DNA of 64,000 bases, taken from an uncultured Bacilli bacterium. GTDB lineage: Bacteria; Bacillota_I; Bacilli_A; RF39; UBA660. Location of the stretch: the NCBI GenBank assembly GCA_934130105.1, contig CAKOXL010000001.1, positions 3,431-67,430 of the forward strand, in the 5' to 3' direction. A program made the translations under genes and the position numbers. Positions 1 through 64,000 of the stretch are shown here, piece after piece. How positions within the stretch are numbered: position 1 is the first letter of the stretch; each line of letters begins with the position of its first letter. The notes beneath the pieces are model-generated. The model ran no database searches and had not been told where the DNA came from. It saw only the letters and a program-made list of their open reading frames with translations.

Positions 1-347
1 GGATGTCTCTTTCCCGTTTCTTTTCCTGTTCCGCCTAGTGTAACACCATGAAAAATAGTAACATAATCGCCGATGATAGCAGTTTCACCAATTACTACTC
101 CAGTACCATGATCTATAAAAAGACACCTACCAATAGTGGCGCCTGGATGAATTTCTATTCCCGTCTTTCTTTTTAATCTTTCTGATATATATCTAGAAAT
201 AAAAAAGCATTTATGTTTATAAAAATAATGTGCTATCCTATAATATATTTGGGCTTTAAAACTAGAACATAAAATAGCTTCAAACACCGAATGAATCGAC
301 GGATCGTTTTTCTTAATAATAGAAATTTGTTCTAGTATGAATTTCAT
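1..347 (-). CDS. cysE: serine O-acetyltransferase, N-terminal part; gene runs off the window start
   Basis: Minus-strand translation from ATG (rc of 345-347) gives MKFILEQ...IHPGATIGRCLFIDHGTGVVIGETAIIGDYVTIFHGVTLGGTG, a hexapeptide-repeat acyltransferase signature. An RBS (rc of cacct at 354-358) lies upstream. Confidence 0.6.
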   Translation of the reverse strand, partial: MKFILEQISIIKKNDPSIHSVFEAILCSSFKAQIYYRIAHYFYKHKCFFISRYISERLKRKTGIEIHPGATIGRCLFIDHGTGVVIGETAIIGDYVTIFHGVTLGGTGKETGKRH

Positions 348-505
348 ATTAATCACCTAATATAATTTATGAACCATTAAATTATTTGCGTGTTACATAA
401 GCATGCTTTTAATAAATTTAAAGATGATTATTAAGTAATTACTCATTACTACTATTATTTTTTCAAAATTTATGTTAAAATAACTTCATCTTAAGGAGGT
501 ATATT

Positions 506-1813
506 ATGAGTTTGCCAACTGTTGCTTTAGTAGGAAGTCCCAATGTTGGAAAAAGTACTTTATTTAACCGTTTAGTAGGTAGTAAAGTATCAATTATTGA
601 GGATATTCCTGGTGTTACTAGAGATAGAATTTATAGTGAAGTTAATTATAAAAATTATAAGTTTTACTTAATTGATACTGGTGGAATAGATATCAGTAAT
701 GAATTATTTAATGATGAGATCAAAGTTCAAGCTGAAATAGCTATTGAAGAAGCTGATATCGTTGTTTTTATAGTTGATGGTAAAGAAGGAATCACAGAAA
801 ATGATAAAGTAGTTAGAAATATGCTTAGAAAAAGTGGCAAAAAAGTAATAGTAGCCATTAATAAAACTGATTCTAAAGAAAGTTATAACCATCAATATGA
901 TTTTTATGAATTAGGTTTTGATAACTATATTTTAATTAGTGCCGAACATAATACAGGAATATACGAGTTACTTGATATGATAACTTGTGATTTTAATGAG
1001 TATAATTATGAAGTAGAAGATACAAGATTAAAGTTTTCTGTAATAGGTAGACCTAATGTCGGAAAAAGTAGCTTAATTAATGCTCTTCTTAATGAAGAAA
1101 GAGTAATTGTTTCTAATAATGCAGGTACTACAAGAGATGCCGTTGATACTGTTATGAAGTATAATGGTGAAGAGTTTGTTTTAATTGATACTGCTGGAAT
1201 GAGAAAAAAAGGAAAAGTATTTGAATCAATTGAAAAATATAGTTTGCTTCGTAGTTTAAAAGCAATTGATAGAAGTGATTTATGCTTACTTGTAATAAAT
1301 GCCGAAGAGGGTATTATTGAGCATGACAAACATATAGCAGGCTATGCACTAGAAAAAGGTAAAGGTTTAATTATAGTAGTAAATAAATGGGATACAGTAA
1401 AAGATGCAAATACTAAAGAATATGAAAAGATTGTTCGTAGCGAATTTCAATTTTTAAGTTATGCACCAATCGTTTATCTATCTGCACTAACTAAAAAAAG
1501 AATTCACACTTTAATGCCAGAGGTACTAAAAGTAGCCCAAAATATTAACCGTGAAGTTAAGACAAGTGTTTTAAACGAAGTTATTACTGATGCGTATACG
1601 TTAAATTTACCGCCATCATATAAAGGCAAAAGATTAAAAATATATTTTACTAATCAATCTGGAACCAAACCACCTAAATTTACTTTCCATGTAAATAATA
1701 AAGGTTTAGTTCATTTCTCTTATGAAAGATACTTAGAAAATAAATTAAGAGAAAACTTTGACTTTGAAGGAACACCAATTATTCTTCAGTTTAAAAATAG
1801 AGGTGAAGAATAG
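506..1813 (+). CDS. der: ribosome-associated GTPase Der/EngA (double GTPase domains)
   Basis: 435-aa ORF with two G domains (GSPNVGKST and GRPNVGKSS P-loops, DTGG/DTAG, NKxD motifs) and a strong RBS (aaggagg). Confidence 0.9.
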   Translation: MSLPTVALVGSPNVGKSTLFNRLVGSKVSIIEDIPGVTRDRIYSEVNYKNYKFYLIDTGGIDISNELFNDEIKVQAEIAIEEADIVVFIVDGKEGITENDKVVRNMLRKSGKKVIVAINKTDSKESYNHQYDFYELGFDNYILISAEHNTGIYELLDMITCDFNEYNYEVEDTRLKFSVIGRPNVGKSSLINALLNEERVIVSNNAGTTRDAVDTVMKYNGEEFVLIDTAGMRKKGKVFESIEKYSLLRSLKAIDRSDLCLLVINAEEGIIEHDKHIAGYALEKGKGLIIVVNKWDTVKDANTKEYEKIVRSEFQFLSYAPIVYLSALTKKRIHTLMPEVLKVAQNINREVKTSVLNEVITDAYTLNLPPSYKGKRLKIYFTNQSGTKPPKFTFHVNNKGLVHFSYERYLENKLRENFDFEGTPIILQFKNRGEE

Positions 1814-2203
1814 GTGAATAAACAAGAACTATATCAAAAACGAGCAGATTTAATTATTGACTATATTTCCCAAATATTAGTATATGGTTCTAATACAAAT
1901 GGTAATATTACTATTGATAAAAATGAATTTGATGATGGTAAATATTTAATCCTAACAGTAAGAGTCATCAAAAACAGTTATTTTAGATGGCATGATTTAG
2001 GAATATTAGCTAATGAAAGTTTAAGTTTTTATAAATTAGTACTAAATAATATTTTAGATAAATTTAACAAGTTTAATATAAGTTTTAATAAAAATAGTAT
2101 TACTATTTCAAGTGATGTAAATAATAATAGCTTAGATATTTCTTTTAATATTACAAATAAGAAAGAAGAAAAATGGTTTCAAGATAGCAAAAATAAAAAT
2201 TAG
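1814..2203 (+). CDS. hypothetical protein
   Basis: 129-aa ORF immediately following der; no recognisable motif. Confidence 0.4.
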   Translation: MNKQELYQKRADLIIDYISQILVYGSNTNGNITIDKNEFDDGKYLILTVRVIKNSYFRWHDLGILANESLSFYKLVLNNILDKFNKFNISFNKNSITISSDVNNNSLDISFNITNKKEEKWFQDSKNKN

Positions 2204-2223
2204 TATTATAGTAGGAGGTATTT

Positions 2224-2412
2224 ATGGGCTGGTTTTTAGATAGGAAAGATCCTAAAACGGAATTAGAAGGGCTTGAAAAAGCACAACAAATTTTAGATGA
2301 AAGATATAAAAGAGGACAAGTAATTGACGCCGTTTATCAAAAACAGTGTTTAGAATTCCAAAAAAGAAGAGAAAAATACGAAAAAAGTCTAAAAAAACGA
2401 AATAAATTATAA
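2224..2412 (+). CDS. small hypothetical protein (SHOCT-like C-terminus)
   Basis: 62-aa ORF with RBS aggaggt; motif ILDERYKRGQV resembles the SHOCT short C-terminal domain. Confidence 0.3.
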   Translation: MGWFLDRKDPKTELEGLEKAQQILDERYKRGQVIDAVYQKQCLEFQKRREKYEKSLKKRNKL

Positions 2413-2461
2413 AGTTAACATTGAAAGACCTTTTACATATAATTATGTAGGAGGTTTTTTT

Positions 2462-2701
2462 ATGTTTAATGATTCTTTTTTTAAAAAAGTAGAAAATAAA
2501 TCTGGTGTTGATAAAAAAACAATTATGTCTTTAGCTAACAAACTACAACATTCTAATATGAAAGATGAGACTGTGTTAAGAGACTTAGTTAAAGAAATAG
2601 GTGATTTAGCTGGCAAAGAAGTAAGCAAAGAAAAAGAAGATAAAATAGTTAATGCTATATTAAAGGATAATGTTCCAAAAGATATTGATAAACTTATTTA
2701 A
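2462..2701 (+). CDS. small sporulation-associated-like protein (possibly SpoVIF family)
   Basis: 79-aa ORF with RBS aggaggt; its composition and size resemble small Bacillus sporulation proteins. Weak call. Confidence 0.3.
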   Translation: MFNDSFFKKVENKSGVDKKTIMSLANKLQHSNMKDETVLRDLVKEIGDLAGKEVSKEKEDKIVNAILKDNVPKDIDKLI

Positions 2702-2757
2702 AATCACCCCTTTAGTATTGAATTATTTAAAAAATGTGATATAATAAGCAGTACTTA

Positions 2758-3231
2758 ATGGAGGGGAGTAAAATGTTTAAAGGTAGTCAAATATATTGTT
2801 ATAATGGTCTATTTTTATCTGAAGAAGATATTGAAAGTTTACACATTCAACATGCTAATGGGATAGAATTTATAAAAGTATTACAAAATCACCATGATGT
2901 TTTTGGACTTAATGAGACATCAGTAGTAGATGTTGATAAAGATAAACTTTTAAACAGTTCCTTAACGTCTGCTGATGATTGTTTTTATATAATAAGAAAC
3001 GGTTCATTAGTTATAGTTCCAATTAAGATTTGTTATACTATCGAAAAAGGTGGTATGATATTAGCAACATATAGTGAGAAAAATGTAAGAGATGCTAACC
3101 TTAAAATTGTTTTACAGTATGGTGTTAATTCAATAATAGATGATATGGCTAATTCACAGAATTTTATAAATGAATTTGCAAAACAACAGAAAATAAAAAA
3201 ATTATATAGAAGTTTGACATTCAATGTATAA
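2758..3231 (+). CDS. hypothetical protein
   Basis: 157-aa ORF with RBS ggagggg. Confidence 0.4.
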   Translation: MEGSKMFKGSQIYCYNGLFLSEEDIESLHIQHANGIEFIKVLQNHHDVFGLNETSVVDVDKDKLLNSSLTSADDCFYIIRNGSLVIVPIKICYTIEKGGMILATYSEKNVRDANLKIVLQYGVNSIIDDMANSQNFINEFAKQQKIKKLYRSLTFNV

Positions 3232-3321
3232 CACTATATTTATAAGATATTTCGTTATTATGGAATATCTTTTTTTTTGTTTCATATAGTTAAATGAAAT
3301 AGAAAGTGAGTGTTATTATAT

Positions 3322-4797
3322 ATGGATAAGAATGAGATTATCAAAAATATTGCTCTTCGAACTGGTGGAGATATATATTTAGGGGTAGTTGGAGCGGTTC
3401 GTACCGGGAAGAGTACCTTTATTAAAAAAGTAGTAGAAAATTTAATTGTTCCTAACATAGAAGATGAATATGAAAGAAAAAGAGCCCTTGATGAAGTACC
3501 ACAAAGTGCAGCAGGTAAAACAATTATGACAACAGAACCAAAGTTTGTACCAAATACAGCTGCCAAGGTACAAATTGATGATTTTAGTTGTAATATACGT
3601 TTAATTGATTGCGTTGGATATTTAATTAATAATGCCAAAGGAGCAGAAGATGAAAATGGTCCAAGATTAGTAAAAACACCATGGTATGATGATCCAATCC
3701 CATTTAGTGAAGCAGCCGAAATAGGTACAGAAAAAGTAATTAAAGACCATTCAACAATTGGAATCGTAATCACAACTGATGGCTCAATTGGTGAATTTGA
3801 AAGAAGCGACTATATCGAAGCAGAAACCAGAGTTATTCGTGAATTAAAAGAATTAGGTAAACCATTTATTGTAATAGTAAATTCAACCCATCCAACCCTT
3901 CCAGAAACAGAAAAAGTTTGTGAAAAAATAAAATCAGAATATGATATTCCAGTATTACCAATGAATATTGAAAATATGAATCAAAAAGATATGTATGATA
4001 TATTAAGAGAAGCATTATATGAATTCCCAATTCTTGAAGTTAAGGTTAATATGCCAGAGTGGATAGCAATACTTAATTATAAAAATGAAATTAAAAAGCA
4101 TTATATAGAAGCCATTCGTGAAAGTGTTGTTGAAGTTGATAAATTAAGAGATGTTGAAAAAATAACTAAACATTTTGTGAAAGTTGAAGATATTTCAAAA
4201 TCATACCTATCTGATATAGACCCCGCAACAGGAATTGTAACTATTAACTTAGAATCTCCTGCTGAATTATATAATCAAGTTTTAACTGATATTATAAAAA
4301 TAGATGTTACTAATAAAGCCCAATTATTATCATTATTTCAAGACTTTAATGAAGCAAAACGTGAGTATGATCAAATTAAATATGCTCTTAAAATGGTAAA
4401 ACAAACAGGCTATGGAGTTGCATCACCTACATTAGATGATATGAAATTAGATACTCCAGAAATAACTAAGCAAGGTCCAAGATATGGTGTTAAATTAAGA
4501 GCAACTGCGCCATCAATTCATATGATTAGGGTTGATGTTAACTCAACATTTGAACCAATTATTGGTAGTGAAATGCAAAGTAAGGAATTAATAGATTATT
4601 TAATGAAAGATAAAGATAAAGATCCTAGTAGCATTTGGAAAAGTGAAATCTTTGGTAGAAGTTTAGATGTTATTGTACAAGAAGGTATACAATCAAAGAT
4701 TAGTATGATGCCAGATAACATTCGTTTAAAACTTCAAAACACTTTAACCAAAATAGTAAATAAAGGTTCTAACAACATGATTGCATTCGTTTTATAA
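3322..4797 (+). CDS. spoIVA: stage IV sporulation protein A (spore coat morphogenetic ATPase)
   Basis: N-terminus IALRTGGDIYLGVVGAVRTGKSTFIKK matches the SpoIVA Walker A region. 491 aa from the internal ATG at 3322; the ORF track starts at 3310. Confidence 0.85.
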   Translation: MDKNEIIKNIALRTGGDIYLGVVGAVRTGKSTFIKKVVENLIVPNIEDEYERKRALDEVPQSAAGKTIMTTEPKFVPNTAAKVQIDDFSCNIRLIDCVGYLINNAKGAEDENGPRLVKTPWYDDPIPFSEAAEIGTEKVIKDHSTIGIVITTDGSIGEFERSDYIEAETRVIRELKELGKPFIVIVNSTHPTLPETEKVCEKIKSEYDIPVLPMNIENMNQKDMYDILREALYEFPILEVKVNMPEWIAILNYKNEIKKHYIEAIRESVVEVDKLRDVEKITKHFVKVEDISKSYLSDIDPATGIVTINLESPAELYNQVLTDIIKIDVTNKAQLLSLFQDFNEAKREYDQIKYALKMVKQTGYGVASPTLDDMKLDTPEITKQGPRYGVKLRATAPSIHMIRVDVNSTFEPIIGSEMQSKELIDYLMKDKDKDPSSIWKSEIFGRSLDVIVQEGIQSKISMMPDNIRLKLQNTLTKIVNKGSNNMIAFVL

Positions 4798-4819
4798 GAA
4801 GAGAAATCTTCTTTTTTTC
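4798..4819 (+). terminator. rho-independent terminator after spoIVA
   Basis: gaaga-gaaa-tcttc hairpin followed by T7. Confidence 0.5.
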
Positions 4820-4853
4820 TTGTATTTATGATATAGTACTATTTGGTGATTGT

Positions 4854-5309
4854 ATGGATTTAAAGAAAGAAAAGTATATTATTTTAGAAATAATACCAAC
4901 ATCTATTAGAAAAGAAAATGGTGTTATTGTTCAGTTATCGGCCTTAAAACTTGATGGCCTTCGTTTAATTGATCGTTTTGATTATAGATTAAATGAAGAA
5001 AAAGTTCCACTTAAAGATTTTATTGATATGTGTAGTTATGATAAAGAATCTTTTAATTATGTTGATAGTACTGATATTATTCTTGATGAGTTTAAAAAAT
5101 GGATAGGAGATTATCCACTTTTAATAATTGATAACGAATATACTAAAAACTATTTAAAGGATATTGATAATAATAAAGAATCTATATTTAAGTATTTAAA
5201 TATCGAAAATGATGACTTAGCTATCGATAAAATTATATCAAAATATAACCTAGAACCAAGTAATTACATAGTTGACTTACTATACGAAGCAATTATTCAA
5301 GAAATTTAA
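4854..5309 (+). CDS. hypothetical protein
   Basis: 151-aa ORF. Confidence 0.4.
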   Translation: MDLKKEKYIILEIIPTSIRKENGVIVQLSALKLDGLRLIDRFDYRLNEEKVPLKDFIDMCSYDKESFNYVDSTDIILDEFKKWIGDYPLLIIDNEYTKNYLKDIDNNKESIFKYLNIENDDLAIDKIISKYNLEPSNYIVDLLYEAIIQEI

Positions 5310-5422
5310 CCATTTATTTTATATTTTTACTTAAACTAGTTGATTTTATTGATATTTCATGCTATTCTTTAAATGTAAGCATAGTGTGTGCTTAAATAGA
5401 AAATTTATGGAGGTTATTTAAC

Positions 5423-5695
5423 ATGAAAAAAGCAGAATTAGTAGAAGCAGTAGCAGAAAAAGCAGGTTTAACTAAAGCAGACGCTGAACGTGCAATTAAA
5501 GCTATTTGTGAAGAAATTCAAGGAGTATTAGTAAAAGGAGATAAGATTACTCTTCCTGGATTTGGTACTTTCTCAGTAAGTGAAAGATCAGCTCGTGAAG
5601 GACGTAACCCACAAACTGGTGCTGTAGTTAAAATTGCTGCTAGTAAATCAGCTAAATTTAAACAAAGTTCAACTTTAAAAGCAGCTCTTAACTAA
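5423..5695 (+). CDS. hup: DNA-binding protein HU
   Basis: 90 aa, MKKAELVEAVAEKAGLTKADAERAI...GFGTFSVSERSAREGRNPQTG, a canonical HU/IHF fold sequence. Confidence 0.92.
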   Translation: MKKAELVEAVAEKAGLTKADAERAIKAICEEIQGVLVKGDKITLPGFGTFSVSERSAREGRNPQTGAVVKIAASKSAKFKQSSTLKAALN

Positions 5696-5715
5696 TATAT
5701 AGATTAAATGATAGT

Positions 5716-5747
5716 AAAGAATGATTAACTTCATTCTTTTCTTTTTG
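5716..5747 (+). terminator. rho-independent terminator after hup
   Basis: aagaatga/tcattctt stem followed by a T-rich run. Confidence 0.55.
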
Positions 5748-5761
5748 AATTTGGAGGCAAT

Positions 5762-6148
5762 ATGAAAAAACTAGTTATTTTAATACTAATTATTTCTTTA
5801 ATATCAGGATGTCAGAGTAAAAACAATAATTTAAAAAATGATCAAATAAGAAAAATAGATCAGTCAACTGTTTATGCTAGTATAAATGATAGTAATATTT
5901 ATATAATCGATGTAAGGGAACCAGATGAATATAGCCAATCTCATATAGAAAATGCCTATAATGTACCATATACTTCAATTACTGATATTAGTAAACTAAA
6001 TATTAATTTAGATTCTAAGATAATAGTTTACTGTCAAAGTGGAAATCGTAGTAGAATGGCCGCTAATAGGTTAATTGAAATGGGATATACAAATGTTTAC
6101 GATATGGGTGGTATTATATACTGGAATTATGAACTTGTAACTGAATAG
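5762..6148 (+). CDS. rhodanese-domain lipoprotein (sulfurtransferase-like)
   Basis: Signal peptide with lipobox-like ISGCQS; rhodanese active-site loop CQSGNRS. Confidence 0.7.
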   Translation: MKKLVILILIISLISGCQSKNNNLKNDQIRKIDQSTVYASINDSNIYIIDVREPDEYSQSHIENAYNVPYTSITDISKLNINLDSKIIVYCQSGNRSRMAANRLIEMGYTNVYDMGGIIYWNYELVTE

Positions 6149-6175
6149 TTATGTTATAATAAAATAGGTGGTAAT

Positions 6176-7276
6176 ATGCTAAAAACAGCTTTAAAATTGA
6201 TACAAGAAATAGAGAATAATGGTTACAAAGCTTATATCGTAGGTGGTTTTGTTAGAGATAAAATACTTGGTATTAAATCAAATGATATTGATATTTGTAC
6301 TAATGCAAGGCCTAGTGATATTAGAAAAATATTTCCCAGCTCTTGTTTATCTAATGAGGATTATGGATCAGTTACTGTAATTATTAAAAATGTTAGGTTT
6401 GAAATTACTTCTTTTCGTAGAGAAATTACGTATTTAAATAATCGTAAACCAATTGAGTTTGAATATATTGATGATTTATTAGAGGATTTAAAAAGAAGAG
6501 ATTTTAAAATTAATACTCTTTGTATGGATAAAGATGGTAATATTATAGACTTATTAGGTGGTAATAATGATATAATTGCTCGTGAAATTAATACTGTTGG
6601 AGATAGTTATTTAAAGTTTTCTGAAGATTCATTACGTATCTTAAGAGCAGTAAGATTTGCAACTATTTTAGATTTTAGACTTAGTGATGATGTTAAACAA
6701 GCTATCATAAAAACTAAGAAATATTTAAAAAATTTATCATTTGAAAGAAAAAAAGAAGAATTGAACAAAATCTTTGCAAGCATTCACGTAAAATATGGCG
6801 TTAAATTATTATTAGCACTAGGCCTTGATAAAGAACTTGATCTTGATAATTTACGTAATATTAAGCATTTTGATGATCTAATGGGTGTATGGGCTCAACT
6901 TAATGTTTTAGATATTTACCCATTTTCTAAAAATGAGAAAGAGCTTATTAATGATATAAATAAAGTATTACCTCTTAATAATCTAGAGCCTCTAGTACTA
7001 TATAAATATGGTTTATATGTAAATAGTATAGCAGCTGATATTAAAGGTATTAATAGAAAATTAGTAACTAAAAAATATAATGAATTACCAATTAAGTGTC
7101 GTAGTGATATCTTAATTGACGGTAACAAAATAATGAGTTTACTAGGTACTAAGCCTGGCAAGTATATAAAAGATATAATTAATAATATAGAAAAAGAAAT
7201 AGTAAATGGTAATTTACCTAATGATGAAAATGATATAAAGAACTATATATTAAAATATTGGAGTACACATAACTAG
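6176..7276 (+). CDS. cca: CCA-adding tRNA nucleotidyltransferase
   Basis: YIVGGFVRDKILG...DIDI polymerase-beta-like nucleotidyltransferase head; 366 aa. Confidence 0.8.
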   Translation: MLKTALKLIQEIENNGYKAYIVGGFVRDKILGIKSNDIDICTNARPSDIRKIFPSSCLSNEDYGSVTVIIKNVRFEITSFRREITYLNNRKPIEFEYIDDLLEDLKRRDFKINTLCMDKDGNIIDLLGGNNDIIAREINTVGDSYLKFSEDSLRILRAVRFATILDFRLSDDVKQAIIKTKKYLKNLSFERKKEELNKIFASIHVKYGVKLLLALGLDKELDLDNLRNIKHFDDLMGVWAQLNVLDIYPFSKNEKELINDINKVLPLNNLEPLVLYKYGLYVNSIAADIKGINRKLVTKKYNELPIKCRSDILIDGNKIMSLLGTKPGKYIKDIINNIEKEIVNGNLPNDENDIKNYILKYWSTHN

Positions 7277-7329
7277 TGTACTTTTTAACATTTTTTGGTA
7301 TAATATATGATGTTTAGTGGGGTGATACT

Positions 7330-8010
7330 ATGAAAAGCAGCAAGTTGATAGAAATTTTAAAAAAAGGAAATTTTGTAGTACCGTTATATTTATTTCAATT
7401 AAGGGATAAATTTAATATTAAATTTAATGAATTTATTTTCTTAGTATACTTAACTAATTTAGGTGATAAAATTATCTTTAATCCTAACTCTTTAGCAAGT
7501 AATTTAAATTTAACTTTGGAAGAAGTATTATCATATATAGATACCCTAACTGAAAAGGGTTATATTACTATTGAGGTTATCAAAAATGATAAAAATGTAA
7601 TGGAAGAATATATTGTATTAGATTTATTCTATGAAAAATTAACTAATATCATGATTGATGATATAAATAAATCAAAAATTGAAGATGAAAAGAATAGTAA
7701 TATATTTGAAATTATAGAAAAAGAGTTTGCAAGACCATTAACATCCATCGAATATGAAATAATTAGTGCTTGGTTAGAGGATGGTACTAAAGAAGAATTA
7801 ATTTTAGAAGCTATAAAAGAAGCCGTTTTTAGTGGTGTATGTAATCTAAGGTATATTGATAAAATTTTGTATGAATGGGGCAAAAAGGGTATAAAAACAG
7901 CTAAAGATGTAGAAAAAAATCGTACTGAGTTTAAGGAAAAGCAAGAAAAGAAAGAAAAACTAGAGCTTTTTGATTACGACTGGTTTGATGATGACGATGA
8001 ATCAAATTAA
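7330..8010 (+). CDS. dnaD: DnaD-domain replication initiation / membrane attachment protein
   Basis: C-terminal DnaD-like domain (LRYIDKILYEWGKKGIKT); the dnaD-nth synteny seen in Bacilli. Confidence 0.6.
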   Translation: MKSSKLIEILKKGNFVVPLYLFQLRDKFNIKFNEFIFLVYLTNLGDKIIFNPNSLASNLNLTLEEVLSYIDTLTEKGYITIEVIKNDKNVMEEYIVLDLFYEKLTNIMIDDINKSKIEDEKNSNIFEIIEKEFARPLTSIEYEIISAWLEDGTKEELILEAIKEAVFSGVCNLRYIDKILYEWGKKGIKTAKDVEKNRTEFKEKQEKKEKLELFDYDWFDDDDESN

Positions 8011-8632
8011 TGATATTAAGTTAATAGAGGATTATTTAGATTCTTTATTTCCTAATCCCAAATGTGAATTAAATTATACTAAAGATTATGAACTTCTAAT
8101 AGCTGTTATGCTAAGTGCCCAAACTACTGATAAGGGTGTAAACAAAGTAACGGCAATATTATTTAATAAATACGATACACTAGAAAAGCTAAAAGATGCT
8201 AAATTAGCTGATATAATTAAAATTATAAAACCAATTGGTACTTATAATCGTAAAGCAACCTATTTATTAGAAATTGCTAATATCTTATATAATGAATATG
8301 ATGGCAAAGTACCATGTAATCGTAAGCAACTTGAATCAATGCCAGGAGTTGGTAGAAAAGTTGCCAATGTTGTTTTAAGTGAATGGTTTAAGCTACCTAA
8401 TATAGCTGTTGATACTCATGTTAATCGTGTTAGTAAACGTCTAAAATTGGCAAAAGAAGATGATAGTATCTTAACCGTTGAAGAAAATCTTAAAAAAATT
8501 TATGCAAAAGATAACTGGAGTAAAAGACATTTACAAATGGTTTTATTTGGAAGATATGTATGTAAAAGTAATAAACCATTATGTCAAAATTGTAAATTGA
8601 GTAATATATGTAATAAAAAAGTAATCGATTAG
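7997..8632 (+). CDS. nth: endonuclease III
   Basis: LFPNPKCEL...LSAQTTD...PGVGRKVANVVL HhH-GPD motif and C-x6-C-x2-C-x5-C [4Fe-4S] loop (CKSNKPLCQNCKLSNIC). Start taken at the ATG aligning with EndoIII N-termini; the ORF track starts at 7970. Confidence 0.8.
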   Translation: MNQINDIKLIEDYLDSLFPNPKCELNYTKDYELLIAVMLSAQTTDKGVNKVTAILFNKYDTLEKLKDAKLADIIKIIKPIGTYNRKATYLLEIANILYNEYDGKVPCNRKQLESMPGVGRKVANVVLSEWFKLPNIAVDTHVNRVSKRLKLAKEDDSILTVEENLKKIYAKDNWSKRHLQMVLFGRYVCKSNKPLCQNCKLSNICNKKVID

Positions 8633-8633
8633 A

Positions 8634-9038
8634 TTACTTTTTCGTTTTATTATTATTTTTTAATAAATCTCTTATTTCTTCTAAGAGAATAACTTCATCA
8701 CTTTTAGTCTTTTCAACTTTTTCCTCATCAACTTTTTTCTTTCTCCTAGTTAACAAATTAATTGTCTTTACAAACATAAAAATACAGAAAGCAACAATTA
8801 AAAAGTCAATTACATTCTGAATAAAGTTACCATAGCTAATAGTTGCATCTTTAAACTTTAATGTTAAATTGGTAAAATTAATACCACCTAATATTACTCC
8901 GATAATAGGCATCAATATATCATTTACTAAAGATGTAACGATTTTACCAAAAGCAGAACCAATAATAACACCAACGGCTAAATCAACAACATTGCCACGA
9001 GCAATAAATTCCTTGAATTCACCAATAATTTTTTTCAT
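8634..9038 (-). CDS. mscL: large-conductance mechanosensitive channel
   Basis: [34 protein letters not shown]... canonical MscL N-terminus and TM1; 134 aa. Confidence 0.88.
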
Positions 9039-9128
9039 ACATCCTCCTTCAATTTAATTATATCTTGATTAGATAAATAGGACAAGTTCTAACTTTTTTT
9101 AATTATCATATATTTTAGTGGTGATAAA

Positions 9129-9869
9129 ATGATACCATTTGTTATTACTTTTCTAGCTGGTTGTAGTACTTTAATAGGTTATTTATTTGTTTATTTTAAA
9201 GGTAATCATAAAAATATATTAGTATCATCTCTTTCATTTGCTAGTGGTGTTATGGTTATGATATCAATATCTGATTTATTGCCGTCATCTTTTTCATGTA
9301 TTAATACTACTTATTATGTAGTTCCAACCTTCTTAATATGTAGTATATTTACAACAGTTGGTGTTTTAATATCTATGATGATTGATAAATATTTACCAGA
9401 TAATTCATATCAAGATGGTAAATTATTTCGGGTTGGAATGATTTCTATGATAGCAATTATTCTTCATAACATACCAGAAGGAATTGCTACTTTTCTAACA
9501 TCTAACCATAATTTAAAACTAGGTATTACTTTAGCAATAGCTCTAGCTTTACATAATATACCAGAAGGTATTAGTGTTAGTGTTCCCATTTATTATAGTA
9601 CTGGTAGCAAAAAAAAGGCCTTTTTTTATACGTTAGTATCTGGTATGAGTGAATTTTTAGGTGCTATCTTTGCCTTTTTATTTTTATCAAAATTTAATAG
9701 TGAAATATTTATGGGATGTTTATATGCTATAATTGCTGGTATAATGATGCATATTTCTGTTTATGAATTATTACCAACAAGTCTTAGATATAAAGAAAAT
9801 AGTAAAACCATTATTTTTTTCCTAGTAGGTGTATTATTTATGTATATTAGTAGCCTATTATTGCATTAA
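9129..9869 (+). CDS. zupT: ZIP-family zinc transporter
   Basis: 8-TM ORF with two HNIPEGI(A/S) ZIP signature motifs. Confidence 0.7.
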   Translation: MIPFVITFLAGCSTLIGYLFVYFKGNHKNILVSSLSFASGVMVMISISDLLPSSFSCINTTYYVVPTFLICSIFTTVGVLISMMIDKYLPDNSYQDGKLFRVGMISMIAIILHNIPEGIATFLTSNHNLKLGITLAIALALHNIPEGISVSVPIYYSTGSKKKAFFYTLVSGMSEFLGAIFAFLFLSKFNSEIFMGCLYAIIAGIMMHISVYELLPTSLRYKENSKTIIFFLVGVLFMYISSLLLH

Positions 9870-9874
9870 ATTAT

Positions 9875-9924
9875 AAAACCCCAATTCAAGTTTAAATTGA
9901 ATTGGGGTTTTAAAAGTTTTTTTA
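9875..9924. terminator. bidirectional rho-independent terminator between zupT and ponA
   Basis: Perfect 15-bp hairpin aaaaccccaattcaa/ttgaattggggtttt flanked by an A-run and a T-run. Confidence 0.7.
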
Positions 9925-9963
9925 TTGTCTATTTTTACTTGATTAGTTCAAATTGAGAATTTT

Positions 9964-12588
9964 TTATTCTTCTTCTTGATCAGGATTAGCAGTAGGAGTA
10001 GGTGATGGTGTAGGAGTCGGTGTTGGTACTATAATATCACTTGGATCTTTATATACAAATTCATATACAGCAGGATCACTCATATTTTCACTATAATTTT
10101 TAAATGTTGTAACAACTTTGTAAGTACCTGAAATATTAGAATTTGCTTCAATTGTATACGAATTATTAGTAGTAAAGTCTAATAATACATCACCATAATA
10201 TACATTATATCCAAATTCTCCAAAACTTTCATTACCAGTAGGAGTATTTAATTTAGACCAACTGATAGTTATTTTTTTAGTATTTTCATCGTAAGAAACT
10301 TTAAGATTGCTAACTGTTTGAAGTTTATCATATTTTGTAGATATTTCAGTAGGTTCATTACCTGTTTTAAAATATTCACAAGTAATTTGATCTTCTGGTG
10401 TACTAGCACTAGGTAAAGCAGGAGGCCAACTACCTTTTTCTACACACTTTTGAGTTACTGTAGTAGGTTGTTCAAATGTCTTTCCAGAATTTTTATTAAA
10501 GACAACATTTCCTATTGCTCTATATAATTTACCTCTTTCAACACCAGCTGTATTTACACGTAAATGATTAGTACTACTTACATTTTGGTATCCAAGCCAC
10601 ATTGAAACAGCATATTCAGGATCATATCCTACTATCCAAGCATCATTAATAGCATCACTTGATAAATTAAGTTTTTGTTTATCTTCGCTAGTAAAGTTAG
10701 TAGTACCAGTTTTAGCAGCTAATGTTACACCATTAATTTTAGCACCACTACTTAGACCACTTTCAACTGCCGTTACTAACATATCACTAATCATGAAGGC
10801 TGTTGCTTCACTCATTACTTTAGTTTCTTTTGGTTTAATTGTCTTTATATCATTATTTTCTCTATATATTATTTTATTAACAGTTAAAGGTTCAATATAA
10901 GTACCACCATTGGCAAATGCGGCATAAGCTGCAGCCATTTGAAGTACTGTAACACCATCTATCGCACCTATTGAACTTGATTCGTATAACTGTCCATTAA
11001 CAGTTTCAGGTGTTAAACCTAGGTTGGTAACAAATTCATATATTTTTTTATTTCCTACTTGTTCCTGAACTTTTTGAAATGCCTTTAAAGCAGGAATATT
11101 TCTAGATAGTGAAAGAGCTGATCTAATACTTATTTGTCCTAGATACTTACTATCTGAGTTAGTAATTGCTTGACCTGTTGAATATTTCCAAGGTTCATCA
11201 ACGATTTGTTCATAAGTTGACCAGTTTAAATATTCAATTGCGGGTGCATAATCAAATATTGGTTTAGCAGTAGATCCTATTTGATTTGTCTCTTGTGTTA
11301 CAAAATTCCAATCACCAGCACTTCTATTATGTCCAGCTCCAACAGCTACTAGTTTTCCAGTTGAAACTTCAATAACAGCTGCACCACTTTGGATAGTATC
11401 ATTAATCCATTTATATTTATTATTACTATTATATACTTCATCAATTCCAGCTTGTCTTGTACGATCCATGTTAGTATATACTAAAACTGAAGTGTAATAT
11501 GGGTTAATACCATGTTTAGTTTTTAATTCTTCAACAACAGTATCAATATAACTTTGATATGCTGATGTTTTCTTTTTTCCAGAAAGAAGTGATGTAATAG
11601 GGATACTATTAGCCATTTCAGCTTCTTCTGCGGTTATATAAGAATGTCTAACCATTAAATTTAATACAGTACTTCTTCTTTCATAAGCCTTAGCTGGATA
11701 TTTATATGGATTATAAACAGTAGGGTTATTAAATATTCCAACAAGAAGTGCAGCTTCTGATAAGTTTAAGTCCTTAACACTTTTTCCAAAATAAGTTTGT
11801 GAAGCTTGTTCAACACCCCAAGCATTATTACCAAGATCATAATTATTTACATAATATTCAATAATTTCCTCTTTGGTAAAATTTTTCTCTAGTTTAAATA
11901 CAGCTAAATATATATCAGTAAATTTACGTATTATTCCGTCAATTCCTTCACTTTCATTACCAGTATAAGTATTTTTAATTAATTGCATTGATAAAGTAGA
12001 AGCACCACCAGCATCTTTATTTCCTAAAATCTGTCCTATACTTGCCTTAATAAAACGAGGTGCATCAAGACCATTATGTTGAAAGAATCTAGAATCTTCA
12101 GTTGCGATTAACGCATCAATAAATACTTCAGGTAAATCATCATAAGTTATATTTTCTCTTAATTGTGAACCAATTCTAGTAATTTCTTCTCCATCTTTAT
12201 CATATAAAATACTTGCTTCTGATTTATTAAGTTTGCTAACATCAAATTCAGGAGCATTAGTAACTATATATCCAATAAAAACTGAAATACCGATGCAAAC
12301 TAATATAGCTATCGTAAAAAAGAATATTAATATAAAGTTAATTACTCTTCTTCTTTTCGGCTTCGATTTAGTTTTATCAAGGATTCTAGCTATAAGTAAT
12401 ATAAGGATAATACCAATAGCTATTATAATAGTTAATAGCATTCCAAACTTAAGGTAGCTAATTAAAAGAAGTGCTAATAAGATAATACCAATTATAATAA
12501 CTGGTTTTTCTATTTTAGTATTTTTTCTACTATTTTTAGGTTTATTATTTTCTTTCACATTTGTTTTTTTGACTGTTTTTGCCATCAT
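9964..12588 (-). CDS. ponA: penicillin-binding protein 1A (bifunctional glycosyltransferase/transpeptidase)
   Basis: 874 aa; N-terminal TM, GT51 motifs (EDSRFFQH, GASTLSMQ), transpeptidase SxxK (STAKP), and a C-terminal PT-rich linker. Overlaps the recU stop. Confidence 0.88.
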   Translation of the reverse strand: MMAKTVKKTNVKENNKPKNSRKNTKIEKPVIIIGIILLALLLISYLKFGMLLTIIIAIGIILILLIARILDKTKSKPKRRRVINFILIFFFTIAILVCIGISVFIGYIVTNAPEFDVSKLNKSEASILYDKDGEEITRIGSQLRENITYDDLPEVFIDALIATEDSRFFQHNGLDAPRFIKASIGQILGNKDAGGASTLSMQLIKNTYTGNESEGIDGIIRKFTDIYLAVFKLEKNFTKEEIIEYYVNNYDLGNNAWGVEQASQTYFGKSVKDLNLSEAALLVGIFNNPTVYNPYKYPAKAYERRSTVLNLMVRHSYITAEEAEMANSIPITSLLSGKKKTSAYQSYIDTVVEELKTKHGINPYYTSVLVYTNMDRTRQAGIDEVYNSNNKYKWINDTIQSGAAVIEVSTGKLVAVGAGHNRSAGDWNFVTQETNQIGSTAKPIFDYAPAIEYLNWSTYEQIVDEPWKYSTGQAITNSDSKYLGQISIRSALSLSRNIPALKAFQKVQEQVGNKKIYEFVTNLGLTPETVNGQLYESSSIGAIDGVTVLQMAAAYAAFANGGTYIEPLTVNKIIYRENNDIKTIKPKETKVMSEATAFMISDMLVTAVESGLSSGAKINGVTLAAKTGTTNFTSEDKQKLNLSSDAINDAWIVGYDPEYAVSMWLGYQNVSSTNHLRVNTAGVERGKLYRAIGNVVFNKNSGKTFEQPTTVTQKCVEKGSWPPALPSASTPEDQITCEYFKTGNEPTEISTKYDKLQTVSNLKVSYDENTKKITISWSKLNTPTGNESFGEFGYNVYYGDVLLDFTTNNSYTIEANSNISGTYKVVTTFKNYSENMSDPAVYEFVYKDPSDIIVPTPTPTPSPTPTANPDQEEE

Positions 12589-13172
12589 AACACCTCCACG
12601 TGTTTTTTAATAATTTCTAAATAATCAAGTCTAGGAGCATATTTTTCGTTTATTTCATGTCCCTTTTCTAAAAAATATTCATATGGAATTGATTTCCTAC
12701 TAGTATTTTCAATGTATTTAAAAAAATCATCCGCAAAAAGTAAGAATGTTTTATTGTATTTTGTAAACCTTACAATTAAAAAACATACTCCACCATTATT
12801 TAAGATGTTCTTCAAATGTTTTACTTGATGTTCATGTATATTTTCAAGTGGAAAATAGCTTTCATTATTAGTCTCTTTTGCTTCAAAATCAATATATTTT
12901 CCTTTATATAATCCATTATAATCGGTAGTAGAAGGTGCTTCAAAATAAGCTTCCTTGATTGTAATTTTACCTGTTTTATTGGTTTTACTTGGGTAATTTA
13001 CTTTTAGTATTTTTATTGGGGTCGGTTTTTTATATATAAAAGCTTGCCCTGTATCGACATAATATTGGTTTGACATATTAATGTCATTTTCTAAATTCAT
13101 ACCACGATTATTATGAAATACTTCTTTTTTGTTAAGTATTTCTTTGAGGGGATTAATACCACTATATTCCAT
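12585..13172 (-). CDS. recU: Holliday junction resolvase RecU
   Basis: 195 aa; classic recU-ponA operon arrangement and conserved central RecU region (GLYKGKYIDFEAKET). Confidence 0.8.
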   Translation of the reverse strand: MEYSGINPLKEILNKKEVFHNNRGMNLENDINMSNQYYVDTGQAFIYKKPTPIKILKVNYPSKTNKTGKITIKEAYFEAPSTTDYNGLYKGKYIDFEAKETNNESYFPLENIHEHQVKHLKNILNNGGVCFLIVRFTKYNKTFLLFADDFFKYIENTSRKSIPYEYFLEKGHEINEKYAPRLDYLEIIKKHVEVL

Positions 13173-13510
13173 ATAATCACCTATCCAAACATATTATACT
13201 ATATTAATCACTTTTTTCAAACTTTTTTATTAGATGATTTTGTAAAAAAAATGGCTAGTTTTGTCGAATTTATGTTTTTTTAATCAGATTATTTTATAAT
13301 AAAAGCGGTGATATTATGAATTATTTACAAGTAATAGAAATATTAAACAAAATGGATAAAAATATCTTAAAGTCAAAGTTAACTACTTATACATTGGTAT
13401 CAAATAATTATAAAAATGATATTTAATTTCTAAATATAATTTATTTAAGTCTTTTTATTGAATTATTTTAATTTTTTTGATACAATTACATCAATAATAG
13501 GAGGTACACT

Positions 13511-16366
13511 ATGTTTAGACAAGATCAATCTATAAAAACAATCGTTTTTGATGATAATGTAGGATATTATTCTCAAGGAAAATTGGCTCAATGGGCTATG
13601 GATAGAAAAAATATTTATGGTGATGTTAAGGTTGTGGTTTGGACTGCTAATGGAAATAATTTTGAATTTGATACTTTAGGATGCAATTCTGAACAAGAAA
13701 TAATAGATAAAAATCAGGATGTATTTAATAAAATGGGACTACCTAATTTTATAGCAAACAGTGTAGGCAATAAGACATATATAACGATAGATGGTATGGA
13801 CAAGTCTTACACAATTGATTTTGAAAAATGCGATGACTTAGGAGATTTTGTATCATTAAATCAAAATGTTATAAATGAAATCCCAGAAAAGTATTTAGGC
13901 GGTATAATCAATTTTGCAAAGGAAAAAATTAATAATAAAAACGTTAAAGAACCAGAAACTACTTTAGAAAATAATAACTCTGAAGATACTATTTATTTAG
14001 AAAAAGAAGATGGCACCATAGAAGAAATTTTAGCAAAAATGATGGAAGAAAAATCAAAAAGTAATAAAGAAGTGGCATATAACCATGAAAATATGAATTT
14101 TTCAACTAAAGATTGTAGTAGTTTAGATGATATAATAACCAAATATCAAAAAGAGCTATTTGCAGATATCGAAAATGAAAGAGCAAAAAATTTCAATAAT
14201 TCAGAATGTCAATTATTAATAAGAAATTTTACAAATAAAGTTGGCAGTATTCCATTAACAGAAGAGGAAAAACAAATAGTACAACAAGAGTATAGTAATG
14301 TTTTAAATAAAAAAGTTGATTTTGAAAAACCGCAAGAAGTTAGAAATTGGTTAAATGAAGCTTCTAGATATATTAATGATATTAACTTTAATAGTTATGT
14401 CGATGTTGATGCACTTATAAATATTTTAAATAATAATGGCTATACTTCTACTAAAAAAGAAGTAAATGGTCTTGAATCATACCAAGCAAGTACTATATCA
14501 TATGATGTAGCTGACCTTGAAAAATATCATTTTTTTGCTGGTAATTATTTAGAAAACTATGTTAATAGTGTAAATAATGAATTAGAAAATAATAATCAAG
14601 TTGACCTTTACAGCCAAATTGAACTTTATAACCAAGTTGAAGAAACTGATTTATATAATGAGTTAGGAACTTTAAATACTAAAAAGAAAAGATTAATAAA
14701 TGAAATTAAATATTTAGAACAATATGCACTAGGAAGTTTTGATAGTAATCGTAATATAACACCAACATTTAACGAACGTATTAAAAAAATACAATCTCAA
14801 ATTAGTGCGTTGGAAGAGGAAAAAAGTAAGTATAATGGTGTTTTAATTGCTACCGATTTAAGTAACTCTAAAGTTATTCTAAACCATTTAGTAGAAAAAG
14901 AAAGTGGCAATTTAGTAGAAGCAACAAATGATGCTATACAATTATTTAAAGTAGCAGATGGAATACCATCTACTGAAAACATTATTAAGCTATTAGAAAA
15001 AATAGAACAAATTCCTGATACAAATAAAAAAATAAAAGAAGCATTACTAACTTCTACCATTTATTTAAATGAACGTTATTCATTAAACAAAGAACAAGAA
15101 GAAAAAGAACAAATATCAGAACGCATAAATAAATTTGATTTTAAAACCGATAAACAAAAGCTAGATGAATATGTATCTAAAATAAATTCTTTAAATTCTG
15201 AATACCAAAAAGTAGAACAAGAAAAGAAACAAGCAGAAGAAAAGGTTTCTGAGAAGATAAAAGATAAAAAGGAAAAATTATTTGAAGTTATAAGTAAAAT
15301 TGATAGCATTGAAGAAAAGATTGCTTTAAAAGAAAGTAAAGCTAACCAAAATAAAGGCAAAAATAATACTGAAAAATTAGGTCAAACTAATTTAGCGATT
15401 GAAGAAAATAAGCCAGTTAAAAATAATGAAAGAATTTTTACAGATGAAGAAAGAATTGATAAAGATCATAGCTATTTAAATGCAGATAATGCTAAAAATA
15501 TGAATCTTTTAAATGATTTTAATAAAGATAAAGGTGCCAATAACGCAGGTAATAAAAATACTGTAAATAACTCAAACAATGCAAATAATGCAAATAATGC
15601 TAATAATGTAAATAGTGATAACAATATAAATGGTATTAATATTCCAACACCAAAAGATGATAAATTCAAAAGACCACATCCAATTAAAGCTATTAAAAAG
15701 GCTGGAAGCAAACTAAAAGAAAAAATAAGTAACTTTAATTTTAAAGAAAAAATGAAAAAAGCACTAGAATGGTTCTATAAGCATAAAGTTGCAACATTTG
15801 TAGTAGGTGCCGTAACATTAGCAGCAGCTGTTGCAATAGGAAATAGTAAAACAGATTCAACTTTTAATAGTAATGTTAGTAGTAGGATTGAATCAGATAG
15901 TAAAGAAGATAACAATGAAATAAATATTAAACCAGCAGCTAGTTTAATTAACCAAGGATATGTTGATGAAATACTTAATAATATGACTCCTAATAATAAT
16001 GTAAATTCTAGTGATTCAAATTCTAATACTGTTAGTGATGATAAACAGTTTGAAGATGCTATAAGCAATTTAAATAATGATATTTTAGCTGGTACTGCAA
16101 AAGTATATACTCAAGAAAATAACGCTTTTGATGGAAGTAATTACGTTCAACACGATAATTTATATGCACCATCTTGGCAAAATGCTGAAGTAGGAGCTTT
16201 CTATGCTAATGAAAATGGTAATATAACTCAAATTAGTAGGGAAGAAGCTGAAGCAAGATACAATAATGGTGAAGATGTAGTAGCTAAAATGGAAAATGAT
16301 GGTGTAGGAATTGGTTTTATAAATCTTGATAAGGATAACCAAGAAAACATCGGAATGTCTAAGTAA
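13511..16366 (+). CDS. large hypothetical protein with coiled-coil and Asn-rich low-complexity regions and a single TM helix
   Basis: 951-aa ORF with RBS taggaggt; long E/K-rich heptad-like stretches, an NNANNANNANNVN repeat, and a hydrophobic helix VATFVVGAVTLAAAVAIG near residue 760. Confidence 0.5.
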   Translation: MFRQDQSIKTIVFDDNVGYYSQGKLAQWAMDRKNIYGDVKVVVWTANGNNFEFDTLGCNSEQEIIDKNQDVFNKMGLPNFIANSVGNKTYITIDGMDKSYTIDFEKCDDLGDFVSLNQNVINEIPEKYLGGIINFAKEKINNKNVKEPETTLENNNSEDTIYLEKEDGTIEEILAKMMEEKSKSNKEVAYNHENMNFSTKDCSSLDDIITKYQKELFADIENERAKNFNNSECQLLIRNFTNKVGSIPLTEEEKQIVQQEYSNVLNKKVDFEKPQEVRNWLNEASRYINDINFNSYVDVDALINILNNNGYTSTKKEVNGLESYQASTISYDVADLEKYHFFAGNYLENYVNSVNNELENNNQVDLYSQIELYNQVEETDLYNELGTLNTKKKRLINEIKYLEQYALGSFDSNRNITPTFNERIKKIQSQISALEEEKSKYNGVLIATDLSNSKVILNHLVEKESGNLVEATNDAIQLFKVADGIPSTENIIKLLEKIEQIPDTNKKIKEALLTSTIYLNERYSLNKEQEEKEQISERINKFDFKTDKQKLDEYVSKINSLNSEYQKVEQEKKQAEEKVSEKIKDKKEKLFEVISKIDSIEEKIALKESKANQNKGKNNTEKLGQTNLAIEENKPVKNNERIFTDEERIDKDHSYLNADNAKNMNLLNDFNKDKGANNAGNKNTVNNSNNANNANNANNVNSDNNINGINIPTPKDDKFKRPHPIKAIKKAGSKLKEKISNFNFKEKMKKALEWFYKHKVATFVVGAVTLAAAVAIGNSKTDSTFNSNVSSRIESDSKEDNNEINIKPAASLINQGYVDEILNNMTPNNNVNSSDSNSNTVSDDKQFEDAISNLNNDILAGTAKVYTQENNAFDGSNYVQHDNLYAPSWQNAEVGAFYANENGNITQISREEAEARYNNGEDVVAKMENDGVGIGFINLDKDNQENIGMSK

Positions 16367-16376
16367 GGAGATTATT

Positions 16377-16613
16377 ATGGAGAATTTAATAAATAGTATC
16401 ATAACTTTAGATAATGATGAAAAATATGTTGTTTTAAATCAGGCTATATATCAAGGCAAAAACTATTTCTTTGTTGCCCAAGTAACTAGTGATGAAGAGG
16501 ATGTACTAGATGAATTTAGGTTATTAGAAGAAACTGAATATAATGGTGAAAAATCACTACAACTAGTTACAGATGCAAATATTATAGATTTACTAACAAA
16601 ATATTTTAAATAA
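16377..16613 (+). CDS. hypothetical small acidic protein
   Basis: ATG with RBS aaggaga; the ORF track start at 16326 overlaps the upstream gene. Confidence 0.4.
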   Translation: MENLINSIITLDNDEKYVVLNQAIYQGKNYFFVAQVTSDEEDVLDEFRLLEETEYNGEKSLQLVTDANIIDLLTKYFK

Positions 16614-16708
16614 TAATTAAATTATAGAAAGATTAAAAAATAGGTTGTATAATCTATTTTTTTTTTGCTATAATTAAAATGTAATGAAAAAAATAGATAG
16701 GTGATATT

Positions 16709-17167
16709 ATGACATACAAAATAACAAGTAGAAGTGAACAAGATACAATCGAACTTGCACAAAATATTGAATCTGAAAAATTTCCTAATATGGTAATTTG
16801 TTTACAAGGTGATTTGGGAAGTGGTAAAACAGTTTTTACAAAGGGTTTTGCCTCATCTTTAGGAATAGACGAGGTAGTAACTAGTCCAACTTTTAATATT
16901 ATAAAAGAATATACAACTGGTGAAATGGATTTATATCACATGGATGTATATCGTTTAGATGGTAAGGTAGACGATTTAGGAATAGAAGATTATTTTAGTA
17001 AAAATGGCGTTGTAATTATTGAATGGTCAGATATGATTAAAGATTACTTACCAGAAGAAAGATTAGATATAAAAATTAAAATATCAGAAGAATCAGAAGA
17101 TACTAGAATTATTTTAATAACACCATATGGAAAACAATATGAAGATTTGTGCGAGGCTGTATTATGA
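16709..17167 (+). CDS. tsaE: tRNA t6A37 biosynthesis ATPase TsaE
   Basis: P-loop GDLGSGKT; operon with tsaB-rimI-tsaD. Confidence 0.8.
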   Translation: MTYKITSRSEQDTIELAQNIESEKFPNMVICLQGDLGSGKTVFTKGFASSLGIDEVVTSPTFNIIKEYTTGEMDLYHMDVYRLDGKVDDLGIEDYFSKNGVVIIEWSDMIKDYLPEERLDIKIKISEESEDTRIILITPYGKQYEDLCEAVL

Positions 17168-17799
17168 AAGTCCTTTATATAGATACAACAACTAGTTATT
17201 TATATACAGGAATTGTGGTTGATGGAAAATTAATAGAAGAAATTCAAACTGATTTTGGTAAAGACTTATCTAGTGTTGCTCTTAAGAAAATCAGTGAAAT
17301 GTTAGAAAAAAGTAATTTAAAGCCTAACGACATTGACAAAATAATTGTTGTAAACGGTCCAGGATCTTTTACGGGAATTAGAGTCGGTGTAACCATAGCT
17401 AAAACGTATGCATATAGTTTAAAAAAAGATATAACTACAATAACTAGCTTGGAAGCAATGGCTGCATCATGTACGGATGATTCATACAAGATTCCTATAA
17501 TAGATGCAAGACGTGGTTATGTATATGGTGCCATTTTTAATAAAGAAAATGAAATTGTATTAAAGCAACAGTATATAAAATTAGATACTATTAAGTGTGC
17601 AGCTGAAAATTTAGTTGACAAGTTTACATATATTAGTAATCAAAATTTTGATGGTATCTTGACAAAAGAATATAAACCAAATATAGAAAATATTGTAAAT
17701 ATGTATAGTAATAAAGAAAATGAAAATCCGCATTCTGTTGATCCAATTTATTTAAAATTGACAGAAGCAGAGGAAAAACAGAAGCTAGAACTTATATGA
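17164..17799 (+). CDS. tsaB: tRNA t6A37 biosynthesis protein TsaB
   Basis: ATGA overlap with the tsaE stop; N-terminal MKVLYIDTTT fold shared with TsaD paralogs. Confidence 0.8.
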   Translation: MKVLYIDTTTSYLYTGIVVDGKLIEEIQTDFGKDLSSVALKKISEMLEKSNLKPNDIDKIIVVNGPGSFTGIRVGVTIAKTYAYSLKKDITTITSLEAMAASCTDDSYKIPIIDARRGYVYGAIFNKENEIVLKQQYIKLDTIKCAAENLVDKFTYISNQNFDGILTKEYKPNIENIVNMYSNKENENPHSVDPIYLKLTEAEEKQKLELI

Positions 17800-18221
17800 T
17801 AGAAAGATTAAACAGAAGTTCTATTTATTTTGATGAACTAGAAAAAATGTTTTCCGATGTATTTACAAAAAGTAAAGTACTTGACGATTTAGAAAATAAT
17901 AGCTTTACAAATTATTTTACATATATTGTAGATAACAATCCTGTTGCTTTCATTAATTATTACACCATGTATGAGCGATGTGAATTGATAAATATTAATG
18001 TAGATAGTAAATACCAAAATATTGGCATAGCTAGTAATTTGTTAAATTTTATGTTTAATGACTGCAAAAATAAAAATATCACAAGTATAACTTTGGAAGT
18101 AAATATTAAGAATGCTAAAGCACTACACTTGTATCAAAAATATGGATTTAAACAAATTGGGATTAGAAAAGGTTACTATCATGGAACAGATGGTATATTG
18201 ATGGAAAAAGAGTTGATGTAA
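17796..18221 (+). CDS. rimI: ribosomal-protein-alanine N-acetyltransferase (GNAT)
   Basis: GNAT motif QNIGIASNLL...AKALHLYQKYGF; conserved position between tsaB and tsaD. Confidence 0.7.
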   Translation: MIERLNRSSIYFDELEKMFSDVFTKSKVLDDLENNSFTNYFTYIVDNNPVAFINYYTMYERCELININVDSKYQNIGIASNLLNFMFNDCKNKNITSITLEVNIKNAKALHLYQKYGFKQIGIRKGYYHGTDGILMEKELM

Positions 18222-19247
18222 ATGGAAAATAAAGATATATACATACTAGGAATAGAAACAAGTTGTGATGAAACAAGTGCTTCAATTGTAAAAAATGGTA
18301 CAACAGAAATAGCTACAGTAGTTTTAACACAGATTGATATACATAAAGATTTCGGTGGAGTAGTGCCAGAAATCGCCAGCCGTAACCATGTTAAAAATAT
18401 AACCATGGTAATTGAAGATTGTTTAGAAAAAGCTAACATGACTATTGATGAAATAGATGCTATTGGTGTAACTTATGGTCCAGGTTTAATTGGTTCTCTT
18501 TTAATAGGAGTTGAAGCAGCTAAAACATTAGCATATGTTAATAACAAGCCATTAATTCCAGTAAATCACATGTCTGGACATATTTATGCAAATGAGCTTG
18601 TACACGAATTAAAATTTCCTTTAATAGCACTTGTAATTAGTGGTGGACACACAGAATTAATTTATATGAAAGATCATTACCAATTTGAGAAAATTGGTGG
18701 AACTTTAGATGATGCAGTTGGTGAATGTTATGATAAAATAGCTAGAGTTGTATCAGTCCCATATCCAGGTGGACCAACTATTGATAAATGGGCTCATGAA
18801 GGACAAGATACTTATAACTTACCACTACCATTAAATGATAACAGTTATAATTTTAGTTTTAGTGGTTTAAAAAGTGCAGTAATAAATCTAGTTCATAATG
18901 AACAACAACGTAATAATGAGATTAGAAAAAAAGATTTAGCTACATCATTTCAAAATACTGTTGTAGAAATTATTACTAAAAAAACATTAAAAGCTTTAAA
19001 AGACTATAATGTAAAAAATTTAATTGTTGCTGGCGGAGTTGCAGCTAATAAAGGAATAAGAGAAAAACTATCTGAATTATGTCAAAAAGAAAATATTAAT
19101 TATTCCTTTCCAGATATAAAATACTGTACTGATAATGCCGCAATGATTGCATCGAGTGCATATCATGCATATTTACTTGGTAAGAGGGCAGATTTAACAT
19201 TAAATCCTGTTTCTAACCTAGAACTAAGTCAAAAAGAAAACGATTAA
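18222..19247 (+). CDS. tsaD: tRNA N6-adenosine threonylcarbamoyltransferase TsaD
   Basis: LGIETSCDETSASIV, HxxGH metal site (HMSGHIYA), 341 aa. Confidence 0.9.
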   Translation: MENKDIYILGIETSCDETSASIVKNGTTEIATVVLTQIDIHKDFGGVVPEIASRNHVKNITMVIEDCLEKANMTIDEIDAIGVTYGPGLIGSLLIGVEAAKTLAYVNNKPLIPVNHMSGHIYANELVHELKFPLIALVISGGHTELIYMKDHYQFEKIGGTLDDAVGECYDKIARVVSVPYPGGPTIDKWAHEGQDTYNLPLPLNDNSYNFSFSGLKSAVINLVHNEQQRNNEIRKKDLATSFQNTVVEIITKKTLKALKDYNVKNLIVAGGVAANKGIREKLSELCQKENINYSFPDIKYCTDNAAMIASSAYHAYLLGKRADLTLNPVSNLELSQKEND

Positions 19248-19253
19248 GATTTA

Positions 19254-20048
19254 TTAATTCTTAATCGCTTTTTTTTCTATAAAAATAATAATTTCATACA
19301 TAATGTAAGAAACAATTGCTAATATTACTACGCCAGTAATTACTAGGTTAATATTAAATACTTGTGAACCATACATAATAAGGTAACCAAGTCCTTCTTT
19401 AGAAACCAGTAACTCACCCATAATTACACCAATTAAACTCATACTAATATTAACTTTTAGACAATTTATTATCATTTTTTTATTGCAAGGAACAATTAAT
19501 TTACTAAAAATCTGTCTTCTCTTAGCATTAAATGTTTTCATTAAAGTTATATAGTAATGATCAGTTGAAATAAATCCTTGATAAATATTGATGATGGTAA
19601 CAAAAGTAGAAATTAAAAGTGCCATAAATATAATTGAATTTGTATCAGCACCAACCCAAATAATGATTAAAGGACCAAGTGCTACTTTTGGAAGTGAATT
19701 AAGAACCGTTAAGTAAGGATCTATTATTTTAGCAAGAGTTTTATTCCACCAAAGAATAGATGCAACTAAAAATCCTATAACGGATGCAAGCGTAAAACTA
19801 ACTAGTGTTTCATAAACAGTTACATATATATGTTTCCATAAATTATTTTGTTCGATTAATGATAAAACTGTTTTTAATACATTACTTGGTGAGCTAGTTA
19901 AAAATGTATTAATGATATTGAGTCTAGCAGCTATTTCCCAAATAGATAAAAAAATAATGATTATAGCGAATTGGCTTATTCTTATAAACCATTTCTTTTG
20001 TTTAATCTTTTTAAGATATAGTTTATGCTCCTTACTATAAGTTAACAT
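19254..20048 (-). CDS. ABC transporter permease (nitrate/sulfonate/bicarbonate NitT/TauT family)
   Basis: 264 aa, 6 TM, EAA-like loop; downstream of the ATPase on the minus strand. Confidence 0.8.
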   Translation of the reverse strand: MLTYSKEHKLYLKKIKQKKWFIRISQFAIIIIFLSIWEIAARLNIINTFLTSSPSNVLKTVLSLIEQNNLWKHIYVTVYETLVSFTLASVIGFLVASILWWNKTLAKIIDPYLTVLNSLPKVALGPLIIIWVGADTNSIIFMALLISTFVTIINIYQGFISTDHYYITLMKTFNAKRRQIFSKLIVPCNKKMIINCLKVNISMSLIGVIMGELLVSKEGLGYLIMYGSQVFNINLVITGVVILAIVSYIMYEIIIFIEKKAIKN

Positions 20049-20784
20049 CTAAATCCCTCCAAATCTCATCATAATATGTATTAAACTCAATACATTTTCT
20101 ATTATTTATAGGAGTAGATTTATTAGTTAACTTAATATCATAAATTTTTTTAACCATTGCTGGTCTTTTTGTTAATACAACGACCCTATCAGATAAAGAA
20201 ATAGCTTCTGCCAAATCATGAGTAACTAGAATAGCAGTTTTACCCTCATTTTTAATAATTTTATAAACATCATCAGATAGTGCTAAACGTGTCTGATAAT
20301 CAAGAGCTGAGAATGGTTCATCAAGTAATAGTATATCAGGTTCTATTGCTAGTGTTCTAATTAATGCAACCCTTTGCTTCATGCCACCCGATAAGGAATC
20401 AGGATATTTGTTGATAAATTCACCCAAACCATAAGTATTAAGCAATTTAATAACTCTATTTCTTGTTGTATTGTTTAAAGTATGATTTATTTCTAAACCA
20501 ATTAAACAATTTTCTAAAATAGTTTTCCAAGGAAACAAAGCATCTTTTTGAAGCATATAACCAAGTTTAACATTTTCTTTGTTAAAAGAAATAGTGCCAC
20601 CTGATTTCTTTTCTAAATTAGATAGGATAGAAAGTAAACTCGTTTTTCCACAACCAGATGGACCGACAATAGAAATAAGTTCCTTATCATAAATATCTAG
20701 ATTGATATCTCCAATTGCACATACTTCACCATCTATATCATGATAATTTTTTTTTAAGTTTTTAATACTTAAAATTGTTTCCAT
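20035..20784 (-). CDS. ABC transporter ATP-binding protein (SsuB/TauB-like)
   Basis: Walker A GPSGCGKTS, signature LSGGMKQR, Walker B LLLDEPFSALD. Confidence 0.85.
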   Translation of the reverse strand: METILSIKNLKKNYHDIDGEVCAIGDINLDIYDKELISIVGPSGCGKTSLLSILSNLEKKSGGTISFNKENVKLGYMLQKDALFPWKTILENCLIGLEINHTLNNTTRNRVIKLLNTYGLGEFINKYPDSLSGGMKQRVALIRTLAIEPDILLLDEPFSALDYQTRLALSDDVYKIIKNEGKTAILVTHDLAEAISLSDRVVVLTKRPAMVKKIYDIKLTNKSTPINNRKCIEFNTYYDEIWRDLDVNL

Positions 20785-20787
20785 TAT

Positions 20788-21498
20788 TTAGTCCTTGATA
20801 TATATTAGATCTTCATATTTTACAGTTGTATCAAGTTCATTAGCGGCTTTCATAATTTCTTGTAAGTGATAAAAAGAATCACTACTAAATTTAGTTGTAG
20901 TAGGCCAAGCTTCAATACCACGGTATCTTGCGATAACACCAGCTAAATCATTTAAAGATGTATCTGGGAAAAATGATAATATAGCATTAGCCACTTCTTC
21001 ATCACTATGATTATTAACATAATCAAGTCCTTTTTGAATAGCTCTTGTGAATTTCTCTATAATTTCAGGATTTTTTTCTATATAGCTACTTCTAGCACTA
21101 TAAGAAGTATAAGGAACAACACCACCTAATTCTCCAATAGATGCAACAACATAGCCTAATCCTTGCTTTTCTATTTGTAGAGCATTAGGTTCAAATAAAG
21201 TAACAAAGTCTCCTTGGCCACCAATAAAAGCTCCACTCATAGCAGCAAAAGCAACACTTGTATCAATATTTAAATCATTAACAGGATCTATTCCATTTTG
21301 TCTAAGGGCCCATTCAAATGTCATTTCAGGCATACCACCTTGACGTCCTCCAATTACACTTTTTCCTTTTAGATCATCTAATGTAAAATTATCAAACTTT
21401 TGTCTTGATACTAAAAATGAGCCATCTTTTTGAGTAAGTTGTGCAAAAGTTTTTAAATAATCTTTTTCGCCAGCATTATATACATAAGAGGCTGTCTG
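20788..21498 (-). pseudogene. C-terminal two-thirds of an NMT1/SsuA-type substrate-binding protein gene, separated from its 5' part by an inserted element
   Basis: The minus-strand reading frame stays open from 21498 down to 20788 (QTASYVYNAGEKDY...MPEMTFEWALRQNG...), which is the C-terminal half of an NMT1/THI5-like SBP. The matching N-terminal half lies 5.7 kb away at 27174..27473. Confidence 0.7.
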
Positions 21499-21852
21499 CT
21501 AGAGGATAATATATCTAATAAGAGTATATTTGAAAGTGATAATGAGAAAACGTTCTCTAATACCAAGTCATTTATTTAAAAAGTTATTATTAAAAATAGT
21601 AAGTGATATAATTAAAAACACAGTAAAGTTTTAAAACTTTTAAAAATTTATGATACAATATTACCAGAAAAAGATGTTTTATGTTAGATAAAATATTTGA
21701 CTTTAAACAATTAAAAAAGCATACTAGCATAATAGAATCTGTGCACTAGATGTAGAAATAAGAGTTCTTAATTATGAAGACACAATAATTTTGTATGAAA
21801 TAAAAAAATATTTTATGATGACAACTAGATAAATAGGAAAGGAATGTAAATA

Positions 21853-22536
21853 ATGCAAAAGCAAGAAAAATTTGGAGAAAATTTTGAAAAATTGATTGAA
21901 GATTTTTTTAACTATCTAAAAGAAGAAGAAATTAGTATATATAATGAATTTAGTTTTCAACATGAATTGGGAATATACTTAAGAAATATATATCACAAAA
22001 ATTATAAAATTGAATTTGAACGCAACGCAAATAAACATCTTCATATTAACTATGATAAGTTAACAGATTCTAATGAAGAGAGAATAAAAGAAGAAATGGA
22101 TATTTATATATATAATAAAAATGATATTTCAGAAAGATACGCAATTGAATTAAAATATCCACTAAATGGACAGGTTCCAGAGCAAATGTATCAGTTTGCC
22201 AAAGATATCAAATTTATGCAATTTTTAAAAAATAAAGGATTTAGTAAAACTTATTGTATAGTTCTAACAGATAATAAAAATTTTTATATGGGTCAACAAA
22301 AAGGAAGGGTAGCAGATATTTATAAATATTTCCGCAGTAGTATGGAATCATTAACTGGAAAGATTGAAAAACCAACTGGTAAATATCAAAATAATAGACC
22401 ATTTATTAATTTGGAAAAAGAATATCACATTATTTGGAATTCTTGTGAAGTTATACAAACAGAGTACAATATTAAAAACCAATCCTTAACTTCTAAGATA
22501 AATAAATGTAGATATTTCATAATTAAATGTGAATAA
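21853..22536 (+). CDS. hypothetical protein with a PD-(D/E)xK nuclease-like motif (element cargo)
   Basis: 227 aa; ...QHELGIY...MDIYIYNKNDISERYAIELKYP fits the E...D...ExK restriction-endonuclease-fold pattern. Prediction from motif only. Confidence 0.35.
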   Translation: MQKQEKFGENFEKLIEDFFNYLKEEEISIYNEFSFQHELGIYLRNIYHKNYKIEFERNANKHLHINYDKLTDSNEERIKEEMDIYIYNKNDISERYAIELKYPLNGQVPEQMYQFAKDIKFMQFLKNKGFSKTYCIVLTDNKNFYMGQQKGRVADIYKYFRSSMESLTGKIEKPTGKYQNNRPFINLEKEYHIIWNSCEVIQTEYNIKNQSLTSKINKCRYFIIKCE

Positions 22537-22601
22537 ATATAGTAAAAATGTTTTTGAGTAAAAAAATTAAGCTAATATTAAAAATATTAAAGGTATGGTG
22601 A

Positions 22602-23348
22602 TTGAAAGTGAGTTTTGATAGTGATTTAATTGTAAAAAAGATCGTGTTAGAACGAGAAAAAATTCCAAGTTTTGAAAAGTATCCATTTAATATTGAATTA
22701 GTAAAAAATTTTAATGAATTAAATTTTACTTCCCCAGTCACATTTTTTGTGGGTGAAAATGGAGTTGGTAAATCGACCTTTATAGAAGCAATCGCTATAG
22801 CATTAGGATTACCACCAGAGGGAGGCACTGAAAATTTTAAATATAACACAAACAACACTTCATCAAATCTTGCAGATTATTTGAAAGTATTAACCTTTAA
22901 TAAGGCAAAGACTAAATTCTTTTTAAGGGCAGAGAACTTTTATAATTTTTCTACTGAAGTTCAAAGACTAGTAGAAGAAGATGGATTTTACAGTCTATAT
23001 AATTCATATGGTGGAAATTTACATAAATGTTCACACGGAGAATCTTTTCTGCAATTAGTTAAGTATAAATTTACAGATCATGGATTATATATTTTAGATG
23101 AACCAGAGGCGGCTCTTTCTCCACAAAGACAGTTATCATTGCTTTACTTGATAGATCAATTGGCAAAAGATGGAAGCCAATTTATAATTGCTACTCATTC
23201 ACCTATTTTAATAAGTTATCGTGATGGAAAAATATTAGACTTAAATAATGACTTTAAAGAGACAAAATATGAAGATACTGAAATATATTCATTATATAAA
23301 ACTTGCTTAGAAGATTATGAAAATATACAACACAAAATGTTTGATTAA
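22602..23348 (+). CDS. ABC-type AAA ATPase (AAA_15/AAA_21-like, COG3910-like) (element cargo)
   Basis: Walker A GENGVGKST, signature-like CSHGESFLQL, Walker B LYILDEPEAALS, H-loop ATHSP; 248 aa. Confidence 0.7.
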   Translation: MKVSFDSDLIVKKIVLEREKIPSFEKYPFNIELVKNFNELNFTSPVTFFVGENGVGKSTFIEAIAIALGLPPEGGTENFKYNTNNTSSNLADYLKVLTFNKAKTKFFLRAENFYNFSTEVQRLVEEDGFYSLYNSYGGNLHKCSHGESFLQLVKYKFTDHGLYILDEPEAALSPQRQLSLLYLIDQLAKDGSQFIIATHSPILISYRDGKILDLNNDFKETKYEDTEIYSLYKTCLEDYENIQHKMFD

Positions 23349-23447
23349 AAATAAGTAGAATTAATTTTCTCTTTCTTTATACGGAAATAAAAACAATAGA
23401 CAAACTTAAAAAAATGTTTATAATATTTAGAAAAAGGAATTGATACT

Positions 23448-25127
23448 ATGGATATAGACTTAAAAAAAATTAAGAAAAAATATGGCGAAGATTTTGCTCA
23501 CTTGTGCCGTGATTTGTTTCCAACTTTGCTTGAAACGGAAGGACTATTGTATAGTTTGATAGAAAGTAATTTTTATCCTTCTAAATCTTTATATTTCGAT
23601 ATCGTTGATAACAACTTGGAATCAGATTTTCAAAGTTTTATCAATAATTTGGTCATAACCGAAGAAAAAGTAAAAATTGATACAGGTAAAACGCCACAAG
23701 AATTACTAGATGAAGCTGGTTATACCTTATATGAATGTAAAACAGAGCAAGATATTCAAAGTTTTAAAAAATATTTTGCGAAAGGTGAAGAACTTTGTAC
23801 TTTTAATGGTGGAAGACTAAATAGCTGTTACGTATTTTTTGCTGTTAAGAAAAATGTAGATGATATTAAAAGAAAAGATTTTGTTAATCCTCAAAGACAA
23901 GATGAGTATGGAACTTCCGTTATTAGCATTCAATTTACTAAAAATGATCAATCTACTGTATCAATAAAAAACAGATATAATCATAAGGTAACTAACCCTG
24001 ATGCAACGTTTAGTAATAATTTAGATAATATTGTTTATGGTTTAACTATGAGTTTTAAAAATACTTATAACCTTAATTTTGATGATACCAATAACCAATG
24101 GTTTGAAATACCAAAATATGTACGTGCTAGTGATGGTAGAATTTATAAATATAATTATGAAATAGATAATATTTATTATTGTCCTGATAATATAATTATT
24201 GATAATTTTGAAGTAAAAAAATATGAAAAAGAAAGATACATAGTATTGGATTATTTTATCTTAGATATTAAATTAAAGAGAATAGAACCGTATAATAAAT
24301 CTGAATCAGATAGTTTTGTTGATGGACTTGATAACATTGATAAAGTTCAGATTGAAAAGGAAGAAGATAAAAAAAATATATATTTAGATATAGAAGGAAA
24401 TACTATAGTTATAGTGTTAGATAAAGAAAATAGAATAATAGGCTATCGAAATAATGCTATAACATGCATTGGTAATTATTTTTTATATTATAATGAGGTA
24501 GTAAAGAATTTAAGTTTATGGAATGTAAAAAGGGTTGGTCGATGTTTTTTATTTTCAAATGAATGGGGACTAGAATCAATTGATCTGTCATCAGTAGAAG
24601 AAGTTTCTGATAATTTCTTATATAGTAATCTCTCTCTTTCTAAAATAGTAATGCCATATTTAGAAAAAGTAGGAAATTGTTTTATGGCAAGTAATAAAAT
24701 TCTTAATGAGATACGTTTTTCTGAGTTAAAAGAAACTGGCACCAATTTCCTTCACGATAATTTGTCATTAACATGTTTAAACCTTCCAAGTTTAATAAGA
24801 GTAGGAAATGGTTTTATAAGCGACAATCCATTAATTAACCAAGTATCTATGCCTAGTTTAGAAAATGTGGGAGATGAATTTCTATCACATAATGATCGTT
24901 TAAAAGTCTTAATCTTACCCAAATTAAAAAAAGCTGGTAATCAATTTCTTAGATACAATACAAGTTTGTTAAGTTTGAAATTACCTGAATTAGAGTCAAT
25001 TGACGAACCATATTTAGAATTTAACAAATATGTGGTTCCTAAAAATGTATTGAATAGTAGTGCGTTTTCATCTGATTTTAAAAGTAAACAAAAGAAATTA
25101 GGCACCATAAGTACAAAACAGTATTAA
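23448..25127 (+). CDS. cytoplasmic BspA-type leucine-rich-repeat protein with an unknown N-terminal domain (element cargo)
   Basis: 559 aa with no signal peptide. The C-terminal ~200 aa consist of ~22-aa LRR_5-type repeats (GNCFMASNKILNEIRF / GTNFLHDNLSLTCLNLPSL / GNGFISDNPLINQVSMPSL / GDEFLSHNDRLKVLILPKL / GNQFLRYNTSLLSLKLPEL). Confidence 0.6.
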   Translation: MDIDLKKIKKKYGEDFAHLCRDLFPTLLETEGLLYSLIESNFYPSKSLYFDIVDNNLESDFQSFINNLVITEEKVKIDTGKTPQELLDEAGYTLYECKTEQDIQSFKKYFAKGEELCTFNGGRLNSCYVFFAVKKNVDDIKRKDFVNPQRQDEYGTSVISIQFTKNDQSTVSIKNRYNHKVTNPDATFSNNLDNIVYGLTMSFKNTYNLNFDDTNNQWFEIPKYVRASDGRIYKYNYEIDNIYYCPDNIIIDNFEVKKYEKERYIVLDYFILDIKLKRIEPYNKSESDSFVDGLDNIDKVQIEKEEDKKNIYLDIEGNTIVIVLDKENRIIGYRNNAITCIGNYFLYYNEVVKNLSLWNVKRVGRCFLFSNEWGLESIDLSSVEEVSDNFLYSNLSLSKIVMPYLEKVGNCFMASNKILNEIRFSELKETGTNFLHDNLSLTCLNLPSLIRVGNGFISDNPLINQVSMPSLENVGDEFLSHNDRLKVLILPKLKKAGNQFLRYNTSLLSLKLPELESIDEPYLEFNKYVVPKNVLNSSAFSSDFKSKQKKLGTISTKQY

Positions 25128-25225
25128 GAATTACACTAAGTTGTAGTTCTTTTTTTTGATAAAAATAATAAACTCAATCAAACATAAATATATGAAAAAT
25201 TCATAAAATTTTATTAGGTGATGAG

Positions 25226-25408
25226 ATGAAAAAAATCGTTTATTCACAAGATTTAATCTTATCAGAAACACATTTAAATTTAATCCTAGAAAAATTTCTA
25301 TCAAAAAAGTTATACGAAAATAACTTCATTAGTTTTGATACTTTTGAAAAAATAAAAGAAGAAATTGATAATGAAATATCAGAAATAAGATTAGAGTTTA
25401 GAAAATAA
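25226..25408 (+). CDS. small hypothetical protein upstream of the recombinase (possible accessory/directionality factor)
   Basis: 60-aa ORF; position only. Confidence 0.25.
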   Translation: MKKIVYSQDLILSETHLNLILEKFLSKKLYENNFISFDTFEKIKEEIDNEISEIRLEFRK

Positions 25409-25453
25409 ACCATAGTTCTAATAAAAATAAAATTACAGGAAGGGAGATTTATA

Positions 25454-27151
25454 TTGACTTTTGATAAATACAAAAAATATAATTTATTAGAAGAAATAAG
25501 AAAAGAAATTCTATCAGGTAAATCAATTTATGACTTAAAATTAAGAGCTACATTTTATGCCAGAGTATCTAGTGATAGTGAAGAACAAGCAACATCAGTT
25601 GTAAATCAAGTAGATTATTTTACTAATCTAATGAAATCAGTACCTAACTGGACATTTATAACAGGGTATATTGATGAAGGTATTAGTGGTAAAAGTGTAA
25701 ATAAAAGAGATGCTTTTTTAAAGATGATAGAAGATGCCAAAAATGATAAATTTGATTTAATACTAACAAAAAGTGTACCTAGATTTGCTAGAAATACTTT
25801 AGATAGTATCAAATACACCCAAGAATTGTTAAAATATAGTGTCGGTGTCTATTTTTTAAACGATAATATTAATACCTTTTTACCTGATTCAGAATTTCGT
25901 TTAACTTTGATGGCAAGCATTGCACAAGATGATTTGAGAAAACTATCAGAAAATGTAAAATTTGGATTAAAACAGTCAATTAAAAGAGGCATAGTTTTGG
26001 GAAGCAATAATATTTATGGTTATATAAAAAATAATGGTAGTTTGGAAATAGTAGAAAAAGAATCTATTGTTGTTAAAAAAATGTTTACTTTATATGATAG
26101 TTACTTAAGTTTGAAAAAGACTTCTATTGCTTTAGAAAAATTAGGCTATTTTAATCGTAAAGGTAAGCCCTTTGATACAACCACAATTAGAAGAATTTTA
26201 ATGAATCCTAAATATAAAGGCTACTATTGTGGTAATAAAACAACTGTCCTAGATTATAAGTCAGGTATTACTAAAAAGGTACCAAAAGATAAATGGTTAA
26301 TTTATAAAGATAATGAAAAAATCCCCCCTATTGTAGAAGAGGGATTATGGAATAGAGTAAATAGTGAACTAGAAAAGAAACAAATAGGATATCAAAATAA
26401 ACAAAGATTAGTTGTAAGAAGTAATTATGCTTATAGTGGAAAATTGATCTGTAAAGAACACAATATAGCTTATACAAGATCAGGTATTAAAAAGGGCAGA
26501 GTCAATGATTACCGTTACTGGTCTTGTAGATTATATAAAAGGGGAATTAAATATTGTAATAGTCCCTTATTAAAAGAAAGTGAACTAGATATCTTATTTA
26601 AAAATATTATTGCTAAATTTCTAAAAAACAAAGATAAGATAAAAAGAGAATTACTTGATAGAGTAAAACTTCATAATATTGATATCAATCTTACACAAAA
26701 AATAGCTAGTTTAAATAAAAAAATAACGGAATTAGAAGCAAAAAAGGAAAAACTATTAGAATTAGTTACCAATAACTATATAGCTAATCAGGAATTCAGT
26801 AAAAAGAATGAAAGTATAAATAGTGAAATAAATGATATAAAAGTGGAATTAAAAAATATGGAATCAAAAGAACTTTATAAAGATAATAGGAAAGAAGAAT
26901 TAGAAAATATAAAGAAAGAAATAGAAAATCAGTTAAGTGTGAATACTAATTTTACTAGTTTTATGGATTTATTAATAGATAAGGTTTATATATCTAAAAT
27001 AAGTAATAATCGCAACCTAGTAAAATTAGATATTTTATTGAAGACAGGTATGACCAAGTCCCTAAATTACGACAATAAACAACCGATGCAAAATCAATTA
27101 ATAGAATTAAAAAATGAGGGAGTAAGTTTTTTTATGAAAGATATTATTTAA
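25454..27151 (+). CDS. large serine recombinase (resolvase/invertase-type catalytic domain plus recombinase and zinc-ribbon/coiled-coil C-terminal domains)
   Basis: YARVSSDSEEQATSVVNQ (catalytic Ser), resolvase core DLILTKSVPRFARN, C-terminal CxxC cluster (YRYWSCRLYKRGIKYC) and coiled coil. TTG start with RBS ggaagggag. Confidence 0.85.
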   Translation: MTFDKYKKYNLLEEIRKEILSGKSIYDLKLRATFYARVSSDSEEQATSVVNQVDYFTNLMKSVPNWTFITGYIDEGISGKSVNKRDAFLKMIEDAKNDKFDLILTKSVPRFARNTLDSIKYTQELLKYSVGVYFLNDNINTFLPDSEFRLTLMASIAQDDLRKLSENVKFGLKQSIKRGIVLGSNNIYGYIKNNGSLEIVEKESIVVKKMFTLYDSYLSLKKTSIALEKLGYFNRKGKPFDTTTIRRILMNPKYKGYYCGNKTTVLDYKSGITKKVPKDKWLIYKDNEKIPPIVEEGLWNRVNSELEKKQIGYQNKQRLVVRSNYAYSGKLICKEHNIAYTRSGIKKGRVNDYRYWSCRLYKRGIKYCNSPLLKESELDILFKNIIAKFLKNKDKIKRELLDRVKLHNIDINLTQKIASLNKKITELEAKKEKLLELVTNNYIANQEFSKKNESINSEINDIKVELKNMESKELYKDNRKEELENIKKEIENQLSVNTNFTSFMDLLIDKVYISKISNNRNLVKLDILLKTGMTKSLNYDNKQPMQNQLIELKNEGVSFFMKDII

Positions 27152-27173
27152 TATTCCCTTAAACGACCACTAC

Positions 27174-27473
27174 CTAAATACAAGCTTCACTTCCGGAAAA
27201 ACCAATTTGAACATCACCTGATAAAACAGCAGCTGTAACCTTATCAGCACCAGGCGTTAAAATAAGTTCAACATCAAGTCCTTCTTCTTCAAAGAATCCT
27301 TGACTAATGGCAGCATATTGTGGTGCGTAGAAAACAGTATGTGCAACTTCAGCAACTTTAATTTTTTCTAGATTATCCTTCTTATTATCTCCTTTATTTA
27401 GATCAAGAATAAATAAAAGAAAAATCATACCGATAATCAAAATACAAATAATTGAATAAATTATCTTTTTCAT
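27174..27473 (-). pseudogene. N-terminal fragment (signal peptide plus first ~95 aa) of the NMT1/SsuA-type SBP gene split by the element
   Basis: MKKIIYSIICILIIG...KIKVAEVAHTVFYAPQYAAISQGFFEEEGLDVELILTPGADKVTAAVLSGDVQIGFSGSEA, then runs into element sequence (CI*). Confidence 0.7.
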
Positions 27474-27582
27474 ATATCCTCCTTCACTAGTGTATTATAT
27501 GAAAAAATAAAATAAGTGTTATTAAAAAAGTGGTTAGCATTTCTTAGTTATTTGATATAATAATGTCAAATGAAATAGTTAT

Positions 27583-28047
27583 TTGAGGAGTAAACTAAAA
27601 ATGAAAAAATATATAAAAATTATTTTACTAGCAGGTATCATTTTAGGCTTAATATTTTGCAGTTTGATAAAAAGTAATTACCGCACTATATCAGATATTA
27701 AAATTACTGAAAACAATGTATCATTATCTATCAAAGAAAATACACTTACTAATACTGGGGCAACTCTAATCTTAAAAAATAATAGTAACACAGATATTAA
27801 GTATGGTAATTCCTATGAAATAGAAATAAAACATAATAAAAAATGGTACAAACTAGATGGAAAAATGTATTTTACTTTACCGTTATTTTTTTTAGAACCA
27901 AATAAAACGGTAGAATTAGAAGAAAATTGGCAAGATGGGTATAAAAAGCTAAAAAAGGGAACTTATAGAATTATAAAAGAAATTAAAATAGAAAAAGAAA
28001 ATAATACTTTTGATAGTTTCTATGTAGCGGCTGAATTTACGATTTAA
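27583..28047 (+). CDS. hypothetical secreted/membrane-anchored protein
   Basis: N-terminal hydrophobic signal/anchor; 154 aa. Confidence 0.4.
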   Translation: MRSKLKMKKYIKIILLAGIILGLIFCSLIKSNYRTISDIKITENNVSLSIKENTLTNTGATLILKNNSNTDIKYGNSYEIEIKHNKKWYKLDGKMYFTLPLFFLEPNKTVELEENWQDGYKKLKKGTYRIIKEIKIEKENNTFDSFYVAAEFTI

Positions 28048-28151
28048 TTAGGAATAATATAAATGTTAAGAAAAATTGCGTAACTTCCATCTAAAATTGG
28101 TAGAATATAAATACCTAAAATGCTATATTTCTTTAGGAAAGGAGAAAATAT

Positions 28152-28733
28152 ATGAATTTAGGAGAAAAAATAGTTAGTTTAAGAAAGAAAAATAATTTAT
28201 CACAGGAAGAATTAGCAGAGAAGGTAGGGGTAACTAGACAAACTATTTCAAAGTGGGAACTAGAAGAAACAACACCAGATATTAATCAGGCTAAGAAGTT
28301 ATCTAAACTATTTAATATTAGTTTAGATGAATTAACGAATAATGATATCAGTAATATTTTAGTAGAAAAGGTAAGTAATACGGAAAAACTAGCAGGAATT
28401 ATCATAAAAATATTAAAAGCACTTGGTATTTTTATATTAGTTTTTATTGGTATTATCATAGCATTAATTATTTTCTTTAGTGTTGGAAACCATCACGAAG
28501 ATAATACAGTTACTGGTAAAATCTCTGTTAATTGTAGCCTAGATAATGAAGAATATTTATATGAAGTAGAATATAATAAAAACTATCAGATTATTTATGC
28601 CGGAGGAGATGCTTGGATTATGAATCATGTAGATGTAGATCACTATGAAGATGCTAATCAAGCAGTAGCTCACATTGAAGATTATTTTAAAGATCATAAT
28701 GGCTCATGCATTATTTCAGAAGAAGAAAAGTAA
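28152..28733 (+). CDS. XRE-family HTH regulator with a TM segment
   Basis: N-terminal Cro/C1 HTH (LSQEELAEKVGVTRQTISKWE) followed by a hydrophobic helix. Confidence 0.6.
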   Translation: MNLGEKIVSLRKKNNLSQEELAEKVGVTRQTISKWELEETTPDINQAKKLSKLFNISLDELTNNDISNILVEKVSNTEKLAGIIIKILKALGIFILVFIGIIIALIIFFSVGNHHEDNTVTGKISVNCSLDNEEYLYEVEYNKNYQIIYAGGDAWIMNHVDVDHYEDANQAVAHIEDYFKDHNGSCIISEEEK

Positions 28734-28882
28734 TACCTAAAAAATAAAAATTTTATCTAAGAAAAAAACATAATTTAATTAAATTTATACCAAAAGGTAA
28801 GTAGCTAACATAAAAGTGCATACTTACTTTTTCTTTTTTCTTTTTCTATAATGATAATGTCAAAGAAAAAGCGCTTAAATCT

Positions 28883-29704
28883 TTGAAAAAAGAAATGGAG
28901 GAAATAAAAATGGAAAAGAAAAAAATAGAATTAGAAAAAGGAGAAGTATTTGTTTATGATTTTGGTAGTATAAAACTTTATAACTACAACACTAATGATT
29001 TTATGAATGATCAAGTTATCATGTTAGAAAAAAATCAAAAGTTAGTAGTTATTGAATCACCTACCTTTTATGATAATAATCAAGAGCTTGAAAACTATAT
29101 TAAGTCATTAAATGTTACAGTAGATGGTATTTTGCTTTCTTATCATATGAGTGGTGGAACTTTCTTAGAAAATAGTAAAAGTTATGCTACACACAAGGCT
29201 GATGAATATGGTCATGTTGGTGGTGGCAAGGGCTTAATAGATAGTTTTATATCAGCGTTTGGAGAACCATTTGATAAAAATATCCACAAAATAACAGATT
29301 ATATCGATACCAATAAAATTACTTTAGCAGATATAAAAATGAATATTATTCCAACAAACGATGCTTACGACATTGAAATCCCAGAAATAAATGTTATCTA
29401 TACACATATGTTAGGTAGTAAATGCCATTCTATTATCGCTGGTGTAGATCACGCAAATAATATGATTGAAACACTAAGAGGTTATATTGAGAAAAATTAT
29501 AATTTAATCTTAACATCACACTATATTCCAGAAGATATTACGGCTGTAAATGAAAAGATTACTTATATTGAAACTCTATTAAATATAGCTAGTATTTCTA
29601 ATAATAGTAATGAAATGATTACGAAATTAAAAGAAGAATATCCTGATTATAGTGGAGATAATTATTTAGAAATGACAGCAAACTTCTTTTTTCCTAATAA
29701 TTAA
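28883..29704 (+). CDS. hypothetical protein
   Basis: 273-aa ORF; flanked by GGTAAGTA...TACTTACC palindromic motifs. Confidence 0.4.
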   Translation: MKKEMEEIKMEKKKIELEKGEVFVYDFGSIKLYNYNTNDFMNDQVIMLEKNQKLVVIESPTFYDNNQELENYIKSLNVTVDGILLSYHMSGGTFLENSKSYATHKADEYGHVGGGKGLIDSFISAFGEPFDKNIHKITDYIDTNKITLADIKMNIIPTNDAYDIEIPEINVIYTHMLGSKCHSIIAGVDHANNMIETLRGYIEKNYNLILTSHYIPEDITAVNEKITYIETLLNIASISNNSNEMITKLKEEYPDYSGDNYLEMTANFFFPNN

Positions 29705-29786
29705 TTACTACTATTAACACTTACTAAAAGGTAAGTACTTACCAAAAATACCATGTAATGCTATAATGAATCTGGGAGTTGATAAT

Positions 29787-30101
29787 ATGGCTAAAACTTA
29801 TACTAGTTGTCCTGTTGAATATACAGCATCTATTATTTCCAATAAGTGGAAAGTTTTAATTTTAAGAGATTTAATTACTGGAACCAAAAGATATAATGAA
29901 CTGAATAGATCAGTAGTAGGAATATCAGCTAAAGTGTTAACTGAAAATTTAAAAGACTTAGAGCAAGATGGTATTGTAAATAGAAAAGTTTACCCTCAAG
30001 TACCACCAAAAGTAGAATATTCACTAACTGCTAAAGGTTTAGAATTAAAAGATGTAATAGACAAGATGAAAGAATTTGGTATGAAATATAAGGACAAGTA
30101 A
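29787..30101 (+). CDS. HxlR-family (MarR-like) transcriptional regulator
   Basis: CPVEYTASIISNKWKVLILRDL...RYNEL... typical HxlR wHTH; ATG start at 29787 within the ORF-track ORF 29766..30101. Confidence 0.75.
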   Translation: MAKTYTSCPVEYTASIISNKWKVLILRDLITGTKRYNELNRSVVGISAKVLTENLKDLEQDGIVNRKVYPQVPPKVEYSLTAKGLELKDVIDKMKEFGMKYKDK

Positions 30102-30102
30102 G

Positions 30103-30876
30103 ATGAAAGAAAAACTATTAGTAAAAATAATTAAATATTTAATAGAAGAAGAAAATTATAATATCAAAATACCAAATTCTTATCATGAATTAAAAAATTT
30201 ATATAAGACACTTGTGAATATAAGACTACCAAAGCAAGTAAGTGAAGAAATTTTAAAGTTAGAAGATGCATATTTAAAATTAGAATTAAATGATAAAGAA
30301 GTAACTGATGCCAATGATTTAAAAGAAATAGATAAAAATATAATTTTGTGGCGTGGTGATATTACGACTTTAAAATGTGATGTGATTGTGAATGCAGGAA
30401 ATCACGATGGACTGGGTTGTTTTAATCCTAATCATAAATGTATTGATAACATAATCCACACGAATGCCGGTATGAGATTAAGACTTGAATGTAATGATAT
30501 TTTAAAAGGTAACAAAATAAAAAATGGCGAATTTATAGTATGTAGTGCTTATAATTTACCATCTAAAAAAGTAATCACAACAGTAGGACCTCAAGTTTTA
30601 GGAAGTATTACGAAAGAAAATGAAATAGACTTATCAAACTGTTATAAAAATACTTTAGAGTATGCTATTAAAAATAACTATAAACAAATAGCATTTCCTA
30701 GTATCTCAACAGGATTATTTTCTTACCCAATAGGAAAAGCTAAATTTATTGCTTATAATTCTGTAAAAGAAGTATTAAGTAAATATAATACCAATATAAA
30801 AGTGATTTTTAATGTCTATAGTGAGGAAGATTTACATGAATACAAAGAATTATTTGAAGATAAAAAAATTAATTGA
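30103..30876 (+). CDS. macro-domain protein (ADP-ribose binding/hydrolase) with an N-terminal extension
   Basis: ILWRGDITTLKCDVIVNAGN...GPQVLG...AFPSISTGLFSYP macro-domain motifs. Confidence 0.7.
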   Translation: MKEKLLVKIIKYLIEEENYNIKIPNSYHELKNLYKTLVNIRLPKQVSEEILKLEDAYLKLELNDKEVTDANDLKEIDKNIILWRGDITTLKCDVIVNAGNHDGLGCFNPNHKCIDNIIHTNAGMRLRLECNDILKGNKIKNGEFIVCSAYNLPSKKVITTVGPQVLGSITKENEIDLSNCYKNTLEYAIKNNYKQIAFPSISTGLFSYPIGKAKFIAYNSVKEVLSKYNTNIKVIFNVYSEEDLHEYKELFEDKKIN

Positions 30877-31681
30877 TAATAGTGATGCCATTCTAATTGG
30901 TGCTGGAGCTGGACTATCTTCATCAGCTGGAATAGACTATTCAGAAGAAAGCTTTAAAAAGAACTTTAAAGAATTAGTAGATGCTTACGGTATGACAGAT
31001 ATGTACTCATCTAGTTTTTATAAGTTTAAAACAGAAGAAGAAAGGTGGAGTTATTGGGCAAAACACATTAATTATTCTTTCATATCTAGAAAACCATTAA
31101 AAGCTTACCTTGACTTATTCAAAATAGTGGAAACCAAAAATTATTTTGTCATTACGACAAATGTAGATGGACAGTTTTTAAAATCAGGGTTTGCTAAGGA
31201 AAAAGTATTTGAAGTCCAAGGAAGTTATAGTAAAATACAGTGCTCTATTCCATGTCATAACAAATTATATGATGATACAAAGTTAGTAAAACAAATGTTA
31301 TTATCAAAAGATAACTTAAAAGTAGACACTAATTTAGTTCCATATTGTCCAATATGTCATGAAAAAATGGAAATTAATATCAGGAAAGATGATTCCTTTG
31401 TAGAAGATAGTAACTGGCATCAACTAAATAATGCCTATGAAAACTTTATAAATAGTAATATTGGTAAGAAATTAGTATTAATAGAATTAGGAGTAGGCTT
31501 TAATACACCAGGTATCATAAGATTTCCCTTTGAAAGACTAGCTTACGAATATGAAAATATTACTTTAATAAGAGTAAATGATAGATATACCGATGTAAAC
31601 TATGGACTTGAAGATAATATAAATGTTATTACTATGAAAGAAGACTGTGCTACTTTTATTCAAAATATTTTAAAGTATTGA
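30836..31681 (+). CDS. macrodomain-linked sirtuin (SirTM-class Sir2-family protein)
   Basis: Rossmann GAGAGLSSSAGIDY, TTNVDGQ, Zn ribbon CSIPCH...CPICH. Overlaps and is co-directional with the macro-domain gene. Gln occupies the position of the canonical catalytic His (EVQGS). Confidence 0.65.
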   Translation: MNTKNYLKIKKLIDNSDAILIGAGAGLSSSAGIDYSEESFKKNFKELVDAYGMTDMYSSSFYKFKTEEERWSYWAKHINYSFISRKPLKAYLDLFKIVETKNYFVITTNVDGQFLKSGFAKEKVFEVQGSYSKIQCSIPCHNKLYDDTKLVKQMLLSKDNLKVDTNLVPYCPICHEKMEINIRKDDSFVEDSNWHQLNNAYENFINSNIGKKLVLIELGVGFNTPGIIRFPFERLAYEYENITLIRVNDRYTDVNYGLEDNINVITMKEDCATFIQNILKY

Positions 31682-31926
31682 CAGGATAAACACATGAATT
31701 TTAAAACTTATGTATTTATCTCAGATAATAAAAATATTTATATTGATTATTAAAAATAAATGAAGTAATTTATGAAGTTTGTTTTTAAGCCAAATAATAA
31801 AGAATATTTTAAAAAAATAATAGTTGTTAAAATTCTATTTGATTAATGAAATTTTTTTGAAACTCAAGCTCTATTTCCTGTTAAAAAAATTCAATTATTA
31901 TAAAATTAATATGGAAGGAGAGAATC

Positions 31927-32610
31927 ATGAATCAACAAAAAATAGGAAAATTTATTTTCAAATTAAGAAAAGAAAAAGGTTTAACACAAGCAGAATTAGC
32001 AGAAAAATTAGGTGTAACTGATCGTTCGGTATCAAATTGGGAAAATGGTAAGTGCATGCCTGATTTATCATTATTTATTCCAATATCTAAAGAATTTGGT
32101 ATTACTATAAATGACTTAATGAGTGGGGAAATTATTGATAAGAAAAATTATCAAGAAAAAATGGAATATAACTTTTTTAATACTTTTATTACATTGAAAA
32201 AAGAAATAAATAAACATTTAAAAAAAATAGTGATAATAGACATAGCCTTATTGCTTGGCATTGCTTTTGGTATTGTTTCATTTTTATTAATTAATGAATA
32301 TAAACAAAAACCAATATATTTAAATTATAATAAGATTGACTTTAAAATATGTGATTATAATGATGAGTATTATAAAGTTAATATAAAAACTAATTTTGAT
32401 GATTTAGGAATTCATATTAATCAACTAAAAGATTATGCTAATAAAACATTAACCATAAAAGCATACAGAACTAAAGAGGAAAATAAGAATAAAGATTTAT
32501 TAAATGACTATGGTTTTAATAATCAATTACTGGAAAAAAGCATTAAAAAGATATATTATGGTTCTAGATTAATTTGGACAAATTCCTCAAAAATTGATAA
32601 ATGTAAGTAA
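31927..32610 (+). CDS. XRE-family HTH regulator with TM segment and extracytoplasmic C-terminal domain
   Basis: LTQAELAEKLGVTDRSVSNWENG HTH, then a TM helix. Its last ~150 bp are duplicated at 35622..35769. Confidence 0.55.
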   Translation: MNQQKIGKFIFKLRKEKGLTQAELAEKLGVTDRSVSNWENGKCMPDLSLFIPISKEFGITINDLMSGEIIDKKNYQEKMEYNFFNTFITLKKEINKHLKKIVIIDIALLLGIAFGIVSFLLINEYKQKPIYLNYNKIDFKICDYNDEYYKVNIKTNFDDLGIHINQLKDYANKTLTIKAYRTKEENKNKDLLNDYGFNNQLLEKSIKKIYYGSRLIWTNSSKIDKCK

Positions 32611-32822
32611 TTATAAAACTGAAATAATATTTTTATTGATGATACCTTATGGTATCTTTTTTCTATCTAAATTTGATATGATAAACATCTACTTTTTAAC
32701 TAAAGAAATTTGTGATTTATTTTGTAGGTTGATATCTAATTAATAAAAAAACAAGTATTAAAACTTGTTAATAATTATTAATAGCATTTGCACCTTTTTT
32801 ATTTCAATAGTAAGCAACAATA

Positions 32823-33545
32823 TTAATTAATATTTTTATTTCTATAATTTTGTAATTCAACATTTATTATATTGATATATACTTCATCTTGTTTATCACT
32901 ACTTATTTTACTTACTAAGTTAACCAGTGATAAAAATCTTTCATTATTATGTAATGATTCATAATAATTATTTAACTGTTCCAATGATGCTTTATAGACT
33001 AATAGCGATGTTCCTGCTATTAATTCTGATACCATACCTCCAATAGCAGGAATTGATGTTACTAATAATGATATCTTGAAAATTACAGATAAAATAATAG
33101 AAGTTAGTATCAATAAAAAGCCTAATATACACATAGAAACTGCTAATGAAAAGGCTTTTTTTGATTGCATTTTGCTTATAACATAATAGTCCCTTATCTC
33201 TTTCATGTTCTCTAACATTAATTCTAATATATCAGTATTTTTTTCATCATTTTTATTTTTAATGACTAATGAAGAATTAATAATTTTATTTCGCAAATCG
33301 TCAACATATTTTTCACCGTCAAAATCATCTTCCTCAAAAAAAATATTTAATACTTTCTCATAAGCACTTGGATTAACTTTTCTTAACACTAATAATATAA
33401 TAAATAGTAAAACCAATAAGCCTAAAAGTATAACTGAAATCAAGAATAGTTCATTACTATTAAAAATACTATAATCAAAAATAGATACAATTATGGTAGT
33501 AATTATACCAAGTATTAGATATAAACAAATTTTTTCAACTTTCAT
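32823..33545 (-). CDS. hypothetical multi-pass membrane protein
   Basis: 240 aa with four hydrophobic helices. Confidence 0.4.
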   Translation of the reverse strand: MKVEKICLYLILGIITTIIVSIFDYSIFNSNELFLISVILLGLLVLLFIILLVLRKVNPSAYEKVLNIFFEEDDFDGEKYVDDLRNKIINSSLVIKNKNDEKNTDILELMLENMKEIRDYYVISKMQSKKAFSLAVSMCILGFLLILTSIILSVIFKISLLVTSIPAIGGMVSELIAGTSLLVYKASLEQLNNYYESLHNNERFLSLVNLVSKISSDKQDEVYINIINVELQNYRNKNIN

Positions 33546-33573
33546 TTTTTACCTCCACCAATAACATTTATTA

Positions 33574-35433
33574 TTATGTTAATATCCAAATGCCTAAAAT
33601 AAAAATCAATAAGCATACTATACCTACTATAACCGATAAAATCACATTACTAGCAAACCCATTAATTGATGCATTATAAGATTGATGCTTCTCGTTTTCT
33701 TGTTTTTCTAACATGTGTTTTGAATAAATAGTAGGTTCAGTTTGCTGTACAATGTTAGAAACTTCTATTGTGTATTGATGGCTAATATTAGTAATACTTA
33801 GAACATTATTATTTTCAGAGAATGCTTGATAACCATTATTTACTTCTTTTAACTCGTCAAGATCAAAATGCTTTTTTACCTCAGAATTGATAATAGGACT
33901 ACATTGTGCATAATCTACTATTAATGGATTTAGAATATGCTCACGAAAATCATCATCATAAGCAAATACTTTCTTTGAAATAATGCTTACTTCAGTTTTA
34001 TTTACTTTTTCTACTATGTGTTCACACATAGGGTTTTTATTATTTATTACTCTAAAATGTGAATAAATCATCTCACCATAATCTTTTTCTTCTAAATAAA
34101 CTTTTTTCAAAAATTCTCTATATTCTTCAAAATCTTGTTCACATTGATCAAAAATATCTTGTTGCTTAGTAACATTTTCTGTTTGTTCCTTTTCTTTTTT
34201 TTGCTCATTAATACCATCATTTATTTTGCTATCTAGTTTAGGTATATATGTATCTTTTAGTAACTGGAATTTTTCAATATTTTCAATCAAACCAACATAG
34301 TTATTTGGATTTATACCCACTTGTTTTAAAAGTGATGGTGTTACTAGCATATTTTCATATATATTAAATGCATTTTTTAATTTTTCTATATCAAAGTTAG
34401 TACTACTTATTTCATGCTTACATTTTTCATTAAAACAATCTAATAAAGTAGATTGAATCTCACTTAACGCATTGGTTTGAAAATTATCATAATGTTGGTG
34501 TGCTAAATAATTACATTCTATTAGGGAAAATAAATAAGAAGCCTCATTATTACTTATTCCAAATTGTGTTAATTGTTGTTTTATGCTATCAATACCTGTT
34601 GCTTTAAAATAGGAACGTATCATTTCTTCATTTCCAATTATACAAATTAACTGATTAACTAGGTATGCTTCCATGTAATAGCCAGAATCCATTTCACGTG
34701 TATCAGTAATTCCACACTTCGCTATTACCTCCGTCATTCCTTCATTGAGTCCTGTATGCCTATCATTAGTAGAATCAAAACCACTATGCAATATTCCTGT
34801 TTCTGGGTCAAAATTGCTAGAAGCCATATGTGACATTTCGTGAAGTAGAGTACATAAGTACTCCTTTGCAAAATATTCCTGTGGGTTATCATGATTTTGA
34901 GCTTCTTTATATTCTAAAGAAATAAAACTATCATTTATGGTAATAGCATTAGTATCAGCACTATAATATGCTACTGTATGTACTGTACGATCCTGTTGCG
35001 GTTCATCGACTGGCAAATTATGAATGGCATCTAAGTTTTGATTAACCTTTAATGTTTGCAAATTTCTATAAAAATTTTCACGACAATCTTCTGGAATAAT
35101 CTGTTCTAACCATTTTAAGAGTCCGATAATATTTAAATCTAAATCTAAATCTAAATTATCGTTACTCAAAATAACTTGACTTAGTCTCAGACTTTTACAA
35201 ATTGGTCTGTTATCATATGTAAATAATTTGTCTATAATTTTTTGATCTTCTTCGTTTAACGGTAAAAGCTGATTTTTCTCTTCTTTTAATATTTCTATTT
35301 TTTCATTTTTACAAACAAAAACAAATTTAACTCCACTAATTATAAAATAACATTTTTTCATAAAAACACCTGCTAACATTTTAAAATAAAAGTTATAATT
35401 CACAACTATATTGTTTATCAATGATTGAATCAA
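33574..35433 (-). CDS. putative membrane-anchored zinc metalloprotease (HEXXH)
   Basis: LLHEMSHMAS HExxH motif; C-terminal TM anchor ILSVIVGIVCLLIFILGIWIL. Confidence 0.5.
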   Translation of the reverse strand: MIQSLINNIVVNYNFYFKMLAGVFMKKCYFIISGVKFVFVCKNEKIEILKEEKNQLLPLNEEDQKIIDKLFTYDNRPICKSLRLSQVILSNDNLDLDLDLNIIGLLKWLEQIIPEDCRENFYRNLQTLKVNQNLDAIHNLPVDEPQQDRTVHTVAYYSADTNAITINDSFISLEYKEAQNHDNPQEYFAKEYLCTLLHEMSHMASSNFDPETGILHSGFDSTNDRHTGLNEGMTEVIAKCGITDTREMDSGYYMEAYLVNQLICIIGNEEMIRSYFKATGIDSIKQQLTQFGISNNEASYLFSLIECNYLAHQHYDNFQTNALSEIQSTLLDCFNEKCKHEISSTNFDIEKLKNAFNIYENMLVTPSLLKQVGINPNNYVGLIENIEKFQLLKDTYIPKLDSKINDGINEQKKEKEQTENVTKQQDIFDQCEQDFEEYREFLKKVYLEEKDYGEMIYSHFRVINNKNPMCEHIVEKVNKTEVSIISKKVFAYDDDFREHILNPLIVDYAQCSPIINSEVKKHFDLDELKEVNNGYQAFSENNNVLSITNISHQYTIEVSNIVQQTEPTIYSKHMLEKQENEKHQSYNASINGFASNVILSVIVGIVCLLIFILGIWILT

Positions 35434-35621
35434 ACTTTCAGTACTATATCATCATAAATTTATCTTACCATAAATTTTTATATTGTGCATAGTTTTGTAT
35501 TTAATTTTCATATAAACAAAATAATAAATAACACAGTAAGAGTAAAATAATCTCAAACAATGATTGCATAGATTATTGTTGCTTAATTTAAAACATATAT
35601 TGATAATATTTATAAATACAA

Positions 35622-35769
35622 ATACAGAACTAAAGAGGAAAATAAGAATAAAGATTTATTAAATGATTATGGTTATAATAATCAATTACTGGAAAAAAGC
35701 ATTGAAAAGATATATTATGATTCTAAGATAATTTGGAATAATTCAATAAAAGTTCCTAAATGTGAATAA
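35622..35769 (+). pseudogene. orphan 3' gene fragment, ~88% identical to the last 49 codons of the gene at 31927..32610
   Basis: Direct nucleotide alignment of 32463..32610 with 35622..35769 (YRTKEENKNKDLLNDYG(F/Y)NNQLLEKSI(K/E)KIYY...). No start codon or N-terminal part. Confidence 0.55.
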
Positions 35770-35849
35770 ATATATTTATTTATTTATATCTCTAAAGATA
35801 CTACTTACTTGGTATCCTTTTATATTTTAAATATATTATAATATAAAAA

Positions 35850-36425
35850 ATGAAACTTTTTAAAAATAATAACGACTTGGATATTGAGGTGAATAAAATG
35901 ACTAGTTTAAAAGCCTTAAACATATTTGATGAATATTATTATGAAACATATAATGATATTTCTAAGTATGTAGTATGTAACTGCAATAATATTGAAGATG
36001 TAAAAGATATTATCCAAAGTATTTATTTAGAGGTTTATAAAAAAGTATTAAAAGAATCACAAGTCAATAACTATCACGTCTATATTATGGGAATAGCTAA
36101 ACATAAGGTAAAAGATTATTACCGCTTTAAATACAAAACTAAAATAACTAATTTGTTTAATAATGATGGCAAAAATATAATTGATAGCATTTCTAGTAAC
36201 ATTAATATTGAAGAAAGTTTATTAGAAAAAGAAAATATAGAAAAAATATGGAAATATTTAAAAAGGAAAAAGGTAATTATATCTAAGATATTTTATCTAT
36301 ATTACTACACAGGATATTCTATAAAAGAAATCTCAAAAGAATTAGAAATATCAGAATCAAATATTAAAAATTATCTATACCGTACATTGAAAGAACTTAA
36401 ATTATTTTTAGAGGAGAATGATTGA
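35850..36425 (+). CDS. sigma-70 family (ECF-like) RNA polymerase sigma factor
   Basis: Region-4 HTH YTGYSIKEISKELEISESNIKNYLYRTLKELK; followed by a membrane protein (anti-sigma-like). Confidence 0.6.
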   Translation: MKLFKNNNDLDIEVNKMTSLKALNIFDEYYYETYNDISKYVVCNCNNIEDVKDIIQSIYLEVYKKVLKESQVNNYHVYIMGIAKHKVKDYYRFKYKTKITNLFNNDGKNIIDSISSNINIEESLLEKENIEKIWKYLKRKKVIISKIFYLYYYTGYSIKEISKELEISESNIKNYLYRTLKELKLFLEEND

Positions 36426-37142
36426 ATGTCAAATAAAAAAGTAATCAGGGAAGCATTTGATAGAGAGTTTGGTGCTAATATAGTTCATAGTGAAATAGTA
36501 TCTAAAATAAAAAGAAAAGAAAATCATCAAATTATGAAATTGATATTAACTTTAACTAGCACTGTTTTGATATCTGCATTATTAGTAATACTATTATTAG
36601 GCAATAATAGTATTTCACAAAAATATAATGAAACTAAAGTATATGATGTTATTAAAATAAATAAACTTAACTCAGATGATGCAAAAATTAGTTTAAATGA
36701 TGTTGATGGAAGAATGGATGATAAAAATAGTGAGGAGATATTATTAAAATATCCATTTATAAATCAATTAAAAATACCTAAAGATATGCTTCAAAATGTA
36801 AAAATATCAGAAGTTTATGCAAGCAACAATAAAGCTAGTTATTTATATAATGAATTAATAGGTTATTATACTAGCTATTTAAAAGAAGATGATACAGATC
36901 AACAAAATAATAGATTAGTAAATATTTTCTTTTCTAAAACAAATAAAAAGATGGCTAGATGTTTTCCTATAAATGAAGAAAATTTAGAAAAGTCATCTAT
37001 TAATAATAATGAAATAATAATTATTGATGAAAATTATGGATATATAGTACTGTTTAAATATAACGATATTTATTTCGATATTGAAGTAAAAAATATAAAC
37101 ATTGATGAACTATTAGACATAGTAAAATCAATCATGCTATAA
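36426..37142 (+). CDS. putative anti-sigma factor (single-pass membrane protein)
   Basis: ATGA overlap with the sigma gene; TM helix at aa ~38-58. Confidence 0.4.
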   Translation: MSNKKVIREAFDREFGANIVHSEIVSKIKRKENHQIMKLILTLTSTVLISALLVILLLGNNSISQKYNETKVYDVIKINKLNSDDAKISLNDVDGRMDDKNSEEILLKYPFINQLKIPKDMLQNVKISEVYASNNKASYLYNELIGYYTSYLKEDDTDQQNNRLVNIFFSKTNKKMARCFPINEENLEKSSINNNEIIIIDENYGYIVLFKYNDIYFDIEVKNINIDELLDIVKSIML

Positions 37143-37185
37143 TTTAATTATGATAAAACTATATATTTATTAGAAAGGAAATATC

Positions 37186-37884
37186 ATGAAAAAGAATAAA
37201 AAAATAACTATTATATTTATAATATTCATTATAGTAATTTTATTTATCCCTAAAAAAACTATGCTTTGGGACGGTAGAACAGTTAAGTATAAATCTTTAA
37301 TCTATGAAATCACAAAATATCATAGATTAGATAATAATTATAAAAGTGGTTATAATAATGGTTTAAAAATAAAATTATTTGGTATTACTGTCTATAATAA
37401 TTTTAAAGAAAGTACTAATGAAGAAATAAATGGTGAAAGCCTAAATACTTTTTATAATGATTCATTAACTAAAAATTATACCAACATAGAAAAATTACGT
37501 AGTGATTATGAAGTTGAACAGGCAATAAAAGATAATGCTGTAGTAGTTACTAACACAATCGCTAACTCTGAATTACTAAATGATTTCATAACAAGTATAA
37601 ATACTAAAAGAAGAGCTTTTCTAAGGTTGGTACAAACAACAGTAGAAGGTGATTTAATTATTACAGATATTAAATACGAAATAGATAAGGTAATAGTTAT
37701 TACAGATAATACAAGAGATAAATTTTCAAGTGAAGAAAATAGAAAAATAACTTTGGAAACATATAAAAATATCGAAGAAGTATTGGATTTAGATAAGGAT
37801 CCTGTCATTAGTAGTTTAATAGTATATAATGATAATAAAGAAGATAGTAGAGTATTATTAACCAGAAATAGAGTGATAAATTAG
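37186..37884 (+). CDS. hypothetical membrane-anchored protein
   Basis: N-terminal TM; 232 aa. Confidence 0.4.
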   Translation: MKKNKKITIIFIIFIIVILFIPKKTMLWDGRTVKYKSLIYEITKYHRLDNNYKSGYNNGLKIKLFGITVYNNFKESTNEEINGESLNTFYNDSLTKNYTNIEKLRSDYEVEQAIKDNAVVVTNTIANSELLNDFITSINTKRRAFLRLVQTTVEGDLIITDIKYEIDKVIVITDNTRDKFSSEENRKITLETYKNIEEVLDLDKDPVISSLIVYNDNKEDSRVLLTRNRVIN

Positions 37885-37990
37885 TAAGAAAACCAAGAAT
37901 GAATCATGTCAATTTATAAATACAAATGTATATTGTATATTTTAGTCTTTTGCATTATAATATAGCGCATATTGAAAGGGGAAAAATAAA

Positions 37991-38749
37991 ATGTTGATAA
38001 AAAGAAATGAGTCTCTTGCACAAGAATTTATTTCTAAATATGGTAATTATGGAATCGAAAGCCGTGAAGAAATAAAATCTTATATTGCCGCACTACAAAA
38101 ATATGGTAAAGAGTGCGCAGCAAAAGGGATTATTCCATCATTAGAAGAATTTGAAGAAATATATCCTAACAATCCTTTCGATTTTACAAAAAGATTAAAT
38201 GATCCACTAGAAAATGAGATCATTGAAGCACTAAATGGATATACACAAGAAATGTTACTTTTAATAAGAGAACTTTCATCTAATCCCAATCTTAATCGCT
38301 TAATTGATAATCAAATTACTAAAAATAATAATAGCATATTAATACTAACCGATTATATGAAGTCTGGTTTGATTTTTAAAATATTAAACGAAATGAATGA
38401 ACCTGAAAAATCAAGATTATTACAATTAAGAGAAAGTGAAGAAGATATTAAAAAAATAGAAAAATTACCTTCTGAATTAAGAACGTTGATAATGAAAAGT
38501 TTTTATGATGATCTATCGACTGATAAAGATTATTTTTGCATAGAACATGGCTTAAATAGTGAAGAAGAGTTTTTAGTTTATTTAAAGGCTACTCAAAATC
38601 AACAAATACTAGAATTGGCTGCTGATATCAGACAAGATGTATCTGATGACCAAACAGGTTTTTTTACGTTGGTAGCAGATGCTGTTGATGAGATGGCCCA
38701 TAAAGCACTATATAAAAGCATTTTTATTATTCCACCAGATAAAGATTAA
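37991..38749 (+). CDS. hypothetical protein
   Basis: 252-aa ORF with RBS aaaggggaaaa. Confidence 0.4.
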   Translation: MLIKRNESLAQEFISKYGNYGIESREEIKSYIAALQKYGKECAAKGIIPSLEEFEEIYPNNPFDFTKRLNDPLENEIIEALNGYTQEMLLLIRELSSNPNLNRLIDNQITKNNNSILILTDYMKSGLIFKILNEMNEPEKSRLLQLRESEEDIKKIEKLPSELRTLIMKSFYDDLSTDKDYFCIEHGLNSEEEFLVYLKATQNQQILELAADIRQDVSDDQTGFFTLVADAVDEMAHKALYKSIFIIPPDKD

Positions 38750-38928
38750 AAAGAAAAATAATCACGATTTTAAATACATAGATTTGGTAATTTTATATAA
38801 TTGGTAATAAAAACATAAAAGAGGTATCTAGCTTACTTAGTTAGGTGCTTTTTTTCACCAAAAATTCACACTAATTCCATATTTATTTCAATATACTAAA
38901 CTAGAATGTTTAGTGAAAGGAGAAAAAT

Positions 38929-39633
38929 ATGTATGAAAATATTTTTAAAAGAGTAGAACAGAAATATCTTTTAACAGAACAACAGTACAAATTACTCTTT
39001 AAAAAAATAAACAAATATCTAAAAGAAGATAAATACTTTAAAAGTACTATCTGTAATATATACTTTGATACTATTAATAACGATTTAATCATTAACTCAC
39101 TAGAAAAACCAATATTTAAAGAAAAAATACGCCTTAGGAGTTATCAAGTACCAAGTATTAATGATGATGTTTTCCTAGAAATAAAAGAAAAATATAAAGG
39201 AGTAGTAGGTAAAAGAAGAATAAAACTTAAACTAAAAGACTTTTATAATTATTTAAAAACCAATAACTATGACAGAAATAGTCAAATCATGAATGAAATA
39301 AACTATTATTTTAAATATTATAACTTAAAACCAGCTATTTATATTGCTTATGATCGCATGAGCTATTGTGGAAAAGAAGATAAAAATCTAAGAATTACTT
39401 TTGATACTAATCTAAGAAGTAGAAATAGTGATTTAAAACTAGAATTAGGAGATGCTGGTAAATGTTATTTTAAAGATAAAAAATACATAATGGAAATAAA
39501 AACATTAGGCGCTATGCCATTATGGCTAGTAAGAAGTCTTTCTGAATTAAAAATTTATCCAACTTCATTTTCAAAATATGGAAGTATCTATCAGAAAGAG
39601 TTAAAAGAAAGGAATGATTATATATATGCTTAA
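38929..39633 (+). CDS. VTC-domain (polyphosphate polymerase-like, CYTH-fold) protein
   Basis: VEQKYLLTEQQYKLL...IRLRSYQ...GKRRIKLK pattern typical of VTC/CYTH domains. Confidence 0.55.
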   Translation: MYENIFKRVEQKYLLTEQQYKLLFKKINKYLKEDKYFKSTICNIYFDTINNDLIINSLEKPIFKEKIRLRSYQVPSINDDVFLEIKEKYKGVVGKRRIKLKLKDFYNYLKTNNYDRNSQIMNEINYYFKYYNLKPAIYIAYDRMSYCGKEDKNLRITFDTNLRSRNSDLKLELGDAGKCYFKDKKYIMEIKTLGAMPLWLVRSLSELKIYPTSFSKYGSIYQKELKERNDYIYA

Positions 39634-40297
39634 TAGCATTTTTTCAAATTCAACTTCATCAATAGAAATTCAATCAATTTTATTATGTTCACTAACATCT
39701 ATAATTTTAGGTTTAATTATTGCTTTAACACATAAACAAACTTCAAAATATAATAAAAACTTTTTAGTAACAGTAACGACTTTACCACTATTAGTACAAA
39801 CAATTATCATAATGGTCAATGGTAATTTAGGAACATCGGTAGCTATTATGGGAGCTTTTAGTTTAGTAAGATTTAGAAGCTTACCAGGAACAAGTAAAGA
39901 GATACTAAGCGTTTTCTTTGCTATGACAGTAGGACTTGCAACAGGTATGGGACACTTACTTTTTGCCTTAATAATAACTATAATAGGTTGCTTAACACTA
40001 TTTGTATTATCTAAAACAAAATTATTTGATACACCAAAACAAGAAAAAATTCTAAAAATCACAATACCAGAGAATTTAGATTATACAGAAGTATTTGATG
40101 ATATTTTTGAAAACTACACACAAAAAGTAGAATTAGAACAAGTAAAAACAACCAATATGGGAAGTATGTTTGATTTAAGTTATCGTATCATTTTAAATGA
40201 AAATGTAAATGAAAAACAATTTCTAGATGATTTAAGAGTAAAAAATGGTAATTTAAAAGTAATGATTTCACATCCATTAGAAGATAATAATTTATAA
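39614..40297 (+). CDS. DUF4956-type membrane protein (partner of VTC-domain proteins)
   Basis: 3-4 TM N-terminus and a soluble C-terminal domain; translationally coupled to the VTC gene. Confidence 0.5.
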   Translation: MIIYMLNSIFSNSTSSIEIQSILLCSLTSIILGLIIALTHKQTSKYNKNFLVTVTTLPLLVQTIIIMVNGNLGTSVAIMGAFSLVRFRSLPGTSKEILSVFFAMTVGLATGMGHLLFALIITIIGCLTLFVLSKTKLFDTPKQEKILKITIPENLDYTEVFDDIFENYTQKVELEQVKTTNMGSMFDLSYRIILNENVNEKQFLDDLRVKNGNLKVMISHPLEDNNL

Positions 40298-40307
40298 AGA
40301 GGACTAT

Positions 40308-42029
40308 ATGAAAAGAAAAAAAGATTTAATAATCTACATATTTATAATTATTATAATTGTTTTGGTATCTAGCTATCTTATACTTCAAAATAAAAATAAA
40401 AAAGAAACAGTTAATTCAACTAGTGATATAGATACAACAGTTGATATAGATAATGATTATGAATCTATTAGTTGGGATAATTATCAAAATAGTGATATTA
40501 CTCTAACTAATAGTATGACTATAACTAGTGGTGGTATTTATACTTTAACAGGTACTATTAGTGACGGCATGATTACAATAGATACAAAAGACTACGTAAA
40601 ACTTATATTAAATAATGTTAGTATAACTAATTCTAATGGTCCAGCTATCTACGTTAAAAATGCTAAAACGGTATTAATTTATTTGAATGAAGGTACTGTT
40701 AATTATCTAGAAGATTCTTCTACTTACTCTAGTGATTATGCTGATATTGATGCAACACTATACAGTAAAGATGATTTAATTTTTGATGGTACCGGAACCT
40801 TAAGTGTAAAATCTAATTATAAAGATGCTATAACGTCAAAAGACGATTTAAAAATAATTAATGGTACTTACATTATTAATTCAGAAGATGACGGTATTAA
40901 AGGAAAAGATTCAGTATATATTGTAGATGGTAAATTTTCTATAACATCAAAAGGTGATGGTATCAAATCAACTAATGAAACTAACACAAGTAAAGGTTAT
41001 ATCTTAATAGAAAATGGAGATTTTAATATAAATGCTACCTTAGATGGTATCCAAGCAGAAACTAAATTACTTATTAAGAATGGAAGTTATAATATAATAA
41101 CTGGGAATGGAAGTACCAATAATAGTAAAAAAGATACTTGGGGAAATTGGGGCAGTAAAACAAATACTGATAGTAAAAGTGCTAAAGGTTTAAAAGCAGG
41201 ATTAAGTATCGTAATTGAAGATGGAAATTTTACTTTAAACACATCAGATGATTCAATCCATTCTAATTCTTATATTGGTATCAAAGGTGGAGAATATCAA
41301 ATTTCATCAGGTGATGATGGGATACATGCTGATACTTCAATTATTATAGATGATGGCTTAATTAATATAACAGAAAGTTATGAAGGAATAGAAGCTGCTA
41401 AAATCACTATAAATAACGGTACAATAAAAGTTGTATCAAGTGATGACGGTATCAACGTAGCAGGTGGAAGCGATTCTTCAAGTATGAATAGACCTGGTGC
41501 CAATAACTATACTAATAATACTGATAACATTTTAACTATAAATGATGGTAATATCTATGTTAATGCAAGTGGTGACGGTATTGATATAAACGGAAGTGGT
41601 TATATTTATGGTGGTACTATTATAGTAGATGGACCAACTAGTAATGGTGATGGTGCGCTTGATTACGATAATGAACTAATTGTAAGTGGTGGAACATTAA
41701 TAGCAGCAGGATCAAGTGGAATGGCTCAATCAATTAGCTCAAGTTCAACTAGGTACGGTGTATTAATTAACTTTAATAATACTTATAGTGCTTTAACAGA
41801 AGTAGCAATATTAGATAAAGATGGAAATACGGTTATTTCATATGCACCAAATAAAAGTTATTCATCAATCGTTTTCTCAACTGATAAATTCGTAAAATCA
41901 GAAACATATACAATAAAAGTTGATGGTACTACATATACAAACTTCACTATTTCATCAACTTCAACCACTGTTGGTAATAGCATGATGAATGGAAATGGTG
42001 GTGCTAACCATGGCGGTGGTAGAAGATAG
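40308..42029 (+). CDS. membrane-anchored right-handed beta-helix (carbohydrate-binding-like) surface protein
   Basis: N-terminal TM anchor, then ~20 degenerate repeats of the G(D/T)G(I/T)... / SxDDGI(K/H) type typical of parallel beta-helix proteins; Gly/Asn-rich C-terminus. Confidence 0.5.
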   Translation: MKRKKDLIIYIFIIIIIVLVSSYLILQNKNKKETVNSTSDIDTTVDIDNDYESISWDNYQNSDITLTNSMTITSGGIYTLTGTISDGMITIDTKDYVKLILNNVSITNSNGPAIYVKNAKTVLIYLNEGTVNYLEDSSTYSSDYADIDATLYSKDDLIFDGTGTLSVKSNYKDAITSKDDLKIINGTYIINSEDDGIKGKDSVYIVDGKFSITSKGDGIKSTNETNTSKGYILIENGDFNINATLDGIQAETKLLIKNGSYNIITGNGSTNNSKKDTWGNWGSKTNTDSKSAKGLKAGLSIVIEDGNFTLNTSDDSIHSNSYIGIKGGEYQISSGDDGIHADTSIIIDDGLINITESYEGIEAAKITINNGTIKVVSSDDGINVAGGSDSSSMNRPGANNYTNNTDNILTINDGNIYVNASGDGIDINGSGYIYGGTIIVDGPTSNGDGALDYDNELIVSGGTLIAAGSSGMAQSISSSSTRYGVLINFNNTYSALTEVAILDKDGNTVISYAPNKSYSSIVFSTDKFVKSETYTIKVDGTTYTNFTISSTSTTVGNSMMNGNGGANHGGGRR

Positions 42030-42135
42030 AATATGTAAAAATATGTAAATAAGTTTAATTAGTTATCAAATTTATCATTTATTATAGTATAATAAAACTA
42101 AATAAAGTAGATAATAAAAGAGAAAGGATGATAAC

Positions 42136-42291
42136 ATGGAAGAAAAGAAAATAGTAGAAGAACAAAAAGAATCAACACTAGAAAATGATAAAGGTTTTTC
42201 TATAATGTATAATCTTACAATGGTAAGTGCTGTTGCTACTGTTGCAATGTTTGTAATAGGAACAGCCTTATACTTAACAGTTGTTGGATAA
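42136..42291 (+). CDS. unannotated 51-aa small membrane protein
   Basis: ATG with RBS aaagga; MEEKKIVEEQKESTLENDKGFSIMYNLTMVSAVATVAMFVIGTALYLTVVG. Followed by a terminator at 42303..42331. Confidence 0.3.
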   Translation: MEEKKIVEEQKESTLENDKGFSIMYNLTMVSAVATVAMFVIGTALYLTVVG

Positions 42292-42302
42292 TATCATCCA
42301 CT

Positions 42303-42331
42303 AGAATCAGTTTTAGCTGATTCTTTTTTTC
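42303..42331 (+). terminator. rho-independent terminator
   Basis: agaatcag-tttta-gctgattct hairpin plus T7. Confidence 0.6.
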
Positions 42332-42407
42332 TTTTAATTTGTTTAAAATTCTCTGTTTTCAAAGAAATAAATATGTGCTAAAATAATTGATGGAAAAAGG
42401 TGATATT

Positions 42408-43160
42408 ATGTTTTTTTTGATAGATAGTTTATATGCAAGTAGTACTGATAACAAAGAAATCTTAAAGAATTTCTCTCTAACAATAAATGAAGGTGAAGTT
42501 CATGCCATAATGGGACCTAATGGTACTGGTAAAAGTACCTTATCAAAAGTAATTATGGGAAGTAAAGATTACGTAGTTACTAAAGGTGATATTTTAGTAA
42601 ATAATGAAAGTATATTAAAACTAAATACTACTGAAAGAAGTAGAAAAGGAATATTTTTAGCTATGCAGTCACCTATTAGTATAGATGGTGTTACAAATAG
42701 TGAATTTTTAAGAGTAGCCTTATCAAGTAAATTAGATAAACAAGTCTCAATATATGAATTTATAAAACAAATGGAAAAAGCAATGAGTGATTTAAAAATG
42801 GATCCTAATATGATGCATAGATCAATAAATCAAGATTTTTCTGGTGGCGAAAGAAAGAAAAATGAAATATTGCAGATGAAAATATTAAAACCAAATTTAA
42901 TAATTTTAGATGAACTTGATTCAGGACTTGATGTTGATAGCCTTAAAATAGCTTGTGATAATATTAATGATTATCTAAAAGAAAATCCTCATGCTTCAGT
43001 ATTAATCATTACTCATTATACAAGAATCCTTGACTATATTAAGCCAAATTATGTTCACATCATGAAAGATGGCAAAATAGTAAAAACAGGTGATTTTATG
43101 CTAGCTAAGGAAATAGAAGAAAAAGGATTTAGTTGTGTGAATGAAATAATTAGGGGGTAA
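42408..43160 (+). CDS. sufC: Fe-S cluster assembly ATPase SufC
   Basis: Walker A GPNGTGKST, signature FSGGERKK, Walker B ILDELDSGLD. Start at the internal ATG with RBS aaaggtga; the ORF track starts at 42387. Confidence 0.85.
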   Translation: MFFLIDSLYASSTDNKEILKNFSLTINEGEVHAIMGPNGTGKSTLSKVIMGSKDYVVTKGDILVNNESILKLNTTERSRKGIFLAMQSPISIDGVTNSEFLRVALSSKLDKQVSIYEFIKQMEKAMSDLKMDPNMMHRSINQDFSGGERKKNEILQMKILKPNLIILDELDSGLDVDSLKIACDNINDYLKENPHASVLIITHYTRILDYIKPNYVHIMKDGKIVKTGDFMLAKEIEEKGFSCVNEIIRG

Positions 43161-43165
43161 AACTA

Positions 43166-43897
43166 ATGAATAAAATATTAGTGGAGAGTGATAATACTGT
43201 TTTAAACAAAGAAAAGTATGAATTTACAAAAGATGATACACTATATTTAGATGTTTCACCATCTTTAAAAAAAGTAGATCTTGTAGTACTAGAAAATGTT
43301 AAAATGGTAATTAATTTGCTCGGAAAAACTGTTAATACTTGCATAAACATACATATACATAAAAATGCAAGTTTAACTCTTAATTATTTATTATTAGATT
43401 CTAACAGTAATGTTAAAATAGACTTAGATGAAGAAAAATCTGAGTTTATCCTTAATTACAGTGTCTTAAGTAATGTAAATAGTCATAACCAAATTATAGT
43501 AAACCACAATGCATCTAAAACAACAGCAGTACTTAAAAATCATGCCTTTAGTAAAAATTGTGCTAATATAATACTTGATGTATCAGCATATATTGGTAAA
43601 AAAATGAGTAAATGTATAAGTAAACAAGATAATCAAATTATAGAAAATGAAAATAGTTTATCGCAAATTAATCCTAATTTATATATTGAAAACTATGATA
43701 TAGATGCAAGTCATGCAGCATATGTAGGTGAATTTAAGGAAGCTGAATTATTTTACTTAATGAGTAGGGGATTAACCGAAGAATCTAGTAAATTATTACT
43801 ATTAAAATCATTTTTAATAGGTGGTTTCAACTTAGATGAAAATAAACAAGAAGAATATTATCAGGAGGTTATAAAATATCTTAACAAGGAGGTGTAA
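43166..43897 (+). CDS. sufD: SufD-like Fe-S assembly protein (short form)
   Basis: Position between sufC and sufS; C-terminal AAHAAYVGEF...LFYLMSRGL motif shared with SufB/SufD. At 243 aa it is shorter than typical SufD. Confidence 0.6.
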   Translation: MNKILVESDNTVLNKEKYEFTKDDTLYLDVSPSLKKVDLVVLENVKMVINLLGKTVNTCINIHIHKNASLTLNYLLLDSNSNVKIDLDEEKSEFILNYSVLSNVNSHNQIIVNHNASKTTAVLKNHAFSKNCANIILDVSAYIGKKMSKCISKQDNQIIENENSLSQINPNLYIENYDIDASHAAYVGEFKEAELFYLMSRGLTEESSKLLLLKSFLIGGFNLDENKQEEYYQEVIKYLNKEV

Positions 43898-43899
43898 TA

Positions 43900-45093
43900 A
43901 TGCATAGAGAGGATTTCCCTATTTTAAAACAAGACCTTATTTATTTTGATAACGGTGCAACAACATTAAAACCTCAAGTAGTCGTTGATAGTATAGTTGA
44001 TTACTACACAAATTATACTGCTAATGCTCATAGAGGTGATTATGATAATAGCTTAAAAGTAGATATCAAATATGAAGAAGTAAGAACTAAAGTAAAAAAT
44101 TTAATTAACTGTAATACCGAAAAAGAAGTAGTTTTTACAAGTGGTGCAACTGATTCTTTAAATAAAATAGTCTTTGGGTATATGAAATATAATCTTACTG
44201 CTGGTGATGAAGTATTAATTACTAAAGCTGAACATGCATCTAATGTCTTACCATGGTTGGAATTAGAAAAACAAATGGGTATAAAAGTTAAATATATTCC
44301 TCTTGAAAATCATTTAGTAACACTAGAAAATGTTATCAATAGTATTACTGATAAAACAAGAGTTATTTCAATAGCGCATGTTACTAATGTTTTAGGTGAT
44401 ACAAGACCAGTTGAAGAAATTGGCAAGTTATGTCAAGAAAAAAATATTATATTTGTAGTTGATGGTGCTCAAAGTGTTCCTCACATGAGGGTAGATGTAA
44501 AAAAATTAAATATTGATTTTCTTGCTTTCTCAGCTCACAAAATGTTAGGACCTACTGGCGTTGGGGTTTTATATGGCAAGCTTGATTTATTAGAAAATAT
44601 GAAGCCAACTTCTGTTGGTGGTGGCATGAATGCAACTTTTTCATCTGATGGCGAATTTGAATATAAAGATTTACCATCAAGACTAGAAGCAGGTACTCCC
44701 AATATTGCTGGTGTAATCGGAATGGGTGCTGCTATTGATTATCTAGAAAGTATTGGAATTGATAATATTACGAATCATGAAAGACATCTGAAAAAATACT
44801 TTTTAGATAAAATTTCAAACATGAAAGAAATAATTGTATATAATAAGGATATTGAAGGAAGCTTGATTGCTTTTAATATAGATGGTATTTTTAGTCAAGA
44901 TACTGCTGTTTATTTAAATCATTACCATATATGTGTAAGGGCAGGTAATCATTGTGCTAAAATATTAAAAGAAGATTTACTTGTTAAAAATACCTGTCGT
45001 ATAAGTTTTTATCTATATAATAATGAAGAAGAAATAGATAAATTAGTAGAAGTATTAAAAAATTCAAAAGAAATATTTAAAGTTATTTTATAG
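43900..45093 (+). CDS. sufS: cysteine desulfurase SufS (class V aminotransferase)
   Basis: PLP Lys motif FSAHKMLGPTGVG, active-site Cys loop RAGNHCA. Confidence 0.85.
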   Translation: MHREDFPILKQDLIYFDNGATTLKPQVVVDSIVDYYTNYTANAHRGDYDNSLKVDIKYEEVRTKVKNLINCNTEKEVVFTSGATDSLNKIVFGYMKYNLTAGDEVLITKAEHASNVLPWLELEKQMGIKVKYIPLENHLVTLENVINSITDKTRVISIAHVTNVLGDTRPVEEIGKLCQEKNIIFVVDGAQSVPHMRVDVKKLNIDFLAFSAHKMLGPTGVGVLYGKLDLLENMKPTSVGGGMNATFSSDGEFEYKDLPSRLEAGTPNIAGVIGMGAAIDYLESIGIDNITNHERHLKKYFLDKISNMKEIIVYNKDIEGSLIAFNIDGIFSQDTAVYLNHYHICVRAGNHCAKILKEDLLVKNTCRISFYLYNNEEEIDKLVEVLKNSKEIFKVIL

Positions 45094-45112
45094 AAGTAAG
45101 GATAGTGAAAAA

Positions 45113-45532
45113 ATGGATCCAGTATTAAAAAGAGAAATTATGATAGATAATTATGAAAATCCTATGAATAAAAAGTTAGTTGATGATGATAGTTATATTA
45201 AGATAAACACAAATAATGAAAGTTGTATTGATAATTTAGACATCATGTATAAGATTGAAGATGGAAAATTAGTTGATATATGTTTTGATGGAGAGGCTTG
45301 TGCTATATCAACTAGTGCTACTAGTATAATGATTAAATCTTTAATTGGAAAAACAAAAGAAGAAATTTTAAAAATATTAGAAAACTATGAAAATATGATT
45401 AATGAGAAAGAGTATGATAGTAGTGTTTTAGGAGAGTTAAATGTATATAACGAAATATATAGACAACCAAACCGTAAAAAATGTGCTCTTCTTCCCTTTG
45501 AATCATTAAAAAAGATAATAGATAAAATATAG
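45113..45532 (+). CDS. sufU: SUF-system scaffold/sulfur-transfer protein SufU
   Basis: NifU-like N-terminal domain with a conserved Cys (GEACAIS). Confidence 0.7.
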   Translation: MDPVLKREIMIDNYENPMNKKLVDDDSYIKINTNNESCIDNLDIMYKIEDGKLVDICFDGEACAISTSATSIMIKSLIGKTKEEILKILENYENMINEKEYDSSVLGELNVYNEIYRQPNRKKCALLPFESLKKIIDKI

Positions 45533-45545
45533 TTAGGAGCTAATT

Positions 45546-45986
45546 ATGGAGAATGTTAATATCTTAAATCAAGGATTATTGAATCAAAAAGAAAAACTTA
45601 GTGATTATGAATTTTTGAGATTATTTTTTGCGTGTTTATATACTAAAAATAAACCATATTTTGATGCTAGTACTTTAAAATATGATCTATATCCATTTAA
45701 AGAAATGGATGAATATAAAGACTTACTCCAAGATATTAGTGTTTTGCACGAAGAAAAAGGCAATTGCCTAGATATAGAAGCTACTTTAAAAAAGATGACT
45801 ATTTTGGGACTAATAAATGTACAGGATAATATTAATAGTCATAAGTCAATGGTATTAATGGATGATATATATTCTTGGATGGTTACATCAGAATATGATG
45901 TTATTTTATGTGATAGAATGTATAATTTAGTCAATGCTTTTTTAAGTAGTAAAGAAATGGATGAACAAGTAACATCACATAGATAA
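45546..45986 (+). CDS. hypothetical protein inserted between sufU and sufB
   Basis: 146-aa ORF with RBS taggagc; no recognisable motif. Confidence 0.4.
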   Translation: MENVNILNQGLLNQKEKLSDYEFLRLFFACLYTKNKPYFDASTLKYDLYPFKEMDEYKDLLQDISVLHEEKGNCLDIEATLKKMTILGLINVQDNINSHKSMVLMDDIYSWMVTSEYDVILCDRMYNLVNAFLSSKEMDEQVTSHR

Positions 45987-46008
45987 ATTAATAAATAAAG
46001 AAAGAAAA

Positions 46009-47331
46009 GTGGTGATTTTTTTGGAAATCATAGGACTTAACCAAGAAAAAATAAAAAAAATATCAGAAATAAAAAAGGAAGATAGTTGGGTACTTGATTA
46101 TCGTTTAAAGAGTTATGAACTTTTTGAAAAAGCAGATGAACCTAATTTTGGGCCAAAAGCTAATATTGATTTTGATAAAGTAATTTATTATAAAACAAAT
46201 GACGATAATACAATTAAAAATAATTGGAATGACATTAGTTGCAGTATCCGTGATGAACTTGATTCCGTTGGGGTACTTGAAAGTGAAAAACATTTAGATG
46301 GTATGGGGGTTCAATATGAAAGTGAAGTAATATACCATAATATGCTTGATGAACTAACAAAGAAAAATGTTATTTTTACATCAATTGAAGAAGGGCTTAA
46401 AAAGTACCCAGATATTGCTAGAAAGTATTTTGGTAAAATTGTATCAAATGCTGATAATAAATATGCTAGTTTAAATAGTAGTGTTTTTAGTGGAGGTAGC
46501 TTTATTTATATTCCACCTCATACTGAACTTGATAGACCACTACAAAGTTATTTTAGAATTAACAGTCGTAGTATGGGTCAATTTGAAAGAACATTGATTA
46601 TTGTAGATGATGATAGTAGTTTACATTATATCGAAGGATGTACTGCGCCTAATTATAGTGAATCTAGTTTACATGCAGCAGTTGTTGAAATTTATGTTGG
46701 TAAAGGTAGCAAATGTCGTTATAGTACGATTCAAAATTGGGCTACTAATGTTAATAATTTAGTTACAAAAAGAGCCCTTGTTGATACTGATGGTGTAATG
46801 GAATGGATTGATGGTAATATTGGTAGTAATGTAACTATGAAGTATCCTGCTTGTATTTTAAAAGGTGATAGAGCAGAAGGTACTTGTATTACGATTAGTG
46901 TAGCTACTAACAACCAAGAACAAGATACAGGCGCTAGAATGATACACATTGGTAAAAATACTAAGAGTACTATTATTTCTAAAAGTATTGCAAGAAATGG
47001 TGGAAATGCTACTTATCGTGGTAAGGTTGATATTAAGGAAAGTGCTACTAACAGTAGTAGTATGGTAAAATGTGATACTTTAATACTGGATGATATTTCT
47101 AAAAGTGATACGATTCCTGTTAATATCTGTAGGAATAATTCTAGTAATATTGAACATGAAGCAACTGTTTCTAAGATAAGTGATGATAAATTATTTTATA
47201 TGATGTCAAGAGGTCTTGATGAAGAAAAAGCAACAGAACTTATTATTTTAGGCTTTATCGAAAGATTCAGAGAAGAATTGCCAATGGAATATGCAGTTGA
47301 GCTAAACCAACTTTTAAAAAGAAATTTATAA
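46009..47331 (+). CDS. sufB: Fe-S cluster assembly protein SufB
   Basis: WVLDYRLKSYELF..., conserved SufB core and C-terminal LFYMMSRGL; GTG start. Confidence 0.85.
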   Translation: MVIFLEIIGLNQEKIKKISEIKKEDSWVLDYRLKSYELFEKADEPNFGPKANIDFDKVIYYKTNDDNTIKNNWNDISCSIRDELDSVGVLESEKHLDGMGVQYESEVIYHNMLDELTKKNVIFTSIEEGLKKYPDIARKYFGKIVSNADNKYASLNSSVFSGGSFIYIPPHTELDRPLQSYFRINSRSMGQFERTLIIVDDDSSLHYIEGCTAPNYSESSLHAAVVEIYVGKGSKCRYSTIQNWATNVNNLVTKRALVDTDGVMEWIDGNIGSNVTMKYPACILKGDRAEGTCITISVATNNQEQDTGARMIHIGKNTKSTIISKSIARNGGNATYRGKVDIKESATNSSSMVKCDTLILDDISKSDTIPVNICRNNSSNIEHEATVSKISDDKLFYMMSRGLDEEKATELIILGFIERFREELPMEYAVELNQLLKRNL

Positions 47332-47373
47332 AAATTATAAACTAGTTTTTTAATTACTATTTATGATACTAAA

Positions 47374-47408
47374 AAAGAAAATTCACTTAAGGAATTTTCT
47401 TTTTTTTA
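47374..47408 (+). terminator. rho-independent terminator after sufB
   Basis: gaaaattc/gaattttc hairpin plus T8. Confidence 0.6.
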
Positions 47409-47494
47409 ATTTTATTATATTATAATTTATGTTTTTAACAATTTGCAGATATAAATTATTTGAGTATTATAGTCACCATGAAAGGAGGAATATT

Positions 47495-47833
47495 ATGTTA
47501 AACCAAATTGTTTTAGTAGGAAGACTAGTAAAAAAACCAGAATTAAAAGAATCAGAGAATAAGAAAAAATATACATTTGTAACTCTTGCAGTACCTAGAA
47601 GTTTTAAAAATGTTAATGGAACATATGATACTGATTTTATTGATTGCGCTCTTTGGGATAATGTAGCTGTAAGTACAGTTGAATATTGTAATAAGGGTGA
47701 TATTATTGGAATCCGTGGAAGAGTTCAAACTAGAGTAGTGGAAAAAGATGAAAATAAGAGCTATCTTCTTGAAATAATTGCCGAAAAAGTTACCTTTATA
47801 AACAGTAAAAAAGAAGAAAAAGAATTACTATAA
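47495..47833 (+). CDS. ssb: single-stranded DNA-binding protein (short, no acidic tail)
   Basis: MLNQIVLVGRLVKKPEL... OB-fold SSB N-terminus with RBS gaaaggagg; 112 aa. Confidence 0.6.
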   Translation: MLNQIVLVGRLVKKPELKESENKKKYTFVTLAVPRSFKNVNGTYDTDFIDCALWDNVAVSTVEYCNKGDIIGIRGRVQTRVVEKDENKSYLLEIIAEKVTFINSKKEEKELL

Positions 47834-47957
47834 AACAAGTAATTAACCAACTTTATATTAATAAAATGATTAACTAGTTCCTAATTAGTTAACTTGCCTC
47901 ATAATTCGACAGGTTTTAAATATAATGAACCTATATCATGGACTATGAGGTGTTAAT

Positions 47958-48314
47958 ATGTTTTTATTTAGTAAAAGATTAAAGGAATTAAGAAAGCAAA
48001 ATGGTTATACTCAACAACAGTTAGGCAATATGGTTGGTGTTACTAAAGTTAGTATTTGTTGCTATGAAAATGGTACAAGAACTCCAACTTTGGATACTTT
48101 AGTTGATTTAGCAAACTGTTTGAAAACGGATTTACCATACCTCTTAGGTTCAGAGTGTTTTGTTGTTTCTGAAGATGACAATAAATGTACAATAAATTTA
48201 GCTAGCAATGAAATTGAGTTAATTAGAGAACTACGTATGCATACTAAATTATATGAACAATTTTTGCGTGATCCTAAAAGAACAATGGACTATTTTGAAA
48301 ACAAAATGAGATAA
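47958..48314 (+). CDS. XRE-family HTH transcriptional regulator
   Basis: LRKQNGYTQQQLGNMVGVTKVSICCYENGTRTP HTH. Confidence 0.6.
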   Translation: MFLFSKRLKELRKQNGYTQQQLGNMVGVTKVSICCYENGTRTPTLDTLVDLANCLKTDLPYLLGSECFVVSEDDNKCTINLASNEIELIRELRMHTKLYEQFLRDPKRTMDYFENKMR

Positions 48315-48317
48315 AAG

Positions 48318-48349
48318 ACTGTTATAGTTACTTTATAACAGTTTTTTTA
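48318..48349 (+). terminator. rho-independent terminator
   Basis: ctgttata/tataacag hairpin plus T7. Confidence 0.6.
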
Positions 48350-48613
48350 TATCATCTATTAGCTAACATTTAAGTGAATGTAACACATAGTACTATAGAA
48401 AAATATATATTGATAGCAGCTTAAAACATAAATTTTAAAAGAGGAATAATTAATAATATTGTAAATATAAGATAGTATTTTTAGAATACATAAACAAGTA
48501 AATATTATATATTTCCATACTTTTACATAAAAATAAAAATTAGAAAATATTTATAATAAGTAGTTATTTTTAATTCTTTTTGGTATAATGTATACAGAAT
48601 AGAGGGAGTGTAT

Positions 48614-49879
48614 ATGTCAATAGTAGATATTATTAATAAAAAAAGACTTGGTAATTCACTGTCTAAAAGTGAGTTAGAAGATGCTTTTTTAGGTTACTAT
48701 CATGGTGATGTGACTGATTATCAAATGAGCAGTTTATTAATGGCAATCTGTTTAAAAGGAATGAATGATGAAGAAATAATAGATCTTACAGATATCTTTA
48801 TTCATAGTGGTGATATCTTAGATTTAAGTTGTGTAGATGGTATTACAGTTGACAAACATTCAACAGGTGGCGTAGGCGATAAAACGACACTAGTTGTAGC
48901 ATCGATTGTGTCATCTTTAGGAATTAAATTTCCTAAAATGAGTGGTAGAGGGCTAGGACATACTGGTGGTACAATCGATAAATTAGAAAGCATCCCAGGA
49001 TTTCGTGTTAATCTAACAGAAGAAGAATTTATAAAACAGTTAAATGAAGTAGGTGCTGCCATAATTAGTCAAACTAAGAATCTTGCTCCACTTGATAAAA
49101 AAGTATATGCACTACGTGATGTAACAGGTACAGTTGAATCAATCCCATTAATTGCAACCAGCATTATGAGTAAAAAGATAGCTAGTGGTGCAGATAAGAT
49201 CATGATTGATGTCAAAGTTGGAACTGGTGCCTTATTAAAAACTAAAGATGATGCGATAGAAATATCTAGAATTATGAAACTAATTGGTAGCCATTATGGT
49301 AAGGAAGTAGAGACAATGATTACTTATATGGATATTCCATTAGGTACATCAATTGGAAATGCTTTAGAAATATTAGAAGTAGTCAAAATATTATGTAATG
49401 AGGAAAATAATTATTTAGTAGCACTTTGTAAAGCTTTATCTAGTAAATTAGTTCAACTAGCACTAGGCAAAACTATTAATCAAGCAAATGATATGGTTGA
49501 GGATAGTCTAAAAACAGGAAAAGCCTATGCTAAATTCTTAGAAATAGTAAAAGCCCAAGGTGGAGATTTAAGTGGTTTAAGAGTAAGTAAAAACACACAA
49601 GACATTCATTCAACAAAAAGTGGCCATGTAATAGATATGGATGCATACCGTTTTGGAAAATTATCACTTGATTTAGGTGGTGGACGAAAAACAAAAGAAG
49701 ATAAAATTGATTCTAGTGTAGGAATCGTCCTTAAAAAGAAAATTGGTGATGATGTTCAAATTGGTGATGTATTATGTACACTCTACTTAAAAGAAGGTAG
49801 TGATAAAATACAAGAAGACTTAACTGACTATTATACCTTTACTACTGGTGAAGAAGAAACAAAAATAGAAGTATTATAG
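48614..49879 (+). CDS. pdp: pyrimidine-nucleoside phosphorylase
   Basis: HSTGGVGDKTTL and SGRGLGHTGGTIDKLESIPGF motifs; RBS gagggag. Confidence 0.85.
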   Translation: MSIVDIINKKRLGNSLSKSELEDAFLGYYHGDVTDYQMSSLLMAICLKGMNDEEIIDLTDIFIHSGDILDLSCVDGITVDKHSTGGVGDKTTLVVASIVSSLGIKFPKMSGRGLGHTGGTIDKLESIPGFRVNLTEEEFIKQLNEVGAAIISQTKNLAPLDKKVYALRDVTGTVESIPLIATSIMSKKIASGADKIMIDVKVGTGALLKTKDDAIEISRIMKLIGSHYGKEVETMITYMDIPLGTSIGNALEILEVVKILCNEENNYLVALCKALSSKLVQLALGKTINQANDMVEDSLKTGKAYAKFLEIVKAQGGDLSGLRVSKNTQDIHSTKSGHVIDMDAYRFGKLSLDLGGGRKTKEDKIDSSVGIVLKKKIGDDVQIGDVLCTLYLKEGSDKIQEDLTDYYTFTTGEEETKIEVL

Positions 49880-50028
49880 GAGGCAATATGTTATATTTAA
49901 TAGTTTTATTTATTTTGTTATTTAATTATGCTGTTTTTAAAATTTCATCAAAATGCTCAAGATGGGAAGAAAGTTATATTATAAAAGAAGAAAATGAAAA
50001 ACAAGATTAGTTTTAGTGGTGAAAATTT

Positions 50029-50514
50029 ATGAAGATTTCTATTGGCAATTTATGTATTAGTGATTATAGTGCGTCTGATTTAAACAAGGTTAGATTTGCA
50101 AGACAATTAGCTAATGATTTATCTATTAATAAATTTGTATCATCTTGTATAGATGAGTTTTTAGAAGATTCAGAAAACGATTCTAAATTATATGTTGGTC
50201 CAGCCTATATAGTTGAAGATAATGATACTCCAGTTGGTTTTATAAGAATGAATTCATTAAGTAGTGGCAAATTAGATTTACACTATGGTGTTCATCCAGA
50301 ATATAGAAATAAAGGATATGGAACAAAAATACTAATTCAGATGTCATCATATATCTTTAAAACAATGTCACATGTAGAAAAGATACAGTTATATATTGCT
50401 AATATTAATTACGGAAGTATAAATTGTGCCAAAAAAGCAGGTTTTCATCGTGAAGATATAATAGTAACACCAAAATATGTAATGGATGTTTATGAAAAAG
50501 AAAGAAAACTTTAA
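50029..50514 (+). CDS. GNAT-family N-acetyltransferase
   Basis: HPEYRNKGYGTKIL acetyl-CoA-binding motif. Confidence 0.6.
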   Translation: MKISIGNLCISDYSASDLNKVRFARQLANDLSINKFVSSCIDEFLEDSENDSKLYVGPAYIVEDNDTPVGFIRMNSLSSGKLDLHYGVHPEYRNKGYGTKILIQMSSYIFKTMSHVEKIQLYIANINYGSINCAKKAGFHREDIIVTPKYVMDVYEKERKL

Positions 50515-50537
50515 ACTATTTTAAAAGATTTTTAGAG

Positions 50538-51344
50538 GTGGTTAGTATGGAAAAATTAGATAAAAAAGTAGCAATTATTACAGGTGGTGCAATGGGAAAT
50601 GGCAAAGGTATTGCCAAAGTATTTCTTAAATATGGTGCATCAGTAATTATTTTTGATTATGCAGAGAAAATAAAAGAAACTTTAAGCGAATTAAGAGAAG
50701 AGTTTCCAAATTCAACAATTTCAGGCTATCAAGTTGATATCAGAAACGAAAAACTAGTAAATGCCTGTGTTGACGATGTATTTAAAAAACATAATCATAT
50801 TGATATTTTAGTAAACAATGCTGGCGTATGCAGATTAGATACATTTGAAAATATGTCTTTAGAATTAAGAGATTTTCATTTTGATATTAATATTAAAGGA
50901 ACTTGGAATGTAACTAAAGCAGTAATACCTTATATGAAGAAAAATCAAGAGTCTAGTATTGTAAATTTATCAAGTGTAACAGGACCAGTAGTAGCCGATA
51001 GCGGTGAAGTTGCTTATGCAACTACTAAGGCAGCACTTTTAGGTTTTACTAAGTCTCTTGCTATGGAACTTGTTTCAAATAATATTAGAGTAAATGCCAT
51101 TATGCCTGGTTATATTATGACACCAATGGTAGAAGGAATGAGTAAAGAAACAAATCCTACTAATCCAGAAGAAGTTGTTAAGAATATCGCTCTTGGTATC
51201 CCAATGAAAAGACTTGGAACAATTGAAGAATTAGGAGAGTTAGCTGCTTTTTTAGCAAGCAAAGAATCATCTTATATAACGGGGCAAGGAATTATTATTG
51301 ATGGAGGTTCTACATTACCAGAAACTATGGTTATGGGTGTGTAA
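50538..51344 (+). CDS. SDR-family oxidoreductase
   Basis: TGGAMGNGKGIA Rossmann motif, NNAG, catalytic YxxxK (YATTKAA). Confidence 0.75.
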   Translation: MVSMEKLDKKVAIITGGAMGNGKGIAKVFLKYGASVIIFDYAEKIKETLSELREEFPNSTISGYQVDIRNEKLVNACVDDVFKKHNHIDILVNNAGVCRLDTFENMSLELRDFHFDINIKGTWNVTKAVIPYMKKNQESSIVNLSSVTGPVVADSGEVAYATTKAALLGFTKSLAMELVSNNIRVNAIMPGYIMTPMVEGMSKETNPTNPEEVVKNIALGIPMKRLGTIEELGELAAFLASKESSYITGQGIIIDGGSTLPETMVMGV

Positions 51345-51428
51345 TTTACGTATAACATCAGTAATAAGAAAATAGAAATAACTTATGATAAGATTGTAAT
51401 TAATTTAGTAAATATTAAAAAACATAAT

Positions 51429-51459
51429 AGAGAGATACTTTAGTATTTTCTCTTTTTTC
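51429..51459 (+). terminator. rho-independent terminator after the SDR gene
   Basis: agagatac...gtat-tt-tctct hairpin plus T6. Confidence 0.45.
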
Positions 51460-51516
51460 AAAACAAATCATATAATAAAAATTTTTATCTATTCCATAAG
51501 TATAAAAACATCAGTG

Positions 51517-51544
51517 TTTACTAAATGATAATTTATAGTATAAT
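51517..51544 (+). promoter_or_regulatory. putative sigma-70 promoter of cas9 (TTTACT-16-TATAAT)
   Basis: Hexamers read from the sequence; predicted TSS ~51551, giving a ~58-nt structured 5' UTR. Confidence 0.35.
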
Positions 51545-51555
51545 AAAATTATAAG

Positions 51556-51599
51556 GCGCTAGTACAGGTCTATTTAGTAGGCAGTACTACGCTTTTTTT
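51556..51599 (+). promoter_or_regulatory. intrinsic-terminator-like hairpin plus U7 in the cas9 5' UTR, immediately abutting the cas9 RBS
   Basis: gcg(c)tagtac / gtactacgc 9-bp stem with an 18-nt loop, then TTTTTTT (51593-51599); the GGAGG RBS is at 51600-51604. Confidence 0.45.
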
Positions 51600-51609
51600 G
51601 GAGGTAAAA

Positions 51610-54600
51610 GTGAATAAAGATTATATTATCGGACTTGATTTAGGAATTAATAATGTTGGGTGGTCTATTATTGATAATAGTACTAAAAAGATTGAAAAAT
51701 GTGGAGTAAGATTATTCCCAGCAAGTAATGATGCTAGTGAAAGAAGAAGTATTCGAAATGGAAGAAGAAGATTAAAAAGAAAAGATAATCGCATTCAAGA
51801 TGTTTTAAAATTATTTCAAAAGATTCATTTTCCTAATAGCCAAACAATTGATACTAAATTAATAGAAAAAAGATATTTAGGAATTCATGAAAAAATAGAA
51901 AAACAAGATATTGTTAATATTTTATGTTATTTAGTTAGTCACCGTGGTTACATTCCATTTAACGATGAAGAGGTTAACTTCGTTTCTTTAGACGGAAAAT
52001 TACCATGTGAATATTATTATGATTTATACCAAAAAACTGGAAAATATAGGGCTTTAAATTGTACGGTAAAAAATAAAGATTTAGAAAAAGAAATTGAAAC
52101 TTTATTAGAAAAACAGAGTATATATTATCCAGAGTTAAAAGATATTCATAAAGAAATATTAATAATTTTTAATAGAAAAAGAAAGTTTTGGGAAGGACCA
52201 GGTTCAATACAACAATTAACTCCATACGGAAGATTTCAAACATCAGAGCAAGTAGAAGAATATTTACACAATAAGGAAAAAAATCCTAACTATGAGAAGT
52301 ACTTATTTGAAGATTTGATTGGAAAATGTAAGATAGCTATTTTAGAAAAATGTGCACCTAAAGCTAATTTTTATGCTGAACAATTTGATCTCTTAAACGA
52401 TTTTATTAATGTGTCTATTTCAAAACCTGAAAAATTAATTTCTCAAGATAGTGTTTACTTAGATATAGATACTAAAAAATATAAATTTACTCAAGATAGT
52501 TTGAATATGATTTTTGAATATTGTATTTCCAATTCAAAAGTAGTTGTAAAGAATATGTTAAAGAAGTTGTTTGGCCTTAATATAGAAGATATTGATAATT
52601 ACCGTGTAAATAAAAAAGGTGAACCAGAATTTTCTACTATGAAATCTTATCGTATTATTTTAAAAACATTAGAAGATAATAATCTTGGAACAGAATGGCT
52701 AGAAAACATAGAGGAATATAATAGAATTATTTATTATTTAACAGTAGCACCAGGTATTGTAGAAATTACTAAAATGATCGATTTTGATGATAAAATTGAG
52801 TACTGTTTTTCTGAACAAGAAAAAGAATGTTTAAAACAAATCCATGATAAACTAAGTAAAGACGGAATTCTTAACTATCATTCTCTATCAGAGAAAGCTT
52901 TAAAAAGAGCTATTCATGATATGCTAAGTTATCAAATGAATTTTATGCAAGTTCGTAAAAAATTTGATTACGACAAAGAAGCTAGAGAATATTTTTCTAA
53001 AAACTATTCAGATAGTCGTGAAGGTATGCCTCATATAAATAGTAAATTTGTTGAGGAATTAATTGCTTCTCCTCAAGTGAAAAAGACATTAAGACAAGCA
53101 ATTAAAGTTATTAATGCTATTATTGATGAAAAAAAAGAATTACCGAAAGTAATAGTAATAGAATCTACAAAAGAAATGAATGGTAAAGAGAAAAAAGCTG
53201 AATTAAATCGTATGCAACAAAAGCAAGAGAAATTACGAACAGAAGCTAAACAAGAAATCAGTTATTTATATGGTGATGAAAATGTAACTGAAGTAAATAT
53301 CGAAAAAGTTATGCTATTTCATGAAATTAATGGACAATGTCCATACTGTAATCACCCAATTCAATTAGATGATGTTATGAATAATCGTATAGAAATTGAA
53401 CATATTTTACCTAGAAGTAAAAGCTTTGATAATTCTTACAATAATAAAACTTTAGCTTGTTCTAATTGTAATAAGGAAAAAAATAATAGAACACCATATC
53501 AGTATTTAATGCCATTAGGTAATTATGACTCTTATAAAAAAAGAATTCAATCTTTACAAAAAATTTCAGATTTTAAAAGGGAAAACTTTTTATTTGAAGG
53601 AGATATTGATAAATATAAAACTAGATTTTTTAATCGTAATTTAAGAGATACAGCTTATGCTACTAGTGCCTTAGTAGAACAAATTCAACTATTTAATAAC
53701 TATTTGAAACTAAATTATAATAATACACAAGTATTAACATTATCAACTCCAGGCCAATTAACCAGTAATATAAGAAAGCAACAAAATCTAGAAAAAGATA
53801 GAGATGACGGTAAATATCATCATGCAGTAGATGCTAGTATCATTGCTCTTATTGCAACTACACAATTAGGAAAAATATTAATTGATTCTCAGAATAATCC
53901 TAAATTTTGGAAACTTTATAAAAATGTTTTTTCTGGTATTGAAAATTATCTTTATCATTTTAATTTAGCTAATTATAAGGAACAACTAAAAGAAATTGAT
54001 AGTGATGAAAAAATAAAAATATCTTCTCAGATTCAAAAAAATCCTCAAAAGAAATTAGCAAATGCGAATATCTACAAAGTATTTAAGAAAGAAGATAAAT
54101 ATTATCGTATTGACCAAATTGATAATATTTATAAAGCTGACTTTTCTAGAAACGATACTATAAAACAATTTGATAAGTTATTTGATGAAAATGATTCTAA
54201 TATAACATTATTATGTCAAGATAATGACATTGATTTATTCAACTATTTAAAAGAAATTTACCAAACTAGAATAGCCAAAGAAAATCCTTTTGTTTCATAC
54301 TGTAGAGAATACCATAACTTAGATTCTGATAAAGACTTTGATTATTTAAAACATGGTATTCATGTACCAAGTAAGAAAGGTAACAGTCCAGTAATAGTAA
54401 AACTTCGTTATTATACTGCTATCACAACACCATACTTAATTCAAAAAGAGAATATTAATAAAAAAGAAAGTACACTACTAGCATATGATTCTTTAGCCCA
54501 ATATTGTACTCAAGTATTTATGGATTTAGAGAAAAATAAGTTTGTTTTTTTACCTATTTTTTGTATATCTGTTGATTTAAAAAGTGGTAAATTAAAAGAA

Positions 54601-54888
54601 AATGACTCTTTTTATAAAACATTATATGAAAAGTATATTCAAAATAAAAAAGTTAAGTATGTGGCAAGTTTATATAATGGTAATTATTTAGAAATTGAAA
54701 AGAAAAATGGTACTATTGTGAAAGGAGAATATCAAGGATTTCATAAAACAAATAATAAAATAGTTTTAAAAAATGATGTCTATTTTACTACTAATGATTT
54801 ATCTCTTTCTATTTTTGATATTGATGTACTAGGAAATAAGAAAAAAAGATTGACTTTTAGTGTTAAGGATTGTATATTAAAGAAGTAG
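51610..54888 (+). CDS. cas9: type II-A CRISPR-associated endonuclease Cas9 (compact, ~1093 aa from GTG)
   Basis: RuvC-I IGLDLGINNVGWSI, RuvC-II VIVIESTKE, RuvC-III YHHAVDASII, HNH IEIEHILPRSKSFDNSYNNKTLACSNCNKEKNNRTPYQYL (SaCas9-like). The GTG at 51610 is taken as the start instead of the ORF-track TTG at 51598, which lies inside the U-run. No internal stops. Confidence 0.95.
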   Translation: MNKDYIIGLDLGINNVGWSIIDNSTKKIEKCGVRLFPASNDASERRSIRNGRRRLKRKDNRIQDVLKLFQKIHFPNSQTIDTKLIEKRYLGIHEKIEKQDIVNILCYLVSHRGYIPFNDEEVNFVSLDGKLPCEYYYDLYQKTGKYRALNCTVKNKDLEKEIETLLEKQSIYYPELKDIHKEILIIFNRKRKFWEGPGSIQQLTPYGRFQTSEQVEEYLHNKEKNPNYEKYLFEDLIGKCKIAILEKCAPKANFYAEQFDLLNDFINVSISKPEKLISQDSVYLDIDTKKYKFTQDSLNMIFEYCISNSKVVVKNMLKKLFGLNIEDIDNYRVNKKGEPEFSTMKSYRIILKTLEDNNLGTEWLENIEEYNRIIYYLTVAPGIVEITKMIDFDDKIEYCFSEQEKECLKQIHDKLSKDGILNYHSLSEKALKRAIHDMLSYQMNFMQVRKKFDYDKEAREYFSKNYSDSREGMPHINSKFVEELIASPQVKKTLRQAIKVINAIIDEKKELPKVIVIESTKEMNGKEKKAELNRMQQKQEKLRTEAKQEISYLYGDENVTEVNIEKVMLFHEINGQCPYCNHPIQLDDVMNNRIEIEHILPRSKSFDNSYNNKTLACSNCNKEKNNRTPYQYLMPLGNYDSYKKRIQSLQKISDFKRENFLFEGDIDKYKTRFFNRNLRDTAYATSALVEQIQLFNNYLKLNYNNTQVLTLSTPGQLTSNIRKQQNLEKDRDDGKYHHAVDASIIALIATTQLGKILIDSQNNPKFWKLYKNVFSGIENYLYHFNLANYKEQLKEIDSDEKIKISSQIQKNPQKKLANANIYKVFKKEDKYYRIDQIDNIYKADFSRNDTIKQFDKLFDENDSNITLLCQDNDIDLFNYLKEIYQTRIAKENPFVSYCREYHNLDSDKDFDYLKHGIHVPSKKGNSPVIVKLRYYTAITTPYLIQKENINKKESTLLAYDSLAQYCTQVFMDLEKNKFVFLPIFCISVDLKSGKLKENDSFYKTLYEKYIQNKKVKYVASLYNGNYLEIEKKNGTIVKGEYQGFHKTNNKIVLKNDVYFTTNDLSLSIFDIDVLGNKKKRLTFSVKDCILKK
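54850..54878 (+). promoter_or_regulatory. putative tracrRNA promoter embedded in the cas9 3' end (TTGACT-17-TATATT)
   Basis: Canonical hexamers with 17-bp spacing; predicted TSS ~54885-54890, at the anti-repeat start. Confidence 0.4.
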
Positions 54889-54889
54889 T

Positions 54890-54978
54890 GTTTTACACTA
54901 CTCAAATTATACAGGGTTTCCTATTATAACTCTTTAATGAGGAACCCATGGAGAAGCTTAACCGGCTTCTCTTTTTTT
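54890..54978 (+). ncRNA. tracrRNA: tracrRNA (anti-repeat plus two hairpins and an intrinsic terminator)
   Basis: 54890-54915 GTTTTACACTACTCAAATTATACAGG is the reverse complement of repeat positions 11-36 with one mismatch. The following GTTTCCTATTATAAC continues imperfect complementarity (UCCUA pairs with UAGGA) with a bulge. Then come the hairpins GGTTTCCT...AGGAACCC and GAGAAGC-TTAACC-GGCTTCTC plus T7 (54972-54978). Confidence 0.75.
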
Positions 54979-54988
54979 ATTATAATTT

Positions 54989-55886
54989 ATGGCTTTTAGA
55001 AATATTTTAATAGAAAAAGCAGTAAAAGTTAGTTTAGATTTAAATAATATTGTTGTTCGTTTTGAAGAAGAGGATTATTGGATTTCATTAGATGAAATTA
55101 GTACCTTGATTATTGATGATCCAAGATGTAATGTTTCGCTTCGATTATTAATGGAATTATGTAAAAAGGGTATTAGTGTAATTTTTACTGATGAGTCACA
55201 TATGCCAGTTGGTACTTTAACTACTTTATATAATCATAGTAGAGCAGTGAAAAAGATAGAAAAACAAATCACTTGGAGTAAAGAAGAAAAAGAATTCCTA
55301 TGGACAAAGATAGTAGAAAAAAAGATTAATTCTCAAATAGATACTTTAAAATTATTGAATAAAATGGATAAAGTAGAAGTATTAGAAAATTTATTATCAA
55401 CAATGTCAAGTGGTGATTCTACTAATCGAGAAGGTATTGCTAGTAGAACATATTTTAAAGCTTTATTTGGTAGTCAATTCAAAAGATTTAATGAAGATAT
55501 TATTAACTTTTCATTAAATTATACTTATCAACTAATTCGCTCTAAATTAAGTCAAGAGATTGTAGTTAGTGGTTATCTTCCATCACTAGGAATTTGTCAT
55601 AAAAGTGAATATAACTTTTTTAAACTTAGCTGATGATTTTATTGAACCTTTTAGGCCTATAGTAGATTATTTTGTGTATGATATTTTACTAAAATCAGAA
55701 AGTGATTATTTAACGCCAAACATTAAAAGACAATTAGTAAACATTTTAAATCAAAAGATTGTGTATGAAAATTATGAATATAAAATTCATATCGTAATTC
55801 AATTTTATGTGCAAAATTTATTAAATTTCTTAGAAACTGGTGATATACAAAAAATAAAATTTCCGTCATTAATATGGATTATATAA
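54989..55886 (+). pseudogene. cas1: cas1 with a +1 frameshift in a T6 homopolymer (55616-55621)
   Basis: ORF 54989..55633 (214 aa) and ORF 55605..55886 (93 aa) are the N- and C-terminal parts of one Cas1. Deleting one T restores ...HKSEYNFLNLADDFIEPFRPIVD... (~298 aa). Confidence 0.85.
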
Positions 55887-56224
55887 ATTATTATAAACAA
55901 ATGCGAATAATTCTAATTTATGATTTACCAGTAGTCCAAGAAGAAGATAGAAAAATATATTTGAGATTTCATAAAAGTTTAATAACTTTCGGCTTTTATA
56001 TGCTTCAATTTTCTGTATATACTAAAGTAATTCAAAATGATTCATCATTTAAACAGTTAGCTAATAAATTAAATAGAATAATTCCTAACAAATGAAATGT
56101 TATACTTTTAAAAGTTACAGAGAAACAATATCAAGATATGATTTATTTAACAGGGGAAAAGAATAAATTTGATATGTTAGTAGGTGGAAAAGAATTGGTA
56201 GTATTTGGTGAAATTGATGATTAA
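55874..56224 (+). pseudogene. cas2: cas2 with an in-frame TGA at codon 74 (56093-56095)
   Basis: MDYINYYKQMRIILIYDLPVV...NRIIPNK*NVILLKVTEKQYQDMIYLTGEKNKFDMLVGGKELVVFGEIDD; the segment after the stop continues in the same frame and matches the conserved Cas2 C-terminal region. Confidence 0.85.
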
Positions 56225-57107
56225 GTTAAAAATAAGAAATGAATATGATGAATTATTTTTAAGAATTAGAAAAGATAACCATATATTAGTAGAAAATGAA
56301 TTAGGGTATAGAAATTTATACTTAAAATTTTACCAATTGATAAAAGAAAAATAAGATAATTTAATCGGATTTTTAGATGATAAATTAATCACGGGTAAGG
56401 ATTTTATTTTAATAGACTTAATGGATTTAGAAGAGTTATTAGTTATGACACAATACAAAAAAGGAAGCTTATTATTTGATTATGTTAACAGAAAATTATT
56501 AGAAAAAGTAGTAGAAATTGATAATGATTTTTATAATAAAGTATCTATTTTAGTGGAAGATGTTTTTGATAGTTTAGGTGTTAGTTATCAATTAGAAGAT
56601 AATAATCTCAAATTAATTCAATCTTTGTTACAAGTTTATATAGATTTTAAGGATATTACTTCACTTTTACAAATTATAAATAAATTGTTATTAAAAGTAT
56701 TAAGTAGTAGTGACAATAGTAAAAAGTATATTATTTTTTATAATTCTGGCATATTAAATATCGATTTTTCTAACTATGAATGCTGTTATAGTTTTGATGT
56801 TAATAAAAATTTAAATATATCTAAGTATAATTTATTGTCTACTAATTGGGTGTTGGAGTTCTATTTAGATGTTGTACAACAGCAGGTTAAGTTATTATGG
56901 CCTATACACTATACAAGTGAAATAATATATTTTTATTTAGCAAGATATTTTAAGTACTATCTTGGATTTGAAAAACTGGAATTAACTGAGCAAAATGAAA
57001 TTATTATGGCAAGTATTATTAAAAAATTATTTGGTTTTAATCAAATGGTTATTTATGATTTTTCTTTAATTGAACATAACATTAAATCTTTTCTAACTGA
57101 TTTATAA
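56217..57107 (+). pseudogene. csn2: csn2 with an in-frame TAA at codon 46 (56352-56354); intact ORF portion is 56421..57107
   Basis: An ATG at 56217 overlaps the cas2 stop (gATGAtTAA, classic coupling) and the frame is open to 56351 (MIKLKIRNEYDELFLRIRKDNHILVENELGYRNLYLKFYQLIKEK). After the TAA the same frame continues (DNLIGFLDDKLITGKDFILIDLMDLEELLVM...) into the 228-aa ORF ending at 57107. Confidence 0.65.
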
Positions 57108-57114
57108 TTAGTTA

Positions 57115-57123
57115 TGATATAAT
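57115..57123 (+). promoter_or_regulatory. extended -10 element (TGATATAAT) of the CRISPR array
   Basis: Lies 9 bp upstream of repeat 1. A second TATAAT at 57103-57108 overlaps the csn2 stop codon. Confidence 0.35.
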
Positions 57124-57131
57124 ATCTATAG

Positions 57132-57629
57132 GTTTTAGGATCCTGTATAATTTGAGTAATGTAAAACCTTATTTATTTTTTGTAAAAACGAAATTAAGTT
57201 TTAGGATCCTGTATAATTTGAGTAATGTAAAACAAAAATAAGTGATTTTCCAATAGGTGCTAAGTTTTAGGATCCTGTATAATTTGAGTAATGTAAAACT
57301 GTTTCAGTTGTATCGTAATATGTTACTTCGTTTTAGGATCCTGTATAATTTGAGTAATGTAAAACGCTTACCTTTTCATATTAGTATGAAATACTGTTTT
57401 AGGATCCTGTATAATTTGAGTAATGTAAAACATGATTTGTTGCCTATGGCGATAACATACGGTTTTAGGATCTTGTATAATTTGAGTAATGTAAAACGGA
57501 AGAAAATATATTAAAAGAAGTATTGAAGTTTTAGGATCCTGTATAATTTGAGTAATGTAAAACTGATTTTATTGAAGATTGAAACTAAGACAGGTTTTAG
57601 GATCCTGTATAATTTGAGTAATGTAAAAC
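57132..57629 (+). CRISPR. CRISPR array: 8 x 36-bp repeats (GTTTTAGGATCCTGTATAATTTGAGTAATGTAAAAC), 7 x 30-bp spacers
   Basis: Repeats at 57132, 57198, 57264, 57330, 57396, 57462, 57528 and 57594 with a strict 66-bp period. Repeat 6 carries a single C>T change (GGATCT). Spacers are unique. Confidence 0.97.
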
Positions 57630-57738
57630 TAAATTTTTCACATTTTGTTAGTAATTTCATTTTTAGTATTTAAAACATTCTATTAATTGTACTTTTTAAA
57701 AAGTTATTATATAATTAGTATAGTAAAGGAGAATAAAA

Positions 57739-60132
57739 ATGGAAGAATATCAAAACGTATTATCTAGTACTGAACTAGAAAAAATTGATAAATATTTTAG
57801 AGCTGCCAATTATTTATCAGTAGGACAGCTTTATCTAAGAGATAATCCTCTTTTAAGAGAACCGCTAAAATTTAGTGATATCAAAAGAAATATTGTAGGC
57901 CATTGGGGAACAGTACCAGGGCAAACATTTATCTATACCCATTTAAATCGAATTATAAAAAAATATGATTTAGATATGATTTATTTATCTGGACCAGGTC
58001 ATGGTGGAAACGCTATTGTATCAGAAGTGTATTTAGAGGGAACATATAGTGAAATATACCCAAACATTACAGAAGATATAGAAGGCATGAAAAAACTATT
58101 TAAACAATTTTCCTTCCCTGGAGGAATTTCAAGCCATGTAGCGCCAGAAACACCAGGATCTATCCATGAAGGTGGAGAACTTGGTTATAGCTTAGCTCAT
58201 GCTTTTGGAGCAGTACTTGATAATCCAAACTTAATAGCTACTTGTGTAGTAGGTGATGGAGAAGCAGAAACAGGTCCTTTAGCTACTAGTTGGCATTATA
58301 ATAAATTCTTAAATCCCAAAACAGATGGAGCTATTATTCCAATTCTGCATTTAAATGGTTATAAAATAGCTAATCCTACCATTTTTTCAAGAATTAGTGA
58401 AGAAGAATTATTATCATTTTTTAAGGGCTGTGGCTACGAACCATTTATAGTAAGTGGAGATGAACCATTAATAATGCATCAAAAAATGGCTTATACACTA
58501 GATAAAGTAGTAGAAAAAATTAAAAAAATTCAAGAAGATGCTAGAAAAAATAATAACCAAGCCCGACCAATTTGGCCTATGATTATTTTAAAAACACCAA
58601 AAGGTTGGACAGGCCCTAAAGTAGTAGATGGAAAAGAAATAGAAAACTCCTTTAGAGCGCATCAAGTGCCAGTTATTATTTCTGAAAATTGTCCTGAAAA
58701 TGTTAAGATATTAGAAGAGTGGTTAAGAAGCTATCATCCAGAAGAATTATTTGATGAAAATGGTACCTTACTGAAAGAATTAAAGGAACTAGCTCCTATC
58801 GGAAATAAAAGAATGAGTGCTAATCCAAATGCTAATGGTGGGATACTTTTAAAAGAATTACGTACTCCCAACTTTAGAGATTACGAAGTAAAAGTAGATG
58901 TACCTGGTGATACAATGGCTCAAGATATGAAAGAATTAGGTAGGTATGTAAGAGATTTAGTAAAACTAAACGAAGATAAAAATAATTTTAGAATCTTTGG
59001 ACCAGATGAAGCATTATCAAACCGTTTAAACTATGTATTTGAAGCTACAAATCGTCAATTTAATGCAACGACTTATGAAAAAGATGAGTTTTTAGCACCA
59101 ACCGGCAGAGTACTTGATTCATATTTATCAGAGCATGCCTGTGAAGGATGGTTAGAAGGTTACTTGTTAACAGGTAGACATGGTTTCTTTCATACCTATG
59201 AAGCTTTTGCTCGTATCATTGATTCTATGGCAAGTCAACATGCTAAATGGTTAAAAGTAACAAAGGAGCTTCCATGGCGTAGACCAATTGCTTCTCTAAA
59301 TTATGTTTTATCAAGCCACATTTGGCAACAAGATCATAATGGTTACACTCACCAAGATCCAGGCTTTTTATCACACCTAGTAACCAAAAAAGCAGATATT
59401 GCGAGAATATATTTGCCACCAGATGCTAATTGCTTATTATCATGCTTTGATCATTGCATCAAAACAAAAAACTATATCAACGTAATAGTAGCAAGTAAAC
59501 ATCCACGTCCTCAGTGGTTAACTATGGAACAAGCAGTTAAACATTGTACTCAAGGAATTGGTATTTGGGAATGGGCAAGTAATGATAAAAATAGTGAAAC
59601 TGATATCGTAATGGCATGTTGTGGTGACACACCAACTTTAGAAACTTTAGCAGCTGTTGCGATACTAAGAAGTAATTTTCCAGAAATTAAAGTTAGAGTG
59701 GTAAATGTAGTTGATCTAATGAGACTTCAGTCAAACTTAGAACATCCTCATGGTCTAACAGATGCTGATTATGATTTACTATTTACTAAAGATAAACCAA
59801 TTATCTTTGCTTTCCATGGCTATCCATCACTAATTCATCAACTAACTTATAAACGTACTAATAAAGATTTACATGTTCATGGCTATAAAGAAGAAGGAAC
59901 TATCACAACACCATTTGATATGCGTGTCCAAAACGAAATAGATCGTTATCATTTAGTAATGGATGCCTTAAAATATTTACCACAACTAGAAAATCGTGGC
60001 GCTATTTTAAATCAATGGTGTAAAGATAAATTAGTAGAACATAAAGAATATATCCGTGAATATGGTGATGATTTAGAAGAAATTAAAAATTGGACTTGGA
60101 AAAAGGCAACTGATAATAGAGATTTAATATAG
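57739..60132 (+). CDS. xfp: xylulose-5-phosphate/fructose-6-phosphate phosphoketolase
   Basis: 797 aa with N-terminal [15 protein letters not shown]..., GHWGT and EGGELGYS motifs, typical of XFP. Confidence 0.9.
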
Positions 60133-60159
60133 CTATTATAAAATAAATATTTTTAACTA

Positions 60160-60189
60160 GACATTCTTTACGAATGTCTTTTGTTGTTA
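60160..60189 (+). terminator. rho-independent terminator after xfp
   Basis: agacattc/gaatgtct hairpin plus T-rich tail. Confidence 0.55.
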
Positions 60190-60283
60190 TAAATTATCAT
60201 TATCAACTTAACAAAATGGTAAAACTAACTTTAACTCTTATCCTTTACTTCCTCTTATGTTATAATAATATTAAAGAAAAGAA

Positions 60284-60829
60284 GTGCTTATTATGATTAC
60301 CAGAAAAACAAGTTCTAGAAACGATAAGAGAATATACAATAAAACAAAAAGATATCTTAAACGCATTAATGATGATAATATAGATGAAAAAATGTTAACA
60401 GTAAAAAAAGTACTTGCAATTACAGACTATGAAGCAAGATATAACTATTTATATGATCTAATTTGTGATTATTTAGATAATGAATTTAAAAATAAAAATA
60501 TTTGTGGTTTTGATTGTGGAATATGTAAAAGAAGAAAAAGCATGATTGAAAATGGTATTATTAAAAGCTGTTACGAAAATGGTTGTTGCTATGGATATAA
60601 AAAAGAACAAGCCTGTAAGTATTTAATACCAGGTGTTGGATGTAGTATTAAAAATATTGCCTGTAAGACTTTTACTTGTTTCTATTTAAGGAAGCAAGGC
60701 TACCGTTATAAATTAAATAATATTTACTTAGCTAGGTATTTCTTCAATTTAAGACAAAAATTTTATATTGAAAACACATATTTCGTTGATAAAAATGTTA
60801 TAATAGATGGAATATTAAAAAGAAGGTGA
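60284..60829 (+). CDS. YkgJ-like cysteine-cluster protein
   Basis: CGFDCGIC...CYENGCCYG...C...C Cys-rich pattern (CxxCxxCC). Confidence 0.4.
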   Translation: MLIMITRKTSSRNDKRIYNKTKRYLKRINDDNIDEKMLTVKKVLAITDYEARYNYLYDLICDYLDNEFKNKNICGFDCGICKRRKSMIENGIIKSCYENGCCYGYKKEQACKYLIPGVGCSIKNIACKTFTCFYLRKQGYRYKLNNIYLARYFFNLRQKFYIENTYFVDKNVIIDGILKRR

Positions 60830-60833
60830 AATT

Positions 60834-61568
60834 TTGAATAAAGTTGTATTAATAACTGGAGCATCTCGTGGTATTGGTAAATCCATTGCCCAAGAATTTG
60901 CTAGTAAAGGTTATAATGTTGTGATAAATTATCTAACAAGTAAAGAAAATGCTCTAGAACTACAAAAAGAAATAGAATCAAAATACCATGTTAAAGCACT
61001 AACTATAAAAGCAGATGTAGCAGATGAAAAAGAAGTTTTAAATATGGTTGATGCTGTAATAGCTGAGTTTGGTTTTATTGATGTTCTTGTAAATAATGCG
61101 GCAATCGCAATCGATACTATTTTTGAAGATAAAAATAAAGAAAACTTTTTAAAAATATTAAATACTAATTTAATAGGCCCATTCTTAGTAAGTAAAGAAG
61201 TAGCTAAATATATGTTAGCTAGAAAAAAAGGTTCTATTATTAATATCTCATCAACTAATGGTATTGATACAATATATCCAGAAAGTTTAGACTATGATGC
61301 TTCAAAAGCAGGTTTAATATCCCTTACCAAAAATTTAGCTATCGAATATGCTCCTTATATTAGAGTTAATTCTGTTGCTCCAGGTTGGGTTGTAACCGAT
61401 ATGAATAAAGAGTTAGATTATGATTTTATAAAAGAAGAAGAAAAAAAGATTTTGTTAGCTAGATTTGCAGATCCTATGGAAATAGCTAAGGTAGTTTCTT
61501 TTTTAGCAAGTGATGATGCAAGTTACATTAACGGTACTATTATTAGAGTAGATGGTGGAGAAAAATAA
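60834..61568 (+). CDS. SDR-family oxidoreductase (FabG-like)
   Basis: TGASRGIGKSIA Rossmann motif, NNAA, catalytic YDASKAG. Confidence 0.7.
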   Translation: MNKVVLITGASRGIGKSIAQEFASKGYNVVINYLTSKENALELQKEIESKYHVKALTIKADVADEKEVLNMVDAVIAEFGFIDVLVNNAAIAIDTIFEDKNKENFLKILNTNLIGPFLVSKEVAKYMLARKKGSIINISSTNGIDTIYPESLDYDASKAGLISLTKNLAIEYAPYIRVNSVAPGWVVTDMNKELDYDFIKEEEKKILLARFADPMEIAKVVSFLASDDASYINGTIIRVDGGEK

Positions 61569-61579
61569 GAGGTGATTTT

Positions 61580-62845
61580 ATGTATAAAGAATTAGATATA
61601 GATGATAAAGTAGTTAAAATTTTTGAAGAACAAGAAAAAGAGTTAACGGATATTTTTAGTAATATAGACAAAATGGAAAATAATAATACTTTAAAAGTGT
61701 TGAGTAGTTTTCACAAACATCATATTAGTGAAGTACATTTTACTTCAACTACTGGTTATGGCTATAATGATATTGGAAGAGATACAATTGAAAAAGTTTT
61801 TGCTGATATTTTAGGTAGTGAAGATGCAATAGTACGTAGTCAGTTTATTTCTGGTACTCATGCACTTACAGTAGCACTTTTTGCATATCTTAGACCTAAT
61901 GATATCATGTTAAGTATTACTGGTACACCATATGATACACTACATGAAGTAATTGGTATCAAAGAAAACCCAAGTAGTTTAGCATCATTTGGTGTAAAGT
62001 ATGATGAAATTGATCTATTGAATGATGATTTTGACTATGATAAAATAAAGAAATACTTAATAAATAATAAAGTAAAACTAATTGAAATTCAAAGATCAAA
62101 AGGATATTCAACCAGAAAAAGTCTAACAATAGATAAATTATCTAAAGTAGTAAAAGAAATACGTAGCGTAGATAAAGATGTAATAATTATGGTTGATAAT
62201 TGTTATTGCGAATTTGTTGAAGATACTACGCCAATTGAAGTTGGATGTGATGTGATGGTAGGATCTTTAATTAAAAATTTAGGTGGAGGAATTGCCCCAA
62301 ATGGAGCTTATATAGCAGGAAGTAAAAAACTAGTTGAACTAGCAGGTGAAAGATTAACTTGTCCAGGTGAAGGAAGAGAAGTAGGACCAACTTTGGGAAT
62401 TAATAGACAAATACTCCAAGGCCTATTTTTTGCACCAAGCGTTGTTGCTTCAAGTTTAAAAACAGCTATCATAACAAGCAAAGTGCTTTCTTATTTAGGA
62501 TATAATGTTGAACCAAAATATGATGAGAAACGTGCCGATATAGTCCAAAATGTTATATTTAATGACAAAGATGCCTTAATAAAATATTGTCAAGGCATCC
62601 AAATGGCATCTCCAATTGATTCTAATGCCATACCTTATCCTTGGGATATGCCTGGTTATACCGATCAAGTAATAATGGCAGCTGGTTGCTTTACCATGGG
62701 TTCATCAATCGAATTATCATGTGATGGACCATTAAGAAGTCCATATATTGCCTATCAACAAGGTGGCCTAACATATTGTTATGGTAAGTTAGGAGTAATG
62801 AAAGCAGTAACTGAATTATTAAGGATGAAAAATGAAAATAAATAA
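61580..62845 (+). CDS. PLP-dependent Cys/Met-metabolism-type enzyme (YnbB / 'aluminium resistance' family-like)
   Basis: 421 aa; family assignment by overall resemblance; the PLP-binding Lys was not localised. Confidence 0.5.
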   Translation: MYKELDIDDKVVKIFEEQEKELTDIFSNIDKMENNNTLKVLSSFHKHHISEVHFTSTTGYGYNDIGRDTIEKVFADILGSEDAIVRSQFISGTHALTVALFAYLRPNDIMLSITGTPYDTLHEVIGIKENPSSLASFGVKYDEIDLLNDDFDYDKIKKYLINNKVKLIEIQRSKGYSTRKSLTIDKLSKVVKEIRSVDKDVIIMVDNCYCEFVEDTTPIEVGCDVMVGSLIKNLGGGIAPNGAYIAGSKKLVELAGERLTCPGEGREVGPTLGINRQILQGLFFAPSVVASSLKTAIITSKVLSYLGYNVEPKYDEKRADIVQNVIFNDKDALIKYCQGIQMASPIDSNAIPYPWDMPGYTDQVIMAAGCFTMGSSIELSCDGPLRSPYIAYQQGGLTYCYGKLGVMKAVTELLRMKNENK

Positions 62846-63110
62846 TAAAGATATTTCGGTAGAAGAATTGGTAAATAATTTAAATCCAAGATCCAATTTA
62901 TCAAATAATAATTTCTTTTATTTATCAGATAATCAGCTACAAATATTAAAAAGATATGGCTTTGCAGTTGAAAATTATACTAATGTTAAAACTTTAATAT
63001 TCGATATTGAAAATTATTTAAATGATAACTATGATAATTATCCATATGATTTAGAAGACGTGGTAAGTGGGCTATCAGAATATAATTACTACCATAACAC
63101 CAATAAATAA
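62832..63110 (+). CDS. hypothetical protein
   Basis: 92-aa ORF overlapping the preceding stop. Confidence 0.35.
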   Translation: MKINNKDISVEELVNNLNPRSNLSNNNFFYLSDNQLQILKRYGFAVENYTNVKTLIFDIENYLNDNYDNYPYDLEDVVSGLSEYNYYHNTNK

Positions 63111-63235
63111 AAATACTAAAAAAGATGTTGATTAAGTGTTTAAATTATCAACATCTTTTTCATTCAAAAAATTCAAAAAATTCAAAAATTACTAGAATAA
63201 GGCAAAGAAAAAAGAACTAGCATTAGCTAAGTTCC

Positions 63236-64000
63236 CTATCTTCTTTTATTATTATTCTCATTAGGCTCATTAATATTATCATCAATTTGTACTGTTACTA
63301 ATTGTTGTTCTGCCACACTACTAATTTTATCAGATAATCTTTCATTACTACTAATAATTCTAGTAATAGTAACATTTTGTTCATTACGAAGGTCAATTAT
63401 TCTAGAATTATTAGGTTCTGCAGTAAGTGTTTTAACTGTTGGCTTTGAAGTATCAATTCCTAAATTGTAATCAATTACTTTGGCATATTCACCAGTAGAT
63501 AATTGAACCCTTACACCTCTTGAATAAAGAGGAATATTATTTTTAAATAACTGATATAAATCATTATTAATTACACCATTAACTGATGCTTGATCCATGA
63601 TGGTACTAACGTTTTCTAAAGGATAATCTTGAGAAAGTGTATTAGTTAATAAGCTGTCATATAAATTGCATAAATATATAATTTTACTTCCTATTTCGGT
63701 ATTATTACTAGAACTAATACTATTAGATTTAAATAATGCACCTCTTTCAGGCTCAGAACTATGTAATACCATACTACAAATTGTACTAGAAAATGCATTT
63801 TTTAAAGCAACATAGGAATAAACAACATTATATTTAGGATCATATGGCTTTTGAAGCAAATCGCTTGGAATATTAGGATAAGTTTTCAAAAATTGATCTG
63901 AAAATTGAAAAACAGATAATTTTTTCATTTCTCTTGGATCGGTATAACGTTGTCCATAGTCATGAAGTAGTGCTGCTGTTCCTATACTTTCAACATCTAA
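63236..64000 (-). CDS. HD-domain protein (partial; 5' end beyond the window)
   Basis: The minus-strand frame is open from 64000 to 63236; AALLHDYGQ, an HD-motif-like sequence, lies just upstream of the ORF-track start Met. Confidence 0.5.
   Translation of the reverse strand, partial: LDVESIGTAALLHDYGQRYTDPREMKKLSVFQFSDQFLKTYPNIPSDLLQKPYDPKYNVVYSYVALKNAFSSTICSMVLHSSEPERGALFKSNSISSSNNTEIGSKIIYLCNLYDSLLTNTLSQDYPLENVSTIMDQASVNGVINNDLYQLFKNNIPLYSRGVRVQLSTGEYAKVIDYNLGIDTSKPTVKTLTAEPNNSRIIDLRNEQNVTITRIISSNERLSDKISSVAEQQLVTVQIDDNINEPNENNNKRR

Follow-up and report, generated by a model that had tools for sequence, protein, structure and literature searches.

The question raised by this locus is whether three closely spaced genes on a small mobile element work together against phages or just travel together. 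The preliminary description of the window, i.e. of the whole 64,000-nucleotide stretch of DNA that was analysed, had read their products, here termed P1, P2 and P3, as the nuclease, ATPase and sensor of one candidate defence cassette. The three co-directional open reading frames (227, 248 and 559 aa, all on the + strand) were indeed found where they had been placed (table 1). They are not chance reading frames, because of their length in DNA of 26% G+C and the hundreds to thousands of homologues that each of them has.

Table 1. Features of the element, its cargo and the interrupted gene (window positions).
Feature	Position	Strand	Basis
C-terminal part of split NMT1/THI5-type substrate-binding-protein gene (~232 codons)	20788..21486	-	translation, Pfam NMT1
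Left junction attL, TAA common to right junction; crossover dinucleotide inside TAA	21485..21487		empty/occupied-site comparison
Left arm of element, non-coding	21488..21852	+
P1, 227 aa, PD-(D/E)xK-like, with C-terminal beta-sheet domain	21853..22536	+	motif, AlphaFold model
P2, 248 aa, TTG start, minimal soluble ABC-type ATPase	22602..23348	+
P3, 559 aa, whole gene	23448..25127	+
P3 N-terminal domain, ~340 aa, conserved	23448..24470	+
P3 C-terminal BspA-type LRR array, 8 repeats x 22 aa, and basic tail	24471..25127	+
60-aa ORF directly upstream of recombinase	25226..25408	+
Large serine recombinase, 565 aa (Resolvase + Recombinase + Zn ribbon)	25454..27151	+	Pfam
Right junction attR, TAA	27175..27177		empty-site (L143) and occupied-site (L142) comparison
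N-terminal part of split substrate-binding-protein gene (99 codons, lipoprotein-like leader)	27177..27473	-

The element and its insertion site

The location of the genes in the interior of an element is borne out by their position between the halves of a split gene and by the accompanying serine recombinase. The insertion, driven by this large serine recombinase, comprises 5,690 bp (21488-27177) and interrupts the gene for an NMT1-type substrate-binding protein, which is part of an ABC transporter operon together with genes for an ATPase (20035-20784) and a permease (19254-20048). Joining the two halves in silico yielded a single continuous Pfam NMT1 match; dN/dS is 0.10 for the C-terminal part (versus locus L001) and 0.066 for the N-terminal part. 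The junctions follow from a comparison of an empty site (L143) with an occupied one (L142) in a related species; these two loci share 99.5% identity across the 6.27 kb of their common right flank. In L143 the same target gene is intact (330 aa) and its homology to the C-terminal part stops at 21486; the homology breakpoints in the window are 21486 and 27171, and L142 and L143 part at exactly the same bases. A junction with a GC core and a joined protein reading GSEA-SYVYN was rejected: it is slightly displaced from the TAA core revealed by the empty site, which reads GSEACIYVYN.

The recombinase, with its stop codon 23 bp ahead of the right junction, matches the Pfam domains Resolvase (9.5e-26), Recombinase (6.7e-17) and Zn ribbon (2.1e-5) as well as the PHROG 95 integrase (1.5e-100). 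Two more specific identities were rejected, i.e. an SCC-type CcrA/B/C recombinase (CcrB 118.8 bits and CcrC 104.8 bits, each against an NCBIfam cut-off of 900) and that of an XisF-type developmental element (87.7 bits against an equivalog cut-off of 375). The 60-aa ORF is conserved together with the recombinase (80-97% identity) in all copies of the element including a sister element, has no match in PADLOC, NCBIfam, PHROGs or Pfam, and is a candidate directionality or regulatory factor. In the left arm, at 21617-21702, blastn against L001, L002, L013 and L103 revealed that ~1.08 kb present in these relatives is absent; it encodes a protein of 329 aa, gene X, which has no family match in Pfam, PADLOC, NCBIfam or PHROGs and has been lost from the window copy. 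No RNA element was found by Rfam between 20500 and 28000 and no tRNA gene in the window; a scan for promoters and terminators was of no help in DNA this AT-rich (39 sites, with 45 expected).

The sister element occupies the same site with a recombinase and a 60-aa ORF that are 87% and 80% identical to those of the window, whereas its cargo is different: it consists of DUF6904, 252-aa, 207-aa and Fic proteins and lacks both P1 and P2. Thus, as judged from sequence, 21488-27177 is an integrative element with a backbone of recombinase and 60-aa ORF and an exchangeable cargo slot (21853-25127). Since the Fic protein of the sister element matches the defence candidate PDC-S04 (SoFic) and P1 often has defence neighbours, the slot of this element family seems to gather defence-type single genes. 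This is the part of the proposed defence cassette that stands, while the three-part system does not.

Well-known elements mobilized by large serine recombinases (LSRs) include phages with LSR integrases, the Tn4451/Tn4453-type TnpX elements and the gene-interrupting skin and SPbeta. The window element resembles such elements and prophages in its single terminal large serine recombinase, in a short core inside a coding gene, in a site that is empty or occupied within one species and in a cargo that varies among relatives. It differs from them in its size of 5.7 kb with no phage structural, replication or Mob genes, in targeting the binding-protein gene of an ABC transporter and in a recombinase that scores below the CcrA/B/C and XisF cut-offs.

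The three cargo proteins

P1 had been described as nuclease-like on the basis of the motif MDIYIY...AIELKY, and both the motif and the assignment hold. E38, D83, E99 and K101 are invariant in an alignment of 46 sequences (43-90% identity to the query), and the AlphaFold model (pLDDT 89.7) has an alpha-beta-beta-beta-alpha-beta core (H32-47, E51-58, E81-88, E95-101, H108-127, E132-139), in which the motif residues map to helix 1, strand 2 and strand 3 as expected. The best structural matches in BFVD are mostly PD-(D/E)XK nucleases and those in the PDB include PfoI, BstEII, HincII, Card1 and CinB; all of them are weak, with none at E <= 1e-3. Sequence comparison with Pfam, NCBIfam, PADLOC, PHROGs and the PDB placed P1 in no named family, and neither the single query nor a profile matched a PDB entry. 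Motif and model both show the active site, from which we infer that P1 most likely works by itself as an endonuclease of the Mg2+-dependent PD-(D/E)xK type.

Relatives of P1 occur in 244 representative species genomes, sporadically across phyla from Bacillota to Verrucomicrobia, Pasteurellaceae, Treponema, Chloroflexota and one methanogen, and in 12 IMG/VR contigs; none was found among INPHARED phage genomes. Their neighbours are diverse. Of 80 loci, 23 have a recombinase within 6 kb, with P1 often directly following a tandem pair of large serine recombinases; a DUF1413 gene is immediately upstream in 14 of 81 loci; GmrSD or DUF4268 is found downstream at some loci, and others feature type I restriction-modification with AbiGi, AIPR with an SLFN-type helicase or PLD with HATPase_c_3. 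P1 is also found amid housekeeping genes. Stand-alone PD-(D/E)xK restriction enzymes, such as type IV enzymes of the Mrr-like kind, share with P1 the catalytic motif and core fold with no adjacent methyltransferase as well as contexts in defence islands and at prophage ends, with GmrSD as a frequent neighbour, where frequencies of defence neighbours are raw counts rather than a background-corrected enrichment statistic. As in type IV nucleases, the extra C-terminal beta domain could read a feature of the substrate. P1 has, however, no detectable sequence relationship to any named family, and a type II restriction enzyme was rejected, as a methyltransferase is not a recurrent neighbour. The sporadic spread, the prophage recombinases and the Abi and restriction genes (types I and IV) nearby point to a single-gene restriction-like or exclusion role, which makes P1 a plausible single-gene defence nuclease.

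P2 contains all the motifs that had been quoted for it (GENGVGKST, CSHGES, LDEPEAALS, ATHSP), with a Walker A motif (GENGVGKST), a signature-like SHGES, a Walker B motif with the catalytic glutamate (ILDEPE) and an H-loop (ATHSP) in this order. Its reading as an ABC-fold ATPase akin to the NTPase heads of defence systems is confirmed by matches to Pfam AAA_21 (9.2e-16; 59.2 bits, cut-off 27) and AAA_15 (53.4 bits, cut-off 32.1), also to SMC_N, AAA_23 and ABC_tran, and by its resemblance to the ATPase heads of MADS3, PARIS AriA, Septu PtuA, Gabija GajA and Menshen NsnB (1e-14 to 1e-17). None of these defence ATPases matches P2 over its full length: just the two ends of the profiles (300-630 positions) align, and NCBIfam scores are far below cut-off (PtuA 39.3 bits versus 500, MAD3 31.2 versus 420). 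Set against the defence pairs of ATPase and nuclease, i.e. PARIS (AriA/AriB), Septu (PtuA/PtuB), Gabija (GajA/GajB) and the OLD family, P2 has the AAA_21/AAA_15-type head of AriA, PtuA and GajA and adjoins a nuclease-like gene, but it is a bare 248-aa protein that lacks any inserted or accessory domain, including the inserted or Toprim domains of these systems, and its neighbour is of the PD-(D/E)xK rather than the Toprim or HNH type.

P2 is unusually conserved (74-79% identity over more than 100 clusters). Its relatives (42-79% identity) in 31 metagenome loci, two further contig sets and three plasmids share no common neighbour in a modest sample of ~20 loci long enough to judge, in which all neighbours are different; IMG/VR viral contigs contain no relatives. 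An 88% identical homologue is chromosomal, located outside the sister element and also beside the empty site of L143. P2 is best seen as a strongly conserved nucleotide-binding domain of the ABC type that stands alone, encoded elsewhere by a chromosomal or plasmid gene with no fixed partner.

P3 was correctly recognized as a protein with a C-terminal BspA-type LRR array and no signal peptide. Its full length stays under the Pfam LRR_5 threshold, but the C-terminal 218 aa alone exceed it (1e-7; 32.3 bits, cut-off 27.7), and LRR_5 is matched by 24 of 40 relatives. The model has 8 repeats of 22 residues each, mirrored by DNA repeats spaced at multiples of 66 nt. While neither the single query nor a profile matched the PDB by sequence, Foldseek retrieved 4gt6, 4fd0, 4fdw, 4cp6 and 6mlx (E 8e-5 to 1e-3), and every PDB fold match at E <= 0.01 is a BspA/TpLRR-type protein. 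The N-terminal domain belongs to no described family in Pfam, NCBIfam, PADLOC or PHROGs and lacks relatives in IMG/VR viral contigs and INPHARED phage genomes; Cys, Arg, Lys, Asn and Asp residues in it are invariant and a His nearly so. Members of the P3 family, which is very large (1195 clusters at 50% identity), join this conserved domain to variable LRRs, with P3 being one allele among them; relatives occur in tandem, with at least 12 or at least five paralogues per array, the large arrays (at least 12 genes) being found in uncultured gut Bacilli, and also as a single copy in a housekeeping context. Between copies of the element, P1, P2 and the recombinase are 90-92% identical. For P3 the figure is only 59.5% by tblastn (68% when aligned columns are counted), with a dS about double that of the other three, and it is the LRR portion of the gene that diverges fast. 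P3 is a predicted binding protein with an LRR part that has apparently been exchanged or diversified.

Linkage of the genes and alternative readings

A lack of co-conservation of the trio had been named beforehand among the grounds for giving up the cassette, and outside this element co-conservation is indeed absent. Across 80 genomic loci sampled from different species, neither P2 nor P3 lay within 6 kb of P1, P1 or P3 accompany relatives of P2 in copies of the window element alone, and P3 arrays as well as single P3 copies are devoid of P1 and P2. Likewise, an ATPase-nuclease adjacency of the P1-P2 kind is not conserved across unrelated genomes, and the literature on COG3910 and on LRR-containing defence systems yielded no counterpart of this gene set. 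The three genes are thus probably independent passengers, linked by chance on a 5.69-kb element, and not a co-evolved anti-phage system. In the mechanism that we propose, the backbone of recombinase and 60-aa ORF would have inserted into the NMT1-type gene at the TAA core, and the cargo slot would be exchangeable, with P1, P2 and P3 as separate modules; P1 would act alone in restriction or exclusion, and P2 would be a free-standing nucleotide-binding domain that presumably dimerises on ATP.

An alternative that we consider unlikely takes P3 for a surface or secreted protein of host interaction or adhesion with an unrecognized mode of export, such that the cargo would be a colonisation factor plus unrelated genes and have nothing to do with immunity. 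Five of the BspA/TpLRR fold matches are described or known as cell-surface proteins (4gt6, 4fd0, 4fdw, PcpA, TpLRR), and tandem arrays with a hypervariable LRR are reminiscent of antigenically variable surface families; in host-associated Mollicutes, expanded BspA-like families have been read in this way (PMC4206474). P3 is indeed like the BspA/TpLRR families of Tannerella (BspA), PcpA, 'Ca. Mycoplasma girerdii' and Trichomonas in its LRR_5 repeats with a 22-residue period, its fold (as in 4gt6, 4fd0, 4cp6 and 6mlx), its multiple copies and its variable repeat number. Unlike them, however, it always has the conserved 340-aa N-terminal domain and is devoid of export or anchoring signals. The window P3 shows neither a signal peptide nor a membrane-spanning segment nor an LPXTG motif, and in a crude hydropathy scan 40 family members had no segment resembling a signal peptide or transmembrane helix (maximum 19-residue hydropathy 1.33) and lacked a hydrophobic core at the N-terminus. 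Moreover, in nearly all of the best 150 of 1195 cluster representatives the N-terminal domain begins within the first ~30 residues, mostly at residues 1-8, and because it starts at the extreme N-terminus there is no room for a leader. The C-terminal transmembrane anchor present in 23 of 26 BspA-like proteins of 'Ca. M. girerdii' (PMC4206474) is absent from P3 as well.

The original idea of a single system could be upheld in a narrower form, with P1 as effector, P2 as motor or switch and P3 as sensor (with or without gene X) of a lineage-specific Abi or defence system recently assembled on the element. A functional link restricted to the element lineage may exist, since P1, P2 and P3 are together in every copy that has them (the window, L001, L002, L013 and L103, i.e. 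four copies besides that of the window), the gaps between them are short (65 bp between P1 and P2, 99 bp between P2 and P3) and a dN/dS of 0.10-0.15 indicates purifying selection on P1 and P2. Co-directional genes, the similarity of the P2 ends to heads of defence ATPases, the defence-candidate Fic protein on the sister element and LRRs as variable as a sensor surface fit this scheme too. As a complete system, however, it is clearly improbable, given that the genes do not co-occur beyond the element and that P2 has neither an inserted domain nor near-threshold NCBIfam scores, is highly conserved while usually alone among unrelated neighbours and persists on the chromosome where the element is absent. 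The element copies themselves have lost gene X (the window) or carry frameshifts in P2 and gene X (L103), and a consensus-like promoter just upstream of P3 is a further, if weak, argument for separate units. In contrast to NLR-like or STAND sensors, finally, P3 has no NTPase domain, no NACHT or NB-ARC is fused to its repeats, and P2 is a separate, unlinked ABC-type gene with a NACHT match at E 0.095 only.

That P1 and/or P2 serve the element itself, i.e. in excision, replication, partition or stabilization (addiction), is very improbable: although large serine recombinases close to P1, often as tandem pairs, and the fact that circularization of the window element would place P1 behind the recombinase across the junction might suggest it, no recombinase is close to P1 in 57 of 80 loci, P1-adjacent recombinases elsewhere are just 25-35% identical to that of the window in full-length matches, the sister element occupies the same site with neither gene, and P2 is present at the empty site.

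Small islands, putative exclusion nucleases and a possible LRR repertoire

With the three-gene defence unit not upheld, cloning effort on the wrong unit is spared. As a minimal, cleanly bounded serine-recombinase element with an exchangeable cargo slot and a natural empty/occupied polymorphism, the insertion is a tractable model of the shuffling of accessory or defence genes by small islands. P1 is a member of an unnamed PD-(D/E)xK family distributed over defence islands and prophage ends that allows a cheap single-gene test, and it may be the founder of a new family of single-gene nucleases, widely scattered and often located beside prophage recombinases, with a restriction-like or exclusion role. 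P3 stands for a very large LRR family without export signals and with a previously undescribed conserved N-terminal domain; rather than adhesins, this family could be an intracellular recognition repertoire that combines sensor and effector in one chain and needs no NTPase. It is a tentative thought, and a rather doubtful one so far, that P1 and P3 may each represent undescribed biology, the former as an exclusion-nuclease family and the latter as a cytoplasmic recognition repertoire.

The island and its target gene

The genes under study encode P1, a PD-(D/E)xK-like protein, P2, a minimal ABC-type ATPase, and P3, a protein with a tail of BspA-type leucine-rich repeats (LRRs), and their open reading frames lie exactly where the preliminary description, which had proposed the three as one defence or abortive-infection cassette, placed them. 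The plus-strand block running from P1 to a large serine recombinase is flanked on both sides by minus-strand pieces of a single substrate-binding-protein gene; the gaps between P1 and P2 and between P2 and P3 are 65 bp and 99 bp, respectively. The recombinase matches the PHROG 95 integrase (1.5e-100), and its scores against the NCBIfam models for CcrA/B/C and XisF are far under the cut-offs. The window has a G+C content of ~26%, and its nearest relatives are metagenomic contigs.

Features of the element and of the operon that it interrupts (window positions)
Feature	Position	Strand	Remarks
ABC transporter permease	19254-20048		same operon as split binding-protein gene
ABC transporter ATPase	20035-20784		same operon as split binding-protein gene
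NMT1/THI5-type substrate-binding-protein gene, C-terminal piece	20788-21486	-	
P1	21853-22536	+	227 aa
P2	22602-23348	+	248 aa, TTG start
P3	23448-25127	+	559 aa
60-aa ORF	25226-25408	+	after P3
Large serine recombinase	25454-27151	+	565 aa; Resolvase, Recombinase, Zn_ribbon_recom domains
NMT1/THI5-type substrate-binding-protein gene, N-terminal piece	27177-27473	-	99 codons

An empty site was found via P0242, a close homologue of P2, on a contig of a related species (L143), where the binding-protein gene is intact and encodes 330 aa. On another contig of the same species (L142), with 99.5% identity over 6.27 kb of shared flank, it is split at the same place. When the window is aligned to the empty site, left-hand homology stops at 21486 and right-hand homology begins at 27171, and since TAA is present at both element junctions (21485-21487 and 27175-27177), the element can be assigned to ~21488-27177, i.e. 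5,690 bp. The predicted attP junction of the circularized element is ...AAACGACCACTACCTAAGAGGCTGTCTGC... and the predicted repaired attB junction ...GCATTATATACATAAATACAAGCTTCAC..., with the repaired binding protein, as taken from the empty site, reading ...GSEACIYVYNAG... A GC core had also been considered as the junction; it is a few bases off and was ruled out by the alignment to L143 and by the TAA core. With the halves joined at this GC core, the binding protein scored 96.8 bits against NMT1 in one uninterrupted match over positions 5-215 of 216, as compared with ~36 bits for either half taken singly. The empty site has TAG in place of the TAA found at both occupied-site junctions, a synonymous change in an Ile codon. 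The insertion site is polymorphic: the gene is intact in L143, and in L142 and L144 it holds a sister element, the cargo of which includes Fic and DUF6904 proteins.

Both halves of the interrupted gene are still open reading frames. Compared between the window and L001, a contig with a related copy of the element, they show dN/dS values of 0.066 (N-terminal) and 0.10 (C-terminal), i.e. strong purifying selection, at a dS of 0.20-0.40, close to the values of the element genes. Judging from these sequences, the binding-protein gene could still be in use, for instance by being restored in a switch-like manner upon excision of the element. Alternatively, these ratios, which come from one pairwise comparison, could reflect recent insertions that hit this site independently.

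Two further loci in the window were noted. The gene for a Macro-domain protein (30103-30876, plus strand; 3.7e-27) runs 65 bp into that for a SIR2-family protein (30812-31681, plus strand; 3.5e-7), a pairing of known type that is unrelated to the element. A 951-aa protein (13511-16366, plus strand) has long Asn/Lys/Glu-rich low-complexity stretches, one hydrophobic segment and zero Pfam matches.

P1 and its neighbourhoods

P1 has at least 549 relatives, all without a name, and gave zero matches in Pfam, NCBIfam, PADLOC, PHROGs and PDB sequences. That it is nuclease-like, as initially proposed, is borne out by invariant residues in a 46-sequence alignment (E32, E38, E56, K79, E81, D83, E99, K101, N105, E110 and D118) and by its AlphaFold model (pLDDT 89.7, pTM 0.88), in which helix 32-47, strands 51-58, 81-88 and 95-101, helix 108-127 and strand 132-139 make up a PD-(D/E)xK core with E38, D83 and E99-x-K101 at the canonical places, joined by a C-terminal beta-sheet domain (167-226). 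Foldseek against the PDB yielded zero matches at E <= 1e-3, and its list above this threshold contains PfoI, BstEII, HincII, Card1, CinB and a Cas4-family protein; the top of the BFVD list consists mostly of annotated PD-(D/E)XK nucleases (best probability 0.98, TM 0.52 on target). We accept a nuclease-like fold for P1 as modelled, and infer that the protein may act as a nuclease.

With one genome scanned per species, relatives of P1 were located in 244 genomes, including ones from Bacillota, Verrucomicrobia, Bacteroidales, Pasteurellaceae, Moraxella, Treponema, Desulfovibrionaceae, Chloroflexota and Methanosphaera, and 12 IMG/VR contigs carry one; the INPHARED phage genomes have zero. Neighbours were clustered at 80 loci with 6 kb on either side and are given as raw counts. 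Large serine recombinases occur at 23 of these loci, GmrSD at eight (immediately downstream in seven) and a DUF4268/NucS-like protein at eight; a 77-aa DUF1413 protein lies immediately upstream of P1 at 14 of 81 loci and may form a unit with it. The order amidase, SHOCT, recombinase, recombinase, DUF1413, P1 is frequent. Other neighbours include a type I restriction-modification system with AbiGi, AIPR with an SLFN-type helicase and PLD with HATPase_c_3, and P1 relatives are also found amid housekeeping genes; a recurrent methyltransferase was sought among the neighbours and not found. This pattern is that of a mobile single-gene module, for which we infer a possible restriction-like or exclusion role. 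At prophage ends (L048, L057, L058, L060, L088 and others; ~800-6500), a module of amidase with SPOR, SHOCT, serine recombinase, small recombinase-like ORF, serine recombinase, DUF1413 and a P1 relative recurs, the last often being followed by two GmrSD-type genes.

P2 and P3

The assignment of P2 as an ABC-fold ATPase stands, given its clear ABC-type motifs and its matches to AAA_21, AAA_15, SMC_N, AAA_23 and ABC_tran. Among PADLOC ATPases, it matches MAD3, AriA, PtuA, GajA and NsnB at 1e-14 to 1e-17, but covers just both ends of these profiles (300-630 positions), and its NCBIfam scores fall short of the cut-offs by an order of magnitude, so that P2 amounts to a bare nucleotide-binding domain. 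The family to which it belongs is very large, with an unusually high conservation (74-79% identity across >100 clusters). A shared neighbour, sought in two contig sets, 31 metagenome loci and three plasmids, did not emerge, the neighbours differing every time; on the plasmids, P2 is annotated as 'AAA family ATPase' and its neighbours are unrelated. In one of the contig sets (L010 3356-5741), the gene immediately upstream of a P2 relative (77% identical) encodes a retron type VI reverse transcriptase (PADLOC RT_VI, 1.4e-49), and a further large serine recombinase is close by. P0242 (88% identical) is chromosomal, just past the binding-protein gene, and keeps this place both when the site is empty (L143) and when it carries the sister element (L142, L144).

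P3 does end in BspA-type LRRs: its C-terminal 218 aa score above the LRR_5 threshold, as do 24 of 40 relatives, and all PDB structure matches at E <= 0.01 are BspA/TpLRR-type proteins. The AlphaFold model (pLDDT 85.5) has a helical part (1-70), an alpha/beta part (83-210), a beta-rich part (224-334) and eight 22-residue LRRs (~345-520), in agreement with DNA repeats at multiples of 66 nt. The N-terminal 341 aa lack a family match and recovered 1195 cluster representatives, 679 of them at E <= 1e-30; among the best 150 of the 1195, with protein lengths of 359-857 aa, the match starts within about the first 30 residues in nearly all, mostly at residues 1-8. P3 might be exported, as an adhesin-type protein, or act as a binding protein inside the cell; classical export is disfavoured by the lack of a leader anywhere across the family, and a simple hydropathy scan of 40 members showed a hydrophobic segment in none.

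Relatives of P3 also form co-directional tandem arrays in uncultured Bacilli, with at least 12 paralogues (L014 1212-21896, GCA_947589435.1) and at least five (L015 1-9045, GCA_036342255.1), all 42-55% identical to P3, and one stands singly amid housekeeping genes (L146); at none of these three loci are P1 and P2 nearby. Comparison of the window with L001 gives identities of 90-92% for P1, P2 and the recombinase but only 59.5% for P3 (tblastn; 68% over aligned columns), with N-domain blocks at 62-85% up to residue 280 and LRR blocks at 22-62%. In the same comparison, dN/dS is 0.25 for the N-domain, 0.46 for the LRRs and 0.10-0.15 for the neighbours. As its dS (0.65-0.72) is also roughly double the 0.31-0.42 of its neighbours, P3 is an exchanged allele or has a separate history.

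Exchangeable cargo

In the sister element of L142 and L144, the recombinase and the 60-aa ORF share 87% and 80% identity, respectively, with their counterparts in the window. The cargo of this element consists of a DUF6904 protein, 252-aa and 207-aa proteins and a 266-aa Fic protein, which matches the PADLOC candidate PDC-S04 (3e-34) and SoFic (2e-17); P1 and P3 are absent. The copies in L001, L002 and L103 have the order X-P1-P2-P3, with X standing for a 329-aa gene product that gave zero family matches in Pfam and PADLOC; ~1.08 kb including X (L001 6773-7855) is missing in the window at 21617-21702 and present in the four other copies. The fourth of these, in L013, has the tail of a Fic gene followed by X-P1-P2-P3. 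This tail, a 70-aa ORF upstream of X (131-343), shares 97% identity with the C-terminus of the sister-element Fic protein, and the L013 copy thus mixes both cargo sets or retains a remnant of one. Frameshifts in X and P2 of the L103 copy (3034-4030, 5001-5743) may reflect true decay or sequencing error. With recombinase and 60-aa ORF constant and the cargo differing among copies, the element thus consists of a backbone and a variable slot.

The proposal of a three-gene defence cassette did not hold up: none of the 80 P1 loci has a relative of P2 or P3 within 6 kb on either side, the P3 arrays and the single copy in L146 lie apart from P1 and P2, and among the P2 loci examined P1 and P3 adjoin it only in copies of this element. 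Of the two parts of the refutation test taken here from the preliminary description, one turned out in its favour, P1 being nuclease-like, and the other against it, as the trio lacks co-conservation. It seems improbable that X, P1, P2 and P3 cooperate as a lineage-specific unit, a possibility that we keep because the genes stay linked in all five copies that have them. Overall, the best-supported reading is that of a small recombinase-driven island, the slot of which has gathered accessory genes that are unrelated to one another and include defence-like ones.

Follow-up and report, generated by a model that had tools for sequence, protein, structure and literature searches.

[quoted passage not shown]

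The interval between cas9 and cas1 is one of four typical tracrRNA positions and is the one found in three type II-A subclusters (Chylinski et al. 2013, PMC3737331), and the tracrRNA of S. thermophilus CRISPR1 lies there (Wei et al. 2015, PMC4335292). Given these placements the arrangement is already known; the members of it that we describe here are new. In the whole stretch of DNA that was analysed (the window; 64 kb, 26% G+C) the + strand carries a type II-A CRISPR-Cas locus with cas9, cas1, cas2, a fourth ORF and an array, and we consider it highly probable (roughly 0.88) that positions 54885-54978 of that strand encode its tracrRNA, the partner of a Cas9 in the compact SaCas9/St1Cas9-like branch. 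A preliminary description had likened this placement to that of St1Cas9, and it does match both papers: the predicted tracrRNA is on the coding strand between the two genes, and the same element recurs there in about 30 related loci; every locus that extends past cas9 has it. The features of the locus, all in window coordinates, are as follows.

51598-54888, + strand: cas9 (TIGR01865 Cas9, E = 6e-142), a 1096-aa ORF counted from a TTG
54850-54855, + strand: putative -35 box TTGACT, inside the cas9 codons for a conserved C-terminal Arg-Leu-Thr
54873-54878, + strand: putative -10 box TATATT, ending 8 nt upstream of the stop codon of cas9
54885-54978, + strand: predicted primary tracrRNA of ~94 nt, placed from promoter and terminator, ending in the T-run
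54885-54901, + strand: predicted 5'-terminal hairpin GUAGUGU-UUU-ACACUAC, from folding and conservation
54890-54916, + strand: anti-repeat (upper stem), predicted to pair with repeat positions 36-11
54917-54918, + strand: UU bulge at the junction of upper and lower stems, from the co-fold
54919-54927, + strand: lower stem, from the co-fold with the repeat
54928-54929, + strand: AA linker preceding the nexus
54930-54941, + strand: nexus-like stem-loop CUC-UUUAAU-GAG of 3 bp, from co-variation and RNAalifold
54950-54978, + strand: Rho-independent terminator, a 9-bp hairpin (54950-54972) plus U7 (T7 at 54972-78)
54989-55886, + strand: cas1, split over two frames
55874-56224, + strand: cas2
56205-57107, + strand: fourth ORF, in the csn2 position
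57115-57131, + strand: extended -10 TGATATAAT (57115-23) and CTATAG directly before repeat 1, a candidate array promoter and leader end
57132-57629, + strand: CRISPR array of 8 repeats of 36 nt (GTTTTAGGATCCTGTATAATTTGAGTAATGTAAAAC) and 7 spacers of 30 nt

The true cas9 start is probably a few codons downstream of the TTG, as the homologues are ~1092 aa long. The solved structures closest to this protein are SaCas9-type (E = 9e-67; 5AXW itself 5.6e-66) and St1Cas9 (E = 8e-58), and the clade to which it belongs is an uncharacterised one of compact (~1090 aa), unnamed metagenomic proteins from uncultured gut Bacilli and Tenericutes. The 300-aa product of the fourth gene (intact in locus L007) has no match in NCBIfam, Pfam, PADLOC or the PDB sequences, and because no Csn2 profile matches it we do not recognise it as a Csn2.

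The gap between cas9 and cas1 is 100 nt. The cas9 gene ends with a TAG codon at 54886-54888, so that the anti-repeat begins two bases downstream; positions 54890-54915 of the + strand, taken as their reverse complement, agree with repeat positions 11-36 at all but one base (25 of 26), as the preliminary description had it. When the whole window was searched with repeat positions 11-36, allowing up to three mismatches, the only matches were the eight array copies and this one opposite-strand site (chance expectation 0.00), and a blastn-short search of the 64 kb with the whole repeat gives the site at E = 8.8e-8. Outside the array no other repeat-like match in the 64 kb is longer than 11 nt and all have E values of at least 0.32, so a better anti-repeat elsewhere, which would have spoken against this assignment, was sought in the window and nothing comparable was found.

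Co-folding of repeat and RNA, proposed earlier as a check, yields a duplex of -54.1 kcal/mol with an upper stem, a UU bulge and a lower stem. In the co-fold, nucleotides 1-27 of the tracrRNA, counted from the start of the anti-repeat, pair with repeat positions 36-10; the single A.C mismatch of the upper stem opposes repeat position 28 to C54898, and G54916 can form a wobble pair with U10. The bulge (GUU/UUU) is conserved across all of the loci. Beyond it UCCUA (54919-23) pairs with repeat positions 9-5, which bears out the suggested bulged continuation of the pairing, then UU stands opposite U4 and U3, and A54926 and U54927 pair with U2 and G1. An alternative in which repeat G1-U3 pairs with AAC at 54928-30 was rejected, having no compensatory changes, being broken in 4 of 20 sequences and clashing with the nexus; the register with G1.U54927 and U2:A54926 is preferred in the proposed model.

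Alignment of Cas9 homologues gave 38 loci, drawn from contigs with one genome per species, nearly all of them from gut MAGs labelled Bacilli, Tenericutes or Acholeplasmataceae and with Cas9 proteins 37-89% identical. The element in their cas9-cas1 gaps has a nearly invariant core, UCCUAUUAUAAC, and in each of the 22 loci that include an array the anti-repeat matches its own repeat. We counted intermolecular pairs on a joined alignment of repeats and anti-repeats reduced to 20 distinct rows, in which 95.1% of the repeat:anti-repeat cells are paired, compared with 79.8% in shuffles and 38-46% when the two are slid by 1-3 columns relative to each other. Compensatory changes are present in 22 of the 34 intermolecular pairs, and on all five measures used the observed value is attained by 0 of 500 shuffles. 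The upper stem taken alone has 26 pairs, 19 with compensatory changes, and 94.8% of its cells are paired. The 5-bp lower stem is paired in 100% of the 20 loci in five versions (UAGGA/UCCUA, UAAGA/UCUUA, UAAAG/CUUUA, UAGAG/CUCUA and UAAGG/CCUUA), and the UUAU in this region is invariant. These five versions are the strongest evidence for the proposed pairing of RNA and repeat, although repeats and anti-repeats share descent, such that part of the co-variation could reflect gene conversion rather than selection for pairing.

The 3' tail was analysed in 24 distinct versions. The nexus has 95.5% of its cells paired and compensatory changes in two of its three pairs, occurring as CUC/GAG, CUU/AAG, CUA/UAG, CGA/UCG and CAC/GUG; nexus stems of three base pairs have been described (bioRxiv 10.1101/2020.09.02.279885). 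One locus, L017, has an additional hairpin inserted in the nexus loop, as expected if the stem has a free loop. All seven aligned pairs of the terminator show compensatory changes, and RNAalifold, run de novo, predicts a nexus and a terminator as exactly these two helices. Our scan places a hairpin followed by T7 where the preliminary description had put a terminator, one of only 2 terminator-like sites in 7 kb (0.8 expected).

Two hairpins had been proposed for this region, and both are seen in the single-sequence fold, but only the terminator hairpin co-varies, and the first (GGTTTCC/GGAACCC) does not. In two registers this hairpin 1 (GGTTTCCT...AGGAACCC) is 81% paired, a level no higher than shuffling gives (attained by 66 and 80 of 500 shuffles); just one pair has a compensatory change, 11 and 10 of the 24 sequences are unpaired at two of the pairs, and RNAalifold does not predict it on the 24 tails. 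Its 5' arm (54914-54920) shares its bases with the pairing to repeat positions 12-8, which makes hairpin 1 and the lower stem mutually exclusive in the crRNA-bound state; it also competes with the nexus, and is dissolved in the co-fold with the repeat. Hairpin 1 (GGGUUUC...GGAACCC) may form in the free RNA of the window genome, but the conserved handle does not include it. As read from these alignments, the conserved tail is the 3-bp nexus (CUC/GAG) and a single terminator hairpin.

A promoter TTGACT-17-TATATT had been suggested at the 3' end of cas9, and such a site spans 54850-54878. A scan of 7 kb of this AT-rich DNA finds 59 promoter-like sites against 54.6 in shuffles, so the match in the window is not above chance and the support comes from conservation across loci instead. 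Nearly all related loci have TTGAC[AT], 17-18 nt and TAnnnT, ending 40-55 nt before the core, and here the suggested hexamers and spacing recur. In 16 loci the -35 box is the Leu-Thr codon pair of a conserved Cas9 C-terminal motif, K-K-R-L-T, and its Leu codon is always TTG, whose share of all Leu codons is just 1-31% across these genes and 6% in the window. Four more distant loci have the -35 motif in another frame (cTTGAC, Leu-Asp), and in L037 it is located after the stop codon. The -10 box precedes the stop codon in the window and L007 and falls just after it in L001, so that its position is fixed relative to the RNA and not to cas9. It is therefore the DNA motif and not the protein that keeps its place with respect to the RNA, which supports the suggested promoter.

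Folded alone, the 94-nt RNA (54885-54978) has an energy of -32.1 kcal/mol (z = -6.5) and three hairpins, namely a 5' hairpin, hairpin 1 and the terminator. Such a fold had been proposed as a check. Transcription likely starts at 54884-54886, at the foot of the conserved 5' hairpin. The cas9 stop codon is part of the 5' arm of that hairpin, and the opening 12 nt of the anti-repeat form its 3' arm. Of 23 loci, 22 have an equivalent hairpin that begins 5-7 nt downstream of the -10 box, with z of -2 to -5; its sequence varies from locus to locus, which indicates that the leader tracks the anti-repeat. The leader of the window RNA is GUAGUG and contains the stop codon, and the Acholeplasmataceae-like loci have a hairpin just upstream of the anti-repeat instead. 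The preliminary description makes no mention of this 5' hairpin. A hairpin at the extreme 5' end of an RNA is a known stabiliser against 5'-end-dependent decay in Firmicutes. Our preferred and most likely explanation is that the hairpin protects the RNA 5' end, which also fits a start site at 54884-54886.

The tracrRNA could in principle be promoterless, made only as the 3' UTR of cas9 mRNA and freed when RNase III cuts the duplex with pre-crRNA. Such an origin is compatible with the chance frequency of promoter-like hexamers in the region and with a mature 5' end that RNase III would set in any case; moreover, no terminator separates the end of cas9 (54888) from the start of the anti-repeat (54890), and any cas9 transcript must therefore carry the tracrRNA. 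Yet it would not account for the constant distance that nearly all loci keep between TTGAC[AT]-17/18-TAnnnT and the RNA, whatever the frame or stop position, or for the constant use of the rare Leu codon TTG at -35, and a hairpin 5-7 nt past the -10 box is what is expected of a defined 5' end. We regard an exclusively cas9-derived RNA as distinctly unlikely, and favour an RNA that has a promoter of its own in addition to the cas9 transcript.

A further role for the 5' structure is conceivable, in which the free tracrRNA masks itself and so works as a regulatory switch on the timing or extent of crRNA loading, beyond stabilising the 5' end. The leader, mimicking the repeat 3' end, covers the distal anti-repeat (22 of 23 loci), and in many loci, that of the window among them, the proximal anti-repeat can be covered by the 3' segment AGGAACCC with its resemblance to repeat positions 6-13, in which case only ~12 nt would stay open as a toehold. 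We think a switch of this kind doubtful, and prefer 5'-end protection as the explanation of the hairpin.

The direction of the array agrees with this strand. The extended -10 and CTATAG before repeat 1 are conserved in ~17 related loci, and together with the cas genes on the same strand they indicate that pre-crRNA is transcribed from the + strand, as the tracrRNA requires. This bears on the idea of a functional RNA on the opposite strand, CCTGTATAATTTGAGTAGTGTAAAAC, which would end at a hairpin at 54903-54883 and pair with a - strand array transcript. The scan does report a weak terminator-like site there, but this is the opposite strand of the conserved 5' hairpin; the anti-repeat would be 3'-terminal and followed by neither nexus nor handle, it is the + strand that carries the conserved promoter, the nexus and the strong terminator, and the conserved extended -10 before repeat 1 points to + strand transcription of the array. 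A - strand RNA seems to us scarcely credible, and we continue with the + strand tracrRNA.

The locus is damaged relative to L007 (88% nucleotide identity, one indel), against which lesions were called. The cas1 gene has a +1 frameshift within a T-run at 55622, cas2 has a GGA to TGA change at 56093-95, and codon 50 of the fourth gene is an in-frame stop; with one lesion in each the locus may be starting to decay. An alternative code (TGA = Trp) was considered for the split cas1 and rejected, since a +1 frameshift within the T-run is what splits the gene, and TGA is the stop codon of related cas9 genes. The dN/dS values of all four genes are 0.09-0.17, with the three damaged genes within the same range, suggesting either that the lesions are recent or that they are assembly errors.

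These lesions, and an array of only 8 repeats compared with at least 19 in L007, raise the question of whether the element is a functionless relic, either an orphan inverted copy of the repeat or the tracrRNA of a locus already dead in the window genome. Against this, cas9 is intact and under purifying selection (dN/dS = 0.11 relative to L007), the damaged genes have the values just given, as for recent lesions or assembly errors, and the tracrRNA retains every conserved feature. Interference requires only cas9, the tracrRNA and the array, with cas1, cas2 and csn2 dispensable, and these three components are all intact in the window. A relic therefore appears very improbable, and the reading as a working tracrRNA is retained.

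The element has an anti-repeat outside of the array, lies in the cas9 locus on the strand that would make it complementary to the pre-crRNA, is followed by a 3' handle and has an anti-repeat that co-evolves with the repeat. At the Rfam gathering score there is no match in the window, and in 54700-55100 there is no tracrRNA match at E <= 10 and chance-level matches only; RF02348, the Rfam tracrRNA family, covers Streptococcus-type tracrRNAs and defines a sequence family outside of which this RNA falls, not a functional class. A full-text search of a literature library for the conserved core and the repeat sequence found no paper.

In the proposed mechanism, transcription would begin at about 54885 from a sigma-70-type promoter with its -35 box in the last cas9 codons, and stop at the hairpin-U7 terminator. 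As cas9 lacks a terminator of its own, its mRNA must also run through the tracrRNA and carry it as a 3' end, and mature tracrRNA would then have two sources, its own promoter and the cas9 mRNA. Before pairing, the free RNA probably bears the predicted 5'-terminal hairpin formed by the short leader and the distal anti-repeat. Its 5' part would pair with every repeat of a pre-crRNA that is transcribed on the same strand from the leader promoter at 57115-57123, giving a duplex in which an upper stem of 26-27 bp and a UU bulge are followed by a lower stem whose positions face bases 1-9 of the repeat. A duplex of this length would be a substrate for RNase III by analogy with established type II biology, in which long duplexes are reportedly processed by this enzyme (Deltcheva 2011, Jinek 2012). 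The handle held by Cas9 would consist of the lower stem, the invariant UUAU, the AA linker, the 3-bp nexus and the terminator hairpin.

The spacers give some indication of targets, and two of them have phage matches, which counts in favour of the tracrRNA reading. Four IMG/VR contigs carry a match to spacer 5 (30/30 or 29/30), and 13 contigs match spacer 4 at 26/30, all of its mismatches falling within the first five bases; there is no exact viral match to spacers 1, 2, 6 and 7, and a 20-nt match to spacer 3 does not extend and was treated as chance. The 3' flanks of the two protospacers are GTATGTCT and GACAGTTA (GACAGTTT in some contigs), sharing G-T at positions 5-6, and two protospacers are too few to define a PAM.

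Together these data define a guide-RNA scaffold for a compact Cas9 clade, comprising the duplex register, bulge, UUAU, nexus and one terminator hairpin, with an sgRNA of the form N20-22-GUUUUAGGAUCCUGUAUAAU-GAAA-AUUAUACAGGGUUUCCUAUUAUAACUCUUUAAUGAGGAACCCAUGGAGAAGCUUAACCGGCUUCUCUUUUUUU. The co-variation is strong enough for sgRNA design without RNA-seq, which should be useful for testing small genome editors. The statement in the preliminary description that everything needed for sgRNA design is at hand holds for the scaffold, by co-variation, and was overstated for the PAM, for which there are only the two protospacer hints. Our understanding of type II systems is unchanged, with the embedded promoter and the 5' hairpin being small additions to tracrRNA biology.

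St1Cas9 and its CRISPR1 locus resemble the window in many respects: cas9 and cas1 flank a tracrRNA encoded in the direction of the cas genes, the Cas9 is compact (~1100 aa) and related (E = 8e-58), and the system, of type II-A, has its fourth gene and array further downstream in the same orientation. The RNAs themselves have no detectable sequence similarity, and the Rfam scan is empty. Unlike St1, the lower stem of the window clade is interrupted by the invariant UUAU opposite U3 and U4, and the fourth gene of the window matches no Csn2 profile whereas St1 CRISPR1 has a long Csn2b. The nexus of the St1 tracrRNA is GGC/GCC where that of the window is CUC/GAG, and the window RNA, unlike St1, has one 3' hairpin only.

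In tracr-L, the long form of the SpCas9 tracrRNA and a natural single guide, a 5' extension is reported to fold back onto the anti-repeat (bioRxiv 10.1101/2020.05.21.102756; summarised in 10.1101/2023.03.03.530964). That extension mimics the 5' part of the repeat and bears an 11-nt guide. The leaders here are 5-16 nt and pair with the distal end of the anti-repeat, so they are too short and at the wrong end to leave room for a natural single guide like tracr-L.

The SpCas9 tracrRNA shares with that of the window an anti-repeat, a nexus and a terminator, and a repeat G1 that wobbles with U ahead of AA and the nexus; it differs in being encoded upstream of cas9 on the opposite strand. The SaCas9 guide (5AXW/5CZZ) belongs to the closest solved Cas9s and its repeat likewise starts GUUUUAG. 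The window clade departs from it in that its lower stem contains U.U mismatches and its 3' end just one hairpin, the terminator. The Sa guide has a fully paired lower stem, a GGC-AAAAU-GCC nexus and two 3' stem-loops, in these points differing from the window; common to both are a lower stem of some nine positions that leads through a bulge or internal loop into an upper stem, an AA linker and a 3-bp nexus. The duplex layout of the window RNA (lower stem, bulge, upper stem, AA, 3-bp nexus) is that of the Sa and Sp guide RNAs.

Each of the three adaptation-side genes of the window (cas1, cas2 and a fourth gene in the csn2 position; 54989-57107) carries a lesion when compared with L007, a related type II-A locus that is 88% identical in nucleotide sequence, and cas9 is intact.

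55622, + strand: +1 frameshift in a T-run of cas1
56093-56095, + strand: GGA to TGA change in cas2
Codon 50, + strand: in-frame stop in the fourth gene, with the ORF restarting at 56421
56205-57107, + strand (L007 10607-11509): fourth gene, 300 aa
57115-57131, + strand: extended -10 box TGATATAAT, then CTATAG, directly adjoining repeat 1

Because dN/dS of the three lesioned genes is still 0.09-0.17, the lesions are either recent or assembly errors. The cas1 ATG (54989) lies 10 nt 3' of the T-run of the tracrRNA terminator, and this stretch (54979-54991) holds no Shine-Dalgarno sequence, unlike the Acholeplasmataceae-like loci, which have GGAGG at the equivalent place. Expression of cas1, cas2 and the fourth gene would have to rely either on read-through past the terminator or on a start that is unrecognised.

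The TGATATAAT and CTATAG segment before repeat 1 is kept in about 17 related loci and is probably both the array promoter and the leader-anchoring sequence for spacer integration. Within the array, spacer 4 (57366-57395) matches 13 IMG/VR viral contigs and spacer 5 (57432-57461) matches four, the majority of these contigs coming from sample 3300045988. The protospacers are followed on their 3' side by GACAGTTA and GTATGTCT, which give a hint (n = 2) that positions 5-6 of the PAM may be G-T.

The tracrRNA segment 3' of the nexus, GAGGAACCC (54939-54947), is similar to repeat positions 6-13 (AGGAUCCU), and in L033-L038, which are distant loci, the corresponding stretch (AGAG..CUGUA) is similar to the repeat of each locus. 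Judged by this similarity the tail looks like self-mimicry of the repeat; there is no covariation signal for the segment. Two further related loci, L031 and L032, have an additional, nearly full-length anti-repeat lacking the bulge (~9225-9260 in each), situated 3' of the cas9 stop codon and 5' of the canonical tracrRNA, with which it apparently shares one transcript. This second copy may have arisen by duplication of the anti-repeat, or it may represent an evolutionary intermediate.

The fourth-gene product has no match in NCBIfam, Pfam, PADLOC or PDB sequences, and may be an undescribed Csn2 variant; comparable variants have been noted in Staphylococcus and Mycoplasma loci (Chylinski 2013; PMC3737331).

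Follow-up and report, generated by a model that had tools for sequence, protein, structure and literature searches.

[quoted passage not shown] Type II-A loci of the S. thermophilus CRISPR1 and S. aureus kind, designated II-A(2), combine a smaller Cas9 with a larger Csn2-like protein (PMC4607530). Degraded type II-A systems have been described from Mollicutes, with 8 out of 21 systems affected (Ipoutcha et al. 2019, PMC6882279). CRISPR function was also lost in the house-finch Mycoplasma gallisepticum after its host jump, mostly by truncations of cas9, with further hits in cas1 and cas2 (PMC11893278). The Cas9-only type II-C locus of Campylobacter coli clade 3 is predicted to lack spacer acquisition of its own (Pearson et al. 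2015, PMC4607530).

The window, a 64-kb stretch of DNA analysed here as a whole, has a GC content of 26%, densely packed ORFs and the standard bacterial code. Between 51.6 and 57.6 kb, its forward strand carries cas9, a tracrRNA region, cas1, cas2, a fourth gene and a CRISPR array, in that order (Table 1). [quoted passage not shown] Its type is that of an SaCas9/St1Cas9-like Cas9, with the tracrRNA between cas9 and cas1 and a long, Stu0660-like Csn2. The parts that define type II-A were found as follows: a cas9 effector with both nuclease domains, RuvC and HNH; type II cas1 and cas2 adjoining cas9, both as pseudogenes only; csn2 as the fourth gene, the signature of the subtype; and, at the sequence level, a predicted tracrRNA with an anti-repeat and a downstream array on the same strand.

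The likeness to II-A(2) systems extends to the order of cas9, tracrRNA, cas1, cas2, csn2 and array, to the 36-nt repeats and 30-nt spacers, and to a Cas9 of ~1,090 aa. It also includes the closest solved structures, which are SaCas9-type and St1Cas9 for Cas9, and II-A proteins for Cas1, as well as a predicted fold of the fourth protein that comes closest to Stu0660. Unlike in II-A(2), the Csn2 found here, at 296 aa, is longer than the 220-aa form and shorter than the 350-aa form, it is without a Csn2 match in Pfam or NCBIfam, and the adaptation genes are all pseudogenes. With the loci of Mollicutes and M. gallisepticum, the window shares point nonsense and frameshift mutations in a recognisable II-A locus, a lineage-specific loss and a shrinking array. 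In those bacteria, however, cas9 is usually truncated or the cas block deleted, and hits in cas1 and cas2 lie beside a dead cas9, whereas here cas9 is the one spared gene and the genetic code is standard. As in C. coli clade 3, cas9 and the array are kept without a working cas1 or cas2. There, cas1 and cas2 are absent, the locus is of type II-C, has no csn2 and is fixed in the clade, in contrast to the fresh mutations in a single lineage seen here. Overall, we consider it probable that adaptation is dead in this lineage and that the interference machinery is still functional.

Table 1 Features of the type II-A locus and their positions in the window.
Feature	Position	Strand	Description
cas9	51610..54888	+	1092 aa from the GTG start of public gene calls; ORF intact
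Predicted tracrRNA	54889..54980	+	anti-repeat 54890-54915; internal hairpin 54914-54947; terminator hairpin 54950-54972, then T-run
cas1 pseudogene	54989..55886	+	+1 frameshift; 298 aa in relatives
cas2 pseudogene	55874..56225	+	GGA>TGA at 56093-56095, Gly74>stop; 73 of 116 aa
csn2-like fourth gene, pseudogene	56217..57107	+	CAA>TAA at 56352-56354, Gln46>stop; intact form 296 aa
Leader, 24 nt	57108..57131	+	read from sequence
CRISPR array	57132..57629	+	eight 36-nt repeats, seven 30-nt spacers

Three lesions, which are genuine, lineage-specific and confined to cas1, cas2 and csn2, interrupt the adaptation genes. The initial annotation had reported all three, and its coordinates and ORF products were confirmed. 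For cas1, it was right about the site, where the gene is broken into ORFs of 214 aa (54989-55633) and 93 aa (55605-55886), and wrong about the base. It had proposed an extra T in a T6 run (55616-55621). A multiple alignment with six intact relatives showed that this run is ancestral, being present in the five closest relatives, and that the extra base is an A inserted at 55622-55624 (AA>AAA), right behind the run. An extra T was therefore rejected. The change runs from TTTTTTAAC to TTTTTTAAAC, and the ancestral Cas1 peptide reads YNFFNLADD, not YNFLNLADD.

Removal of one base restored a Cas1 with a full-length match to TIGR03639 (1-277 of 278, E 5e-83). The repaired protein aligned across the lesion with the E. 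faecalis Cas1 5xvn, with LADDFIEPFRP placed against LASDLMEPFRP. The nearest solved Cas1 structures came from the II-A systems of E. faecalis, S. pyogenes and S. thermophilus. The protein is cut short at residue ~212. The conserved His (CHK) lies before this point and the Asp in LADDFIEPFRP behind it, and we take both to be catalytic residues. Because the frameshift falls after the His and before the Asp, the truncated Cas1 is predicted to lack part of the catalytic triad and the entire C-terminal region.

The in-frame TGA at codon 74 of cas2 was found as annotated, with the frame continuing beyond it into the C-terminus and running on to GEIDD and the regular stop. Matches to TIGR01573 and PF09827 span the TGA, which removes the last 43 of 116 residues. 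The fourth gene starts at an ATG (56217) that overlaps the end of cas2, and its TAA at codon 46 was likewise read where it had been placed. Past this TAA, the frame is open to 57107, and the remnant is called as a 228-aa ORF (56421-57107). Csn2 is left with 45 of its 296 residues; if translation restarted at Met69, the four N-terminal strands and one helix seen in the structural model would be missing. Both nonsense codons are single-base changes with respect to the six intact relatives (89-96% nucleotide identity).

No comparable damage was found in the rest of the window, in agreement with the initial annotation. Its 58 other ORFs, with 18,149 codons in all, contain no interruption. Outside the locus, ten pairs of neighbouring ORFs looked suspicious, and proved to be separate, complete genes and not split ones (DnaD, endonuclease III, TsaB, RimI, macro, SIR2, VTC and DUF4956, plus two short ORFs without a Pfam match). 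No second cas1 or cas2 was detected, either in the 64 kb or in ~10 kb more of the same contig, available from an independent assembly (L004, see below). Judged by the points of truncation, the three adaptation genes would be non-functional. Since Cas1, Cas2 and Csn2 are each required and each truncated, spacer acquisition should be abolished.

Relatives of the locus were gathered by a scan of genome collections with Cas9 and by exact-protein look-ups. Five contigs from Hadza and other gut metagenomes (L006-L010) share ~96% DNA identity with the window over the entire cas operon. A Hadza gut MAG labelled 'uncultured Bacilli' (L003) has 89% Cas9 identity, and two rabbit gut MAGs (L001 and L002) have 66-67%; L002 stops within cas9 and is uninformative on the adaptation genes. 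Every relative covering these genes has an intact 298-aa cas1 (sometimes called as 315 aa, a gene-caller extension), an intact 116-aa cas2 and an intact fourth gene of 296-297 aa. Intact 116-aa Cas2 alleles occurred on 17 and 27 contigs. Within the 90% clusters of Cas1 (27 members) and Cas2 (5 members), such a lesion was present only in the window's own fragments. Two shorter Cas2 entries (107 and 74 aa) start at an internal Met, and in both of them Gly74 and the C-terminus are normal. Three 116-aa Cas2 sequences that form a cluster of their own are intact as well. The predicted loss of adaptation is that of one lineage and is not recurrent.

Records of the broken products of 214, 93 and 73 aa exist in NCBI, ENA and Logan. 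They come from three contigs, the longest being an NCBI contig of 80 kb. One of these, a 74-kb ENA MEGAHIT contig (L004/L013), is the same as the window over ~16 kb, all three lesions included; the sole difference is a missing repeat-spacer unit at the trailer end. A Logan contig from run ERR7746365 (L005) is 100% identical over 5.9 kb. These lesion-bearing assemblies may derive from a single sample. A search of JGI metagenomes with a pattern spanning the lesions gave no match. The three lesions are known from assemblies, and are presumed to be linked on a single haplotype.

The label 'csn2', given to the fourth gene by the initial annotation, was supported by the predicted fold and not by any Pfam or NCBIfam model or by PDB sequences. 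Neither the window protein nor 12 homologs matched a Csn2 profile in Pfam and NCBIfam, even at E<=10, and a profile search of PDB sequences with the fourth gene found no Csn2. The family is very small, with 13 clusters in a database of 5.8 billion, and none of these 13 contains a Pfam domain. For the intact homolog P0038, AlphaFold2 gave a model of moderate confidence (pLDDT 74.9, pTM 0.54). Foldseek placed Csn2 structures on top of its matches to this model, the best being 3zth_A (Stu0660, the long S. thermophilus Csn2, E 5e-5), with 6qxf, 9h72, 3toc, 3s5u and 3v7f next. Because of the predicted fold, the position and the translational coupling to cas2, we accept the gene product as a putative divergent Csn2. 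Taking the fourth gene as csn2 places the locus among compact II-A systems of the 'smaller Cas9 plus larger Csn2-like protein' kind (PMC4607530).

The state of the effector, guide RNAs and array was assessed by sequence integrity and, for Cas9, by the pattern of substitutions. Cas9 matched TIGR01865 (E 6e-142) and the Pfam models HNH_4 and Cas9_RuvC, and the motifs GLDLG, IEHI, NCNKEKNN and HHAVDA (RuvC-I, HNH and RuvC-III) are present. An alternative TTG start at 51598, 12 nt upstream of the GTG, would yield 1096 aa. With L003 as outgroup, the nonsynonymous (N) and synonymous (S) substitutions in cas9 were N20/S44 for the window's branch and N16/S41 for its sister. A random single-base change in cas9 has a chance of about 6.5% of producing a stop codon. 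None of the 64 substitutions did so, versus ~4 expected under neutrality (P ~0.014), a constraint that is averaged over the whole ~4% branch and not over the period after the lesions, most of the divergence being probably older than these.

In the adaptation genes, N/S on the window's branch was 2/5 for cas1, 2/2 for cas2 and 15/14 for csn2 (13/8 on the csn2 sister branch), counts too small for dN/dS to tell recent from old inactivation. Since these values are not raised, the knockouts look recent.

The 100 bp after cas9 plausibly encode the tracrRNA. They hold a 26-nt anti-repeat with 96% complementarity to the repeats, the region has a predicted fold of -24.7 kcal/mol (z -4.5), and the predicted tracrRNA is accompanied by a promoter-like site (54850-54878) and a terminator-like site. 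Rfam contained no family for the predicted tracrRNA or the repeats. In the leader, an extended -10-like element, TGATATAAT, is found at 57115-57123, eight bases before repeat 1, and may confer promoter activity. The intact close relatives share this leader, and in L003 a single base of it is different.

Seven of the eight repeats are identical and one has a C>T change at position 12; the terminal repeat is not degenerate. The window has seven spacers and L004 has six, versus 18 and 24 in the intact relatives L006 and L003. L004 is without the trailer-end spacer only, and the leader end is the same in both lesion-bearing contigs. None of the window's spacers is common to the relatives. These observations fit an array that would no longer be growing and now and then loses units.

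Two of the spacers matched gut viral contigs. For spacer 5 (57432-57461), the match was perfect in two IMG/VR viral contigs and had a single, PAM-distal mismatch in another two; its protospacer is ATGATTTGTTGCCTATGGCGATAACATACG, with the 3' flank GTATGTC. Spacer 4 (57366-57395) matched 13 viral contigs with three mismatches at the PAM-distal end, and the 3' flank there is GACAGTT. Spacers 2, 3 and 7 had no match in IMG/VR, and none of the seven spacers matched the INPHARED phages. A regulatory or self-targeting role, raised as an option by the initial annotation, found no support: no spacer matched the window itself with up to 6 mismatches, and two matched viral contigs.

An alternative is that the whole locus is decaying neutrally, so that the adaptation genes happened to go first and cas9 is intact by chance for now. 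We regard this as unlikely. With an even spread of lesions along the 5.4-kb operon (3.3 kb of cas9 and 2.1 kb of adaptation genes), the chance that none of the three falls in cas9 is (2.1/5.4)^3 ~0.06, which is not decisive. The array is short, one spacer was lost between otherwise identical contigs, and complete degradation of II-A systems is common, as in 8 of 21 Mollicutes systems (PMC6882279) and in M. gallisepticum after its host jump (PMC11893278). Moreover, the lesions look recent, so cas9 may have lacked the time to be struck. Against this stands the state of the remaining locus: cas9 is without nonsense or frameshift mutations, has kept its catalytic motifs and shows an N/S as low as that of the sister clade; all but one of the eight repeats are perfect; and neither the tracrRNA region nor the leader has changed. 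In the documented decaying II-A loci, the usual victim is cas9. The initial annotation had described specific decay of acquisition with targeting retained. The first part stood, in that the lesions are specific to adaptation and cas9, tracrRNA, leader and repeats are intact in sequence, whereas the case for selective retention of Cas9 is less strong than the annotation suggested.

The second alternative is that loss of acquisition was itself selected, for example against the costly uptake of self-spacers, and that Cas9 was retained as a fixed anti-phage memory or in another role, an explanation that we hold to be very improbable. Slightly less improbable, though still quite doubtful, is selected loss driven by autoimmune uptake or by toxic partial adaptation complexes, with Cas9 and the frozen, phage-matching array actively maintained as a non-updating memory. 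Selection against acquisition would explain the rapid triple hit. Three knockouts within 2.1 kb, at an N/S that is not raised, suggest that the hits came fast compared with background substitutions. Matches to circulating viral contigs persist for two spacers, and one driver that has been proposed for CRISPR degradation is autoimmunity (PMC6882279). However, there is no obvious selection for a second and third knockout once the first is present, and the numbers are too low to test a rate. Only one lineage shows the loss, the 90% clusters of Cas1 and Cas2 being otherwise intact. Furthermore, both nonsense changes run GC>AT. In a genome with 26% GC, this is the direction in which mutation is expected to be favoured.

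The window uses the standard genetic code. The stop codons of its 58 ORFs are TAA (38), TAG (13) and TGA (7), none of the 18,149 codons is an in-frame TGA, and 104 TGG codons specify Trp. Recoding of TGA or TAA, which the initial annotation had named as a finding that would count against it, was excluded by this stop-codon and Trp-codon usage: neither codon is reassigned, and both serve as terminators. Runs of A3 and T6 are too short for efficient slippage. That the lesions are a sequencing or assembly artefact, a chimeric metagenome consensus, or read through by recoding or programmed frameshifting can be dismissed as extremely improbable: the source is evidently a metagenome assembly and the indel adjoins a homopolymer, but three different assembly pipelines gave the identical sequence, two of the three lesions are substitutions and not homopolymer miscounts, no other gene in the 64 kb is broken, and TGA ends 7 of 58 genes and is never found in frame, with TAA as the main stop. 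The earlier argument against random sequencing error was upheld on the same grounds, agreement between independent assemblies and no other split gene in the window.

The explanation that we prefer is the loss of adaptation with interference kept. According to it, spacer acquisition would have been lost recently in one lineage by three independent single-base mutations. Established II-A biology suggests that the first knockout abolished adaptation; the later ones could then have piled up free of cost, because the first hit had already ended the process. Judging by their intact sequences only, Cas9, the tracrRNA and the array, the last with a -10-like element of its own in the leader, could still produce guide RNAs and cut phage DNA that matches them. 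This would leave the cell with a frozen, slowly shrinking memory of seven spacers.

This case is one of ordinary CRISPR decay and involves no new mechanism, as both degraded II-A loci and Cas9-only loci are already documented. It differs from the known cases only in the genes that were struck, in its host, which is an uncultured gut member of the Bacilli, and in a Csn2 family without a curated sequence model. The locus offers a compact Cas9 (1,092 aa) with a defined predicted tracrRNA and two natural protospacers, and it points to a Csn2 family that is missed by current profile libraries. It is a clean natural example of a II-A system coming apart, with intact sister alleles at hand for comparison and an effector that still seems to be in working order, and may be of use as a small case study of the sequence in which gut bacteria lose their CRISPR modules.

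The predicted intrinsic terminator of the tracrRNA lies between cas9 and cas1, so that the adaptation genes would need either their own promoter or read-through. A promoter-like sequence (TTAACC-17-TATAAT, 54958-54986) ends 3 nt 5' of the cas1 ATG, and a transcript starting from it would be almost leaderless. Upstream of cas9, relatives carry a ~274-aa ORF (Hadza gut MAG L003, 6988-7812) that separates cas9 from a short-chain dehydrogenase gene, whereas the window has just a 265-bp intergenic stretch at this site (51345-51609; compared with L003 and with gut-metagenome relative L007, 1-294). This is an insertion/deletion polymorphism immediately 5' of cas9.

Coordinates of array, protospacer and gene features
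Feature	Location	Details
tracrRNA terminator (predicted, intrinsic)	window 54950-54979	between cas9 and cas1
csn2-like gene	window 56217-57107	homologs P0038-P0049; L001 4789-5682
Sixth array repeat	window 57462-57497	C>T at position 12 (GGATCTTG)
Terminal array repeat	window 57594-57629	perfect copy
Spacer 5 protospacers	L015 2600-2644; L016 ~6852-6896	3' flank on minus strand, GTATGTC
Spacer 4 protospacers	L018-L030	3' flank GACAGTT

In relatives with intact adaptation genes, the repeats at the array end were degenerate, with 4-8 mismatches (L003 15114-15149; gut-metagenome relative L006, 6966-7001). The perfect terminal repeat of the window array suggests, by comparison, that the array became short through an internal or terminal deletion between repeats. 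A contig sharing the three lesions of the window (L004) lacked the last spacer unit and was in other respects identical to the window. The variant in the sixth repeat also occurred in trailer-side repeats of L003 and of the rabbit gut MAG L001; it may thus be a repeat allele of older origin and not a new mutation.

The protospacers of spacers 5 and 4 were located on viral contigs. A G at +1 and a GT at +5/+6 were common to both 3' flanks, which hints, on the basis of two spacers only, at a candidate PAM for the compact Cas9.

Two other gene clusters were observed in the window. Two neighbouring genes at 30103-31681 overlap each other; one encodes a 257-aa macro-domain protein and the other a 289-aa SIR2-family protein, a combination that brings to mind modules for NAD-linked defence or for ADP-ribosylation. 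A cluster of three genes at 38929-42029 may be polyphosphate-related; its products are a protein with a VTC domain, a DUF4956 protein and a third protein of 573 aa. The cluster was examined for split genes, and the VTC and DUF4956 ORFs proved to be whole genes in their own right.

The Csn2-like protein is a member of a very small family, which accounts for 13 of 5.8 billion clusters. Neither Pfam nor NCBIfam has a model that matched the window protein or its 12 homologs, and no sequence-level relation to known Csn2 was found. The putative identity of the fourth-gene product as Csn2 comes from the predicted fold alone, with Stu0660 as the nearest structure. Annotation by profiles would overlook this family, and loci of this type could thus be mistyped as II-C.
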